From contig NC_057720.1 of assembly GCF_004010195.1 (NCBI RefSeq), forward strand, positions 81,668,301 to 81,732,300: DNA of 64,000 nucleotides, in the 5' to 3' direction. The translations under genes were made by a program, and so were the position numbers. Source of the stretch: Chiloscyllium plagiosum. Its lineage: Eukaryota. The notes below the pieces were generated by a model. The model did no database searches and was not told where the DNA came from. It saw nothing but the letters and a program-made list of their open reading frames with translations. Position 1 is the stretch's first letter. Every line of letters starts with the position of its first letter. This document shows positions 1-64,000 of this stretch, piece by piece.

Positions 1-466
1 GGAACGGGTGCAGAGGAGGTTTCCCAGGATGTTGCCTGGTATGGTAGGAAGATTGTATGAGGAAAGGCTGAGGCACTTGGGGCTGTTTTTATTGGAGAAA
101 AGAAGGTTTAGGGGTGACTTGATAGAGGTGTACAAGATGATTAGGGGTTTAGATGGGGTCGACAGTGAGAATTTTTTTCCACGTATGGAGTCAGCTATTA
201 CAAGGGGGCATAGCTTTAGATTAAGGGTTGGTAGGTATAGGACAGATGTTAGGGGTAGGTTCTTTACTCAGCGTGTCGTGAGTTCATGGAATGCCCTGCC
301 AGTAGCAGTGGTGGACTCTCCCTCATTATGGGCATTTAAGCGGGCATTGGATAGGCATATGGAGGATAGTGGGCTAGTGTAGATTAGGTGGGCTTGGATC
401 GGCGCAACATCGAGGGCCGAAGGGCCTGTACTGCGCTGTATTCTTCTATGTTCTATGTTCTATGTT
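1..466 (+). mobile_element. CR1-clade LINE 3' end
   Basis: ORF 8-382 (RGDLIEVYK...TRGH...FFTQRVV..WNALP) followed by a (TTCTATG)n tail. Confidence 0.92.
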
Positions 467-2420
467 AGCCAACCTCTAGTCTGCCGGCATTTCACCTGCG
501 ACTATCGATGATACAAATATCTCAGCAAGGGACCCAGCAATCACTTCTCTAGCTTCCACAGAGTTCTCAGGTACAACTTATCAGTCCTGGGGATTTATCC
601 ACTTTTATGGGTTTCAAGACATCCAGCGCTTCCTCCTCTGTAATATGGACATTCTTCAAGGTGTCAGTACCTTTTTCCTCACATGCTATATCTTCCATGT
701 CCTTTTCCACAGTAAATACTGATGCAAAATACTCGTTTAGTATCTCCCTCATCTCCTGTGTCTCCACACAAAGGCCACTGTGCTGATCTTTGAGGGGCCC
801 TATTCTCTCCCCAGTTACCCTATTGTCCTTAATGTATTTGTAAAAACCCTTTGGATTCTCCTTAACTCTATTTGCCAAAGCTATCTCATGTCCTCTTTTT
901 GCCCTCCTGATTTCGCTCTTAAGTATACTCCTACTGCCTTTATACTCTTCTAAGGATTCACTCGATCTATCCTGTCTATGCTTCCTCCTTTTTCTTAACC
1001 ACACCCTCAATTTCTCTCATCATCCAGCATTCCCTATAGCTACCAGCCTTTCCTTTCACCCTAACAGGAATATACTTTCTCTAGACTCTCGTTATCTCAT
1101 TTCTGAAGGCTTCCCATTTTCCAGCCGTCCCTTTACCTTTTGAAAGTTCTCGCCTAATACTGTCAAAATTGCCTTTCTCCAATTTAGAACTTCAACTTTT
1201 AGATCTGGTCTATCCTTTTCCATCACTATTTTAAAACTAATAGAATTATGGTCACTGGCCCCAAAGTGCTCCCCCACTGACACCTCAGTCACCTGCCCTG
1301 CCTTATTTCCCGAGAGTAGATCAAGTTTTGCACCTTCTCTAGTAGGTACATCCACATACTGAATCAGAAAATTNNNNNNNNNNNNNNNNNNNNNNNNNNN
1401 NNNNNNNNNNNNNNNNNNNNNNNNNNNNNNNNNNNNNNNNNNNNNNNNNNNNNNNNNNNNNNNNNNNNNNNNNNNNNNNNNNNNNNNNNNNNNNNNNNNN
1501 NNNNNNNNNNNNNNNNNNNNNNNNNNNNNNNNNNNNNNNNNNNNNNNNNNNNNNNNNNNNNNNNNNNNNNNNNNNNNNNNNNNNNNNNNNNNNNNNNNNN
1601 NNNNNNNNNNNNNNNNNNNNNNNNNNNNNNNNNNNNNNNNNNNNNNNNNNNNNNNNNNNNNNNNNNNNNNNNNNNNNNNNNNNNNNNNNNNNNNNNNNNN
1701 NNNNNNNNNNNNNNNNNNNNNNNNNNNNNNNNNNNNNNNNNNNNNNNNNNNNNNNNNNNNNNNNNNNNNNNNNNNNNNNNNNNNNNNNNNNNNNNNNNNN
1801 NNNNNNNNNNNNNNNNNNNNNNNNNNNNNNNNNNNNNNNNNNNNNNNNNNNNNNNNNNNNNNNNNNNNNNNNNNNNNNNNNNNNNNNNNNNNNNNNNNNN
1901 NNNNNNNNNNNNNNNNNNNNNNNNNNNNNNNNNNNNNNNNNNNNNNNNNNNNNNNNNNNNNNNNNNNNNNNNNNNNNNNNNNNNNNNNNNNNNNNNNNNN
2001 NNNNNNNNNNNNNNNNNNNNNNNNNNNNNNNNNNNNNNNNNNNNNNNNNNNNNNNNNNNNNNNNNNNNNNNNNNNNNNNNNNNNNNNNNNNNNNNNNNNN
2101 NNNNNNNNNNNNNNNNNNNNNNNNNNNNNNNNNNNNNNNNNNNNNNNNTGCTGGCCCCTCCTCCCCGTGAGAACATTCTGCACCCTCTCTGAGACATCCT
2201 TGATCCTGGCACCAGGGAAGCAACACACCATTCTGCTTTTTCTCTGCTAGCCACAGAAATGTCTGTCCGTACTTCGGACTAACACAATCGATCTTTTGGA
2301 AGCCGACGTACCCCTCGGTGCATTTGAGCCAGTCTCAATACCAGAAACTTGGCTGTTTGTGCTACGTTCCCCTGAGAATCCATCACCCCCTACATTTTTC
2401 AAAACAGCATACCTCTTTGA
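467..2420 (-). mobile_element. CR1-clade LINE internal fragment spanning an N-gap
   Basis: KENPKGFYKYIK, DKSPG and QYVDVPTREGAKLDL on the left; esterase-like ORF1 CFPGARIKDV on the right of the gap. Confidence 0.88.
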
Positions 2421-3259
2421 AATCATTGTTTATGTTGTGAGTAAGAAGGTCCATGGGATCATTATGACCCACAATCATTCAACTGGATAATTAATGGCCA
2501 GTAAGGACATCAGACTTGCCACTTCCCCATCCACAGATGTCCTTGGTGGTTGGGAAAGATGATTAGTTTCTGGGCTAGAAAACCAGGGCAATCTACCTGC
2601 TGGGTTGAGAGAGAGAGCCCCCTAAGTGCCTCAATGTGGGGGCAGAGGCATGAATGGAGGTGAGCAGACAAACAAGGAACAACAGTAGGGTAGTCAGCCT
2701 GCTTAGCCATTCTATAAGATGATGGCTGATTGTAACCTCAACTCCACATTCCTAAACATCCCAATACATTTTTCTCCTTGGTATTCAAGTATCCAGCTAT
2801 ATTTAAAACGTTCTGCACATACTGCTTTTTGAGGAAGGGAATTCCAAAGACTAACAACCCCCTGAGAGAAAATGTGTTTCCTCATTCCTGGGCGATTCCT
2901 CATTTTTAGGTGTGGCCACTGAAAGCTAACCCACTGCCCTTGCTTCCAACAGCCACGCAGCTCCCACCCCCTGGAGTAGGCCCCCAGTTGGAGAACTCGA
3001 GGACCCAGAAGCTGCCACCTTCTGATTGGCTGTCAGCTTCTGGGGTGCCTGTACGAAGGGCTGTGATTCGCTGTAAAAGTTGCCAATGTTGTGCCTGCCA
3101 GCTCTTAGTGAGTCGATTGGCCAGAGATGAGGCAGGTTTTCTTGGTGGCGACGGGGGATGGTTGCTAAGGACAGCTCTCGCGCCCACCCTCTTTCTAAAC
3201 AAAATGGACAGCTTCTCCCCAGCACCTCGCACTCTTGAGTCTCAACCCTCCAAATTTCT

Positions 3260-3900
3260 TTGAAGTTTGACGTCACATGTAGACCGGTTGGTTAACAAAG
3301 TGTTTAGCATGCTTGCCTTCATTGCTCAGACCTGCAGGTGGGACATCATGTTGAGGTTGGACAGGAAATTGGTGAGGCCTCTTCTGGGGTGCTGTGTGCT
3401 GCTCTGGTCTCCCGGTTATAGGAAGGGTATTGTTAAACTGGAGAGGGTCGGGAAGGGAATTTTACTGGGATGTTGCTGGGGATGGAAGATTTGAGTTATA
3501 AGGAGAGGCTGGATAAGCTGGGGTGTTTCTCCACTGGAGCTTAGGGGCTTCAGGGGTGACCTTATAGAGGTTTATAAAATCATAAAGGGCATAGATAAGG
3601 TGATTGGCGGGGGGGGGGAATTTCACGACTAAGGAGCATATTTTTAAGGTGAGAGGAAAGATCTAAAAAAAGACATGAGGTGCAATTTTTTTTATAGAGT
3701 GGTTTGTGTTTGGAATGAACTTCCAGAGGAAGTGGCTGATGTGAGTACAGTTACAATGTTTAAAAGACATTCAGATAAGTATATGACTAGGAAATGTTTG
3801 AAAGGATATTGGCCAGGTGGGACTAGTTCGGTTTGGGATTATGGTGAGCATGGACTGATTAGACCGAAGGGCCTGTTTCCATGCTCAATGACTCTGTGTA
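3260..3900 (+). mobile_element. CR1 LINE 3' fragment
   Basis: LVRPLL.C...WSP and WNELPEEV motifs, frameshifted. Confidence 0.85.
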
Positions 3901-5379
3901 CCGAGACTGCTTTCCACACAGTTATAGTTTGAAACCTTCAGGGTCCAGTTAAACAATGTCAAATTCGCCCACGGAATTCCCCTGCACCAGTCAACAGCGG
4001 GGAATGGAATGGAGGATAAAAGAGCGCAGAAGTAGGTTTTATGTCGATTTTAAAACTTGACACAATCCTGAGTTATCCCTTTCGGTGAGGAATGGGGGAC
4101 GTGAAACTCTGAAAGTAGCTATACAAATGCAGCCCGAAACGTCGATTCTCCTGTTCCCTAGATGCTGCCTGACCTGCTGCGCTTCTCCACCAACACACAA
4201 TACTGAGTTATCCCTTTCGGTGAGGAATGGGGGACGTGAAACTCTGAAAGTAGCTATACAAATGCAATTCAAGCAGGGAATGTTGGAAAGGTTCAGGTAG
4301 CATCCGTGGAGGGTGGGGAAACAGAATCAATGCTTCAGGATGACGAGCCTTCAGCACAACACAGTTAATTCTGTTTCTCACTCAACAGATGTTGCCACAA
4401 CCTGACAGGCACGTTCACTTTGTTCTGTACATAGTCCAGATTTTCAACATCTGCGGCATTTTACTGTTGTACACGTGCATTTCGGTCTTCCCTATCAAAC
4501 AACATGAGTCTGTGGCCGCTGCTGTTAAATAAATAGCAAATTTATTTCACAAGTTTTGTTCCTGTGTTGAATATTTAAAAATTATTACTGGCAAGGATAA
4601 GGCAGTTCCCATGATGAAGCCACTGAAACTGTCGCTGCTGTTGGGTCAAGAAATAAAACTGAAGAGTTCTTTTTAGTTTAAAAAGGCTGACCCACTGATG
4701 GTTTGCTAGTATCTGGATGTCACATTCTGACAGGGCGAGACCATATTGCCTTGGTACAGTCGCACATCCCTAGTTTATTTTATCATTAATGTCCACCTTT
4801 GTGTAGTTTACGAGCAAGTATAAAGCTGGCTCATTAAACCCCCCCCCCGACACCAGGGAATAAATAGCTTGGTTGGGAGGTCAAAGAATCGGTCCAAATG
4901 AATTTAAAAATAAAGCCTAATTCCTGCAGAATGTGAAGGTGTAGATCAATACTGAGGGCCAGCGGGTCTATCCAGCCAATCAGATATTGAGGAAGGTTCC
5001 AGCCCATAAGAATTTGGGAAAAGTAAATATCTCAGTGAGGAAATTCAACATGCCACACAGGGCAAAGCTATGTGTGACAAGGATGCTTAACATCAATCTG
5101 AATGTAGGATCCCCACTGAGACAACAATAGGTTGTGGAAAGCAGCAGATACAGTTGGAATGGTTTCGATGTTGAAGCTGCCTCATCCTTCCCAGTAACAT
5201 TGTGTGTAAACATACAGGGGCCCCAGTCTTTGATAGGGCACCCACATGGCAGCTTGTTACAGTCCCATGCCCATGTTCTGAGCACAAGGACTCAGGATGG
5301 TAAGTGTTGGAGTGTGTGTAAATCCTGAAAGTGCTTTGAACGGACAGCTCGAGTGTTTGTGAATCCAGGCCAATGGCCA

Positions 5380-5585
5380 TTACTGTTCCTGAGGCTGTCT
5401 GGTCCCACGGCGCCTTCTGACCCAAATGGAGACTGTGCTGTGCCTTAGCATCAGGCTGTTCACCTCACTGAAGCTCAGATCTTCAACACTTTCTCCATTC
5501 ACCTCCAGAATCTCATCGCCCACTTCCAGCAATCCGGCGTACAGTTGCTCCGCATTCCGGTCTGCCATCTGGTGAATGATTATAC
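5380..5585 (-). CDS. KIAA1614: Terminal exon encoding the C-terminal part of a PDZ domain, KIAA1614-like (GIIIHQMADRNAEQLYAGLLEVGDEILEVNGESVEDLSFSEVNSLMLRHSTVSIWVRRRR...*)
   Basis: Acceptor ttcctccttcctctag|GT (phase 1). PDZ motif GLL.VGDEILEVNG; the MAD....LY.GLL segment resembles the KIAA1614 C-terminal PDZ rather than PARD6. KIAA1614 and RNASEL are both on human 1q25.3. Upstream exons were not found. Confidence 0.72.
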
Positions 5586-5945
5586 CTAGAGGAAGGAGGA
5601 AAGAAAAGCACACAAATCAACATGGTAAAAACCGGGCAGATCAAAGGCCTGGATTTTCACAGGATCACGGAGGTTCCAGCACTATTCAGAAAAAGTGGAT
5701 GGGACACAGATCCTGAAATGCCGCCCGCATTTCAAACATTCCATTTGTTTTGGGAGGAAAAAGTATGACTCCCACATGTACATCTCTGAGACTCTATGAG
5801 GGAAATCCAAACTCAGCAGACCCCAGCTGAACTCAGTGCAATTTCATCTCGGTGTAATTTCACTGCAGCAAGGACCACAGTGCAGCGTGAGAGAGTTCCA
5901 AGTATTGAGAGTCATTGAAAATGCTCTTGCAGGGTAGATATGGTC

Positions 5946-6118
5946 TTCAAAGTTTGTGCGAAGATTTGTAGCTCGGGTGCTCGTTGTTGTGGCTCTGTTC
6001 GCCGAGCTGGAAGTTTTCGTTGCAAACGTTTCGTCCCCAAGCACTGATGATGTCGCCTAGCCAGGGGACGAAACGTTTGCAACAAAAACTTCCAGCTCGG
6101 CGAACAGAGCCACAACAT
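5946..6118. mobile_element. Penelope-like terminal-repeat fragment in inverted (fold-back) arrangement
   Basis: Near-perfect inverted arms at ~5986-6038 and ~6064-6117, overlapping a hammerhead core. Confidence 0.65.
6041..6080 (+). ncRNA. Minimal type I hammerhead ribozyme motif (Penelope-type)
   Basis: gca-CTGATGA-t-GTCgCCT-agcc-AGGgGAC-GAAAC-GTT-tgc. Core boxes, stem II, stem I gca/tgc and GUU cleavage triplet are all present. Confidence 0.65.
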
Positions 6119-6484
6119 AGATAAGGTCTGTTAAATCAGCCCCTTAAAAATCAACCAAAAAGGCTGCCTGTGCCAGCGTGGGTTGAAAAAGAAATCTGCT
6201 CCCGAAGTTACAATGTTATTGGGAAGTATGATGGCAGTTTCAATGATGAAACCGTTCCAACTACAGCTGCTGCTTGACTGCTTGCTACAGCTTATCATCA
6301 TCTCAGCAGGGGTCCTACATCGATTTGTGGCTCAAAGTGGTTATGAAAGGATTGGCTATCTTTGATGTGTGATTATGAATACTGACCTGTTCTTTTTTTC
6401 AGAAAGGAATAATTTTTGAGGGGGTTTCAATATCTGAATTGGGCTTTCAAGAATAGGATAATTGTATTTAATAGGATAAAGGCT

Positions 6485-6725
6485 GTAATGCACATTCAGA
6501 ATTTCATTTTAGATTCCCTAAAGTGTGGAAACAGGCCCTTCGGCCCAACCAGTCCACACCGACAAGTAACCCACCCAGCCCCATTTCCGTCTGACTAATG
6601 CACCTGTAATGCACATTCAGAATTTCATTTTAGATTCCCTAAAGTGTGGAAACAGGCCCTTCGGCCCAACCAGTCCACACCCACCCAGCCCCATTTCCGT
6701 CTGACTAATGCACCTAGCACTATTG
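6485..6725 (+). repeat. ~120-bp tandem duplication including a SINE tail
   Basis: TGTAATGCACATTCAGAATTTC...CTGACTAATGCACCT at 6485 and 6605. Confidence 0.85.
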
Positions 6726-9397
6726 GCAATTTAGCATGGCCAATTCACCTGACCTGCACATTTTTGGACTGTGGGAGGAGACCAACACAGACACGGGGAG
6801 AATGTACAAACTCCAAACAGTCGCCCAAGGCTGGGATCGAACCTGGGTCCCTGGTGCTATGAGGCAACAGTGCTAACCACTGAGCCACCATGCCACCATG
6901 TTCAATTCAACATGGTTCCTAAAGTCTGTCCATGGTGGACATTGGGTGAGCTGGCATGGAGAGTATAAGGCAAAGAGTGGTGGGTGGATACACACACAAG
7001 TTTTGCATTAATTGGCATGGATGGGGCATGGTGAGTAAGTGAGGGCATGACAGGGTGAGGCATCTGAGGGATAACCGTTTCATGCAAAGGGCAGTGCGTG
7101 TATGGAATGACCTGCCAGAGGAATTGATAGAGGTGGGTAAAGTTACACTAAAAAGATATTAGGACAGGTACATGAACAGGAAAGGTTTAGAGGGGTATAT
7201 GGGCCAAATGCAAGTAAATGGGACTAGTTCAGTTTAGCATTCCTGGTCAGCATGGAGAAGTTGGATTGAAGGGTCTGTTTCCGTGCTGTGTGGTTCTATG
7301 ACTCTATGAATAAGGGCCAGAAGACCTGATATTGAACAAAATACTTTCAACAAAGTCTGACATGTACCAAGTCGGGCCTTTTAATCACCACTCCATCCCC
7401 GACAAACACCCCCATACCCTTCTGCCTGACTCCATCCTATAACCCACTTCCTCTCCCAGAGAGAGGACCTTGCCATTTGGGTGAGTTTCTCGTGTGGTTA
7501 GTCAGGAGGTTTCCCATCGTGAGCTTACCAGCCTTGCTGGCAAAAATCAGGCCAAAGTTTATTTACTAATCTGCATCGCTTGGAGTGGGTGCTGTTTGGT
7601 AGATGTGCTTGAAATGGACAGTGATAATGGGTATAACAATGTAATGAGAGCCTGGTGGGGAAGAACAAATCTAAATGGAAACAGGGTTGCAAGGGTACGC
7701 GAAAAGATCTTGTGGCACATCCCTACCTCTAGGCCAGAAACCAGGGGTTCGTGCTTTAGCTTAGGACCGGTTGTTTGTAATGTAACCCCTGGAACAGGGT
7801 GACTAAGTAGCCCCAATACCCCCCCGGAGGCAGGCAGTAAGAGTGAGAGAGTCTCCAGGTCAGCTGACCTGCAGGAGGCAGTGACAAATCCTTCAGGGTG
7901 GATCAATCTGGTGGCCTAACCCTGGAAATAAGGACAGGTCGACAAGGAGAAGGATAGATTGCTCATACTGAAGTCACAGAGGTCTACAGCATGGGTGCAG
8001 CCCTTTTGGCCCAACCTGTCCATGCAGCCCAGTTTTCACAATTAACCTAGTCCCATTTGCCTGCAGTTGGTCCACATCCCTCCATACCTAGCCCATCCAT
8101 GTACCTGTCCAAATGTTTCTTAAACGACAAAATTGTACTTGCCTCCACCACTACCTCTGGCAGCCCGTTGCGGACTCCCACCACCCTGTGTGTGAAACAA
8201 GTGCCCCTCTGGATCCTTTTGTATCTCTCCCCTCGCACCTTAAACCTCTAGTTTTAGCCTCCTCTACCATGGAGAAGAGCTGTTGGCTATCTCCTTACCT
8301 ATGCCTCTCATGATTTTATAGACCTCTACAAGGTCGCCCCTCAGACTCCTACACTCAGGGAGATCAGACCAAAGGGGCCCTACCCACTGAATGTGGGGGT
8401 GTAGGAGATGGCAGAAATCAGACCATGTATCCAGGGACTGATAGACACTGGAGGGTGGGAATGATGTGTGTGTGCCACCAGCATAACTAGGGAGTCTGAG
8501 GGACTGGGGCCCTCAGTCCCAAATCTCCCCAGAGTGTTCTCCCTCACAACCTCGAGTGTGTATGTCCCGAATGGACTAGAGGGGCTGAGTGACCTTCCCT
8601 ATCCCTCTTTCCTGATGAAGGGCTCAGGCCCGAAATGTCGATTCTCCTGCTCCTCGGATGCTACCAGACCTGCTGTGCTTTTCCAGCAACACACCCTCGA
8701 CTCTGATCTCCAGCATCTGCAGACCTCACTATTTCTTTCCCTGTCTCTCTGTTCAAAGGTGCGCATGATTTCCCAGTGAGGTTACAGCGATGGAATGGGA
8801 TCCAATTCCACCCCCACCCCCTCCAAAGCCTCCTCTCCATCCCCCAACCCCACACTACCACCCCCCAACACACACACACACACACACAGACAAATACCAA
8901 GCCATTCACAGCTCCTATAACCAGGGAGTCCTCAGACAGTCAGGAGGGATGGAACTGCAGTACTCACGGCCACTCAATCTGGAGATGTGAAACCCAAACA
9001 GCGCCCCCGCTGGTTTGGAGAGTTCAAGCACGAAGCTGGCATCAGCAAATGTCTGCGTCACTTGGCCAACCAGCCTTGGGCGTCTGGGTGGGGCAAGATC
9101 TCCTCCACGGAGAGCCGTCCCTGGGCTGCAGCGAGTCTGGGCCTCACTGTCAACAGGAAATGGAAGACTTCTGAACAAAGCACACACACAGTCCGTCACC
9201 ACCTCAATGTCCTGGTGGGGGGGGGAGATACACCTCCCCCCCCACCCAACACTGCAACAGCCTGTTGTCAGACAGACCCACCCAACGGTGCCAATTCTAC
9301 AGCACTGGGACCCACAGCAGCACATCTGTGGCACGCCCAGTCACACTGGACAGTGAAGAAGGTTATCTCAGAGTACAACAGGACCATGATCAGATGG

Positions 9398-9897
9398 NNN
9401 NNNNNNNNNNNNNNNNNNNNNNNNNNNNNNNNNNNNNNNNNNNNNNNNNNNNNNNNNNNNNNNNNNNNNNNNNNNNNNNNNNNNNNNNNNNNNNNNNNNN
9501 NNNNNNNNNNNNNNNNNNNNNNNNNNNNNNNNNNNNNNNNNNNNNNNNNNNNNNNNNNNNNNNNNNNNNNNNNNNNNNNNNNNNNNNNNNNNNNNNNNNN
9601 NNNNNNNNNNNNNNNNNNNNNNNNNNNNNNNNNNNNNNNNNNNNNNNNNNNNNNNNNNNNNNNNNNNNNNNNNNNNNNNNNNNNNNNNNNNNNNNNNNNN
9701 NNNNNNNNNNNNNNNNNNNNNNNNNNNNNNNNNNNNNNNNNNNNNNNNNNNNNNNNNNNNNNNNNNNNNNNNNNNNNNNNNNNNNNNNNNNNNNNNNNNN
9801 NNNNNNNNNNNNNNNNNNNNNNNNNNNNNNNNNNNNNNNNNNNNNNNNNNNNNNNNNNNNNNNNNNNNNNNNNNNNNNNNNNNNNNNNNNNNNNNNN
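9398..9897. other. Assembly gap of exactly 500 N (probable scaffold join of unknown size)
   Basis: Round length; both flanks end in CR1 sequence of opposite orientation. Other gaps are 1374-2148 (775 N) and 25546-25808 (263 N). Confidence 0.9.
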
Positions 9898-9929
9898 GTC
9901 CAGTGGGTTCAGTGTTCCAGGGGTTTGGG

Positions 9930-12690
9930 GAAACTCTCCAGAAGACTTTAAGCACCCTCTGGCTGAAGAAATTCCTCCTCATCCCAGCTCTAAAGGGTCG
10001 GCCCTTCATTCTGAGGCTGTGCCCTGGTTACCGAGTCTCTCCAGTTTTTGGAAACATCTTCTCTGCATCCACTCTATCCAGGCCTATCAGTATTCTGCAA
10101 ATTTCAATAAGGTCCCTCCTCATCCTTCTAAACTCCATTGAGTACAGACCCAGAGTCCGCAACCACGCCTCATATGACAAGCCCTTCATCCCCAGGATCA
10201 TTCTTGTAAACCCCTTCAATGCCAGCACATTGTTTCTTAGAATATGGGTCCCAAATCTGTTCAAAACATTCCAAATGCGATCTGACCAGAGCCTTACACA
10301 GCCTCAGCAGTACATCTCTGCTCTTGTATTCTGGCCCTATTGAAATGAGTGCTATCATTTCATTTGCCTTCCCAAGCACAAACTGGACCTGCCTGTTCAC
10401 CTGAAGAGAAACCTGAATGAGGTTTGTGCTTTAGATTTCCAAAGGCTTTCCTCATTTTGAAAACAGTCTTTGCATCTCTTCTTCCTCCCACAGTGCATAC
10501 CCTCACACTGTAACACATTGTATTCTATCTGCCACTTCTTTGCCCACTCTCCGAGCCTATCTGGGACCTTTTGCAGCCTTCCCACTTCCTCTGTCCCTCC
10601 ACCTATCTCATGTCATCTGCAAACTTAGCAACAATGTCTTCACTTCCTTCATCCAGATTGTTAATGTATATCGTGATTAGTTATGGTCCCAACACTGACA
10701 CCTGCAGAACTCCACTGGTCACCAGCTGCCATTGCTCCTCACTCACTGCTTTATGCCAACCTGTCCGTCCCCAGTCCATGCCAGTACCTCACCCCTAACA
10801 CTATGGGCTCTTACCTCATGTCAAAAGTCTTCTGGAAATCCAAATAGATTAATTCCTCCGACTCTCTTTTGTCTGACTGGCTCATTGCCTCCTCAACGAA
10901 TTCTAACACATTTGCCAGGCATGCCCTCCCCTTGATGAAGCTGTGTTGACTCAACCCTATTTTACCATTGCACTTCCAAATCCTCTGCAATTTCACCCTT
11001 AAATTGAAGTCTAAAACCTTGCCAACAACTGAGCCCAGACTAACTAGCCAATAATTTCCCATCTTCTACCTCCCTCCCTTCTTAAACAGGGCTGTTATGT
11101 GAGCCACTGTCCAGTGCCTTGCCTCCATCAAATCCCTCCCCACACCACCTTTACCCCCCGACTCCATTGATTCCTGAAAGATCATCACCAATGCCTCCAC
11201 AATCTCCTCAGCGATCTCCTTCAGAACACACTGGTGTAGTTCATCCAGTCTGGGTGAGTTATCCATGTTCAGACCTCCCAGCTTCCCCAGTGCCTCCTCC
11301 TTAGTGATGGCCACTACATGCCCCCCTGCCCCCTGACAGTCTTGAAGTACTGGTATGCTGCTGGTGTTTTCCATGGTGCAGAATGATGCAAAATATCGAT
11401 TTCTTCATTTCCTATTATTCTTTCTCCAGCATCATTTTCCAGTGATCCAATGTCTATTTTGCCTCCCTCTTCCTTTTTATATATCTGATAAACTTCTTGC
11501 AATTTTCTTTTATATTACTGGGTAGCTTAACCTCCACATTTCACCTTCCCCACTCTTAATGCTTTCTTAGTTATCCGTTCCAGGTTTTTAAAAACTTCCT
11601 AACCCTCTGGCTTCCCACTATTCTCCACCACATTGTATGCCTTTTCCTTTTGCTTTTATGCTGTCCTTGACCTCCCCCATCAGCCATGGAAGCCTTGTCC
11701 TCCCCTTAGTATGTTTCTTCTTTTTTGGGATGAGTTCCTGCTCTGCTTCCTGAATTACCCCCAGAAACTCTGCTGTTTGCTGCCCCACCATCTTACCTGC
11801 TCGGCTCCCCTTCCAATCAACTCTGGCCAGCTCCTTCCTCATGTCTTTGTCTCATACCTTCCTCATACCTTTACTCAGTTGAAATGCTGTTCCATCTGAT
11901 TGCAGCTTCTCCCTCTCAAACTACAGGGGGAATTCGATCATATTATGGTCCCTTATCCAGGGATATTTTCACCTTCAGCTCACTAATCAAGTTTGTCTCA
12001 ATACACATCACTGAATCCAGAACTGCCTGTTCCATAGTGGCTCAACCACAAGCTGCTCCAAAAACCACCTTGTAGACATTCCATGAAATCCTTTCCTTGA
12101 GAAGCGCTACCCAGTCCACCTATCCATTGAAGTCTGCCCTGACATTTTGTATCTGGCTTTTCTGTCTCCTGATTGATTTCCTTCCCCACCCCCTGATTAC
12201 TGCTTGGAGACCTGGACATAACTTGCACCAGATTCTTTATTTCTTGCGGTTCCTCAACTCTACCCACAAAAAATTCTACACTTTCTGACTCTATATCACT
12301 TCTTGCTATTGATTTGATTTCATTTCTTACTAACAAGGCAACTCTTGCCCCTCTGCCCATCTGTCTGTCCTTTTGATGGGACATGTATCCTTGGATATTT
12401 AGTTTCCAGCCTGGATCCCCTTACAGCCATGTCTCTGTAATACCCACAACATTGTACCTGCCAGTTTCAATCTGCACTACAAGCTCATTGTGTATACTGT
12501 GTGTATTTAAGTACAACTCCCTCAGTCCTGCATTGACTGCCCTCCTTCCCATCATTGTCCCCTTATCTGCTGTGCGTGACATTTGATTTCTGATCCTTTC
12601 CATGCTCTCAGTCCTATTACATCTTCTAGAAACCTGAATAACCTCTCCTGAACCCTCCTCCACTTTAACTAGTTTAAATTCCTTGAAACT
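9930..12690 (-). mobile_element. Degenerate CR1 LINE (endonuclease through RT C-terminus)
   Basis: Fragmented ORFs with VGITETWL, NY..VSL.SVVGK, IYLDFQKTFD and RRDLIE. Confidence 0.88.
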
Positions 12691-13144
12691 CAATTTATCT
12701 CATAATTTGGCATCACTTTGTCTCCCTTACTCGGAATTATTCATGCATTTAGATACAAAGTCTTTCAGTTTGATCTATTATTGATGTTCCCTGCACTCTT
12801 ATGGTTCCTTTGATATTCAAAAATTTTGACCCTTCCCTTTATTTTCTGGTCACAATCAATCCCATCACTAACCAGCAATCCTACCTTCTCCTTTACTTTC
12901 CATTTTCTCATTTTCCATCCAACTGAACCAAATTCCTATCTCTTTGGGTTGAGTTCAGGACAATATTTATCCGTGAACCAACAGCATGAAGAATACTCTT
13001 TGACCTCATTGCTTCTAGTGGGATCTTGCTGTGTAGAAATTGGCTGCCCCATTCTTGACATTGCAACAGTGATTGGTTTTCAAACAAATTGTAAATGTCT
13101 TTGGGAGAGCCTGAGATGTTAGGGGTTCAATTGAAATACAATTA

Positions 13145-13830
13145 CAGTTATGAAGATGTACAGCACAGAAACAGACCCTTCAGTCCAACTCATCCATCCT
13201 GACCAGATACCCTAAATTAATCTAGTCCCATTTGCCAGCATTAGGCCTATGTCCCTCTCAACCCTTCCTATTCATCATATACCCATCCAGATGGCTTTTT
13301 AAATATTGTAATCATACCAGCCCCCACCACTTCCTCTGGCAGCTCATTCCAAAAATGTAACACCCTCTGCATGGAAACATTACACCTTAGGTCCCTTTTA
13401 AATCTTTCCCCTGTCACCTTCAACCTATGCCCTCTAGTTCTGGACTCCCCCACTCTGAAGAAAAGATCTTCTCTATTCACCGTATCTACACCCCTCATGA
13501 TTTTATAAACCACTATGTGGTCACCTCTCAGCCTCCAACAATCCAAGGAAAATAGCCTCAGCCTATTCAGCCTCTCCTGATAGCTCAAACCCTCCAACCT
13601 TGGCAACACCCTTATAAATCTTTTCTGAACCATTTTAAGCTTCACAACATTTTCCCTACAGCAGGGAGACCAGAATTGCACACAGTATTCCAAAAGTGCC
13701 CTAAACAATGTCCTGTACAGCTGCAACAGCTCCCAACTCCAATACCCAATGCACTGACCAATAAAGGAAAGCAAACCAAATGCCTTCTTCACCCCCCCCC
13801 CCACCTACCTGCAACTCTACTTTCAGGGAA
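13145..13830 (-). mobile_element. CR1 LINE 3' fragment
   Basis: ORF 13268-13804 (LEYCVQFWSP...WNELPEEV). Similar fragments at 7075-7310(+), 7975-8360(-), 14360-14880(-) and 22250-22780(+). Confidence 0.88.
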
Positions 13831-14924
13831 CTATTCTTCTTTTTGGTTGAACTGGGAGTCTTTCAGTTGTGAAAGATGCCATTCTGTGGCACTATTGGAT
13901 GAAGAGCAGACAGTTCCCTCTGGTGTCCTGGTCAATATTTATACACCAATCAAAATCAATAAAAATCTATTTCTCTGCTAATGATCATATTGTGTTTGGG
14001 ATCCCGCTGTGCACAGTCTGCTGGAAAGAGCCATTGGGACATCCTGATTTCCAGATGCTACACAAATGCAGATCTTTCTTTAAGGTTGGAGTCTCCTGAT
14101 CCTGACCCTCACCCATTGTCTGCGCACTCTCACCTTCCAGGAGTCATGGGATCATTAGGAGCAGTGACCCTGTCTGACCCCAGGACACTGAGACTCTTTG
14201 CAGCCTCACCCCTGACTTCAGCCCAGTGGTGTGCAGCAAGGTTTGAAATGTATTCTAGAACCTTCTACGCAGACACCCAATGTGACTCCTTCCCGAAATG
14301 TTTGGATCCAAGTCTGCTCCAATGTCCTCAGATAAAGTTATCCTGATCTGTGGGTGATCGGAGGTTTGTTAAAGAGATATCGAGCTCCATCCCACTTTCC
14401 AGCTCTTGCTCCATAGCTCTGGAGGTTTCGATGTTTCAAGTGAACATCCAAGTGTTTTTTCAATGTGATGAGGATTTCTGCCTCTCCCACCCTTTCAGCT
14501 AGTGAGGTCCTGATCCCACCAGCCTCTGGGTGAAAACAATTACTCCTCAACTCCCCTCTAACCCTGCCCCAATTCATTTCAATCTCTCCCCATGGTTATT
14601 GCCCTCTGTGCTGATGGAAATCAGTCCTTCCTACCCACTCGATCCACACCCCTCATCATTTTACACATCTCGATCAAATCTCCCCTCAGCCTCCTCTGTT
14701 CCAAAGAATACAGTCCCAGCCAAACCAATCATTGCTCAAAACTAAAACTCCCCATTCCTGACAAAATCCTCCTCTGTCCCCATCTCTAGTGGGATCACAT
14801 CCTTCCTGTAATGTGGTGACCAGAGCCGTACACTGTTCTCTCACTGTGCTCTAACTGGGGTTTTGTACTGTTCCAGAATAAACAAACTCCTTGATTTCAC
14901 TCTCAAACAAAAATGAGATGAGGG

Positions 14925-15265
14925 AGGTGATGGTCTAATGGTGTTATTGCTGAGCTGTTAATCCACAGATCCAGATTAATGTTCTGGGGACCAGGGTTAG
15001 AATCTTGCCACAGCAGATGGAGGAATTTGAATTCAATAAAAGAAATCTGCAATTAAGAGTCTAATAATGACCATGAAACAATTGTTGATTGTCAGGAAAA
15101 AGCCGTCTGATTCCTTAATGTCCTTTAGGGAAGGAAACTGCCATCCTTACCATGTGACTCCAGACCCACAGCAATGTGGTTGACTCTAAACTGCCCTCTG
15201 GGTAATTAGGGATGGGCAATAAATGCTGCCGATCCAGCAATGACCTCATTCCATCAGGGGAAAAA
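14925..15265 (+). mobile_element. Second tRNA-derived SINE family (GGGAAGGAAACTGCCATCCTTACC core; GGGATGGGCAATAAATGCTG tail)
   Basis: Recurs at ~25850-26070, 28500-28740, 37670-38165, 42260-42600(-) and 48160-48680(-). Tail-sharing LINE remnants at ~47620-47900(-) and 56130-56410. Confidence 0.7.
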
Positions 15266-16582
15266 AGAACAACAGTTTATCCCATGTGTCTTCTTAACCA
15301 CCTTACTGACCCGCATTCATTAATCACCATGGCCACATCTTCCACCTCCACACACATGTGACTTCCAGCTTCAAATTGATGAGAGACATTCCTTCATTGT
15401 CTGAGAAACAGATAGAAACATCAAACATAGGAGCAGCAGTAGACCATTCGGCCCTTCAAGCCTGCTCCACCATTCAATATGATCATGGCTGATCACCCAA
15501 CACAGTTTCCTGTTCCAGCTTTCTCCCCACATTCTTTGGTCCCTTTAATCCTAAGAACTATACCTAATTCCTTCTTGAACACATACCGCATCTAATTCCC
15601 TCATGCTGGTAAATTGATGAGAATTATTGAGTTGTTTTTTGACACAATGATCCATTGGGCCTTTTGGGTCTCTCTGACTCTATGACTGTATTATTATATA
15701 TTATGAATAACTGGGTAGCAAGGACTGACCCCTGTGGTACCCCAACTGTTGACTACCTGCCATTCAGCAAAAGACTCGTTCTTCCTGTCCTGTCTGCCAA
15801 CCAGTTCCCAATCCATGTCAGTACATGACCCCAATCCTCTTGTTTGTTGGGATTACCCTGATTCACTTGGACATATTTCATCCTGTCAGCTCTTTGCTTT
15901 ACTCAGATCCTGTTTAATTTCATCCATGCATCCTCTATTCTCTCAGCTTTCTGCAGGTTTGAACTCCAGATAACCAACATCACCTTCCCTGTTTGGTCTT
16001 CCTTACTCTGGCTGCCTTTTGGCATCCCAGGCTGAGAGTCTAGATTTGGGAGTCCCACCCTTACTCCTTGTGGGAACAGATTCTGAACGATCTCTGTCTC
16101 ATCCTTTGAGGGCTTCCACTGCCCTGACACTGATTTCCCATCATGTCGCTGGTCCAGTCCACTTTTACCAAAGCACCGCACAGTTTAGTAAAATGGTTCA
16201 TTCCCAAATGAAAACTTTTACACTTGACACATTGTTCTCCATTTCCATCCCTCCTCTCAATCTCACTGAGTTCTGATCACTGTCACTGAAATGCTCCCCC
16301 ATTGATAGCCCTTCCAGCTGCCCACATTCATTCCCTAAATGATGGTCCAAAACTGTCCCTTCTCTTTCACCATCACCTTCTCAGGCGCAATTAGGGATGG
16401 GCACTAATTGCTGGCTCTGCCAGTGACACTCACATCCCAAGAAGCAATTTGAACAATGTCTGTTCTTTTGTCAGGTTTGTTAGGTGTTGGATACAAATGT
16501 TCAAACATTTTCCCAGTGAATATTCTGAGAGTTGATATACCTTCAAATGGCAGGGATTAAAATTGTTTCTCTTGTCTTTCAG

Positions 16583-16911
16583 GCCGTGAGAACTCTCAGC
16601 CCAAGCTGACCCTGCTGCCCCCCTCCCCGGAGCAGGTCAATGCCAAGGGCACTGCCACCCTGGTGTGCCTTGCCAATCACTTCTATCCCGATGAGCTGGA
16701 GGTGCAGTGGAAGAAGGATGGTGCAGTCATTTCGGACGGGGTTCAGACCAGCAACTACCTGCGAGCTTCGGACAGCACCTACAGTGTCAGCAGCCTGCTG
16801 ACCCTCTCTGGGTCTGACTGGGAGTCCAACGCTCGCTTCTCCTGTGCCCTCACCCACGTGACCCTCTCCTCTCCCCTCAGCAAGAGCATCAGGAGATCAG
16901 AATGTGTGTAG
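16583..16911 (+). CDS. IGKC: Immunoglobulin light chain constant exon, shark kappa type (type III / NS4-like): RENSQPKLTLLPPSPEQVNAKGTATLVCLANHFYPDELEVQWKKDG...STYSVSSLLTLSGSDWESNARFSCALTH...RSECV*
   Basis: Acceptor tttctcttgtctttcag|GC at 16582/16583 is phase 1, as for J-C joins. C1-set hallmarks are present: ATLVCL, FYP, W, YSVSS.L, FSC.LTH and the penultimate Cys for H-L pairing. Isotype is assigned from remembered similarity to elasmobranch kappa C sequences. Confidence 0.93.
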
Positions 16912-17159
16912 AGTGTTTGAGACAGTCCACAGAGGAGATACAACTTTAAATAGAACAGGGCTGAGCTGGCAGGACAAAGGTCATTGTCAGAACTGAATTT
17001 CAACTCTCTTCCTTCTCAGGACTACTCGGAAAAACTTCTGAAGTTCAGGAGTTAAGGCAGTTCATTGGGACAGTGTAGAGAGAGCTTTATCCTGTGTGAA
17101 ACCTCATGCTGGCCTTGTCCTGGGAATGTTTGATGGGTCACGGTTAACTTGTGATGCCA

Positions 17160-17438
17160 AATAAAATCTTTCGAAGATGCTGAAGACTGTCAGCTGTACA
17201 AAACAATGTGAACCTCAGAAATCCCTGCTTCAGTAAACCAGATCTCCTTCCTGTTCAGTTGCCAGTTCCAATTTAAGGTTTTTATCACTGTTTCAAGGGA
17301 CAGGATTTTCATATTATTGAGAAAATCTCCACAAGTGTTTTCCTCAAGCTCCATTGTGGCTGTGAATTTGAGCCACTTCCTCTGAATGGCTGTTAATTTT
17401 AGTGTTTATTCTCCCAATTTCAATGAAAACGGAATAAA
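17160..17438 (+). terminator. Candidate poly(A) signals of the C-kappa transcript (AATAAA at 17160-17165 and 17433-17438)
   Basis: Two AATAAA hexamers downstream of the stop. The second is followed by a T/GT-rich tract (tttctgtgtgatttgg). Confidence 0.55.
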
Positions 17439-18172
17439 GATGAAGAAGATTCAGTCTCTATTTCTGTGTGATTTGGAAATGGACCCCTCCTTTCAGCTGA
17501 TTGAATGCATTTCAGCATAGCATTGTCACAATTGGCTGTTTGGTCTGTCAATCAGTAAGACATCAGTTGTAGTATGGACTGACAGCTAATCATCAATCGT
17601 TTTCAAATGATCCCTTTGATATGGAAACTGTGGAGGTTACAAATTTCCAAAAGAACAAAAACTGAAAGCTGTTGCGACTCAGTAATTACAATCTGAGGCA
17701 TTCCCTCTTCACTCTTTTGATCCAGGCAGAGTTGCTGGGACAATACTGTGCACTCTCTGCTGCATGCTGGATGTTACCTGTAATGATCTTAGGTCAGTCA
17801 CTGAGAATGGAGGCTCTGTGTCTCTCTGAGTGGACAACGGTAACCCCATAAACTGGGATTAAAAAAGGTGCATTTGCTATCGTATAACAGGGCACCCACT
17901 CAGTAGGTGGGTTCTGCTGAAGCCACAGCTAAATAATAAGAGACTGGATGGTTAATAAAGGGAACTGTAAATAGGATAACTGTAAATTCGAGTAATTCAA
18001 TCTGTTCTTTGTAATGTTAAGACATGCAATGTATATATCTATGAATGACATGACAAATTGTACAAGTACCAAAGATTTATTTCTATGAATAAAGTATATT
18101 TTGAAATAAAAAAAGTATTACATAATCCTGCCTGAGGTGTCATTCTGAGTGTTGTTCAGAGACACCGACATG

Positions 18173-18730
18173 CACTGAGTAACATGTTCACACTCAGAGA
18201 GACACCTACAGGCAGCACTGAGTAACACGCTCACACTCAGAGAGACACCTACAGGCAGCACTGAGTAACACGCTCACACTCAGAGAGACACCTACAGGCA
18301 GCACTGAGTAACACGCTCACACTCAGAGAGACACCTACAGGCAGCATGGAGTGTGAGCATGTTACTCAGTGCTCGAGAGTATGGTGCTGGCCGAAAAGCA
18401 CAGCAGGTCAAGCAGCAACTGAGGAGCAGGAGAATCGATGACTTCATCAGAAAAGTTCCTTCATCAGGAAGCCCGAAGCATTGATTTTGCTGCCGCTCGG
18501 ATGCTGCCTGACCTGCTGTGCTTTTCCAGTACCACACTCTCAACTCTTAAGCTCCAGCATCTGCAGTCCTCACTTTCGCCTTGTTACTCAGTGCTGTCTA
18601 GCTCTCTGAGTGTGTATGTTACTTAATGTTGCCTGTAGATACCTTTCTGAGTGTGTGTTATTCTGTACTGCCTGTCAGTATCTCATTGAGTGTGAGTGTG
18701 TTACTCTGTGCTACGTGTAGTGTCTCTGAG
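18173..18730. repeat. 43-bp minisatellite (4 direct copies, 18173-18344) followed by degenerate inverted copies, with a short element inserted in the inverted arm
   Basis: Unit CACTGAGTAACACGCTCACACTCAGAGAGACACCTACAGGCAG starts at 18173, 18216, 18259 and 18302. Reverse-complement units lie at 18350-18373 and 18581-18730. Confidence 0.9.
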
Positions 18731-18907
18731 GTATTTGTCTCTTCATGATGGATAGAGAATGGGCTTTGTAATGGGGATAGAAGATTTGGCTTTAATCTTC
18801 TCAAATCAGGAATGAAAAACAGTTCAGTCTGAGATGGTGCCTCAGTGAGATGGCCAAAGTTAAAAATCACACAACAGGTGTGTTATAGTCCAACAGGTTT
18901 CTTTGGA

Positions 18908-18945
18908 AGGACAAGCTTTCGGAGCACTGCTCCTTCATCAGGCAG
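18908..18945 (-). ncRNA. Minimal hammerhead ribozyme motif, GAAAGCT-type family
   Basis: Minus strand reads c-CTGATGA-a-GGAGC-agt-GCTCC-GAAAG-CTT-gt. A related copy lies on + at ~29843-29877 (cac-CTGAAGA...GAAAG-CTA-gtg). Confidence 0.55.
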
Positions 18946-19889
18946 CTAGTGGGGCAGGATCATAGTTCACAGAATTTACAGTGAAATTGAGATGGCAACT
19001 GAGAAAGGTGAATACTGAGAGTGTGTTCTCAGTAACGGAGGGATTTCAGAGGCAGTGGGCACTGTGTTCCCTAATGTGCTCCCCAGTTACAAGGGGACTT
19101 TCTGGATCCAGGGTCATTGCAGTCGTGGCTGCCTACTCAACCAGTACTGGCTGGCCATAGTCATATTTCAATGGTCAATTAGCCCTAAACTAGGTGCAGC
19201 AATATTACCTGACTGGAAGGGGAAGCTGTATGAATGAGGGAGGTTGAATTCTTGCAGGTCCAAGAGGGATTGCAGTAGATTAATGAAGGGTACTACCACC
19301 ATGAAGGTGTCACCTTCTCTCCCCCTGCCTCAGCTGTGGTGACCCTTGGGTTAAACTCACCACCAGTTAGCTCTGTCTGTAATGAGCAAATGGGACTATG
19401 TTCCTCTGGGGTTAGATTAGATTAGGTTAGATTAGATTAGATTACCTACAGTGTGGAAACAGGCCTTTCAGCCCAACCAATCCACACCAATCCTCCAAAG
19501 AGTAACCCACCCAGACCCATTTCCCTCTGACTAATGCACCTATCACTATGGGCATTTTAGCATGGCCAATTCACCTGACTTGCACATCTTTGGGCTGTGG
19601 GAGGAAACCGGAGCACCCGGAGGAAACCCAGGCAGACACAGGGAGAATGTGCAAACTCCACACAGACAGTCGCCTGAGGCTGGAATCGAACCTGGCAACC
19701 TGGCGCTGTGAGGCAGCAGTGCTAGCAGGGATAATGACCACTTTCTTAAGTGATGGAGGGAAGGTCAACCTCTCCCAAAGGCAGCACGAGCTGGATCAAA
19801 GGGGCATCAAGAGTAAGCATGGGGAGATTGAGGGTGACAGAAGGAGGGGGTTGGTTGGCAGGTTGTTATTCAGGAAGAAAGGAAACATC

Positions 19890-20770
19890 CAAGTGGCCAG
19901 TGCTAAGCAGTGCCCTTCACATCAGAGTGCAATACTATGTGATCAAACAGTGAAGGGGAGGGCAGGGATTAAATCAAAATAGAGTTGGGACACTCCCCTT
20001 TTTTTCTGGTATCCTGTCACTAATTCACCCTTTATTACACATGGAGAGTCTTTGACACTGATCCAGCTCCCTCAGAGCCAACTCTCAGAGTGAACAGAAC
20101 CCGTGACAGTCCTGCTTATCTTTTTTTTTAACAGACCCACTGACATTCCTGTTTATTATTTTCTTCCCCCTTTTTACCCCCACACTACCGCCTAACTGCA
20201 GTAGTGCTTATTTTTTCCCCAGCCCCCATGTTGTGTGTCTGCAGGTGTGAGACACAGTGAGAGACACAAGGTCCACGAATCTTTATTCAGTTTCCACCAC
20301 CAGGAAGACAGGAAAACACCCGGGTGGCCAGTGACAAGCAGTGCCCTTCACATCAAAGGGCAATACTGTGTGATCAAACAGTGAAGGGCACAGCAGGAGT
20401 TAAATCAGAATAGAATCGGAGGGGGAAATAAAACATTCCATGCCTCGCAGTGCTCACCTCTACCTCCTGTGTATTTTCTCTTTTTTTTTCTTCTTTTGCC
20501 CTTACACTCCTTTTTTCTTTTTATCCCCACACTACCACCTAAGTGCAGTAGTGCTTATTTTTTCCCCAGCACCCATGGTGTGTGTGTGCAGGTGTGAGAC
20601 AGTGAAAGACACAAAGTGCACGAATCTTTATTCAAATTCCACCACCAGGAAGACACACCCGAGTGGCCAGTGACAAGCAGTGCCCTTCACATCAAAGGGT
20701 AATGCTGTGTGATCAAACAGTGAAGGGGAGGGCAGGGATTAAATCAAAATAGAGTTGGAAACACTCCCCT
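19890..20770. repeat. Three clustered copies of a ~100-260 bp element end
   Basis: GTGGCCAGTG..AAGCAGTGCCCTTCACATCA...GATCAAACAGTGAAGGG...TAAATCA.AATAGA at ~19893, 20325 and 20663. Confidence 0.85.
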
Positions 20771-22943
20771 TTTTATCTGTCAGACGGGGATCCCTGATTG
20801 GACAAAGTTAACAGGCCCCATCAGCAAACTCATATTTTATCAGAAAGAATTAACACATATCAAACAAGGAGCGCAAGAGCTAAAGGACACTGAACAATAT
20901 GAATCATTTGAAAGATTTCTTTACGAACATTGCAAATGAGATTTGGGAAAGAACATTTTTCACTCAGAGGGTGGTGGGAATCTGGAATGGATTGTCATAG
21001 AATCCCAACAGTGTGGAAACAGGCCATTTGGTGCAACAAGTCCAGACCAATCCTCCAAAGAGAAATTCACCAAGATCCATTCCCCTAGGCTATTTCCCCT
21101 GACTAATGCACCTAACTGACACATCCCTGAACAGTATGGACAATTTTAGCATGGCCAATTCACCTAACCTGCACATCTTTGGATTGTGGGAGGAAACTGG
21201 AGCACGCAGAGGAAACCCACACAGACACGGGGAGAACGTGCAAACTCCCAGGTCGATTCAACCGGGGCTTGAATCGACCTGGGTCCCTAGTGCTGTGAGG
21301 CAGCTGTGCTAACCACTGAACCACCATGCCACCCATAAAAAAGCCCAAAGAATTGAGCTTTTGTTAAGTTCCACCAGCCTGACATGATACAAACTATAAA
21401 CTTGCAACCCTCTATCAGGGAAGGTAGTGGAGGGTGGAAACCTTACAAACTTTGAATATCATAACATTCATGGATTTGGGACAACGGCAGGAAATTGGGA
21501 TTAGAGTGCCTTCAGTGGTAGTTATGTTGGTGCAGACTCAATGGGCTAAAGGGCCTTTTCTGTGCTGTATCAATCTATGCTCCATGCTGAGAGGGCAGTT
21601 CAGGTTAATGGTGACTAGGTTCAGCTGTCGAAGGTGGCAAATACATGATCACGGTCAGAGGAAATGGCTCAAGCTTCAGCGAAGGCCCAAGTAGGTGCTT
21701 GGAAGAAGGGTCAAGGCTAATGGAGGCAAGGTCAATGGAAACTAAGCGAGAGCACAAGGTGCTGGCTGGCATCTCCAGAGGCATGCAGGAACAAGAGGGG
21801 AGTGTGTAGGGAGGGAGTGCAGTTTCACATGAAATGTGAGCTTTGCCAGCAGCAGCATGACCTTCAGCACCAGAGAATGTCCCTAACTACTCTCTGTGTG
21901 ATCCCACACAGCCACCCGTCTGGTCACCACGCAAGGTCTTGCTCATGTCTATAGTACCATCTACAACACTGTCTGCACCCAGTATCTGCACCTTCTGTCT
22001 ACACCACTGTCTGTACATACCGTCTGCACCCTCCGTTTACACCCCGTGTTCACACCCATTGTCTACACCGCTGTCTGCACCCTCCATCTACTCCTCCTAA
22101 CTTTCTGCTGTTGTAAGATTGCATCTAATGATTCCATTGAGATTACTTCAACAGAAGCCTGAATTTTAGAAGCGGCAATGATTGTCTTACAACCCTGACC
22201 TTCAAAGTCTGGGCTGATTAATATTAATTACTGAATGCCATTTGATTTCTGTGATGGCAGGACTGACGTATAAGGAGAGGTTGAGTTGGTGAGGATTGTG
22301 TTCACTGGAGTTTAGAAGAATGAAGGAAGGGAATCTTGGAGGAAGCTATAAAATTGGAACAGGACGAGACAAATTAGATGGAGGATGTTCCCGATTGTGG
22401 GGAAGTCCAGAACCAGGGCTCATAGTTTAAGGTTAAGGGATAAACTCTATAGGACAGAGATGAGGAAAAATGTTTTCACCCAGAGAGTGGTGAGCCTGTG
22501 GAATTCTGTCAGAAAGTGGTTGAGGCCAAAACATTACGTTTTCAAACAGGAGGTAGATATAGCCCTTGTGGCTAAAGAATCAAAGGATATGGGGTAGGGA
22601 GGGATTACAGTATTGTGTTCGATGCTCAGCTATGAACATAGATTTTTGATGACTGAAGGGATGAAACATTATCAGAGAATGTAGAGTTGAGGTTTAAATC
22701 AGATCCATCACGATCTTATTGAATGGGGAGCAGGTTCAATGAACTGAGTGGCCTACCTTTGCTCCTTACCCATATGTTGCCTCATACACCTTTGCACGAT
22801 CAGAGACTGTCGTTCATATTTTCTACCTGCAGATTAAGCTGCTTGTGCAATAGGCCTCATCTGTACAGTGTTTTCTCCAGCCTTTCACCTGGACAAGTTA
22901 AAGATAATGGTCCCATAATAAGTCCATTAACTTTGTAAGTTAG

Positions 22944-22949
22944 TTTATT
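22944..22949 (-). terminator. Candidate RNASEL poly(A) signal
   Basis: TTTATT on + (AATAAA on -) about 1.06 kb past the RNASEL stop. Confidence 0.4.
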
Positions 22950-23004
22950 TGAAGCAATAAAACACATTACAAGTCGTGAAGCAGACATTGCAGCAAGCAA
23001 TAAT

Positions 23005-23910
23005 GGGTGGCACAGAGGCTCAGTGGTTAGCACTACTGCCTCACAGCGCCAGGGACCCAGGTTCGATTCCAGCCTTGGAAAACTGTCTGTTTGAAGTTTG
23101 CACATTCTCCCCGTGTCTGTGCGGGTTTCCTCTGGGTGCTCCAGTTTCTTCTCAAGTCCAAAGATGTGCAGATTAGGTGAATTGGCCAAACTAAATTGCC
23201 CATGGTGTTCAGGGATGTGTGGGTTAGGTGCAGTAGTCAGGGAATATGTAGAGTAATGGGGTGGGTGAGTGGGATGCTCTTCGGAGGGTCAGTGTGGCCT
23301 TGTTGGGCCATGTGGCCTGTTTCCACATTGTAGGGATTCTGTGAATTGATCTCGGTCTATGCAGTTTGCAGGCTCACAGATGACTAACTGCAATACTGTA
23401 CATACATAGGGGTGGATTTTCTTCAAGGCAATGAACATCAAGGGGGGATAGTTATGTTCTCCCTTGATGGAGACAGTCATTGCCTCGCAGTTGTGTGGCA
23501 AAAATGTAACCTTGTTCATGTTCCAAGCCTACATCTCTGGCAGTAAAATGCTTTGGAACATCCTCAGGTGACAAAAAAGTGCTATACTTTTGGGGTGGCA
23601 TGATGGCTCAGTGGTTGGCACTGCTGCCTCACAGCACCAGGGACCCGCCTCAGGCAGGTCTGTGTGGAGTCTGCACATTCTCCCTGTGTCTGCGTGGGCT
23701 TCTCCTGGGTGCTCTGGTTTCCTCCCACAGTCCAAAGATCTGCAGACTCAATAAATTGGCCATGCTAAATTGCCCACAGTGTCCAGGGATATGCAGGCTA
23801 GGTGGATTAGCCATTGAAAAATACAGGGATAGAATAGGAGGCTGGGTGGAAGGGCGGTGTGGATTTGATGGGCTGAATGGCCTACTTCCACACTATCGGG
23901 ATTCGTGATA
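23005..23910 (+). mobile_element. Two HE1-like SINEs (23005-23345, 23594-23910) in the presumptive RNASEL 3' UTR, antisense to the mRNA
   Basis: Each has a tRNA-like head and V-domain. Confidence 0.9.
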
Positions 23911-24008
23911 CAAATGCAAGTTCCTTCTTTCCATTCTTGCCCTGAAGCATGTGGTTCTGTCTCATATCCACTCAAGAGATGGCAACCCTTTGAAGACAGG
24001 AGCAGCCT

Positions 24009-24129
24009 CTATTCTTTTGGAAAGTACTTCTTCCACTCTGTGTCCTTCACAGCCTTGTAGACAGCAACAATGAGATCGGGAAATAACCCAAAGCTATAAT
24101 CTTCTGGACTCTTCATTAAACTGTGGAAC
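24009..24129 (-). CDS. RNASEL: RNASEL terminal coding exon (FHSLMKSPEDYSFGLFPDLIVAVYKAVKDTEWKKYFPKE*)
   Basis: Read manually. Acceptor tacttttcag|G, TAG at 24011-24009. Matches the human FPDLVIYVY...EYRKHF segment. Confidence 0.92.
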
Positions 24130-27100
24130 CTGAAAAGTACAATTAATGTCCAAGTCAATGAAGATATTTCTCAGCAATCCCTAAATGCTGAGTTTTAGTA
24201 CTCAGCAGGCCCAGGAGTCAAAATAACTGAGTAGATCATTGCTCTGAATTGCTTATAAATGTCACCTTCACATTTCTGGAGGCTTTGATCAGAAAGGTTG
24301 CTGACTCCTCTCCAATATACAGCTTAAAATCAGCTCCAATTCCCAACCATCCAGCTGAGAGCGGAGCCCTGTACAAACTGGAACCTGGTCAGTGGGAGCA
24401 CTGTCACCTCTGTCTCAGAAGCTTTGTCTATTTAAACCAGAGACTTAGTCAAAGAGTCATTCAGCATGGACAGATCCTTCAGTTCAACTCATCCATGCCA
24501 ACCAGACATCTTAAATTAATCTAGTCCCATTTGCCAGGATTTGGCCTCTATGCCTCTAATCCCTTCCTATTCATATACCCATACAGATGTCTTTTAAATG
24601 CTGTAATTGTACCAGCCTCCACCACTTCCTCTGGCAGCTCATTCCATACACATGCCACCATCTGTGTGAAAAAGTTACTCCTTAGATCCCTTACGAATTC
24701 TTCCTCTCTCATGTTAAACCTGTGCCCTCTAGTTTTGGACTCATACCCTGGGAAAGTTGTTGGCTATTCACCATATCTATGCCCCTCATGATTTTATAAA
24801 CCTCTATAAGGTCACCCCTCAGCCTCCAATGCTCCAGGGAAAATAGCCCCAGTCTATTCAGCCTCTCCCTATAGGTCAAACCCTCCAACTCCAGCAACAT
24901 CCTTACAAATCTTTTTTGTCCCCTTTCAAGTTTAACAACATTATTCTTAAAGCAGGAAGACCAGAACTGAGCCCTATATTCTCAAGGTGTCCTCAACAAT
25001 GGCCACTTTGAGGGACAGCCAGTTCATGACATCCCAACTCCTATACTCAATGCACAGTCCAATAAAGGCAAGTGTATCAATCCCCAACTTCACTCCCCTG
25101 TTTACCCATGGCTTCGCTTTCAAGGAACTATGAACCTGCACTCCAAGAATTCGTTGCTCAGCAATACTCCCCAGGACCCTGCCCTGATTTATCTTACCAA
25201 ATGCAACACCTTGCATTTATCTAAATTAACCTCTGTCTACCACTCCTCATCCATTGGCCCACCTTAATAAGCATTGATCTTACATTATAAACCTGAACGT
25301 GTGGAAGGCATTGGTGAGAGACACCTGCAGTACTGTGTCCAATTGTGGTCTGCTTATTTGAGGAAGGATGTGGTGACACTGGAGGCTGTTCAGAGGATGT
25401 TACCCAGACCGATCCCAGGGATGAAAGGGCTGTCCTACTATGGAGCAGTTAAATAGCTTGGGCTTGTCCTCACTGGAGTTCAAAAGAATGAAGGAGGGGT
25501 CTGATTGAGGGATAGAAAATGGGAAAGGGGATTGAGAAGGTGGATNNNNNNNNNNNNNNNNNNNNNNNNNNNNNNNNNNNNNNNNNNNNNNNNNNNNNNN
25601 NNNNNNNNNNNNNNNNNNNNNNNNNNNNNNNNNNNNNNNNNNNNNNNNNNNNNNNNNNNNNNNNNNNNNNNNNNNNNNNNNNNNNNNNNNNNNNNNNNNN
25701 NNNNNNNNNNNNNNNNNNNNNNNNNNNNNNNNNNNNNNNNNNNNNNNNNNNNNNNNNNNNNNNNNNNNNNNNNNNNNNNNNNNNNNNNNNNNNNNNNNNN
25801 NNNNNNNNAACTGTACTATCTCCCCCAGTGACAAGTGCTGGCATTTGAATTCAAATCACAAAGCAAGCCTCATTAATGGTGATCACAATAATGATTCCTG
25901 ATTGCTGTCCAGCCTCAGCCTTACCCAGCCTGGACTTCATGTGACTCCAGCCCCACAGCAATCTGGTTAACTCTTAGGTGCCTTCTGAGAGGCCACAGCA
26001 AGGCCAGCAGTTCAAGGGCAATTAGTCTTGGGTAACAAATACTGATCTATGCTAGTGACACCCACCTCCCAGAAAACAGAATGCAACAGAGATTGGTGTC
26101 AGCCAAAATTGTCAGATCAGACTCTCAATGAGATGGGGAGATGGTTAAAGATGAATTCCGCTCAGTATGGAACAGGTCTCCACTTGTTCACACATCATCG
26201 CTGACAAAATAAGAGAGAGAAAACAGAAAAAAGGTGAGAACACTCGAATGTGGGAATATCAGTGAGAATTCAGGCAACTGAAGGAAGACATGAAGAACTG
26301 CAAAGGAAGACAAAAAGGAAGCAAGAGTTACAAAAAAGTGATTGAGAAAGAGACCTGCAAGGGGTCACAAGAATAACACAAATGTTTTACACGAAAATTA
26401 GAAAATCAAGGGGGCTCCAGTGCAATGTGAGCCCTTTAAAAACAAACTGGGAATTCTATGAATGAGACTAAGGGAATTGCCGGTATGTACAATAATTAGT
26501 TGTGTCAGTCTTCACAGTCAAGGAACGGGATGATGTAGCTTCCATTCCAGGGAGGTTAGTAATGAATGGAAGGCTGGAATTCACAAAACTTGATACATGC
26601 CAGAAAACAGCATTGGAAAGCAAGCAGCTCTAAAGGCTGACAGATCTCCAGGACCTCAGGGGTTTAAAGGAAGGGGGAGGGGGAAGAAGTTTCAGAAGCT
26701 TTTCCCATCAGCTTCCAAAGCAGCAACCATTCCTTTAATTTGGAAAATGTCTTTCTGTAACATCACGGGTTCAAAAAAGATGAGAGAGGGAACCAAGGAA
26801 ATTATATACTGGTCAATCTAACATCTCTTTTGGGGGTTTCATTGGAATCTATAATTAACAGCCGAGAGAATGAACATGTAGAGAATTGGAAATAGCCCAC
26901 ATAGATTTGTGATGGGTAGGTTCTGACTAACAAACCAAATGCATTGACCAAAATAGTTGATAGCACTTATATTCTTATCAACTTTCAGAAGTACTTGATA
27001 ATTTTCCACAAAACAGTCTGCTGATCAAAGTTAAAACCCATGGGATTGAAGATGAATGTTTGACTTGGTTCGGAGGCTGGTTTAGTGACAGATGACAGAG

Positions 27101-30100
27101 AAAGAAAGTGACGAGTGGTGTTCCACAAGGATTCTGTGGTGAGGCCTTAACTAATTACTGTATGTATTAATGAGAATCATAGTTCCACATTAACATAAAG
27201 ACTGATGGAATAGTAAGCAGTGCAGATGGTCTTTTTGTTTAAAACTCACTCCGAGCACATGGGTTTTGCTGTCTTGGCCAGCATTTATTACACATTCCCA
27301 GTTTCCCTTGAGAATCATGGAATCATTAGACAGTGCGGAAGCAGACCATTCAGCCCAACAAGTTCACACCAACCCACCGAAAAGCATCCCATCTGGACTG
27401 ACCCCCTCCCTGTAATATTGCACTTCCCACCCAGTCTGCACATCCCTCGACACGACACACAATTTAGTTTGGCTAATCCACCTAATCTGCACATCTATGG
27501 ACTGTGTGGAGGAAACCCACACAGACATGGGGAAAATGTGCAAACTCCACACAGACAGTGTTCCCAGGGTGGAATTGAACTCAAGTCCCTGGTGCTGTGA
27601 GGTAGCAGCACGAACCACTGAGCCACAATGCTGCCCTTTGCAAAGTGGTGGTGAGCTGCAGTTCATTTGCTGGAGATAAACCCACAATGCCCTAAGGGAG
27701 GTAAGTCCAGGATTTTGACCCAGATGCTATATGGATTGGAGGGGAACTTGTAGTTAGTGGTGTTCTGTGTATCTGCTGCCCTTGTCCTTCTCGATGGAAA
27801 TGGTCGTGGGTTTGGAAGGTGCTGTCTCAGGAGATTTGGTGGATTTCTGCAGTGCATCTTGTAGATGGTGCACAGAGCTGTTACTGAGCATCAGTGGTGG
27901 AGGGAGTGAATGTTTGTCGATGTGGTGCCAATCAAGCAGGCTGCTTTGTACTGGATGATATCAAGCTTCTTGTCCGTTTTTGGAGCTGCACCCTCCAGGC
28001 ATGTGGGGAGTAACCCATCACAGTCCTATCCAAAACTTGACTGATCTTTTTTTAATTCATTTACAGGATTGGGCATCTCCTGGTATGCCAGCATTTACTG
28101 CCCAGAATCAAGTGGGGTGGCACAATGGCCAGCACTGTTGTCTCACAGCACAGGGACCAAGGTTTAATTCCACCCTTGGGCAACTGACTGTGTGGAGTTT
28201 GCACGTTCTCCCTGTGCCTGCCTGGGTTCCCTCCCGGTGATCTGGTTTCCTCCCACAGTCCACAAATGTGCGGGTTAGGTGGAATGGCCATGGGAAATGC
28301 AAGGTTATAGGGGAGTGGGTCTGGGTGAGATGCTCTTTGGAGAGGCGGTTTGGGCTGAATGGCCTGTTTCCACATTGTAGGGATTCTATGAATTTCTTCA
28401 CTCAGAGGGTTTTGAATCTTTGGGATACTCATCCCCAGAGGATTATCGATACTTAGGCATTTGAATAAATTCAAGATAGAGATCATCCACATGTGGGGAG
28501 GCAATAGCCTCGTGGTAACATCACGAGATTCTTAATCCAGAGAGCCCAGTAATGTTCTGGGGGACCTGGGTTCAAATCCTGGCAAGGCACAGAGTGGAAT
28601 TTAAATTGAAAAGAAAACTCTGGAATTCAGAGTCTAATGATGACCATTGTTGGAGGAGAACCCCATCGGGCCCACTAACGTACTTTAGATTGTTGTCCTT
28701 GCCCAAACTAACCAACATATCACTCCAGACCCACAGCAACGTAGAATCATTGAATCCCCACTGTGTGGAAGAAGGCCATTCAGCCCATCAAGTCCAAGCA
28801 GCATCTCACCCAGAACCACCCCCCTCTCCTATCCCTGTAACCCTACACTCCTCATAGCCAATCCACCTAACCTGCACATCTTTGGACTGAGAGTGGAAAC
28901 AGGAGCACCCAGAGGAAACCCACACAGACACAGGGAGAATATGCAAACTCCACAAAGACGCCTGAGGGTGGAATTGAACCCAGGTCTCTGGCGCTGTAAG
29001 GCAGTGGTGCTAGCCACTGTGCCACCCATTCCTCATCTCTGATCTAAATGTCTAACTGCTTATTCCCAGACTGGGACTCTGCCCTGGAATCCCCATTTCA
29101 AGGCACATCCTTCCAAAATCTCCCCTGTCAGGGCCCTGGATAATTTGAAATGTTTCAGTGAAATCTCCTCCAACCTTCTAAATTCCAGGGATGAGATCTG
29201 CAATCTCCTCCTGGCTTCCTAGAGAATCTGGGAATGAAGGAAGTGAGGTCTGCAGATGCTGGAGATCAGAGCTGAAAATGTGTTGCTGGAGAAGCGCAGC
29301 AGGTCAGGCAGCATCCAGGGAACAGGAGAATCGACGTTTCGGGCATAAGCCCTGAAGAAGGGCTTATGCCCGAAACGTCGATTCTCCTGTTCCCTGGATG
29401 CTGCCTGACCTGCTGCGCTTCTCCAGCAACACATTTCCAATCTGGGAATGAATCCCATTCCTGACCCAGTCCCCTCTCCCTATCATTAGACAATCCCCTC
29501 AACCCATCACATGAACTGTCGCTGGGTTTGATCATCTCAGTAAGAGTTTCAAGACGGGAAGGAGAAAGAAAGACTCTTTCTGCTTTGAATTGATGCTAAA
29601 AACTGAAAAAAAGCAGGAAAATATTGTCACCAAGTATTGATAACATACTCTTTCTTTTCATCAAAGTGCTGGATGAGGTTTCTTATGAATTTCAGGAGGT
29701 CACTAGTGGTGTCCTTATATTCTTTATTCTTGCCTTGTCTCTTGTTCATGTCATTGAGGAGAACAGAGTCAACCTAGAAAGAAATGAACAGCAGAGTTTG
29801 TTTTCTCTATTGATTAAATTCACCTTGCTTACTCCTCTGATCACCTGAAGAAAGGGCGAGGCTCTGAAAGCTAGTGTTTTCTAATAAACCTGTTGCACTA
29901 GAACCTGGTGTCACATGATTTTTGACCTTGTCCTCTGATCACATTCAGGTTGTGCCCACGGGCACTGCATGTTCTTGCTTCTCCAGGCCAGCAAGTGGCG
30001 ATCTTGACAATGGATTTCACAATGGTCTCCGTCAGAAAGGACCCACAAATCAGGGACAGAGACCAGAGATAACAGGCTCCTCAGTCCCAGACCCGAGCAC

Positions 30101-33100
30101 AACGGGCCCCCTGGCATCCCAGGTACCGCTTGTTGCGTCCCGGACCCTGTACATAATGCAAATGGTGCGACTGATCTTTCTGATTTTTCTCCAACCTCAC
30201 CAGGTCTCCACAGTCACTGAGAGTATTTAAATGACAAAGCCTTTAGCTGCCTTTGCCAGTTAGAGACCGTAATTGATGGGAAACAGACTGAAATGGGTCA
30301 ATAAGATTTGGGAGTTACAGACACAGATTACGAAGTGGAAATCTGATGTTATGGCTCTGACAGAGACCGGGTGGGACTGGGTATTCCTGGATACAAGGTG
30401 TTCAGTAAAGATAGGAAAGTGGGAAAATTGAGAGAAGTGGTACGATTGGTGAAGGAAGTCAGTGCAGAGCTGGAGGAAGAGAGTGTCTCAGAGGGGTCAC
30501 GGCTTGGCTTGAGATAAGGAACAAAAATGGTGCAATCAGATTGTTCAGAGCAGACTACAGGTCACCAATCAGTGGGAAGGATGGATAGGAACAAACTTAC
30601 AAGGAACTTACAGAGAAGTGTAAACATGATAGTGTCGTTATAGTGGGGGAAACTTAAATTATCTGAATATAGACTGGGATAGTAGCAATGAAGGACAGAC
30701 AGGGGCAAGTCTGATCTTAGAGTAGGATAAAAGGCCAGCACAACATCGCGAGCCAAAGGGCCTGTACCATGCTGTACTGTTCAATGTTCTATTTTCATTC
30801 CAAGCTTGTATTGAAGGCATGCAGGACAAGAGTTTGTGCTCGGTCTGAATCTTGGTAATGAGTTAGGCCAAGTAGATCAAGTGTCATGGGAAGTATTTGT
30901 AGAACAGTGATCATTGTATTGTAATATTTAGGAAAATGATTTTTTTTTTAAAAAGAACAAAAGCACAGCCCAGAGTGAGAATAATTAACTGAGAGAGAAC
31001 TGATATCAACAAAACAAGAGCAGAGCTGGATTGAATAGACTGGATCCGAAGACTGGCAAGAAAACCAGCAGCTGAGCAATGGGTTACCTTCAAAGTACAG
31101 CTGGGTAGGGGGACAGTTGTAGGTTAGGTGGATTAGCCATGGGAAATCTGGGATTGGCAGGGGGTGTGGAGTTGGGTGAATTGCCTTTTAGAAGGATGAT
31201 ACCTACTCCCTGGGCTGAATGGCCTCTTTCTACACTGGAGGGATTCTACACTTCAATGCCTAACATCAGTCTGCTCACCTGCAGTGAATGATCTAGCATC
31301 TGTTTCACAGAGGGATTTTAGAACTGATAGAACCTAAAGCATGTGGCATTGAACCCACAATAGATGTAAACCAGAAGCCAGCATCAGAAAGCTCAGAGAA
31401 ATGGTATTATTGCAGGTCGGAAGGTGTACCTTCTCTGTCCACTTGTGAAATGATCTTTCCTGATCCTCTCCGGTCTTATTCAGGATCTGGACAATCTGAC
31501 TGTCATGATTCCGTTTGACCACATCCTTCTCATTGGCGAGACTTTGGATCAACTGGGCCTTGCTGGAGGGGAAATGGAAAGGTGATTAATGCAAAGCAAC
31601 CTCGGTCACACAGAACTGCAGCCACTGTAATGTCCTGTGTCACATGCAGAATGTTCATACAATAGGAAACTGATTGATCAGATTCATTTTCGTTCCCAAA
31701 ATACCTTCATGGGTAAGGAAAGTACAGTTTAATAAAAACTAATCCCCGGTAATGGTACAGACACAGAGGAGAGGAAGGTATCAACTGGACACAATAAAAT
31801 GTGTAAGGGATTGATAGCCGAGTTTTTGACTCTGGCTCTGTAAAGCATGGTGGGGTATTTTCTAAGCTTAAATCTCCATTCTCGAAATGTATTTGTGTGT
31901 TCTGTGTATCTGGGTTTTATAGAAACATACATAGCAACATAGAAGATAGGATTAGAAGGAGGCCAGTCGGCCCTTTGAACCTGCTCCATCATTCGTCACG
32001 ATCATGGCTGATCATCCAACCCAATAGCTAATCCTGCTTTCTCCTTAACCTTTGATCCCATTCGCCCCAAGTGCTAAACCCAACCACCTCTTGAATACAT
32101 TCAATGTTTTGGCATCAACTACTTCCTGTGGTAATGTATTCCACAGGCACATCACTCTTTGGTGAAGAAATGTCTCCTCACCTCTGTACTAAATGGACTA
32201 CCCTGAATCCTCTGACTATGAACCCTAGTTCTGGACACACCCACCATCGGGAGCATCCTCCCTGTATCTACATTGTCTAGCTCTGTTAGAATTTTATAGG
32301 TCTCTCTGAGATCCACCCTCGTTTGTCTGAACTCCAGCGAAAGCAATCCTAACCCAGTCAATCTCTCCTCATACGTCAGTCCCCACCATCTCCGGAATCA
32401 GTTTGGTAACCCTTCACTGCACTCCCTTGAGAGCAAGAGCATCTTCCCTCTGAAAAGGAGACCACAACTGCACACAATACTCCAGGTGTGGGCTGTATTT
32501 TGTGTACATATTTATGTTTTGTGTGTATTTGTGGTTCTGTGTATATTTCTGTCTATTTATGTGGATATGTGTGTATGTGTTCTGTGTGTATTCTTGAGTT
32601 CTGTGCAGATTTGTGTAAATCCGTGTGCCCTGTGTTTATCTGTGTGGATGTTTCCTTGGTTGAATCATTATGTCAGGTAACGGATAGCCAGCTCTGTTGC
32701 TGTTTAATCATCGTCCATTGCTCATTTTTGACTCACTTGCCAAGTTTAGTCTCAATAGAAATACATCAGATATTTTCACATTAAATGGCTTAAATCACAT
32801 AGAACACCAGCTCTTTAAAATCCTGAAATGAAGGTCTACCACAGACCCGGCATACAGTCATAGAGATGTACAGCACGGAAACAGACTCTTCGGTCCAACT
32901 CGTCCATGCCGACCAGATATCCTAAATTAATCTAGTCCCATTTGCCAGCAGATGGCCCATATCCCTCTGAACCCTTCCTATTCATATACCCATCCAGACG
33001 ACTTTTAAGTGTTGTGACTGTACCAGCCTCCGCCATTTCCTCTGACAGCTCATTTCATGCATGTGAAAAAGTTGCCCCTTAGGTCCTTTTTAAATCTTTC

Positions 33101-36100
33101 CACTCTCACCTTTAACCTGTGCCCTCTATTTTAGGACTCCCCCATGCTGGAGAAAAGACCTTGACTATTCACCCTATCCATGCCTTTCAAGATTTTATAA
33201 ACCTCTACAAAGGGTTGAGAGAGGTTTATAACCCCTTTTTAGCCTCAGCCACCGACACTCCAGGGAAAACAGCTTCAGCCTATTCAGCCTCTCCCTATTG
33301 CTTAAACCCTCCAAATGTGGCAACATCCTTGTAAATCATTTCTGAACCATTTTAAGGTTCACAACATTTTTCCAATAGGAGGAAAACAAGAATTGAACGC
33401 AGTATTCCAAAAGTGGCCTAACCAACGTCCTGTACAATCGTAACGTTACATCCCAACTCCTGTTGTCAATGTACTGACCAATAAAGGGAAGTCGACGAAA
33501 TGCCTTCTTCATGACCCTGACTACCTGTGACTCTGAAAGGATCAATAATAAGAGTACTTAAGGCACTGTTAATCTGCCTGAATTGATCGATAGACTGTCT
33601 ATATTGAAGAAACAGGGAGTAGCTGAAGCATTTGATGTGTTTTAGTAGGAAACTGGAGAAGTGATTGAGGGAAAAGGGAACACAGTGTAATGATGCTAGA
33701 TTCAGAGAAGGAAAGATTAAACTAGGCTCGAAGGGAGCACAAACATCAGCCTCATCCGATACAAACATTGTCACGTTCTATCTGAAGTTGTTGATTACAA
33801 TCAAGCCTGTTGTGCAATGCTGTCTGAAACCAGCTGTACTTAATCCAGATGAGCAGCAGATGGAGTTTAATTCCGATAAATGTGAGGTGTTGCGTTTTGG
33901 AAAGACAAATCAGGGTAGGAGTTAATGATAAGGTCCTGGGGTGTGTTGCCAAACAAAGACACCTTGGGGAGCAGGTTCATAGTTCCTTGAAGGTGAATTC
34001 ACAGGTAGACAGGATAGTGAAGAAGGTGTTTGGTACACCTGCCTTTATTGGTCAATACATCCAGTATAGGAATTGGGATGTCATTTTATAGTTGTACAAG
34101 ATATTGGTTAGATCACTTTTAGAATACTGCATTCAATTCTGGCTTCTCTGCTGTAGAAGGGTATTGTTATACTTGAACAGGTGAAGAAAAGCTTTACAAG
34201 GATGTTGCCAGGGTTGGAGGACTTGAACTACAAGGAGAGGCTGAATAGGCTGGGGCTATTTTCCCTGGAGCGTCAGAAGTCGAGGGGTGACCTCAGAGCT
34301 TTATAAAATTGTGAGATTTTATCTTTTTTCCACGTGGGTGAGTCCAAAACTAGAGGGCATAGGTTTAAGGCGAGAGGGGCAAGATTTAAAAGGGACCTAT
34401 AGGGCAACTGTTTCAAGCATGAGCTGCCAAAGCAAGTGATGGAGGTAGCTGGTACAATTACAACATTTAAAAGGCTTCTGGATGGATACACCAATAGGAA
34501 GGGTTTAGAGGGATATGGGCCAAATGCTGGCAAATGGGACTAGATTAATTTATGATATTTGGTCAGAATGGATGAGTTGGACAAAGGGTCTGTTTCCATG
34601 CTGTACATCTCTATGACTCTATGTTAAAGTGAAGCCCTGACTGGATGGAGATTTGCTCGCTGAGCTGGGAGGTTCATTTCCAGATGTTTCGTCACCCTAC
34701 TAGGTAACATCTTCAGTTGGCCTCAGGCGAAGCAGTGTACATAATTCCTACTTTCTATTTATATGTTTGGGTTTCTTTGGGTTGGTGATGTCATTTCCTG
34801 TGTGATGTCATTTCCTGTGTGATATCATTTCCTGTTCTTTTTCTCAGGGGGTGGCAGATGGGGTCTAACTCGATGCGTTTGTTGATAGAGTTCCAGTTGG
34901 AATGCCACGCTTTTGAGAATTCTTATGCGTGTCTCTGTTTGGCTTGTCCTAAGATGGCTTGTCCTAGAATTATGGCATTCTAACCGGAACTCTAGCAACA
35001 AACACATCAAGTTAGACCTCATCTGCCACCGACCTGAGAAAATGAACAGGAAATGACACCGCCACAAGAAATGACATCACCAACCCAAAGAAACCCAAAC
35101 ATATAAATAGAAAGCAGGAATCATGTACACTGCTTCGCCTGAGGCCCACTGAAGATGTTACCTAGTAGAGTGACGAAACGTCTTGGAATGAACCTCCCAG
35201 CTCAGCGAGCAAACCTACATCCAGAACCTCAATCTGAGTTGCAAGTCTTCTCAAAACGTGTTGAAACCCTAGCTACCTGCTAATGTGCACGTGAAAGATC
35301 CTGTGGTAATACTGCAAAGGGCAAGGTGAATAATCCATGGTGCCCTGGCCATTATTCTTCCCTCAATCAACATCACAAATACCAGATTATCCGGTCATTG
35401 TCCACTGCCGTTTGTGGGATCTTGCTGTGTACAAACTGACTGCTGGGTTTCTTACAACAGTGACAACACTTGGGAAAAGTGCACTTGGTATATTGAAAAT
35501 TTCTAGATAAATGGAAGCCTTTTTCCTTTTCTTTAGGGCAGAGATGAGGAGAACTATCTTTGCCCAGAGAGCGGTCAGCCTGTGGAATTCTCTGTGACAG
35601 AAAGCGGTTGAAGCCAAAACATTGAACATTTTCAAGAAGCAGTTCAATATAGTTCTTAAGGCTAAAGGGATCAAAGGGAATGGGGAGAAAGCAGGAACAG
35701 AGTTTGATGATCATTCCCTAAGTGCATTGTGAATCAACCCACAGCACATGGCTCCAGCGGTTCAAGAAAGTAGTTCACCCCCACCTTCTCAAGTATCAAC
35801 TAGAGACTGGCAATAAATGCTAATCAGCCAGTGACGGCCTCTTCCTACAAATAATAAGAAAATGGTCAGCCATGGTCCTATTGAAGAATGGAGCAGACTC
35901 AAAGGGCTGAATGGCCTCATCCTGCTCCTAGTTTCAATGTTTCAAGAAAGTGAGGATTCTGGGTAAGGGAAAACTGTGTCAGATGATGTCTTAGGGGTTT
36001 AGAAGGTACAAAGTGAGAAACTTCAAAGCAACCCTGACCATAGTAAAACCAATAAAGAGGAAGCTGGCAAAAACTATGTATCGGGAAAGGATCACGTCAA

Positions 36101-39100
36101 GGATTACACCAGGACTGCTTGAAGAGACAAATCCTTCACTCAGAGTCATAGAGCACAGAAACAGACCCCTCAGTCAGACCAGACCATGCCAAACTAAACT
36201 ACTCCCACCTGCCTGTGCTCGGCCCATACCCCTCCATATATTTCTTATCCGTGTCCTTAATCTGTTTTAACTGTACCTGCATACACCACTTCCTCTGGAA
36301 GTTCATTCCACACACGACCCACTCTCTATGTAAAGAGGTTGCACCTCATGACCCTTTTAAATTTTTCTCCTCTCTCCTTAAAAATAAGCTCCCCAGTCTT
36401 GAAAGTTCCCACTTGATTTTATAAACCTCAATAAGTCAATCTCCTGTACTTCTCCACACATAAGGATGTCTATAAACACCAGTCTTTCTTAACATTCTCC
36501 AAAGACTTACTCCAGATCTTTCCACAGTAGTGGATGGTGCTCAATCTCAGTGAGTGTCGCTCTCTGCTCTGCTGGTGCTAACAGGCACTCCACAAAATCT
36601 CTGGCTTCAGCATTCTTCAGGTCACAAAGACTGTCATCGAAAGAGGGGTTATTCTCAAGTTCATCCTCCTTACTCCTGTAGACGTCCTTCCCACCAGATA
36701 TGACAAAGTGTAAGAGGCGTCCTAGTGCCTGTCTCATAAACAGAACAACTTTAATGGAAAAAATACACTGTCGGGCCCTGGCTTCACAAACATACCACGC
36801 AGGTAACATTTTAGAAATTAATCTATTTTGATTGATTTCTAAACAAAGCTTTTCAATGCACTCAGGTACATGTGACAATAAATCAAATCAAAATTCTCTC
36901 AAATTTTTGGTTCGAAATTTTTGGTGAGCATCCAATATTCTCTCGAGTTCAGTATCATTCCTTGTAAATGGAGCCTCCTGGGCCCAATGCCCAGGAGGTT
37001 GCCTTTCCTGCCCTATATCTGGTGATGTAATCAGGGAGGACTGCTGTAATTGTGAGCCGAATCCTGCACTGTGATTCCACACATGCCCTCATGTACTGCT
37101 CCCTGAAAGTGACCCTACCCTGTTCCTTCATGGCAGGACGCTGAGGCTGATTGCGGAGTACAATCCATGACCACTGCTGTTAGGATCTACAAATTCAGTG
37201 ATGGAGCCAGCTATCCTCCGAGATCGATATAAAAACAAAATTTGCGAGAGAAACTCAGCGGGTCTGGTAGCATTTCTGGAGAAAGAAATACAGAGTTTTC
37301 ACTCTTCTTTGAAAGTTACATCCTTCAGAAACTCAGTTCTGAAGAAGAGTCCTACAAGACTCGAGACATTAATTCTCTTTCCCCCTCCACAGATGCTGCC
37401 AGACCTGCTGAGTTTCTCCAGCATTTTTTTGTTTTCATTTCAAATTTTCATCATCTGCAGAATTTTGCTTTACCCTCCCAGGCCACATGACTCTGTTCCA
37501 AAAAGTTAGCTGCCGGAAAACTATGGGAGGAAACCCTCGCAGACATGGGGAGAATATGCAAACTCCACACAGACAGTCACCCGAGGCTGGAATCGAACCT
37601 GGGTGCCTGGCGCTGTGAGGCAGCAGTGCTAACCACTGAGCCACCTGCTACAAATTTCACTGAGATGTGGGGCTGCAGAGGCTTAGTGGTGTTACTAATC
37701 GAGTAACAGACCCAAGTAATGCTTGGAGGAGCATTTGGAGACTCTGGGTCTATATTCAAGAGTTTAGAAAGATGAGGAGGAACCTTTTTGAAACTCATTG
37801 CTACAGAGGGCTGTGGAGGCCAAGTCACTGACTGTATTTAAGACACGTTCTTGATTGGTAAGGGGATCATGGGTTACAGGAAGGATACAGGAAAATGGGA
37901 TTGAGAAAAACATATCAGCCTGTGGAGCAGACGCACTGAGCCAAAATGGCCTAATTCTGCTCCTATATCTTATGTCCTGGGTTCGAATCCCACCACGGAA
38001 TTTGAATTCAATAAAAATCTGGAATTAAGAGTCTATTGATGACCATGAGTCTGTTTCCCATTGTCAGGAAAAACCCATCTGGTTCGCTAATATCCTTTCG
38101 GGAAGGAGAGCTGCCATCCTTACCCAGTCTGGCCTATTTGTGATTCCAGAGCCACAACAATGTGGCAATCCCTCTCAAAAATGGTGGAGCAAGAGATTCC
38201 ATTGTGGCAATCGCTAGAAAGGAGAAAAGGAATGGAAATGGATGGGCCACCAATTCAGGAACCAGAAACAACATGGATTACAGCGGTTCAGGAAGGCAGC
38301 TGAACACCGCCTTTTCAAGGGGTGATGAGGAGTGAGTAATAAACGCAGTGATGCCCATGTGCAACAATTGAATTTTAAAAAAAGTTCAGCTTCTTCCCTC
38401 TGTCTCAACAGCTTTGAAAACTGAACTTAGCATTATCTGGCCAAATCCATTACCAATGCCTGATTTACCCAGTCTCCCTTTGATTCGTCCAGACACTTAA
38501 ATCTCATCCCTCAAGAGAGAAAACAAGTCACCACATGTGGACCTGCACATCTGCTTTGAACAGCTCATCCTCGGTAAACGTTGCCTTTGGCAAATGTTCC
38601 AGTTTCTGCAGGATTTCTGAGGCTTCCCAGGTTCCAGGGCAAATCGGCATAGTTGGGTTCTTATCAAAATGCACACTCTTATCGAAATCTGCCAGGCGAA
38701 AATTTTCTTCAACATCTGGAGAAAATCAAACCATTTTATTGCTCATATCTCACACACAGCAAAAAGGCTCCAAATCAGTTTTAAACATATCCTTCCATAA
38801 ATCCATTCACTTTCAAACATAATTTGGAATTCTTGGTGTTTCAAATTCATCCATTCCACACAGGTCAGAGTTCCAGTGGCCTTACACTGAGTGGTGGTTT
38901 CATGTTGACAGTTTTCAGGGTTTAAGAAGCTGAGTAAACCCATGAGGGAGTAAGGGATAGATGGTGTTGCTGATGTTGAGATGAAGTAGGGTGGGAGCAG
39001 GTTGTTTGAAGTCTGAACTCTAGCCTCTAACGTGACCCAGTTGGGCGCAATGATCTGTACCTGAGCTGTGTGTTGTGCTATTGTAAGAGGTGGTGAACTG

Positions 39101-42100
39101 TTGAGCTATACATAAGTCACTTGGAGCTTGGTCTTTCAGACACAAATGCCATCTTTCACAGGACGCTAAAATGTGGAAGTGTTGTGAACAGTGAAGAGGC
39201 TAGTGTAGAACTTCAAATAGGTCTTAGTCAAGTTGGTCACATGAGCAGACAACGGGCAGATTAAATTTAATAGCGTGAGTTGTGAAGTGATTCCATTAAT
39301 ACAACTAATGTGGAGAGCCAATGTCGGGATTTTCCCTGCTCCGAGCGACATGGACAATGGCAGGAAAGCTTTTTGGAAACCAGCAAAAGGTCCCATTTCC
39401 CGACCAAGTGTTGAATGGTGAGACACTCATTAGTGAGTGGCAAGAGGCCTATTTAATGCACATTCACTTTCTCACTTAGCCTCCTGATATACAGTTTCCC
39501 ATTCTCCATCTGCCCCATGGAACATGGACAGGAGTGATTCTCGGTGTGCTAGAACAAGCAGTACTCTGGTGACTTCAGCTCACCACTTGCTCGTCTAACC
39601 ATCCATCTCATACTACCCCTCCTCCCACATCTCCATCCCACCCACCCACAATCCTGCACATCCACTCCCACACACCCCTTGTTTCCTATTCCCACAACCT
39701 CAATCCCCCTTCTACCTCACTCTCCTACTCCCACCCCTACATCACCCCCCTCCCATCCTCACTCCCACATCGCAATACCCTCCCCCTCCCACTATCGAGC
39801 GGGAGTACTTAATGATTTGTGCGCTGCGAGAATATGTTGTATACATAAAGAAGTGAGTTTAAGAGGATACCACAAGAGACCTTGCTAGGGCTCATGGAGG
39901 GAAACCCTCCGTGAAATATGGTAAAGTTTACACTTTAAAGAACAGAATCCTTACAGTTTAGGGTGTAGCTTTGCTTGCTGAGCCGTAGGTTTGATGTCCA
40001 GACGTCCTGGACATGTGTTTATCCTGGGACATCTATCCTGGGACAGGCTAAGCAAAGAAATGCCAGAGAATTCCTAGAGGCCTGGCACTCCAACCACAAC
40101 GCCATAAACAAACACATAGATCGAGATGCCATCTATCAACCCCTCAGAAAACAAACAGGAAATGACATCACCACAAACCCCAGGAACCCCATATAGGAGA
40201 AAGATATAAATAGAAAGCAGGAGACAACAGTTTCGCTTCACTTAGAGGTCACCACTGATGATGTTACCAAGCCAGGTAATGAAACGTCTGGACATCAAAC
40301 CTACAGCTCAGCGAGCAAATCTACACCCTAAATCTTAACCTGAGCTACAAACCTTCACAAACCTTACAAAAATCCCTACAGTGTAGAAATAGGCCAAAAA
40401 GTCCACACCAATTCTCTGAAGACCATCCCACGCAGATCTTACTCTATCTGTGGAACACTGCATTTCCCATGAATAATCCATACCTAATTTACCCATCCGT
40501 GGATACTATAGACAACTTAGCATGGCCAATTACCTAACCTGCACATATTTGGATATGAGAGGAAACTGAAGCACACAGAGGAACTCACGCAGACACAGGG
40601 AGAATGCGCAAACTCCACACAAGCTTCCTGGCAAAACTTCAGTCCAACATGAAAGAAAGAGAACAATTCTAAAGGAGGTGAAGGAACTGCATGTATGTGT
40701 GCTCCCAGCACGGTTCACAGTCAGGACATCCTTCTGAAGTGTCATCACTCCTGTGAGTCCTGCAAGGAAATGCCTAAGGGATAAACACACGGTTAACTCC
40801 TCTGAGCTTCTCCCGAGAATGCAATGGGACCTTCTACATTCAACTTTGACAGCAAGTCGGGTCTGAGCTTCAGGTCTCATCCGAAAGCCAGCACCTCCAA
40901 GGCATAGCCTTGTTCAGTTCTGCACAAGTGACAACTTTAATGTTGGCTCGTGAGTCCCAGAGTGGGATTGAACCCACAACCTTGTGATACTGAGATGAAC
41001 GTGCCACTAATTGAGCTAATGCTGATCCCCACACACAAGGAGAGAGAAAAACATTTTCAGCCAGTGAGTGGTTAAGGTGTGGAATGCACTGCCTGAGAGT
41101 GTGGTGAAGGCAGCTTCAATTGAAACATTCCGAAGGGAATGAGACTGTTATTTGAAAAGGAACAATGTGCAGGGTGACAGGGAGAAGACAGGAGAATGAC
41201 ACTCAGTCAATTGCTCAGACAGTCGGTCCAGAGAGGATGTGCGGAATGGCATCCGTGCGCACTGTAACAATTCTGTGAGGCTTTGAAAGGCACTAAAAGA
41301 AATATAAGCTGTACATTTGTTTTCCTCAGTCAAGTACTTGTCAGAAATACATAAAGTAAACGCAAGTAAAATCCTGTCAATCACTTCCTTTCGCCTCATA
41401 GCCTTAGCATTTAGATCATTCAGTCTTACAAAGATAGGATGGATAGGCTGGGAGTTTTTTTCCCACTGGAGGGTAGGAGGTTGAGAGATGATCTTATAAA
41501 AGTTTTTAAAATCACGAGGGGTATAGGTAGACTTAATGGTAAGTGTGTCTATTCCCTAGGGTGGGGGACTTCAAAATGAGGGGGCACATGTTTAAGGTGA
41601 GAGGAGAGAGACTTCAAAAAGACACGAGGGGCAAATTGTTTACACAGAGGATGGTTCATGTGTGTGGAATAACTTACTGATGAAGTGGTGGATGTGGGCA
41701 CACTTACAATGTTTAAAAGACATTGGGATAAGTCCATGAACAGGAAAGGTTTGGAGGGATACGGGACTAGTTTAGTTTGGAATCATGTTCATCATGGACT
41801 GGTTGGACTGAAGGGTTTGTTTCAATGCTGTATGACTCGATGACACCTCCTTTATTCTTGCACATCTCCTCTTTCTGCAGTTATTTAAAAGCTGCTCATT
41901 GTTAATCTCTCCTAATTCTGACAAAAGGTATTCGAATTAAAATGTTAACTCTGTTTCACTTTCCACAGATGCTGCTAATTCTCGCTGCTGAATAGTTCCA
42001 GCATTTTCCTCATTATATTAATTCTGGTTAATAAGATAGAGGCGTCCGCCTCTACAAATAGACACAGATTGAAACTGTTGTTGGGCCCTGAGTATTGCAA

Positions 42101-45100
42101 TGCCTCATCACGAGAACCTTCCAACAAGCACCAAGACATCACTTTGCAGATGGGAAGAAGGGCACTACCTGTGAGATCCTTCTTGATTGCTTGGTCCGTC
42201 TGCGCCTTCACATGCTGCCTTCAAAGTGGCTGCATTGGCAAAGAAACTTTTTGTCTATTCATTCATGGGATGAGGGCATCGCTGGCCAATCTGACATTTA
42301 TTGCCCATCCCTAATTGCCCAGAGGGCAGTTAAGAGTTAACCACATTGCAGTCAGTCTGGAGTCACATATTGGCCAGACTGGGTAAGGATGGCAGATTCC
42401 TTCCCTCAAGGACATTAGTGAACCAGATGGATTTTTCCAACAATCGACAATGGACTCATGGTCATCATTAGACTCTTAATTCCAGATTTTACTGAGTTCA
42501 AATTGCAACCTCTGCCGTGGCGGGATTCAAACCCAGGTCCCCAGAACATTATCTGAGTCTCTGGATTAACAGTCTGGACATAATGCCACTAGGCCAGTGC
42601 CTCACACACTGGAACGTGCATTTACAAAGGAAGTCTGGAGAAAGATGTAGTGGTTTGTGTCGAGGTTCGTCCCGAGCAGCTCCGTGACACGTATCTGTGC
42701 CCTACGGTCTGTTCCTTGGGACGCACACCGAGACAGACACTGACTGCACCTGGAGGACCATCAACTCAGTGAAAGATGCTCTTTGGTCTGCTCAAAACGT
42801 ATGGGTCTTCCAGAGCAAGGAGTTGACCCTGACCGAATGTTGCAGACTGGCACATTCCAAGGTCCAGAACTACGTGCTGAGGGATGGACTAAAGCTTGGG
42901 GCAGCTGCCATCAAGGCACAGTCGGGGAAGACCACCAACTAAGGTCTCTCTGCTGAACTTAAATGGGGTCCATTCATTATCAGACCCTCCCAGTGCCTCA
43001 AACGTTTTTAAATGTAATCTTGTACAAGTAACAAATGCCTTGCTGGATAGAGTCAAACATCAATGTTTCTTTTGTTTCTTCATATGCTATTGCAGAGAAA
43101 CAAACTGCTTTAGTGACTATATATGTATATAAAGATATTTTTATTAATAAAACATATTTTTGAAATTGAAAAAAGCTGTTAGGCCTGCTGAGTCTCTTCA
43201 TATCCTGTCTTCGCTTAAGATAGCAATCTGCAATATTTGACCCTGTAAGTTTTGGGTGAGGTAGCGTGTGCTTATAACGTGTATCTAGGTAAATTTATGC
43301 TTATGAAAGTCTTGAAAAGATTGGCTCCATTTCTATCCTCCACACCCAGATCAGAACACAAAGAATCGAACATTTGAGCAGCACAAAGACACCCCAGAAT
43401 ATACCACTCTCCGAAATATATGAAAATGTTTAAGAGATGTTACCTCTGAGGACATTTGTCGGATGCAAATCCCGGTGAGCAAATTTAACCTTGTGCAAAA
43501 TCTGAAGAGCCTGAACCAACTGCTTCATTATTTTAGGGGCGTCGCTTCGCGTTTTGTCCGGCCACTTGCTCACACATTCCTCAAGGTTATACTCGCAGAG
43601 ATCCAGGCACAGGTAATCACAAAAATCATCACTTTCACAATACCGGAGGCTTGCGAAGCGACTGCTGCCACTGATTTTGGGATCACGGAGGCAATCCAAT
43701 TCTCTTTTGGCTGCTTCGACACCTTTCCTGTGACATTTCACCGCCACTTCGATCTCATTGTTAAAGAACCCGAGGCAGACCTCCGTCGCGCTGCCTTCTT
43801 CTGTAATTTTATAATCCGGGATTCTGGATAGTTTCAGCTTCCCAACGGGGTCACGGGGCTCCACCTGCAGTTTCCGCAGGCTCTCTTTCCAGCGTACGCT
43901 GTGCTCCTTCCATCTTGAAGGAGGTCTTCCTTCATTGGATGCCACCTTCTCTGCCCCATGCTTAATCAGCATGTTTTTTGTTCTATTGTCATACTTCCTT
44001 ATGGCTATCATTAACGCCGTATCCCCGCGGTTGTTCGCAAGGGATACATCAGCCCCCTTCTTACACAGCATCTCTGTCAACGAGGTATCCTTATTTTCCA
44101 CAGCTGCCAGCAGGGCCGTCTGGCCTGAACGGTCTTGTGCATTGATTTCCGTGCTGTCATCCTCCAGCAGAAGTTTAACCACCCTGGGCATCTTCTTCTC
44201 GACTGCAAGGATCAGCGGCGTTTTCCCATCGGCGTCCCGAACATTGAGATTCTGGGTGCACTTCACCAGTTGTTCCAACAGGGGGCTTCGAAGCGTACAC
44301 TTGGTCAAGGCGACACTCAGAGGCGTGTTTTGATTTCGGTCCATGGCATTAACATCTGCTCCCCGTTTCAGCAGAGCCTCCGCAATCTCCTCGTTGCTTC
44401 CCTCCAAGGCGTGGATCAGTGGCGTTTTGCGGATGTTGTCGAACGCATTAACATCGGCGTTCATTTCATCCAACAAGATCTCGACAATGTCCTTCCGGCC
44501 TTCCATCACGGCATCAATCAGGGCTGTCTTGCCGCCTTTACCGATATTCGCCCGGGCGCCGGACACTTGCCTGCCCTTGTTCACGTTAGCGTGCTCCCGG
44601 AAGAGGAGGCGGAGCGCCTCCTCATGGCCGTACTGCGCCGCCTCCATGAAGGCGGTAAAACCGTTGTCGTCTGCCTCGTCGATGCCCGCGCCCAAGGCGA
44701 GAAACTTCCTCAGCAGGTTCACGTTGCCCGTTATCGCAGCGACGATGAAAGGCGAGGCGCCATTCTTCTTCCGAAGGCCGGGCTCGGCCCCGTGTTCCAG
44801 CAGCAGGTCAACCATGTCTTCTTGTTCCGCCTGCACAGCGTTTAGGAGCGGCGACCATTGGTACTGCGGCTCCCGGTAGTTCACGTCCACTCTGTTACTC
44901 ACAAGCAACTTCTTCATGATGTCGACGTGACCTTTCATCGCAACTTGACATAAAATGGAGCCAATCTCGTCAACACCGAGGTTTTCCAAGGCTCCCTCTT
45001 CAATTAACTTTTCCGCCCGAGAGAGATCTGGATGGTTAGACTCGCAGACACCTCGAAGCTTATCACCAAGTTCGGTCCCCTCGACCACTTGTTCCTCTCC

Positions 45101-45112
45101 TTGTCCTGCCAT
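24009..45112 (-). CDS. RNASEL: Ribonuclease L (2-5A-dependent RNase; ankyrin repeats + pseudokinase + KEN RNase). Six coding exons: 45112-43444, 38715-38543, 36728-36511, 31562-31430, 29773-29649, 24129-24009; 2439 nt = 812 aa + stop
   Basis: Exons were joined manually. All have AG/GT ends and matching phases (1,0,2,0,2), giving an uninterrupted frame. Diagnostic RNase L motifs: WSPLLNAVQ, RKKNGASPFIVAA, GFTAFMEAAQYG, GKTPLILAVEKK, EVAVK, LADFDKS, HPLLW, SFHKWTEK, DLLKFIRNLIQH, FPDLIVAVY. Confidence 0.95.
24450..27220. mobile_element. Cluster of CR1 fragments in RNASEL intron 5 (24450-25260 -, 25260-25545 +, 26250-27220 + highly degenerate)
   Basis: RLGLFSLE..RLRGDLIEVYK and LQYCVQLWS motifs. 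Confidence 0.8.
29239..29438. mobile_element. Short palindromic non-autonomous element (Penelope-derived/MITE-like) with 14-bp target duplication
   Basis: Inverted arms surround CTGAAGA-a-GGGC-ttat-GCCC-GAAAC-GTC. Flanked by AATCTGGGAATGAA at 29225-29238 and 29439-29452. Confidence 0.8.
29649..29773 (-). CDS. RNASEL: RNASEL coding exon 5 (VDSVLLNDMNK...YKDTTSDLLKFIRNLIQHFDEKK), catalytic KEN core
   Basis: Not in the ORF track; read manually. Acceptor tttctttctag|GTT and donor GA|gtatgt. Contains DLLKFIRN..H with the catalytic His. Confidence 0.93.
31430..31562 (-). CDS. RNASEL: RNASEL coding exon 4 (KAQLIQSLANEKDV...SFHKWTEK), start of the KEN domain
   Basis: Acceptor tttcccctccag|C and donor AAG|gtacac. 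Matches the human VGNESDI...SFDKWTTK segment. Confidence 0.92.
32855..33540 (-). mobile_element. CR1 LINE 3' fragment
   Basis: LYRTLVRPLLEYCVQF motif and typical 3' tail. Another fragment lies at 31920-32490(-). Confidence 0.88.
33845..34625 (+). mobile_element. CR1 LINE 3' fragment
   Basis: QMEFNSDKCEVL.FG motif and CTCTATGACTCTATG tail. Confidence 0.88.
34640..35260. mobile_element. Penelope-like element, 5'-truncated with inverted pseudo-LTR (large fold-back)
   Basis: 34650-34960 is the reverse complement of roughly 34960-35220. It contains the GIY-YIG C-terminal remnant (WHSN....NKHI.LD.I) and hammerhead cores at ~35146-35187 (+) and ~34678-34718 (-). Confidence 0.8.
35280..35515 (+). 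mobile_element. DeuSINE (AmnSINE/SacSINE-like) central domain
   Basis: Deu-domain signature CCTGGCCA.TATT..TCCCTCAA.CAACATCA...GATTATC.GGTCATT...GTTTGTGGGATCTTGCTGTG. Other remnants at ~12950-13130, 13880-14020, 40860-41030(-) and 52645-52800(-). Confidence 0.7.
36511..36728 (-). CDS. RNASEL: RNASEL coding exon 3 (ALGRLLHFVISGG...EARDFVECLL...HPLLWKDL)
   Basis: Lies within ORF 36507-36878. Acceptor gacag|GCA and donor GA|gtaagt. Encodes the kinase C-lobe. Confidence 0.93.
37230..37470. mobile_element. Related fold-back short element (CACAGATGCTGCCAGACCTGCTGAG family)
   Basis: Inverted arms surround TTCTGAAGAAGAGTC...GACTCGA. Relatives at ~4290-4470, 41915-42020 and 45670-45880. Confidence 0.6.
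38543..38715 (-). CDS. RNASEL: RNASEL coding exon 2 (DVEENFRLADFDKSVHF...PGTWEASE...FKADVQ)
   Basis: Acceptor ttttctccag|AT completes the Asp codon. Contains the DFD motif. The phase-0 donor CAG|gtccac is weak but is the only one compatible with the next exon. Confidence 0.88.
39955..40370 (+). mobile_element. Penelope-like element 3' end with short inverted 5' arm
   Basis: ORF 39975-40196 (ILGQAKQRNAREFLEAWHSNHNAINKHID) is the C-terminus of a PLE GIY-YIG endonuclease. 39958-40000 is inverted relative to 40285-40330. Confidence 0.85.
40252..40291 (+). ncRNA. Minimal type I hammerhead ribozyme motif in a Penelope terminal repeat
   Basis: cca-CTGATGA-t-GTTACC-aagcca-GGTAAT-GAAAC-GTC-tgg, directly downstream of a GIY-YIG coding remnant. 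Confidence 0.7.
42610..43175 (+). mobile_element. Tx1/L1-like LINE 3' end
   Basis: YGLF.GTH.ET...C.WRTINSVKDALWSA.N motif, then AATAAA and an A tail. Same family at 63666-64000(-); tail only at ~18000-18115(+). Confidence 0.8.
43444..45112 (-). CDS. RNASEL: RNASEL coding exon 1 (ankyrin-repeat domain and N-lobe of the pseudokinase)
   Basis: Lies within ORF 43430-45202. ATG at 45112 has good Kozak context (gagaATGG) and is preceded by a polypyrimidine tract plus AG acceptor at 45139-45138. Donor is AGAG|gtaaca at 43444/43443 (phase 1). Confidence 0.95.
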
Positions 45113-45450
45113 TCTCGGTTGAGGTCTAGCTTCCTTCCTGTTCAGAAGGAAAAGCAGAACAATCACTCTGCACTTCACGCCTAACCTCACCCACCTCGTC
45201 ATTCAAATGCACTTTCATTTCCCTAATCACAACGTCGAAGGGTTTCGCTAAAGCGATTTGTCACTCAGATCGCGCACTGTCGTGATTTCCTCAGAGAACA
45301 TTCTTCACTATTTTGGCTCAACTCTCAAAACAGTTGAGCAAATCAAGGCAAAACATGGCGGGATGATACAATTAATAGTCGGTCAGTGGGGACTGTTGCC
45401 GTACCAGGCGACCTTGGGATGCGAGTTCACAGTTCTTTGAAAAGCGGGAA
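44150..45450. other. CpG-rich island over the 5' end of RNASEL
   Basis: CpG/GC density is visibly high compared with the CpG-poor flanks (not computed). Confidence 0.55.
45211..45222 (-). promoter_or_regulatory. ETS-IRF composite / IRF-E-like site GGAAATGAAAGT about 100 bp upstream of the RNASEL ATG
   Basis: Exact match to GGAAnnGAAA in a CpG-rich, non-repeat stretch next to an interferon-system gene. Confidence 0.4.
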
Positions 45451-45884
45451 TCGCGAGTAGGCAGGGTGGTGAAGGAAATAGCTGGAAACGCTGAGCAGGT
45501 CTGGCAGCATCTGTGAAGAGAAATCAGAGTTAATGTTCCCTAGATGCTGCCTGACCTGCTGTGCTGTTCCAGCAATAAAGTTTCAGCAGTGGGGACTGTT
45601 GCCGTACAAGACGACCTTGGGATGCGAGTTCGCAGTTCTTTGAAAAGCGGGCAGGGTGGTGAAAGAGGCACGAAAACGGAAATGGCTGGAAACGCTGAGC
45701 AGGTCTGGCAGCATCTGTGAAGAGAAATCAGAGTTAATGTTTCGATTCCGGTGACCATCCCTCAGAACCGGAAGCGTTAACTCTGATTTCTCTTCACAGA
45801 TGCTGCCAGACCTGTTGAGGTATTCCCAAAATTTCTGGTTTTGTTTCTGATTTATAGCATCCGCAGTTCTTTTGGTTTTTATTC

Positions 45885-46640
45885 ATGGAAGAAAGCGTGT
45901 GGTGCGCTTGCCTTAATTGGTCAGTGGATTGAGTGTTGAGGTTAGAAGGTCACGTTGCAGTTGTACAGGACATTGGTTAGGCCACGTTTGGAATACTGCG
46001 TTCATTCCTAGTCTCCCTGCTATAAGAACGATGTTGTTCAACTTGAAAGGGTTCAGAAAAGATTTACAGGGATGTTGCCAGGGTTGGAAGGTTTGAGCTA
46101 TAGGGACAGGCTGAATTGGCTGGGGCCATTTTCTGTCAAGCATCGGGGGGCTGAGGGAAGACCTTATAGAGGTTTATAAAATCATGAATGACTGATAGGG
46201 TGAACAGCCATGGTCTTTCTCCCAGGGAGGGGGAGTCCAAAACTAGAGGGCCTGGAAAATATTTGAAAGGGACCGAAGGGGCAACTTTTTCACGCAGAGA
46301 GTGGTGCGTATATGGAATGAGCTGCCAGAAGAAATGGTGAAGGAGAAAGTGAGGTCTGCAGATGCTGGAGATCAGAGCTGAAAATGTGTTGCTGGAAAAG
46401 CGCAGTAGGTCAGGCAGCATCCAAGGAGCAGGAGAATCGACAGCAACACATTTTCAGCAAAGAAATGGTGAAGGCAAGTACAATTTCAACATTTGAAATG
46501 CATCTGGACAGGTACATGAATAGGAAGGGTTGACATGGATATGGGTCAAATGCTGGAAAATGGCACTGGATTAATTTGGTATGTCTGGTCAGCATGGACG
46601 CATTATGGACAGGTGCTGTATGACACTACAACTCTGACTC
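45885..46640 (+). mobile_element. CR1 LINE 3' fragment interrupted by a short palindromic element
   Basis: CR1 C-terminal motifs. The insert at 46343-46458 is flanked by an AAGAAATGGTGAAGG duplication. Another CR1 tail lies at 41430-41845(+). Confidence 0.85.
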
Positions 46641-49219
46641 TAAAACCTCACAGCCCTTCCAACAAGTTCTTCATTTCAACATTGTTTCATCACCTCTCAT
46701 TGAACTGTGTTATCTATTCTTGCGATGTGGGATTTGATGGCAAGACCAACTTTTCCTCCCCCTGTGCCTTGATAGTGAGCTACCTTCTTGAACCACTGGG
46801 GTGCACCTGGGGTCAGATGACCTCAAGTACTTTTAGGGACGGAGTTCTGGGACTTTGACCCAGTGACACTGAAGGAACAGCAATTTGGATCCCTGTGTCA
46901 GGACGGTGCGTTACATGAAGGGAACACTTGCTGCAGAGTCCATATTACCTTGTATCTGTGGCCCTTGTCCTTCCAAGAGGCAGTGGTCATGGACTTGCAA
47001 GGTGCTGAAATAGTCTTGAGTTGACATTTCCTTGGTACCAGAAATGTAAAGGATCAGTAGGTACCTTAAAGTATTCGATCAGTATTTGTTCGAAGAGCAA
47101 TCAGTTTTTATATTTGTGCAATGGTTAATGATTAGGGAACCTCCCAGACCCTGTGCAGAAACCCAATGACAATGAGAGGAAATATTTTACAGAACAGGAG
47201 AAGGTGACTTTGAAGCACTTTATTGTTTAAAAAAAAATCATGTTTTTAAGAATTTCCTGGCACTTCAAAATGGGAATACTAGAACCAGGAAATTGTCCCA
47301 AGGGAGCACTTTCACTAGAATCCCAATCATTTTACCCTATTTTCCAGAAAACCTGAAAATGCATGACATGCTCTATCACAGGATGGTTAAACTGTGATAT
47401 TTCCATGGATGTGAATGGATTAGATATTCCACACTGACTATTTGAATGAAGTTGTTTTGAAGATTCATTCTCTTATCTGAGGAGATGAACGGGAAGATCC
47501 AAATTTTCAAAGGATTCTTTAAAGGGCTCCTTCATGTCTCTTCCTTAGGTATTTATAATTCAATTTTTGTCCGTCAATGTTATGGTTTGTTTTTAAATGT
47601 TAGCTGCCCCTTATCAGTTCAAGCCTGGAGATTCCAGGTCTTGCAGCATTTGAATGTGTACTGTTTCAGTATCTGAAGAATCGAGAATGGTGCTGAACAT
47701 AGTGCAATCATCTACAAACATCCCCACTTCTGACCTTATGATGGAGGGAAAGTCATTGACGAAGCAGTTGAAGATGGTTGGGCCTGGGACACAACCCTGA
47801 GGAACTCCTGCAAAGATGTCCTGGAGCTTGGACAACTGACCTCCAACAACTACAACTATCTTCCGATGTGCCTGGTGTGACTCCAGTCAGTGGAGAGTTT
47901 GACCCAGTACCCAGTTTTGCTTGGGTTTTTTGATGCCACAGACTCAGAGGGCAGAGGCTGGTGTGAGTTTGGAATTTCCTGGACTGTAAGGGCCTTGGAG
48001 ACAAGAGGCAGGATCACTGAATATTTTTACAATGGGGTAGACAGATCATTAGCTGGAGGAATTAACGGTCATTCAGGGTTGATGGGAATGTGGAAATCAA
48101 AACACAAATGGCAGAAGGCTGGAGGGGCCATGTAATCTAATCCTGCTCCTGTATCATAACAGCCAATCACTTTGCTGTTGGTTTGGAGTCACACATAGGT
48201 CAAGACCTGGCAAGGATGTCAAAGTTCCTTCCCTTAAGGAAATGATAATCATCGAATCCCTACAGTGTGTAAGCAGGCCACACCTACCCTCTAAAAAGCA
48301 TCCCACCCAGACTCACCCCTCTCCCCCCAACCCTGAATTTCCTATGGCTAATCCACCTAGCCGACACATCCCTGGACACTATGGACAATTTAGCATGGCC
48401 AATCCACATAACCTGCACATCTCTGCAACATGCAAACGCCACATAGCCAGTTGCCTGAGGGTGGAATCGAACCTGGGTCGCTGGTGCAGTGAGGCAGCAG
48501 TGCTGACCACTGAGCCACCATGTTGCTCAGCAATTAGTAATGCTGATTGCTGTAAAAACCTATCAACTCATGGTCATCACTTTTTAACCCCATCTGCCAG
48601 ACAGGGATTGGAACCAGTGCCCCCATAGCATTAGTCTAAGCCTCTGATATATTAGTTGGTGACATTGCCAACACACTACTAGGACTGACTCCAAACATCG
48701 AGATACTTCCCCATTACCCCCCTCACTCTCACAAACTGGCCAGTAATGTCAGCATCACACCCACCTCTCTGCTACACATTAAAGGCAAAGATGGTGTGGT
48801 GAATTTCCAATCAGCTTGTAATCCCACCCTTCCTAAGGATCAGTTTTAACAATAGTGAGCCAGGGATGAAGGGCTCTAATCCCACAGAGAGACATTGAGC
48901 AGATCAAGCTAAAGAGTTTTGGAATTGAAGAACAAGGGATTAGGAAACGACAGAATAATGCAGGAATCTAATTCGGAAAGTGTGACGTCATATTTGGGAA
49001 TCAGAAACAAGGGAATACACAATTAACGTCAAAAATCTGAGAAATGCATTAACATAAAACAGCTTATCCACAGAGCGCTGAAAATAGCAAGACAGATAGC
49101 ATACAAATTATAGACCGGAAGAGAAGGGAGGTAATGTCAGAGCCATTTCACGCGTATCTTAGATATATATTTTTGTATGAACGGAACACAAACCCACTTG
49201 AATGTGGTTTTAAGAAATC

Positions 49220-50070
49220 CAAATGCAAATGGAACATGTACAGTAATTCGATTGCCAGAATCATTGTTCTTGGGGCTTTGGTCACAGCTTCATTGTGTAC
49301 AGTTCCGGTCACCACATTGTGAACAAACTGCACCCCTCTTAAATGTTGGAGATTAGACCATTCCAAATGCAAATAGGATTTAATGAAACAACCTCTGTCA
49401 TTTCCATCCCAGTCAGATCACAAGAAGGAAAAGACATGTCCAGGTTTAAAACTCGCTCGGTTTGGCAGGTTAACCCATTTGCTTCCTGCCCATAAATTTA
49501 ACCTTAGTTCACTTTGTTTGACATGGTACAATAAGCACAAAATTGAAGTTCAGTACGAGCCATTCACTAAGAGCATTGCATCAGGACACGCATCCTTTTT
49601 AAAACACTTTCACTTTCAAGAGCTCCTGAACAGCGAGCAAAGCAAGCTGAAATTAAAACAAAGACTGCTTATGAACAAAGAACGCTTATGAAATGGACCA
49701 ACTAGTCTACTCACACACCGCTTGTCCGACTCTCCTCGCCCTTTTCCCTCTTCCAAAACAATAAACATGCGAGAGGCACGGATTTCATGCAGCAGTGACC
49801 CTTGTAACGTTTCGTCTGCGTTAAGAAATGGGGTGTGGCTTTGTTTGCAATGGTGTGAGTGCATTCTGATCCCACCCCCTGCACATCAGACGATACTGTT
49901 GAGGAAAACAATAATGTTTCACCTGCGAGCGTGACTCAGACCGCTTCCAGTAAGTAGAAGACAGCTCAGCAAAACACTCTACTGTCCACTGTGGACGGCG
50001 TGGTTACTGAGAAACTATTGGGAAAAGTCCAACGTACTTACTTTTCAATAATAACCTCAGAGTGAGTCAA
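49220..50070. promoter_or_regulatory. Putative immune enhancer/promoter: two octamers, IRF-E/Blimp-1 site, E-box, two AP-1 sites, NF-kB-like site
   Basis: ATGCAAAT at 49223-49230 and 49367-49374; GAAAGTGAAAGTG (-) at 49605-49617; CACCTG at 49920-49925; TGACTCA at 49932-49938; GGGAAAAGTCC at 50020-50030; TGAGTCA at 50063-50069. All lie in a largely repeat-free block. Confidence 0.4.
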
Positions 50071-50499
50071 AGCACTTCACAGCCGATTAAAAAACTTGTG
50101 AACACTGGCGATTGATGTAATCGAAGAGATGTCCCTCACATTCTCAGGCCATTCTGCTCACCACCTCTGTGCTGGCTCTTTCCAGCAACTCTCCAATTAA
50201 TCCCTTTCCGAAACCTTTCATAAAGCATGAACAGACATTTCGGTCCCATTAATCCACGCCGAACATATTCCCAAACTCCAGCACCACTGATCCAGAATGC
50301 TGCCTGAATTGCTGTGCTCTTCCAGCACCACTGATCCATATTCTGAAACTAAACTAGACCCACCCGCCTGCACTTGGCCCATATCCTTATTCAGGTACTT
50401 ATCCAAATGTCTTTTAAACCTGCATCCACCACTTCCTCTGGCAGTTCATTGCACACACTTAACACTCTGCATTAAAAAAAGTCACCCCTCATGTCCTTG

Positions 50500-52450
50500 T
50501 TTTTGTTTTTATGTACGTATTTATTGAAAAAATCTTTACTCTTTTACAAAAAGAAAACTTACAAATGTACAAAAGTACAGAGAAATAGAAATAATACCAC
50601 ATTATGATATTACAGTAATGTTAACAATAAACTACTACTACTCTACAGGATACAATTGTCTCATATTTGCTTAATTCCTGAAGAAGGGCTTATGCCCGAA
50701 ACGTCGATTTTCCTGTTCCCTGGATCCTGCCTGACCTACTGCGCTTTTCCAGCAACACATTTTCAGCTCTGATTTCTAGCATCTGCAGATCTCACTTTCT
50801 CCTCATATTTACTTAACCCAAGTTAAAATAAACTCGAATTAAATGAAATAGAACTAAATTAAGTTATAATCCAATTAAAATAAGTTACAGTACTTTCCAC
50901 TGCTCCACTCGCTGCCCCCGTCTACAGGATCAGTGGTTATTATACCCATATTTACTAGGCCTCCTTCCCACAGGGTCCCCGGACCACCATATATGGCCCT
51001 CACAAGTATATAAAGGCCCTAACCACTGATAGATCCATGTATGTGTAATTTAGAAAGGGCCACCAGGTCTTATAAAATCGCTCTGTTCCATGATGCACCA
51101 TACTTGTCAGATAATCTTGAGAGACACGCTCCATCACAAATCTGCGCCACCCTGCAAGACCTGGACGTTTTTCTGATGTCCAGTTCATTAAGATGTTCTT
51201 CCTCACACAGCGTGTGAGAATGTTAAACCACCGCTTCCTGTGCTCATCCAAAGAGGGAAGATTTGGCAATTCCAATCGATGGGATACTGGATCCACATTA
51301 ACATCAATTCCCAGGATCTTCTCCAGCTCATTCACTATGGCACCCCAGTATCCACGAATCTTGTAGCAGGACCAAAGGCAAAGTGTAAGGGTGCCTATGC
51401 TGATTTTACATTTGAGACAACCTGGAGAAGATCCTTTCGTAAACTTTGATAACCTCTCTGGTGCCATATGGATCCTGTGAAGGATCTTCAATTGCATAGC
51501 TTGTGCTTTATTGCATGTTGAGATTTTCTTTACATTCTCTCATGTTTCCGATGAAATTTATTCCCCCACCTCCTGATTCCAGATCCCATGGAGTGTCTCC
51601 ATATCCCCCAAGGCGCTCCCCTCTGCATATGGTATAATGTACTAACCAAGAGAGCATCCCTACATTGGAGCACCCTTCTCTCTATATCCAACTTGTTCAA
51701 CTGAGCCAAGAGTGTAGTCTTCTTCTGTATATGATCCCTAACCTGAATGTATCAGAAAAGGCCCCTATTAGGAATCCCTGACTTAATTGGTTGAAATACA
51801 TCAAGACCTCTCCCTTGAATAAATTTCCCAAATAGGAGACTCCCATGCTCTAAAGCCGGAGTCCATTGACCCCAGCCTAAATCCTGGGGGCCCCACGAAT
51901 GGAGTGATTGGCAAACTGCCCTCTCCCTGCCACATTATCCTCCATGCTTTCACCATGTTTAAGATAATTAGGCTCTCACAGTGCTCAGCCACGGATCGCA
52001 TCTTGTCCATAAACAGTACATTCATGAGGGGACACCTCACCTGCGAGGCCTCAACGCCAAGCCATATCGACCTCAAGTCTTTACGCACTCAGTCACCCAC
52101 ATATGACAGCAGGGCACGTAATTGGTATTTCTTCAGATCTGGGAGATCCACTCCTCCATATCCTGCGGAAGTAGCAGCTTGGTACATTTAATTAGGGGGC
52201 GCCTATGGCACCAAATAAAGGATCCAAGCCAACCGGTAAACCCGTGCTGCGCCTGTCTGGGTTACAACAACAGGAGCATCCTCATAGGATATAATAGCAG
52301 AGGAAGAACATTCATTTTAATCAGGGCTATACAGACTAGCCATGATATTGGTAACCCCTCCCACCACTGCAAGTGGTTGGTTGATAGAAGACATTTCACC
52401 TGGAGATTGCAGTATATTTAAGCTGACGGTGGAGAAGAGAGGAACATCAA
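50500..52450 (-). mobile_element. L1-clade LINE, ORF2 3' part and 3' UTR
   Basis: ORF 51000-51497 (QLKILHR...CLKC...GTL..CLWSC..I...W) is an L1 C-terminal Cys-rich region. AATAAA and an A-rich tail lie at ~50500-50525 on the - strand. Confidence 0.85.
50673..50803 (+). mobile_element. Same short family, single arm, inserted in the 3' UTR of an L1-like element
   Basis: Starts with the hammerhead core and is flanked by the ctcatattt(g/a)cttaa duplication. Further copies at ~4132-4195, 8610-8740, 18375-18582, 45538-45587, 46343-46458 and 50280-50340. Confidence 0.75.
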
Positions 52451-52899
52451 GGTAGAAAGGGGAATTTTTATTTTTGGTTAGGTTCGGGCCAGCATCAAAG
52501 TACAACCCTGATCAACCTGAAGGAGTGGAAGAGGTTATTACATTTAGCAGGGGTCACATTCCTATTCTGATCATGTGAACTCTTTGCCCAATAAACCATG
52601 TGACCCTTTTGAATAATTGTTGCTCCCTGAAAGAACTCTTACAGGTTGAAAGGTCTCAACCGAAAGGTGGCGCCTACAATAGTGCAGCACTCCCCAAGTA
52701 CTGTGCTGGCAGGGTCAGTGTGGATTATGTGATCACTCTCGGAACTGTGACTTGAATTCTCAAACTCCTGATTCAGAAGTGAGTGTACCACTTACCAGGC
52801 AATAGTTTTCTCGATAAGTCATCTGATGTAGGCTGTCTGATTTAAAGTTTCACCATCGAGGTTGTTGATCATTCTGAAGCGCAAGGTGAATAGGTAGAT

Positions 52900-53430
52900 A
52901 AGCAGATGTCCTCTTCTGTGGGGTAATGGATGTCAGTCCCAATGTTAAAGAAGCTCTGCCAATGTGGCTCAAAGCAGCTCGAGCAGAGAGGGTTTCCACC
53001 TCTGGTCCAATCCTGCAGGGAGGGGCAGTCACCCTGACAAAGAGGCTGCTGCACACAGAGTTCACTGGCAGCGATAGATGGCCATACTGATTCAAGGCAA
53101 GGCACTGTCTCCAACCCGAGATTGGTGAGGATGTGGCATATATGGCAGCAATGATGGACAATGGGCAAGACCATCCTGTGGCTGATGTCCTGAAAGTGTA
53201 CAGACAAGGGATGTCTTTAATGCCGATGAAATCAGACCCAGATCGCTCTTTCATATTTAAAGATGAAATGCATCACAGCAGGAAGTGAAGGAGCATGCCA
53301 CTGCTGTGGCCTGGGCCAATCCAATGCCAACACAGATGGCACTGAAAAGCAACCATGTCCAGTGATGGGAAAGTCCAAGAGGTCACATTGATTTGTTAAC
53401 ATCGACCACTCACACATTGAGAGGCCAACA
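52900..53430 (+). mobile_element. Degenerate RTE-like LINE 3' remnant
   Basis: Weak resemblance to the RTE C-terminus (K.LL..E....R..GR); heavily decayed. Confidence 0.4.
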
Positions 53431-54234
53431 AAACTGCCCAGAACACCCTCCAGCAGGAAAGAGGACAAATTGTGTCAGTGGAAAAATTGAACATAGAGCA
53501 GAGAACATTACAGCACAGTACAGGCCCTTCGGCCCTCACTGTTGCATTGACCTGTGAAACCAATCTGAAGCCCATCCTACCTACACTACTCCATTATCAT
53601 CCATATGTTTATCCAATTACCATTTAAATTACCTTAAAGTTTGCAAGTTTACTACTATTGCAGGCAGGACATTCCATGCCCTCACTACTCTGAGTAAAGA
53701 ACCTACTTTTGACATCTGTCCTATATCTATCACCCCTCAATTTAAAGCTATATCCCCTCATGCTAGCTATCACCATCCAAGGAAAAAGGTTCTCACTGTC
53801 CGCCCCATCTAACCCTCTGATCATCTTATATGTCTCTTTTAAGTCACCTTTCACCTTCTCTCTAATGAAAACAGTCTCAAGTACCTCAGCCTTTCCTCTT
53901 AAGACTTTCCCTCCATTCCAGGCAACATCCTGGTAAATCTCCTCTGCACCCTTTCCAATGCTTCCACATCCTTCCTATAATGCAGCAACCTGAACTGTAC
54001 GCAATAATTTTTTTCCTTCAACTTTTATGTTTATATTTATTACAGTGTTGGAGAAAAGAACCATTTGATTCAAAACCAACCGAATGAAGACAATAATTTA
54101 GCGAAGTTGTAAAATAGCGTTTGCCAGAGCTGTCTTTTTTCTCAGCTTAAAATGCACGATTTGCTGGAGACCAAAATCTACAGTAAAACACCAAACTTTC
54201 ATCAGTTTGTTCCAAATAGGAGATTTACATACTT

Positions 54235-56125
54235 GTTCAGCAAAGGATATGGAAGATATAGGCTGTAGGGAAATAGATGATGACATCTTGCAAAATGTCC
54301 AGATTACAGAGGAGGAAGTGCTGGATGTCTTGAAATGGTTAAAGGTGGATAAATACCCAGGACCTGATCAGGTGTACCCGAGAACTCTGTGGGAAGCTAG
54401 AGAAGTGATTGCTGGGCCTCGTGCTGAGATATTTATATCATCGATAGTCACAGGTGAGGTGCTGGAAGATTGGAGATTGGCAAACGTGGTGCCACTGTTT
54501 AAGAAGGGCGGTAAAGACAAGCCAGGGAATTATAGACCGGTGAGCCTGAACTCTGTGGTGGACAAGTTGTTGGAGGGAATCCTGAGGGACAGGATGTACA
54601 TGTATTTGGAAAGGCAAGGACTGATTCGGGATAGTCAACATGGCTTTGTGCATGGGAAATCATGTCCCACAAACTTGATTGAGTTTTTTGAAGAAGTAAC
54701 AAAGAAGATTGATGAGGTCAGAGCAGTAGATGTGATCTATATGGACTTCAGTAAGGCATTTGTCAAGGTTCCCCATGGAGACTGATTATCAAGATTAGAT
54801 CTCACGGAATACAGGGAGAACTAACCATTTGGATACAGAACTGGCTCAAAGGTAGAAGACAGAGGGTGGTGGTGGACGGTTGTTTTTCAGACTGGAGGCC
54901 TGTGACCAGTGGAGTGCCATAAGGATCAGTGCTGGGCCCTCTACTTTTTGTGATTTACATAAATCATTTGGATACGAGCACTTCAGTAAGGCTTTCGACA
55001 AGGTTCCCCATGGGAGACTGGTTAGCAAGTTTAGAGTTCATGGAATACAGGGAGAACTAAATATTTGGTTACAGAACTGGCTCAAAGGTAGAAGACAGAG
55101 AGTGGTGGTGGAGCATTGCTTTTCAGAATAGAGGTCTGTGACCTGTGCTGTCCACTACTTTTCATCATTTATATAAATGATTTGGATATGAACATAAGAG
55201 GTATAGTTAGTAAGTTTGCAGATGACACCAAAATTGGAGGTGTAGTGGACAGCAAAGGAGGTTACTTCAGAGTACAACAGGGTCTTGGTCAGATGAGCCA
55301 ATGGGCTGAGGATTGGCAGATGGAGTTTAATTCAGATTAATGCGAGGTGCTACATTTTGGAAAAGCAAATCAGAGCAGGACTTATACACTTGATGGTAAG
55401 GTCATACGGAGTATTGCTGAACAAAGAGTCCTTGGAATGCAGGTTCATAGCTCCTTGAAAGTAGAGTCGCAGGTAGGATAGTGAAGAAGGCGTTTGGTAT
55501 GCTTTCCTTTATTGGTCAGAGCTTTGAAAATAGGAAGTGGGAGGTCATGTTGTGGCTGTACAGGACATTGGTTAGGCCACTTTTGGAATATTGTGTGCAA
55601 TTCTGGTCTCCTTCCTATCAGAAGGATGTTGTAAAACTTGAAAGGGTTCAGAAAAGATTGACAAGGATGTTGCCAGGAGGATTTGAGCTATAGGGAGAGG
55701 CTGAACAGCTGGGGCTGTTTTCCCTGAAGCATCGGAGGCTGAGGGGTGACCTTATGGAGGTTTATAAAATCATGAGGGGCATGGATAGGATAAATAGACA
55801 AGGTCTTTTCCCTGGGGTGTGAGAATTCAGAACTGGAGGGCATAGTTTTAGGGTGAGAGGGGAAAGATATAAAAGGGACCTAAGGGGCAACTTTTTCATG
55901 CAGAAGGTGATGCACGTGTGAAATGAGCTGCCAGAGGAAGTGGTGAGGCTGGTACAACTAAAACATTTAAAAGACATCTGGATGGATATATGAATAGGAA
56001 GGGTTTAGAGAGGTCTGGGTCAAGTCCTGGCAAATGGGACTAGATTAGGTTAGGATATCTGGTTGGCATGAACAAGATGGACTGAAGGGTCTGTTTCAGT
56101 GCTGTACATCTCTTTGACTCTCTGA
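54235..56125 (+). mobile_element. CR1 LINE ORF2 (RT) 3' half, frameshifted, with internal ~160-bp duplication
   Basis: PGNYRPVSL, SQHGF..GKSC.TNL, YMDFSKAF and SKFADDTKIGG. 54748-54905 is repeated at ~54980-55145. Confidence 0.93.
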
Positions 56126-56949
56126 TCTTCACTGCTACATCAATGACCTTCCTTCAATCACAAGGTCTACTGCGCTATAATAAATCACACAGACTCCATC
56201 AACAGCCCTTCCAAACCCAAGGCCTCACCATCTAGAAGGCCAAGGGCAGCAGACATGGAAACATATCAGTGTTCTTTTACTGTGACAAGATACAAATTTT
56301 GTAACTCCATCTCCAACAGCAGTGTGTGTACCCATGCAATGTACACTCCATGTACCCATTCTCCATGGCTATAAGGGACAGGCAGTTAGATGATGCCCAG
56401 ACACCACAAACATGCGAGGGGAAAACAGATTATGGGTTTTTGCATGTCACATAACCTCTGGCAGGAGAAGGCAGCAGAGGAGAAATGAACTACTGGGTGA
56501 ACTGACTCAGCTGCTGGGAGATGGACAACTCATGCAGCCTGTCTCTTATTGTGGCTGTGCTATCTATTTATTTCACCATTGAAGACAGTCTCTTCAGCTG
56601 TCCCCCCCCCCCCCCCTCTCTCAGTGCATTTCTGTCTCTTTTTCATCCTTCATGCTGCTCCTTAAAACCTATCCCTTCAATAAAGCTTTGGGTCATCTTG
56701 TTTCATATCGCCTTATCTAGCCCATGGTGATTTTACTTTGTCCGATAACACTCCCACAAAGTGTCTGATCTAAACAGGATTGTCTGGAAGTACCCATCAA
56801 GTTTAGTCAGCATTTGTGAGGAAAGATACAGATAACATTTAAGGGGGCTGACATTCTTTCAACTCAATTTACTTTTTCTGAAAAAGGAAATGCTGTTTGA
56901 AGCTTTTCATTTCTTACTGATCAGGACAGAATTGCAAGAATACCAAATC

Positions 56950-59680
56950 TCTTTAGATGGAGAGGAATTTGTTCAGTATGTACAAGAAAGTTTTCTGATT
57001 CAGTATGTGGATGTACCTACTAGAGAAGGCGCAAAACTTGACATGCTCTTGGGAAATAAGGCAGGGCAGGTGATTGAGGTGTCAGTGGGGGAGCACTTTG
57101 GGGCCAAAGATTAAAATTTCTAATAGTTTTAAAATAGTGGTGGAAAAGAATAGACCATATCTAAAAGTTGATGTTCAAAATTGAAGAAAGGCCAATTTTG
57201 ACGGTATTAGATTAGATTAGATTACATTACATTACATTACAGTGTGGAAACAGGCCCTTCGGCCCAACAAGTCCACACCAACCCGCCGAAGCGAAACCCA
57301 CCCATTCCCCTACATTTACCCCTTACCTAACACTACGGGCAATTTAGCATGGCCAATTCACCTGACCCTGCACATCTTTGGACTGTGGGAGGAAACCGGA
57401 GCACCCGGAGGAAACCCACGCAGACACGGGGAGAACGTGCAAACTCCACACAGTCAGTCGCCTGAGTCGGGAATTGAACCCGGGTCTCAGGCGCTGTGAG
57501 GCAGCAGTGCTAACCACTGTGCCACCGTGCCGCCCTAATTAGACAAGAATTTTCAAAAGCTGATTGGGCACAGATGTTCGCAGGTAAAGGGATGGCTGGA
57601 AAATGGAAAGCCTTCAGAAATGAGATTATGAGAGTCCAGAGAAAGTATATTCCTGTTAGGGTGAAAGGAAAAGCTGGTAGGTATAGGGAATGCTGGATGA
57701 GTAAAGAAATTGAGGGTTTGGTTAAGAAAAAGATGGAAGCATATGTCAAGTATAGACAGGGTGGATCGAGTGAATCCTTAGAAGAGTATAAAGGCAGTAG
57801 GAGTATACTTAAGAGGGAAATCAGAGGGGCAAAAATGGGTCATGAGAGAGCTTTGGCAAATAGAGTTAAGGAGAATCCAAAGGGTTTTTACAAATACATT
57901 AAGGACGAAAGGGTAACTAGGGAGAAAATAGGGCCCCTCAAAGGTCTACAAGGCGGCCTTTGTGTGGAGCTACTGGAGATGGGGGGGCATACTAAATAGT
58001 TATTTTGCATCATTTTAAAGTGAAAAAGGGCATGAAAGATATAGAGTGTGGGGAATAGGTACTGACATCTTGAAAAATGTCCATATGACAAAGGAGGAAG
58101 TGCTGGATGTCTTGAAACGCATAAAAGTGGATAAATCCCCAGGACCTGATCAGGTGTACCTTAGAACTCTTTGGGAAGCTAGGGAACTAGTTGCTGGGCC
58201 TCATGCTGAGATATTTGTATCATTGATAGTCATAGGTGAGGTGCCAGAAGACTGGAGGTTGGCAAACGTGGTGCCACTGTTTAAGAAAGGTGGTAAGGAC
58301 AAGCCAGGGAACTATAGACCAGTGACCCTAACGTCAGTGGTGCGCAAGTTGTTGGAGGGAATCCTGAGGGACAGGGTGTGCATGTATTTGGAAAGGCAAG
58401 GACTGATTCGGGATAGTCAACATGGCTTTATACATGGGAAATCATGTCTCACAAACACGATTGAGTTCTTTGAAAAAGTAACAAAGAAGACTGATGAGGG
58501 CAGAGCAGTGGATGTAATCTATCATCAGTAAGGCATTCGAGAAGATTCCCTATGGGAGACTGGTTAGCAAGGTTAGATCTCATGCAATACAGGGAGAACT
58601 AGCCATTTGGATACAGAACTGGCTCAAAGGTAGAAGATAGAGGGTTGTGGTGGAGGGTTGCTTTTCAGACTAGAGGCCTGTGACCAGTGGAGTGCCACAA
58701 TGATCGTGCTGGGTCTACTACTTTTCATCATTTACATAAATGATTTGGATGTGAACATAAAAGGTACAGTTAGTAAGTTTGCAGATGACACCAAAATTGG
58801 AGGTGTAGTGGACAGCAAAGAAGGTTACCTCAGATTACAATGGAATATTGATCAAATGGGCCAATGGGCTGAGAAGTGGCAGATGGAGTTTGATTTGGAT
58901 AAATGTGAGGTGCTGCATTTTGGGAAAGCAAATCTTTGCAGGACTTATACACTTAATGGTAAGATCCTAGGTAGTGTTGCTGAACAGAGAGCTTGGAGTG
59001 CAGGTTCATAGCTCCTTGAAAGTGGAGTTGCAGGTAGATAGGATAGTGAAGGAGGCGTTTGGTATGCTTTCCTTTATTGGTCAGAGTATTGAGTACAGGA
59101 GTTGGGAGGTCATGTTATGGCTGTACAGGACATTGGTTAGGCCACTGTTGGAATATTGTGTGCAATTCTGGTCTCCTTCCTATTGGAAAGATGTTGTGAA
59201 ATTTGAAAGGGTTCAGCAAAGATTTACAAGGATGTTGCCAGGGTTGGAGCATTTGAACTATAGGGAGACGCTGAACAGGCTGGGGCCATTTTTCCTGGAG
59301 TGCCGGAGCTTAAGGGGCAAACTTATGGAGGTTTTTAAATCATGAGGGGCATGGATAGGATAAATAGTCTTTTCCCTGGGGTGGGGTGAGTCCAGAACTA
59401 GAGGGAATAGATTTAGAGTGAGAGGGGTAAGATGTAAAAGAGACCTAAGGGGCAATGTTTTCAGGCAGAGTGTAGTACGTGTATGGAATGAGCTGCCAGA
59501 GGAAGTGGTGGAGGCTGGTACAATAGCAACATTTAAAAGGTATCTGGATGAGTATGTGAATAGGAAGTGTTTGGAGGGATAAGGGCTGGGTGCTGGCAGA
59601 TGGGACTAGATTGGGTTGGGATATCTGGTCGGCATGGACAGGTTTCCGAGCTGCATATCTCAATGACTCTAAGACTTTAT
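56950..59680 (+). mobile_element. CR1 LINE ORF2 fragment with nested HE1-like SINE
   Basis: ORFs 57574-57999, 58046-58531, 58658-59011 and 58974-59345 are consecutive frameshifted RT segments. Confidence 0.93.
57205..57535 (-). mobile_element. HE1-like V-SINE (tRNA-derived), young copy
   Basis: Minus strand GGCGGCACGGTGGCACAGTGGTTAGCACTGCTGCCTCAC...GGTTCAATTCC (A/B boxes), V-domain TGTGGAGTTTGCACGTTCTCCCCGTGTCTGCGTGGGTTTCCTCCGG and (TAATC)n tail. Confidence 0.92.
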
Positions 59681-59799
59681 GTTGATCTTGTGGCAGGGCT
59701 TAGCCCTTGCATTCTGGTTTTCTTTGTTTTATTTTTGCATGGGTGTTTTCACTTTTTTGGTGTTCGACTGAGTCCCCTGTGAGATAATGCACCTTTCCA

Positions 59800-60500
59800 G
59801 ATGAACAGTTCCTCTGTGGGTGGCATATACCTCTGTGTGTGGAGTCTACCTCTGTAAAGACTGAACATCTGTGTGTGTGCTGGGAGGTGAGCACTTGCTG
59901 CATCCAGGATTGGACTCTGCTGTTGGAGTGGACCACCCCTATGAGTTCCCTGCAACTTTTACAATGAACTGTACTCCTGTAAGTGGACCTGGTTCTCTGT
60001 CGATGGACCAGGCCTCTATGGAGACTGAACACCTGTGTGTGCGCTGTGGGGTGGGCATTTGCTGCCTTCAGGAGTGGACTCTGCACACTGGAGTGGACTC
60101 TGCTTTTGATTGTAGACTCTGCGTACTGGAGTGGAGTGTGCGTACTGGAGGGCGGCACGGTGGCACAGTGGTTAGCACTGCTGCCTCACAACACCAAAGA
60201 CCCGGGTTCAATTCCCGACTCAGGTGATTGACTGTGTGGAGTTTGCACATTCTCCTCGTGTCTGCGTGGGTTTCCTCCGGGTGCTCCGGTTTCCTCCCAC
60301 ACTCCAAAGATGTACAGATCAGGTGAACTGGCCATGCTAAATTGCCCGTAGTGTTAGGTAAATGTAGGGAAATGGGTGGATTACGCTTCGGCGGGTCGGT
60401 GTGGACTTGTTGGGCCGAAGGGCCTGACTCCACACTGTAAGTAATCTAATCTAATTCCTGATAATGCACTCTGCACACTGGAGTGGATTCTGCATTCTGA
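59800..60500 (+). repeat. Degenerate tandem repeat (GGAGTGGACTCTGC motif) split by an HE1 SINE
   Basis: The motif recurs many times on both sides of the SINE. Confidence 0.6.
60150..60455 (+). mobile_element. HE1-like V-SINE, young copy
   Basis: Same structure as above. Other copies at ~6627-6900(-), 19410-19725(-), 20995-21335(-), 27310-27635(-), 28114-28392(+), 28745-29030(-), 37520-37647(-), 40370-40620(-), 48250-48525(-) and 61335-61647(-). Confidence 0.92.
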
Positions 60501-61767
60501 AGAAAACTATTATGGTAATGGACTCTGTGTACCAGAAGGGACTTGTTTGTTGATAATTAACTCTGTCATGTTGCTTGTTGAGTTTATCACCCGCACTGTC
60601 TTGCATGTCCCTGGGTCTGGCAGGCCTCACTGTGAGCTGAGAGGCTCATAGGTCATCCCAAAAAGCTGTCCCAAAAGCCGGAGGTTGTTAGGCTGTCCAG
60701 AGAACCAGAAGGCAGGTAGGCTCTCCCGAGAGCTGGAAGTTGGGTAGGCAGTTCTGAGCACTGTTGTCCGAAGAAGGGATAATCGGGATGGGCTGTCATA
60801 GAGGTGGTTGGAAGGTGTGTCGGAGCAGCTGATCGCCAGAATGTGCGTAGGGGCAGGCCTGGATCCAGAAGGCCTGTGGGCTGCCCTATGCGCCGTCATC
60901 CCAGGAAGGGGGACGAGCTGGTCTAGATGCTGCTTGGATGTCTGTCAGGGCAGTCCACAGGCCGGATGGCGCATCGGGGTGGGCGAGAGGCAAATGGTAA
61001 TTAGGGGCAGACCGAGAACTGGAAGGCGGTGGGCTGTCCTCAGTGCTGTCACCACGGGAAGCTACCAGGGCGGTCTATCCTCGAGGTGGCCAGAAGGTGT
61101 GTCGGGCCAGACCGAGAATTGGAAGGGGCGTTGGGGCAGGCTGCCTTTGAGTAGCCGGAAGTGGGGAGGAATGGGGGTTTGCTGTTTTTTTGTAAACTGC
61201 TGTTCATTATTAACTGTTTGTTTGTAACTTGTACTGTTTAATAAAATATTTTAAAATAAAAAAAACAGGCACGTGTGAGGTTCAGTTCATTCTGAGAGCT
61301 GGCTCTGAGGAACCTGGATCAGTTCATACTGGCCCTACAGCAGGCCATTCAGCCCAGCAGGCCCGCACCAACTCTCCAAACACCATCCCAACCCTCCCAC
61401 CCTATCCCTGCTTTTCCCATGGCTAACCCACCTAGTCTGCACATCCCTGGACACTATAGGCAATTTAGCATGGCCAATCCAACTAACCTCCACATCTTTG
61501 GTCTGTGGGACGAAACCAGAACACCTGGAGGAAACCCACCCAGACACGGGGAGAATGTGCAAACTCCACATTGACCGTCGCCCGAGGCTGGAATTAAACC
61601 CAGGCCCTTGGTGCTGTGAGGCAGCAGTGCTAACCACTGAGCCACAAGGACTTTCCATGTGTAAATAAAAGGTGACTTGGTGACAGGATACCAACCTCAT
61701 TGGAGTTATTTCACACATCAATTGGTACAGCTTTCCCAAGAACCAAACAACTTATTCAAGCCACTTA

Positions 61768-62935
61768 GTCATAGAGTCATAGAGATGTATAGCACGGAAA
61801 AAGACCCTTCGGTCCAATTCATCCATGCTGACCAGATATCCCAACCTAACTTAGTTCCGTTTGCCAGCACTTGACCAATATCCCTCTAAACCCTTCCTAT
61901 TCATATATCCGTCCAGATGCTTTTTAAATGTTGCAATTGTACCAGCCTCCACCATTTCATCTGGCAGCTCATTCCATAAACGTACCACCCTCTGTGTGAA
62001 AAAGATGCCTCTTCAGTCCCTTTTATATCTTTCCCCTCTCACCCTAAACCTATGCCCTCTAGTTCTGAACTCTCCCAGCCCAGGGAAAAGACTTTTTCTA
62101 TTTACCCTATCCATGCCCCTCATGATTTTATAAACCTCTATAAGGTCACCCCTCAGACTCCGATGATACAGGGAAAACAGCCCCAGCCTATTCATCCTCT
62201 CCCTTTGGCTGAAATCCTCCAATCCTGGCAACATCTCTGTAAATCTTATCTGAAACCTTTCACTTTTCACAACATCCTTCCGATAGGTCCTGTACAGCTG
62301 CAACATGACTTCCCAACTCCTGCACTCAATACTCTGACCAATAAAAGAAAGCATACCAAACGCCTTCTCCATTATCCTATCTACTTGCGACTCCACTTTC
62401 AAGGAGCTATGAACCTGCACTCCAAGGTCTCTTTGTTCAGCAACACTCCCTAGGACCTTACCATTAAGTATATAAGTCCTGCTAAGATTTGCTTTTCCAA
62501 AATGCACCACCTCACATTTATCTAAATTAAAAACTATCTGCCACTCCTCAGCCCATTGACTCATCTGACCAAGATCCCATTGTAATCTGAGGTAACCTTC
62601 TTCACTGTCCATTACACCTCCAATTTTGGTGTCATCTGCAAATTTACTAACTATACCTTCTATGTTCACATCCAAATCATTTATATCAATGATGAAAAGT
62701 AGTGGACCCTGCACCAATCCTTGTGGCACTCCACTGGTCACAGGCCTCTAGTCTGAAAAGCAACCCTTCACCACAACCCTCTGTCTTCTAACTTCAAGCC
62801 AGTTCAATATCCAAATATCTAGTTCTCCCCATATTCCATGAGATCCAAACTTGCTCCCATGAGAAACCTTGTCTAACACCTTACTGAAGTCCATATAGAT
62901 CACATCCACCACTCTGCCCTCATCAATCCTCTTTA
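61768..62935 (-). mobile_element. CR1 LINE RT 3' fragment
   Basis: ORF 62013-62741 (SGVPQG.V.GPLLF, FADDTK). Another CR1 tail lies at 53490-54005(-). Confidence 0.93.
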
Positions 62936-63665
62936 ATACTTTTTCCTCCAGTGATTGTAATTTTCTTGAGTTCCTTTCTCCCTACCTTTCCTGACTTATA
63001 TCTTACTTGTAGAAGCTATAATAGGCTTCAGTAACATACGGGCCATCAGGCCATTGTTCAAGATACATGTGACTGCAACGTTTAACTTTTATACGATTTT
63101 CCAATCCACAATTTCTCTCCCGTGATTGCTTCTGATAGATTCCTCTCTGGTTTATTGCCCCTTCACCTAAGCTAGCTCAACTCTCACATCCTCGTAACTG
63201 TCTTAACTAAGTTTCAGGTACTGTTCACTTTTCTCTCCTCAAACTGAAAGTAGAATTTAATCATATTATGGTCACTACTTATTAGGAATGTCTTCACTGT
63301 GAGATCATTAATTAATTTAATCTCATTGCTCAATATCAGGTTTTGTATACCCTGATCTTTGATTAACCCCAGAGCTTGATTTTTCCATTCCATATGAGGT
63401 TTAACACCTCCATGTTTATCACTATTTATTTCTTCCTTTATATCCCATTCTATTGTGTAATATCAGTTAGGGAGTCTGTACACAACTCTCACAACTGATT
63501 TTGTATCTTTATTGATTCTCATCTCAACCCAAGGCTGCTTTCCTGAAGTTAGGTCATTGTTGTCATGTGCTAATGTAATCATTAATTGCTGAACAGCACT
63601 GTTCTGTCCATAAGCATGAGGCCAGTCGCTTGCAATTTTATTCACCGTCTTGCTCTCATGCTCAC

Positions 63666-64000
63666 ATTTTTTTTAATTTCAAAAATATACTTTATTCATA
63701 AAATAATTTGATGGTCTGGACGTTGGTCATGCCATAGATACGTAAACATTTGCATACAGAGATCAAAATTTATCATTTGTATATACAGGTCTGTACATTT
63801 ATCAATCATATGTCCATATATGTAGCTGAGGCGCCAGCGGAGCCCAAATGACTGCGTGGGCCTCCTGTTCTTCTTAGGCAGGCAGATGTTACATAGTGGT
63901 CTTTGCCCACTGCGCCTTGGCGGCAGCTGCCCCAAGCTTCAGCGCGCCCCTCAACACGTAGTCCTGGACCTTGGAATGTGCCAGTCTGCAACATTCAGTC
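63666..64000 (-). mobile_element. Tx1/L1-like LINE 3' end
   Basis: Reverse-strand homologue of 42830-43175 (CRLAHSKVQDYVLR.ALKLGAAAAKAQW.KT) with a T-run at 63667. Confidence 0.8.

What the first reader, a model, noticed from the sequence alone, without database searches (positions are those of the whole stretch)
16583..24129. Ig kappa constant exon tail-to-tail with RNASEL, gap-free, in a region matching human 1q25
Seen: the C-kappa stop (16911, +) and the RNASEL stop (24009, -) are ~7.1 kb apart on the same ungapped contig (9898-25545), and a KIAA1614-like exon lies further left. Established: RNASEL and KIAA1614 are both on human 1q25.3, part of an MHC-paralogous region, whereas tetrapod IGK lies elsewhere; shark Ig genes are dispersed miniloci. 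Inference: this is either a transposed kappa cluster or a relic of ancient linkage of antigen-receptor genes with an MHC paralogon. It juxtaposes an adaptive and an innate antiviral gene that could share enhancers.
Basis: partly seen in the sequence, partly recalled or inferred. Interest (0 to 1): 0.75.

Follow-up and report, generated by a model that had tools for sequence, protein, structure and literature searches.

The report
Shark kappa antibody locus beside RNASEL
In bamboo sharks an antibody kappa light-chain gene ends 7 kb from the antiviral RNase L gene, and in several shark orders the kappa genes share a chromosome with RNase L, a different address from that in bony vertebrates, most likely from an old relocation rather than a functional partnership.

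Summary
Observation confirmed. An intact shark type III/NS4 (kappa) C exon (16583-16911, +) and the last exon of an intact 869-aa RNASEL (24129-24009, -) lie 7.1 kb apart, tail to tail, with no gap. It is not a misjoin or a private insertion. Kappa and RNASEL proteins map to chromosomes of identical length in 3 of 3 testable sharks (bamboo shark, horn shark, catshark). Other light chains do so in 0 of 8 species. A C. punctatum kappa model also splices into sequence matching this RNASEL intron. All placed kappa models of a species share one chromosome, so this is probably the edge of the main kappa array. V and J are absent; they probably lie in the 500-N gap, which also cuts the KIAA1614-like gene. 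The chromosome is size-compatible with MHC paralogon 1. An ancient proto-MHC relic is not supported: tetrapod and lungfish kappa have other neighbours (gar's chromosome was not matched), while lambda keeps its neighbours from chimaera to tetrapods. No enhancer signature was found between the genes. Most likely an old relocation of kappa followed by tandem expansion. I found no report of it in ten searches, but three key papers were unavailable.

The parts
16583..16911 (+). Ig light-chain kappa (type III/NS4) constant exon; intact ORF, phase-1 acceptor, C-terminal Cys
17160..17165 (+). first AATAAA after the kappa stop (candidate poly(A) signal, about 250 nt of 3' UTR)
   Evidence: function inferred
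16858..16859 (+). cryptic GT donor inside the C exon, at the point where C. punctatum model P0132 leaves the C domain
   Evidence: predicted model only
16912..24008 (.). ungapped 7.1-kb interval; 43% matches repeats elsewhere in the window, all short and diverged (at most 92% identity over 100 bp or more)
22944..22949 (-). candidate RNASEL poly(A) signal, 12 bp from a + strand AATAAA at 22956
   Evidence: inferred
24009..24129 (-). RNASEL last coding exon with stop
29649..29773 (-). RNASEL exon 6, KEN/RNase domain with the conserved His
29949..30301 (+). RNASEL intron stretch matching the aberrant tail of C. punctatum kappa model P0132 (84% over 81 aa, plus two shorter pieces); not repeated elsewhere in the window
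31430..31562 (-). RNASEL exon 5
36511..36728 (-). RNASEL exon 4
38543..38715 (-). RNASEL exon 3
43444..45133 (-). RNASEL large exon: ankyrin repeats and start of the kinase-like domain
49715..49864 (-). RNASEL upstream exon as in the C. punctatum isoform X2 model
9398..9897 (.). 500-N gap; must hide or replace the 5' part of the KIAA1614-like gene and probably the kappa V-J
   Evidence: inference
8968..9146 (-). penultimate exon of a DUF4685+PDZ (KIAA1614-type) gene
5380..5585 (-). last exon (PDZ) of the same gene, ending in a stop

Best explanation
This is the RNASEL-proximal end of the shark kappa light-chain locus, a tandem array of V-J-C miniclusters on one chromosome. The C exon is the constant part of one cluster (class shown). 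Its V and J are in or beyond the 500-N gap, because the near-identical array failed to assemble (inferred). It should work like any shark kappa cluster: RAG joins V to J within the cluster, the J splices to this exon, and the transcript ends near 17160 (established mechanism for the family, not shown here). RNASEL is an ordinary interferon-pathway gene transcribed towards it and ending about 6 kb short. The neighbourhood arose when a kappa cluster moved into a block matching human 1q25, before bamboo, horn and catshark lineages split, and was then amplified and homogenised in place (inferred). The two genes are neighbours by history and are probably not co-regulated.
For: Same chromosome length for kappa and RNASEL rows in C. 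punctatum (135,915,806; 7 of 7 chromosome-placed kappa rows), Heterodontus (137,194,213; 3 of 3) and S. torazame (323,493,442; 3 of 3). Control: non-kappa light-chain rows are on the RNASEL chromosome in 0 of 8 species having both. Kappa rows also share a single chromosome in Cetorhinus (5 of 5) and Hemiscyllium (3 of 4; one on a 72-kb contig). The tail of P0132 matches an RNASEL intron in the same orientation. C copies group largely by species or family. Kappa has different neighbours in tetrapods (RPIA/EIF2AK3; PMC4762898 passages) and lungfish (chr7 near PSMB6, while MHCpara-1 is chr10; PMC10751288 supplement); gar kappa is on LG28/LG22 (PMC5985310 passages). Lambda keeps its MAPK1/GNAZ/MRPL40 neighbours in chimaera as in tetrapods.
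Against: The direction of movement is not polarised: sharks may hold the old position, with bony vertebrates having moved. Only 3 of 12 chromosome-placed chondrichthyan RNASEL rows had a kappa row to compare; no kappa row came up for Carcharodon, Mustelus, S. canicula or Heptranchias, nor for five rays. P0132 is an automated model, and its matching stretch could be a repeat rare enough to occur once in 64 kb. V and J were not seen, so this exon could be an orphan.
Confidence: 0.7

Rival explanations
1. Relic: the kappa locus has sat on the huchr1 MHC paralogon since the genome duplications, so rearranging antigen-receptor genes descend from more than one proto-MHC copy, and bony vertebrates moved kappa away.
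For: Sharks rearrange chromosomes slowly (recalled). RNASEL chromosome lengths are compatible with the published MHCpara-1 chromosomes in 3 of 3 species: Carcharodon 123.5 Mb lies between chr15 (137.5 Mb) and chr19 (>112.5 Mb); Pristis 144.7 Mb against a 150-Mb maximum, for chr3; S. canicula 244 Mb, between chr1 (313 Mb) and chr16 (145 Mb), for chr4. Bony-vertebrate kappa positions disagree with each other. A chimaera kappa exists (P0296).
Against: No bony vertebrate in the papers read has kappa by RNASEL; lungfish kappa is off MHCpara-1. Chimaera lambda sits among 22q11/12q24-type genes, not among 9q34-type genes, so kappa and lambda do not look like positional ohnologues (human band assignments recalled). 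The published model derives rearranging genes from para-9/12/14. Class I-like genes reached MHC paralogons by translocation (PMC9586880 passage).
Confidence: 0.13
2. Functional coupling: kappa and RNASEL share a 3' enhancer, or kappa read-through transcripts run antisense into RNASEL and tune it in B cells.
For: Tail-to-tail layout. P0132 predicts a splice from the C exon into an RNASEL intron on the antisense strand, and both splice sites exist in the window. Back-to-back poly(A) signals lie at 22944 and 22956. GAGGAA and MEF2-like motifs are in excess in the interval (12 vs 4.9 and 4 vs 0.6 expected).
Against: There are 0 octamer, EICE or ISRE motifs, and E-boxes are at chance level (11 vs 10.6). 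Several GAGGAA sites fall in the SINE-like repeats, and the four MEF2 hits are two sites counted on both strands. RNASEL has its own ISRE-like motifs at its 5' end. RNASEL sits beside Ig genes in no other vertebrate in the papers read.
Confidence: 0.1
3. Artefact or private event: a repeat-mediated misjoin, or a single recent transposed C exon.
For: Fragmented, gapped assembly; 43% of the interval is repetitive; no V or J nearby. The C exon may be a collapsed consensus of near-identical copies.
Against: Repeats in the interval are short (dispersed copies about 400 bp or less) and at most 92% identical. Independent assemblies of three species put kappa and RNASEL on one chromosome, and P0132 supports close adjacency.
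Confidence: 0.05

Closest known systems
Shark IgL kappa (nurse shark NS4, horned shark type III)
   Same: C domain 83-99% identical to named members (79-99% across all shark rows); same clade; same splice phase and C-terminal Cys (synonyms in PMC5985310 Table 2)
   Different: V, J and RSS are not in the window; the genomic address beside RNASEL is not given in the papers I could read
Elasmobranch antigen-receptor complex, AgRC (PMC12227049)
   Same: Clustered Ig miniloci on a chromosome tied to an MHC paralogon
   Different: The AgRC holds IgH, TCR alpha/delta, UrIg2, PSMB5 and sigma-type IgL on Carcharodon chr27 and catshark chr17. No kappa row appears in the part of Table S1 read (part 1 of 2). 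The RNASEL chromosomes are different, larger ones.
Tetrapod IGK locus
   Same: Same isotype by V-domain tree of relatives (100/99)
   Different: Translocon flanked by RPIA/EIF2AK3, against miniclusters flanked by RNASEL and probably a KIAA1614-like gene
RNase L (RNASEL)
   Same: Ankyrin, kinase-like and KEN domains; best PDB match E 1.7e-124 for the 95%-identical C. punctatum protein; already reported in chimaera (PMC1845163)
   Different: About 30 extra residues, one more ankyrin-like repeat, in 10 of 10 chondrichthyan against 0 of 6 amniote sequences aligned

Membership tests
Shark IgL kappa (type III/NS4) | C1-set constant domain, intact, with C-terminal Cys | tested here: met
Shark IgL kappa (type III/NS4) | C domain groups with NS4/type III, not with lambda or the other shark isotypes sampled | tested here: met
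   starred sets 99/97, 98/87 and 97/93 among 71 rows; the C tree alone does not resolve the link to tetrapod kappa
Shark IgL kappa (type III/NS4) | V domains of this class group with bony-vertebrate kappa | tested here: met
   (100/99, 46 rows), on relatives only; the window has no V
Shark IgL kappa (type III/NS4) | V-J-C minicluster with 12/23 RSS | tested here: inconclusive
   No V or J by motif scan or by tblastn with 31 kappa chains; only 6.7 kb of ungapped sequence lies upstream
Shark IgL kappa (type III/NS4) | Rearranged and expressed in B cells | not testable with these tools
   no reads available
RNase L | Ankyrin + kinase-like + KEN architecture in one intact ORF | tested here: met
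RNase L | Catalytic His in the KEN domain | tested here: met
   His aligns with the mammalian His; its catalytic role is recalled
RNase L | 2-5A-activated RNA cleavage | not testable with these tools
   needs an assay
KIAA1614-type gene | DUF4685 plus a single C-terminal PDZ | tested here: inconclusive
   Closest homologues (72-81% over the exon) have this layout (7 of 8 scanned carry DUF4685); the window holds only the two PDZ exons. The name KIAA1614 for DUF4685 proteins is recalled.
MHC paralogon 1 (huchr1) | Same chromosome as NOTCH2/PBX1/RXRG/BRDT | tested here: inconclusive
AgRC (huchr9/12/14 paralogon) | Linkage to IgH, TCR alpha/delta and PSMB5 | tested here: not met
   None seen in the window's ORFs or tblastn matches; the catshark RNASEL chromosome (244 Mb) is larger than its chr16 (145 Mb), so by size numbering it is not the AgRC chr17

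The most novel reading that the evidence does not exclude
The shark kappa array marks the original post-duplication position of a rearranging light-chain gene on the huchr1 MHC paralogon, in the interval where mammals later carry MR1 (human order KIAA1614-STX6-MR1-...-RNASEL, recalled). Rearranging antigen receptors would then not all descend from the para-9/12/14 chromosome, as the current model holds. A lesser version: kappa read-through splices antisense into RNASEL in shark B cells.
Probability: 0.13. Interest if true: 0.8.

Novelty: new variant of a known kind. Interest (0 to 1): 0.42.

Why it matters
Two recent models of antigen-receptor origin (PMC10751288, PMC12227049) place rearranging Ig/TCR genes on the huchr9/12/14 paralogon, and the passages and tables I read give no position for shark kappa. 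A single, order-spanning kappa array on what is probably the huchr1 paralogon is a data point those models must absorb, either as an early translocation or as a counter-example. It can be tested at once with existing chimaera and squalomorph assemblies. It also suggests that shark kappa miniloci are clustered rather than scattered. The genes themselves are ordinary.

Tried and rejected
Search for V, J and RSS in the window: none convincing (8 weak RSS-like hits, none by a V or J). Accession numbers of the shark RNASEL clusters, wanted as a proxy for gene order: not obtainable, so distance along the chromosome stayed unchecked. Kappa and lambda as positional ohnologues on para-1 and para-9: rejected, because chimaera lambda is flanked by MAPK1, PPIL2, MRPL40, CDC45, SEPT5 and LZTR1 and lies about 19-20 Mb from C5 and PBX3. 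Enhancer motif scan: no B-cell or interferon signature in the interval. Rfam: 0 matches in 64 kb. Pfam on two frames of the P0132-matching intron: nothing above cut-off. Ray kappa: none among the best 120 of 475 rows, in line with 'ND' for skate; the Narcine 'kappa-like' row falls outside the kappa clade. Chromosome-length tables for catshark, white shark and sawfish: not found. Not held: Ohta 2019 (PMC6761025), Criscitiello and Flajnik 2007 (PMC7094790), Flajnik 2024 (PMC12010099); any of these may mention this location. The VGP Ig-locus table was not in the readable files and media-4.xlsx was too large to read. No fold or complex prediction was run, as neither bears on the question.

Full report
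What is there. The window is from a bamboo shark: its RNASEL is 95% identical to, but not the same as, that of Chiloscyllium punctatum. It has three N runs: 1374-2148, 9398-9897 and 25546-25808. On the ungapped stretch 9898-25545 lie an Ig C1-set exon (16583-16911, +; acceptor, ORF and stop intact) and the last exon of RNASEL (24129-24009, -). Six more RNASEL exons follow to 49864. All junctions are GT-AG, and they give one 869-aa ORF that matches C. punctatum P0001 at 827 of 869 positions without gaps.

Class of the C exon. In a 71-row C-domain tree it nests in the shark type III/NS4 clade, with nurse, horn, basking and cat shark and dogfish chains and one chimaera chain. That tree does not resolve the link to tetrapod kappa. 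A 46-row V-domain tree of relatives does: type III V and bony-vertebrate kappa V form one side at 100/99. PMC5985310 (passages, Table 2) lists NS4/type III as kappa. No V or J is in the window by motif scan or by tblastn with all 31 kappa chains.

The left neighbour. Two minus-strand exons (9146-8968 and 5585-5380) splice in frame and end a PDZ domain with a stop. Their closest relatives are 1,090-1,321-aa proteins with DUF4685 and a C-terminal PDZ; that this is KIAA1614 is recalled. The first 1,200 residues of the best relative have no match in the window. That gene needs sequence to its right and the kappa gene needs sequence to its left, both at the 500-N gap. The simplest reading is that the gap stands for a much longer unassembled piece, so the KIAA1614 adjacency is weaker evidence than the RNASEL one.

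Is the junction real? About 43% of the interval matches repeats elsewhere in the window, but dispersed copies are about 400 bp or less and at most 92% identical. For an independent test I used the contig-length column of the protein searches as a chromosome label. Kappa and RNASEL rows carry the same length in C. punctatum (135,915,806; 7 of 7 chromosome-placed kappa rows, two further rows being on draft scaffolds), Heterodontus francisci (137,194,213; 3 of 3) and Scyliorhinus torazame (323,493,442; 3 of 3). These were the only 3 of 12 chromosome-placed chondrichthyan RNASEL rows with a kappa row to compare. As a control, non-kappa light-chain rows differ from the RNASEL chromosome in 8 of 8 species with both. 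Kappa rows are also on one chromosome in Cetorhinus (5 of 5), Hemiscyllium (3 of 4) and Stegostoma (1 of 1). One C. punctatum kappa model, P0132, leaves the C exon at a cryptic donor and continues in sequence 84% identical over 81 residues to window 29946-30188, inside an RNASEL intron and in the same orientation. That stretch is not repeated in the window, though I could not test it genome-wide. So a second assembly most likely has a kappa C exon just 3' of RNASEL as well.

Gaps in that test. No kappa row was seen for Carcharodon, Mustelus, S. canicula or Heptranchias; they may be hidden as cluster members or unassembled. None was seen for five rays, which fits 'ND' for skate. Same chromosome is not same neighbourhood, and accession-level gene order could not be obtained.

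Which chromosome. PMC10751288 (abstract, passages, supplement parts 91, 95 and 96 of 98, two supplement searches) puts the huchr1 MHC paralogon on white shark chr16, catshark chr4 and sawfish chr3. The RNASEL chromosomes (123.5, 244.3 and 144.7 Mb) fit those ranks given the sizes I could read, but this is compatibility, not proof. That human 1q25 belongs to this paralogon, and that MR1 lies between KIAA1614 and RNASEL, is recalled.

Relic or relocation. Tetrapod IGK is flanked by RPIA and EIF2AK3 (PMC4762898 passages). A lungfish kappa lies on chr7 near PSMB6, while lungfish MHCpara-1 is chr10. Gar kappa is on LG28 and LG22, and bowfin kappa on scaffold 11 (PMC8423624 legend); I did not test the homology of those chromosomes. 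Lambda, by contrast, has the same MAPK1/GNAZ/MRPL40 neighbours in chimaera as GNAZ and MRPL40 mark in tetrapods, and it lies about 19-20 Mb from the para-9 hallmarks C5 and PBX3 on that scaffold. Kappa is thus the mobile locus, and kappa and lambda are not evident positional ohnologues. PMC12227049 (passages, section 15, Table S1 part 1 of 2) and PMC10751288 derive rearranging genes from para-9/12/14, and what I read of them names no kappa position in sharks. PMC9586880 (passage) notes that class I-like genes in MHC paralogons are ascribed to translocation. The economical history is one old move into this block, then tandem growth; copies grouping by lineage fit that. The direction cannot be fixed without chimaera and squalomorph gene order.

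Shared regulation. The interval has no octamer, EICE or ISRE motif, and E-boxes are at chance level. GAGGAA and MEF2-like counts exceed shuffles, but partly through SINE-like repeats and double-strand counting. Each gene has its own candidate poly(A) signal, about 5.8 kb apart. RNASEL has ISRE-like motifs at 49617 and 45222. The only hint of cross-talk is the predicted antisense splice in P0132.

Novelty. Ten paper searches (two of them for chromosome sizes) found no report of shark kappa beside RNASEL or on the huchr1 paralogon. Ohta 2019, Criscitiello and Flajnik 2007 and Flajnik 2024 were not held, and the Ig-locus table of PMC13320880 (passages and supplement search) could not be read; any of these may bear on the claim. 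Other papers seen as passages only: PMC1845163, PMC13450315 (not relevant), PMC11979771 and 10.1101/2022.05.20.492783. The loci are already annotated in public assemblies. Verdict: real and shared across three shark orders, made of ordinary genes at an address that seems undescribed; worth a short synteny study. Interest 0.42.

Noticed in passing
window 43444-45133 (-): Chondrichthyan RNase L has about 30 extra residues, one more ankyrin-like repeat, in 10 of 10 sequences including chimaera, against 0 of 6 amniotes aligned.
   Followed up: partly
P0007, P0009: Pristiophorus japonicus has two RNASEL-like proteins, 85% identical: a probable duplication.
   Followed up: partly
window 49617 and 45222 (-): ISRE-like motifs just after RNASEL's first exon and just before its large exon; 2 ISRE-type hits against 0.41 expected in 45100-51000.
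   Followed up: partly
window 22944-22961: Back-to-back AATAAA signals on opposite strands, 12 bp apart, about 1 kb past the RNASEL stop.
   Followed up: no
window 34641-35224: About 590-bp self-inverted element (81%) in an RNASEL intron, MITE-like, containing a 17-bp tandem repeat.
   Followed up: no
window 18156-18729: 43-bp unit repeated 4.1 times (98%), with a degenerate inverted counterpart on the far side of a small hairpin element.
   Followed up: no
window 19882-20774: Three partial tandem copies of a roughly 345-bp repeat.
   Followed up: no
window 51000-52400 (-), 54100-62750: LINE remains: an L1-like ORF2 end (likeness recalled; no Pfam match) and several CR1-like copies, one with RVT_1 at 62016-62747. 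No host gene was seen right of RNASEL.
   Followed up: partly
P0294, P0295: Proteins 75-80% identical to shark kappa are deposited as Aeromonas veronii and Salmonella proteins on contigs under 1 kb: probably contamination.
   Followed up: no
P0320: The Narcine 'kappa light chain-like' model is not kappa; it groups with another shark light-chain clade. No ray kappa was found.
   Followed up: partly
P0139: A divergent C. punctatum kappa (81% C identity, long branch) on a draft scaffold; its position relative to the array is unknown.
   Followed up: no
NW_024704749.1:2.89-3.17 Mb (PMC10751288 supplement): The chimaera lambda cluster labelled MHCpara-14 sits among human 22q11-type genes, far from the para-9 hallmark genes, which weakens its use as evidence for para-9 linkage.
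   Followed up: partly

What the first reader, a model, noticed from the sequence alone, without database searches (positions are those of the whole stretch)
38543..43760. Shark RNase L keeps a much more kinase-like 'pseudokinase' domain (HRD, long activation segment, subdomain VIII/IX remnants)
Seen in sequence: VAVK lysine, alphaC Glu (AKRELDCL), catalytic loop HRDLHPTN, DFD, then a 173-nt exon containing PICPGTWEASE and ending KADVQ|ALG. Established: human RNase L has HQDLQPQN and only a very short segment after DFDKS; its paralogue IRE1 is an active kinase with HRDLKPHN, DFG, GTEGWIAPE and a DIFS-type subdomain IX. Inference: this protein looks like an intermediate between IRE1 and mammalian RNase L, and might retain an RD pocket, activation-loop phosphoregulation or residual kinase activity. 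Against this, the Gly-rich loop is degenerate (YKITEEGSATEVCLG), DFG is DFD and the catalytic-loop Lys is His.
Basis: partly seen in the sequence, partly recalled or inferred. Interest (0 to 1): 0.78.

Follow-up and report, generated by a model that had tools for sequence, protein, structure and literature searches.

The report
Shark RNase L keeps kinase segment
The antiviral enzyme RNase L of sharks, rays and chimaeras still carries a 29-residue piece of kinase structure that land vertebrates lack, but it likely serves as a structural brace in an already inactive kinase rather than as a working enzyme or switch.

Summary
Observation confirmed. The window holds an intact RNASEL gene (812 aa, identical to a RefSeq bamboo-shark model). 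Both borders of the 173-nt exon are supported by transcript contigs. The segment is ancestral, not an insertion: all 17 cartilaginous-fish sequences keep W-E-x-S-E and its predicted partner Arg, while 104 of 105 lobe-finned/tetrapod sequences lack the segment. The functional inference is weaker. The catalytic-loop Lys, the P+1 Gly-Thr register, the RD-pocket basic residue and the Gly-loop glycine are lost. No loop phosphosite is invariant. The ghost shark keeps the segment but has lost the catalytic Asp and Asn, and its RNase L still works with OAS in yeast (PMC10400998). Best reading (0.7): an ATP-binding pseudokinase with a retained structural segment; residual kinase activity about 0.13. 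The nearest kinase-intact relatives are not IRE1 but a fish/lungfish/coral kinase-RNase family. The scan reached the same reading before on another genome (e1-9050887). New variant of a known kind; interest 0.42.

The parts
43444..45112 (-). RNASEL coding exon 1 (ATG at 45112): ankyrin repeats, linker, kinase N-lobe through the catalytic loop
44255..44344 (-). approximately one extra ankyrin repeat, present in chondrichthyans and absent from lobe-finned fish and tetrapods (borders approximate)
   Evidence: gap in the alignment to 4OAU/4O1O; 4 of 4 chondrichthyans against 0 of 8 others
43769..43813 (-). degenerate Gly-rich loop region
   Evidence: no conserved Gly in 17 chondrichthyans; one Gly invariant in 105 of 105 sarcopterygians
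43736..43747 (-). VAVK, beta3 Lys459
   Evidence: K in 17 of 17 and 105 of 105
43700..43702 (-). alphaC Glu471
   Evidence: E in 17 of 17 and 105 of 105
43454..43477 (-). catalytic loop HRDLHPTN (R547, D548, H550 in place of Lys, N553)
38543..38715 (-). coding exon 2, 173 nt: DFD, activation segment, W-E-A-S-E (APE equivalent), alphaEF and start of alphaF; single copy in the genome search
38681..38689 (-). DFD (DFG equivalent)
   Evidence: DFD in 16 of 17; DFG in the electric ray P0010
38609..38635 (-). GTWEASEIL, retained subdomain VIII remnant with Glu590
36511..36728 (-). coding exon 3: rest of alphaF to the end of the kinase C-lobe
36561..36563 (-). Arg670, subdomain XI Arg, inferred salt-bridge partner of Glu590
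   Evidence: 17 of 17 chondrichthyans, 54 of 54 parsed kinase-RNase outgroups, 12 of 103 amniote RNase L
31430..31562 (-). coding exon 4, RNase (KEN) domain
29649..29773 (-). coding exon 5, RNase domain with the invariant His767 (29668-29666)
24009..24129 (-). coding exon 6 and stop codon

Best explanation
This is the shark RNase L gene, and its kinase-like domain is likely an inactive, ATP-binding scaffold that has kept its ancestral activation segment as a structural brace. Shown: the gene is intact and spliced as read. The segment, its Glu590 and the subdomain XI Arg670 occur together in cartilaginous fishes and in kinase-RNase outgroups, and are missing together from lobe-finned fishes and nearly all tetrapods. 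Inferred mechanism: as in mammals, 2-5A bound to the ankyrin repeats drives dimerisation, ATP-Mg bound by Lys459, Glu471, Asn553 and DFD stiffens the domain, and the RNase domains pair and cut RNA. Trp586, the Glu590-Arg670 pair and probably Arg547 would pin the segment to the C-lobe in a fixed conformation. Inferred history: a kinase-RNase ancestor of the fish/coral type first lost the catalytic-loop Lys and the DFG Gly (changes shared by sharks and mammals). Cartilaginous fishes then lost the Gly-loop glycine but kept the segment, whereas lobe-finned vertebrates deleted it in steps (DFD-to-subdomain-IX spacing 46-47, then 30 in coelacanth, then mostly 17 in amniotes).
For: Homology: Pfam Pkinase matches in one piece to profile position 262-263 of 263 in 6 of 6 chondrichthyan proteins, while the best stretch ends at 150-156 in 8 of 8 sarcopterygian ones. 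Similarity to the two IRE1 paralogues of the same genome exceeds shuffles (local p 0.002 and 0.004). W-E-A-[T/A]-E occurs in 12 of 33 outgroup proteins of the DxQ type. AlphaFold2 of the near-identical P0001 gives block pLDDT 88-96 over the segment, with an alphaEF-like helix, and its kinase-RNase part superposes on human IRE1 6W3K over 372 of 398 residues (Z 35.3, rmsd 2.8). Inactivity: catalytic-loop Lys is His in 17 of 17 (Lys in 13 of 13 of the nearest kinase clade); DFG+5 is V/M in 17 of 17; the canonical Thr position (Trp-3) is never S/T in 17 (S/T in 13 of 13 outgroups); the DFD-to-Trp distance is 20-21 against 24. C. milii has HRN and His for Asn in 4 of 4 records covering the site, yet keeps W-E-A-S-E, Arg547 and Arg670; its RNase L works with OASa in yeast (PMC10400998). 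Dead mammalian RNase L keeps the same Lys, Glu, Asp, Asn and DFD, so these residues do not mark activity (PMC4718504).
Against: All 16 elasmobranch sequences keep Lys, Glu, the HRD Asp, Asn and the DFx Asp. A review attributes mammalian inactivity to the altered activation loop and substrate site (PMC4718504), which is exactly what sharks partly keep. WNG1 is an active kinase without a Gly-loop and with an acidic residue at the DFG Gly (PMC6442604). The electric ray has DFG. Thr585 is present in 16 of 17 and Ser589 in 17 of 17, and the catalytic loop (0.94) and GTWEASEIL (0.95) are more conserved than the RNase domain (0.73). The case from C. milii rests on one species, and I could not read the supplement giving the sequence that was assayed. 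Side-chain contacts were not visible to me: the salt bridge is inferred from co-occurrence and from recalled kinase anatomy.
Confidence: 0.7

Rival explanations
1. Elasmobranch RNase L is a weak or narrow-specificity active kinase, and the ghost shark and the lobe-finned lineage lost activity independently.
For: Full set of catalytic residues in 16 of 16 elasmobranch sequences plus the APE-like Glu and the subdomain XI Arg; near-invariant Thr585; DFG in one ray; WNG1 precedent; the review's explanation of mammalian inactivity.
Against: Loss of the catalytic-loop Lys, of the in-register P+1 Gly-Thr and of the Gly-loop glycine; the segment is equally intact in C. milii without Asp and Asn; the same catalytic residues persist in dead mammalian RNase L.
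Confidence: 0.13
2. The domain is catalytically dead, but the segment is a regulatory element: a docking site, or a target of another kinase, that tunes dimerisation and RNase activity.
For: Surface-type residues Glu587 and Ser589 are invariant and Thr585 is kept in 16 of 17; Ser/Thr stands at Trp-4 in 11 of 17; pseudokinase activation loops act as switches in MLKL and RKS1 (PMC8141879).
Against: The RD-pocket basic residue is absent in 17 of 17, no loop column is invariant, 3 of 17 have no Ser/Thr in the loop core, and this window's protein has Cys at Trp-4. The model predicts an ordered segment.
Confidence: 0.14
3. The segment is a cartilaginous-fish-specific insertion that only looks like subdomain VIII.
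For: The 57-aa exon alone finds no PDB sequence at E up to 10; global-alignment significance against IRE1 is modest (p about 0.02); the Gly-Thr is out of register.
Against: Spacing matches the outgroups (45 in IRE1, median 45 in DxQ proteins, 46-47 here); W-E-A-x-E is shared with the sister family; Arg670 comes and goes with the segment; coelacanth keeps an intermediate length.
Confidence: 0.03

Closest known systems
Mammalian RNase L (human 4OAU/4OAV, pig 4O1O/4O1P)
   Same: Ankyrin-pseudokinase-RNase order, top sequence and fold match, VAVK, alphaC Glu, catalytic Asp and Asn, DFD, RNase His, one clade at 100/100.
   Different: Shark has 29 more residues between DFD and subdomain IX, an APE-like Glu, the subdomain XI Arg, HRD for HQD, one more ankyrin repeat and no Gly-loop glycine.
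Callorhinchus milii RNase L (assayed in PMC10400998)
   Same: Same long segment, W-E-A-S-E, Arg547 and Arg670 equivalents, extra ankyrin repeat.
   Different: HRN for HRD, His for the Mg-binding Asn, and a further shortened Gly-loop; no kinase assay appears in the parts read.
Kinase-RNase (KEN) proteins of ray-finned fishes, lungfish and a coral, annotated 'uncharacterized' or 'IRE1-like' (P0145, P0147, P0152-P0154, P0137)
   Same: Group with RNase L apart from IRE1 (98/94); share the pre-kinase W...RW linker, T-E-V-x-L-G, W-E-A-x-E and DxQ at subdomain IX.
   Different: Keep HRDxK, DFG, DFG+5 Arg and in-register Gly-Thr (13 of 13), so they look like active kinases; N-termini are ankyrin, CARD or PYRIN; several lack parts of the RNase His motif.
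IRE1 (two paralogues in the same genome; human 6W3K, yeast 2RIO)
   Same: Kinase-RNase module, HRD, similar segment length (45), fold Z 33-35.
   Different: Active kinase with HRDLK, DFG, GTEGWIAPE and a Ser-rich loop; no ankyrin repeats; different intron positions around the segment; a clade of RNase L plus IRE1 is weakly rejected (p-AU 0.036).

Membership tests
RNase L | Ankyrin repeats + kinase-like domain + Ribonuc_2-5A domain in one protein | tested here: met
   Pfam on P0132, identical to the spliced window protein
RNase L | Falls in the RNase L clade | tested here: met
   100/100 in a 33-row tree and SH-aLRT 100 in an 80-row tree, activation segment removed
RNase L | RNase catalytic His and neighbours; 2-5A contact residues | tested here: met
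   His767 and Arg762 invariant in 17+105; Trp86, Glu157, Arg181 invariant, Phe152 in 16 of 17. Their role as 2-5A contacts is recalled, not from a call.
RNase L | 2-5A-dependent RNA cleavage | not testable with these tools
   Indirect only: OAS1_C matches in the same genome; C. milii orthologue functional in yeast (PMC10400998)
Active eukaryotic protein kinase | beta3 Lys, alphaC Glu, HRD Asp, catalytic-loop Asn, DFG Asp | tested here: met
   All present in the window protein and 16 of 16 elasmobranch sequences; Asp and Asn absent in C. milii
Active eukaryotic protein kinase | Catalytic-loop Lys of Ser/Thr kinases (HRDxK) | tested here: not met
   His in 17 of 17
Active eukaryotic protein kinase | Gly-rich loop GxGxxG | tested here: not met
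   No conserved Gly; Gly before T-E-V in 1 of 17
Active eukaryotic protein kinase | DFG glycine | tested here: not met
   DFD in 16 of 17, including the window protein
Active eukaryotic protein kinase | P+1 loop G-[T/S]-x-x-W in register | tested here: not met
   Trp-3 is P/K/Q/E/L in 17 of 17 and Trp-4 is Gly in 1 of 17; outgroup G-[T/S] in 13 of 13
Active eukaryotic protein kinase | APE Glu with subdomain XI Arg | tested here: met
   Glu590 and Arg670 in 17 of 17 by sequence; the Pro is Ser; the contact itself was not inspected
Active eukaryotic protein kinase | Phosphotransfer | not testable with these tools
   needs an assay
RD kinase regulated by loop phosphorylation | HRD Arg | tested here: met
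   17 of 17
RD kinase regulated by loop phosphorylation | Basic residue at DFG+5 completing the pocket (position recalled from PKA anatomy) | tested here: not met
   V 16, M 1 of 17; R in 13 of 13 fish-type and K/R in 34 of 47 IRE1-like proteins
RD kinase regulated by loop phosphorylation | Conserved loop phosphoacceptor | tested here: inconclusive
   0 of 13 loop columns invariant and 3 of 17 without Ser/Thr in the loop core, but Thr585 in 16 of 17 and Ser/Thr at Trp-4 in 11 of 17
IRE1 orthologue | Groups with IRE1; luminal domain instead of ankyrin repeats | tested here: not met
   Separate clade; two true IRE1 genes lie elsewhere in the genome

The most novel reading that the evidence does not exclude
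RNase L of sharks and rays is still a real kinase, the last catalytically live member of the family, and its activity or loop phosphorylation couples 2-5A sensing to RNase output as autophosphorylation does in IRE1; ghost sharks and lobe-finned vertebrates would have killed it separately.
Probability: 0.13. Interest if true: 0.85.

Novelty: new variant of a known kind. Interest (0 to 1): 0.42.

Why it matters
Mammalian RNase L keeps every catalytic residue yet is dead, and the usual explanation is its missing activation segment and substrate site (PMC4718504). The shark protein is a natural version with that segment back, so the explanation becomes directly testable. The series fish-type kinase-RNase, shark, ghost shark, coelacanth, amniote lays out how an active kinase turned into a pseudokinase in steps and by different routes. 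It also points at an unstudied kinase-RNase family with ankyrin, CARD or PYRIN heads in ray-finned fishes, which are reported to lack RNase L (PMC10400998).

Tried and rejected
PDB sequence search with the 57-aa exon alone: no match at E up to 10; too short to be informative. My first shuffle test used a wrong donor for one IRE1 paralogue; it was corrected and only one search is used. A second holocephalan sequence was sought and not found: 1 of 13 hits was C. milii itself and the rest were elasmobranchs. Run search: no RNA holder listed on record. Reads were laid only on the exon-2 neighbourhood, so junctions are read from loose ends rather than from joints across whole introns. The primary RNase L structure and kinase papers (PMC3974923, PMC4731867, PMC148198) are not held, and the supplement of PMC10400998 could not be read; either may show alignments of fish RNase L or place the sister family. 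Nine literature searches listed no paper whose title, abstract or passages read describe the shark segment; subscription journals are mostly not covered. The 80-row tree finished only as a quick tree: 17 of 122 rows failed the parser and 25 more were thinned out; the 33-row careful tree used LG+G4 without mixture. Rejected: an earlier splice donor; HRD as a shark-only or activity-marking feature; IRE1 as the nearest comparison; a second full RNASEL copy (exon 2 has one match). No complex prediction was run, since no binding claim is made.
Full report
1. Observation. The large first coding exon ends in phase 1 after HRDLHPTNVLR. Exon 38715-38543 is 173 nt with AG and GT borders, and the exon at 36728 begins ALG. 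With three RNase-domain exons (31562-31430, 29773-29649, 24129-24009) the frame is open for 812 residues and is 812 of 812 identical to RefSeq models annotated from Chiloscyllium plagiosum. Public data support the splicing. In runs X15, X16 and X2 a contig covers exactly this exon, and its loose ends match the end of exon 1 and the start of exon 3. Three raw RNA reads of X20 show the upstream junction. No other donor was seen. Two of these runs also hold intron-containing contigs, and the library type of the three contig runs is not on record or is guessed.

2. What it is. The gene is RNASEL: ankyrin repeats, Pkinase and Ribonuc_2-5A, best PDB matches human and pig RNase L by sequence and fold, and one clade with tetrapod RNase L at 100/100. 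Two true IRE1 genes lie elsewhere in the genome, as do OAS-type exons. Residue numbers below are those of the 812-aa protein.

3. The segment is conserved in cartilaginous fishes. I compared 17 chondrichthyan sequences (16 elasmobranch, 1 holocephalan) with 105 sarcopterygian ones (104 from the best 120 listed of 752 hits, mostly mammals, plus one coelacanth). From the DFD Asp to the subdomain IX Asp there are 46-47 residues in all chondrichthyans, 30 in the coelacanth RefSeq model and 16-19 in the 80 amniote or unnamed sequences that the pattern parsed. Trp586, Glu587, Ser589, Glu590, Leu592 and Arg547 are invariant in 17 of 17; the columns are gaps in 104 of 105 others.

4. It is ancestral. 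Pfam's kinase profile threads through without a break in 6 of 6 chondrichthyan proteins, while its best stretch stops near position 150 in 8 of 8 others. The two shark IRE1 paralogues have spacing 45 and score above shuffles (local p 0.002 and 0.004, global p about 0.02; best control window 23 against 30-32). The subdomain XI Arg, which pairs with the APE Glu in kinases (recalled), is present in 17 of 17 chondrichthyans, 19 of 19 and 35 of 35 parsed outgroup kinase-RNases, 0 of 4 non-amniote sarcopterygians and 12 of 103 amniote sequences. An AlphaFold2 model of P0001 (776 of 812 identical) has the segment ordered, with block pLDDT 88-96, a helix at the alphaEF position and a lengthened alphaF. 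Its kinase-RNase part aligns with 372 of 398 residues of human IRE1 at rmsd 2.8. I had no coordinates, so contacts are inferred.

5. The better outgroup is not IRE1. A search of 1.84 billion representatives with the C. milii kinase-RNase part returned kinase-RNase proteins of ray-finned fishes, lungfish and a coral (6 named; most others are unnamed). With the segment cut out of the alignment, they group with RNase L apart from IRE1 (98/94; a clade of RNase L plus IRE1 has p-AU 0.036; SH-aLRT 93 in the larger quick tree). Which subgroup is the sister is unresolved. They carry W-E-A-[T/A]-E in 12 of 33, DxQ at subdomain IX and the pre-kinase W...RW linker, and the 13 fish-type members all keep HRDxK, DFG, Arg at DFG+5 and G-[T/S]-x-x-W. 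PMC10400998 (main text parts 1-3 of 6 and keyword passages read) says RNase L arose from a kinase-RNase protein and mentions other ankyrin-bearing relatives, but the parts read do not discuss kinase motifs.

6. Against that baseline the shark domain is already much changed. The catalytic-loop Lys is His in 17 of 17, as in coelacanth, caecilian, turtles and platypus. DFG is DFD in 16 of 17. The DFG+5 basic residue of the RD pocket is V or M. The stretch from DFD to Trp is 3-4 residues shorter. No loop column is invariant, and 3 of 17 sequences have no Ser/Thr in the loop core. The Gly-loop has no conserved Gly, whereas 105 of 105 sarcopterygians keep one. HRD also occurs without the segment in a caecilian, a coelacanth paralogue and a musk deer, so it does not mark activity. 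Most telling, C. milii has HRN and His for the Mg-binding Asn in 4 of 4 records that cover the site, yet keeps the whole segment and both arginines, and its RNase L degrades mRNA with OASa in yeast (PMC10400998). This is one species, and I could not check the assayed sequence.

7. Mechanism. Most likely (0.7) the domain works as in mammals, where RNase L binds ATP with two cations, is inactive as a kinase, and scaffolds the dimer (PMC4718504, passages read; both Asp of DFD bind Mg according to PMC6442604, passages read). The conserved catalytic residues would serve ATP-Mg binding, and the retained segment would brace the C-lobe through Trp586, Glu590-Arg670 and probably Arg547. Rivals: residual kinase activity in elasmobranchs (0.13), helped by the review's view that the lost loop explains mammalian inactivity and by WNG1, which is active without a Gly-loop and with an acidic DFG substitute; a regulatory, non-catalytic loop (0.14), helped by Thr585 (16 of 17), Ser589 (17 of 17) and the MLKL/RKS1 precedents (PMC8141879, passages read); a chance insertion (0.03).

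8. Known and new. RNase L in cartilaginous fishes is known and assayed. Nine searches of the held library listed no paper on this segment. PMC6307210 and PMC4536996 (passages read) do not treat it; the other papers listed were seen only as search listings. The three primary papers were not held. Verdict: observation confirmed, interpretation partly supported, new variant of a known kind, interest 0.42; 0.85 if kinase activity were shown.

Noticed in passing
window 16561-16908 (+) and 24009-29773 (-); G000:C11:91.56-91.71 Mb, C11:81.53 Mb, C101447, C100358 and other small contigs: The RNASEL 3' end appears to have been copied along with neighbouring immunoglobulin light-chain-type C exons. RNase exon 5 matches 39 further places at 87-94% identity (40 of 42 candidates scored), some with stops. 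In 3 of 5 regions fetched an Ig C exon 97-98% like the window's lies nearby, 2 of 5 also hold exon 6, and none holds exons 1-4.
   Followed up: partly
proteins P0145, P0147, P0152, P0153, P0154, P0137 and relatives: A kinase-RNase family of ray-finned fishes, lungfish and a coral with intact kinase motifs and ankyrin, CARD or PYRIN N-termini groups with RNase L apart from IRE1; mostly annotated 'uncharacterized' or 'IRE1-like'. The best hit of P0147 in the shark genome is RNASEL itself (stricter first look). Possibly innate-immune; two literature searches gave nothing.
   Followed up: partly
window about 44344-44255 (-): Chondrichthyan RNase L has about one more ankyrin repeat than lobe-finned and tetrapod RNase L, within the 2-5A sensor; it may change dimer geometry or 2-5A length preference.
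   Followed up: partly
P0016/P0122/P0123/P0125 (C. milii): Ghost-shark RNase L has lost both the catalytic Asp and the Mg-binding Asn and has a shortened Gly-loop, so it may bind nucleotide differently from mammalian RNase L.
   Followed up: partly
P0282 (coelacanth, 909 aa): A second coelacanth RNase L has HRD and, in place of the segment, a long tandem repeat of the DFD-containing stretch.
   Followed up: no
P0283/P0141 (axolotl): RNase L-like proteins are annotated in axolotl and fall in the RNase L clade, although PMC10400998 reports loss of the pathway in Caudata.
   Followed up: no
P0010 (Narcine) and P0140 (unnamed): DFG occurs in an electric-ray RNase L and in one short-segment RNase L-like protein, probably as reversions from DFD.
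   Followed up: no
G000:C25:15.31-15.38 Mb and G000:C2:53.50 Mb: A cluster of OAS1_C-coding exons and a second OAS-like locus lie in the same genome.
   Followed up: no
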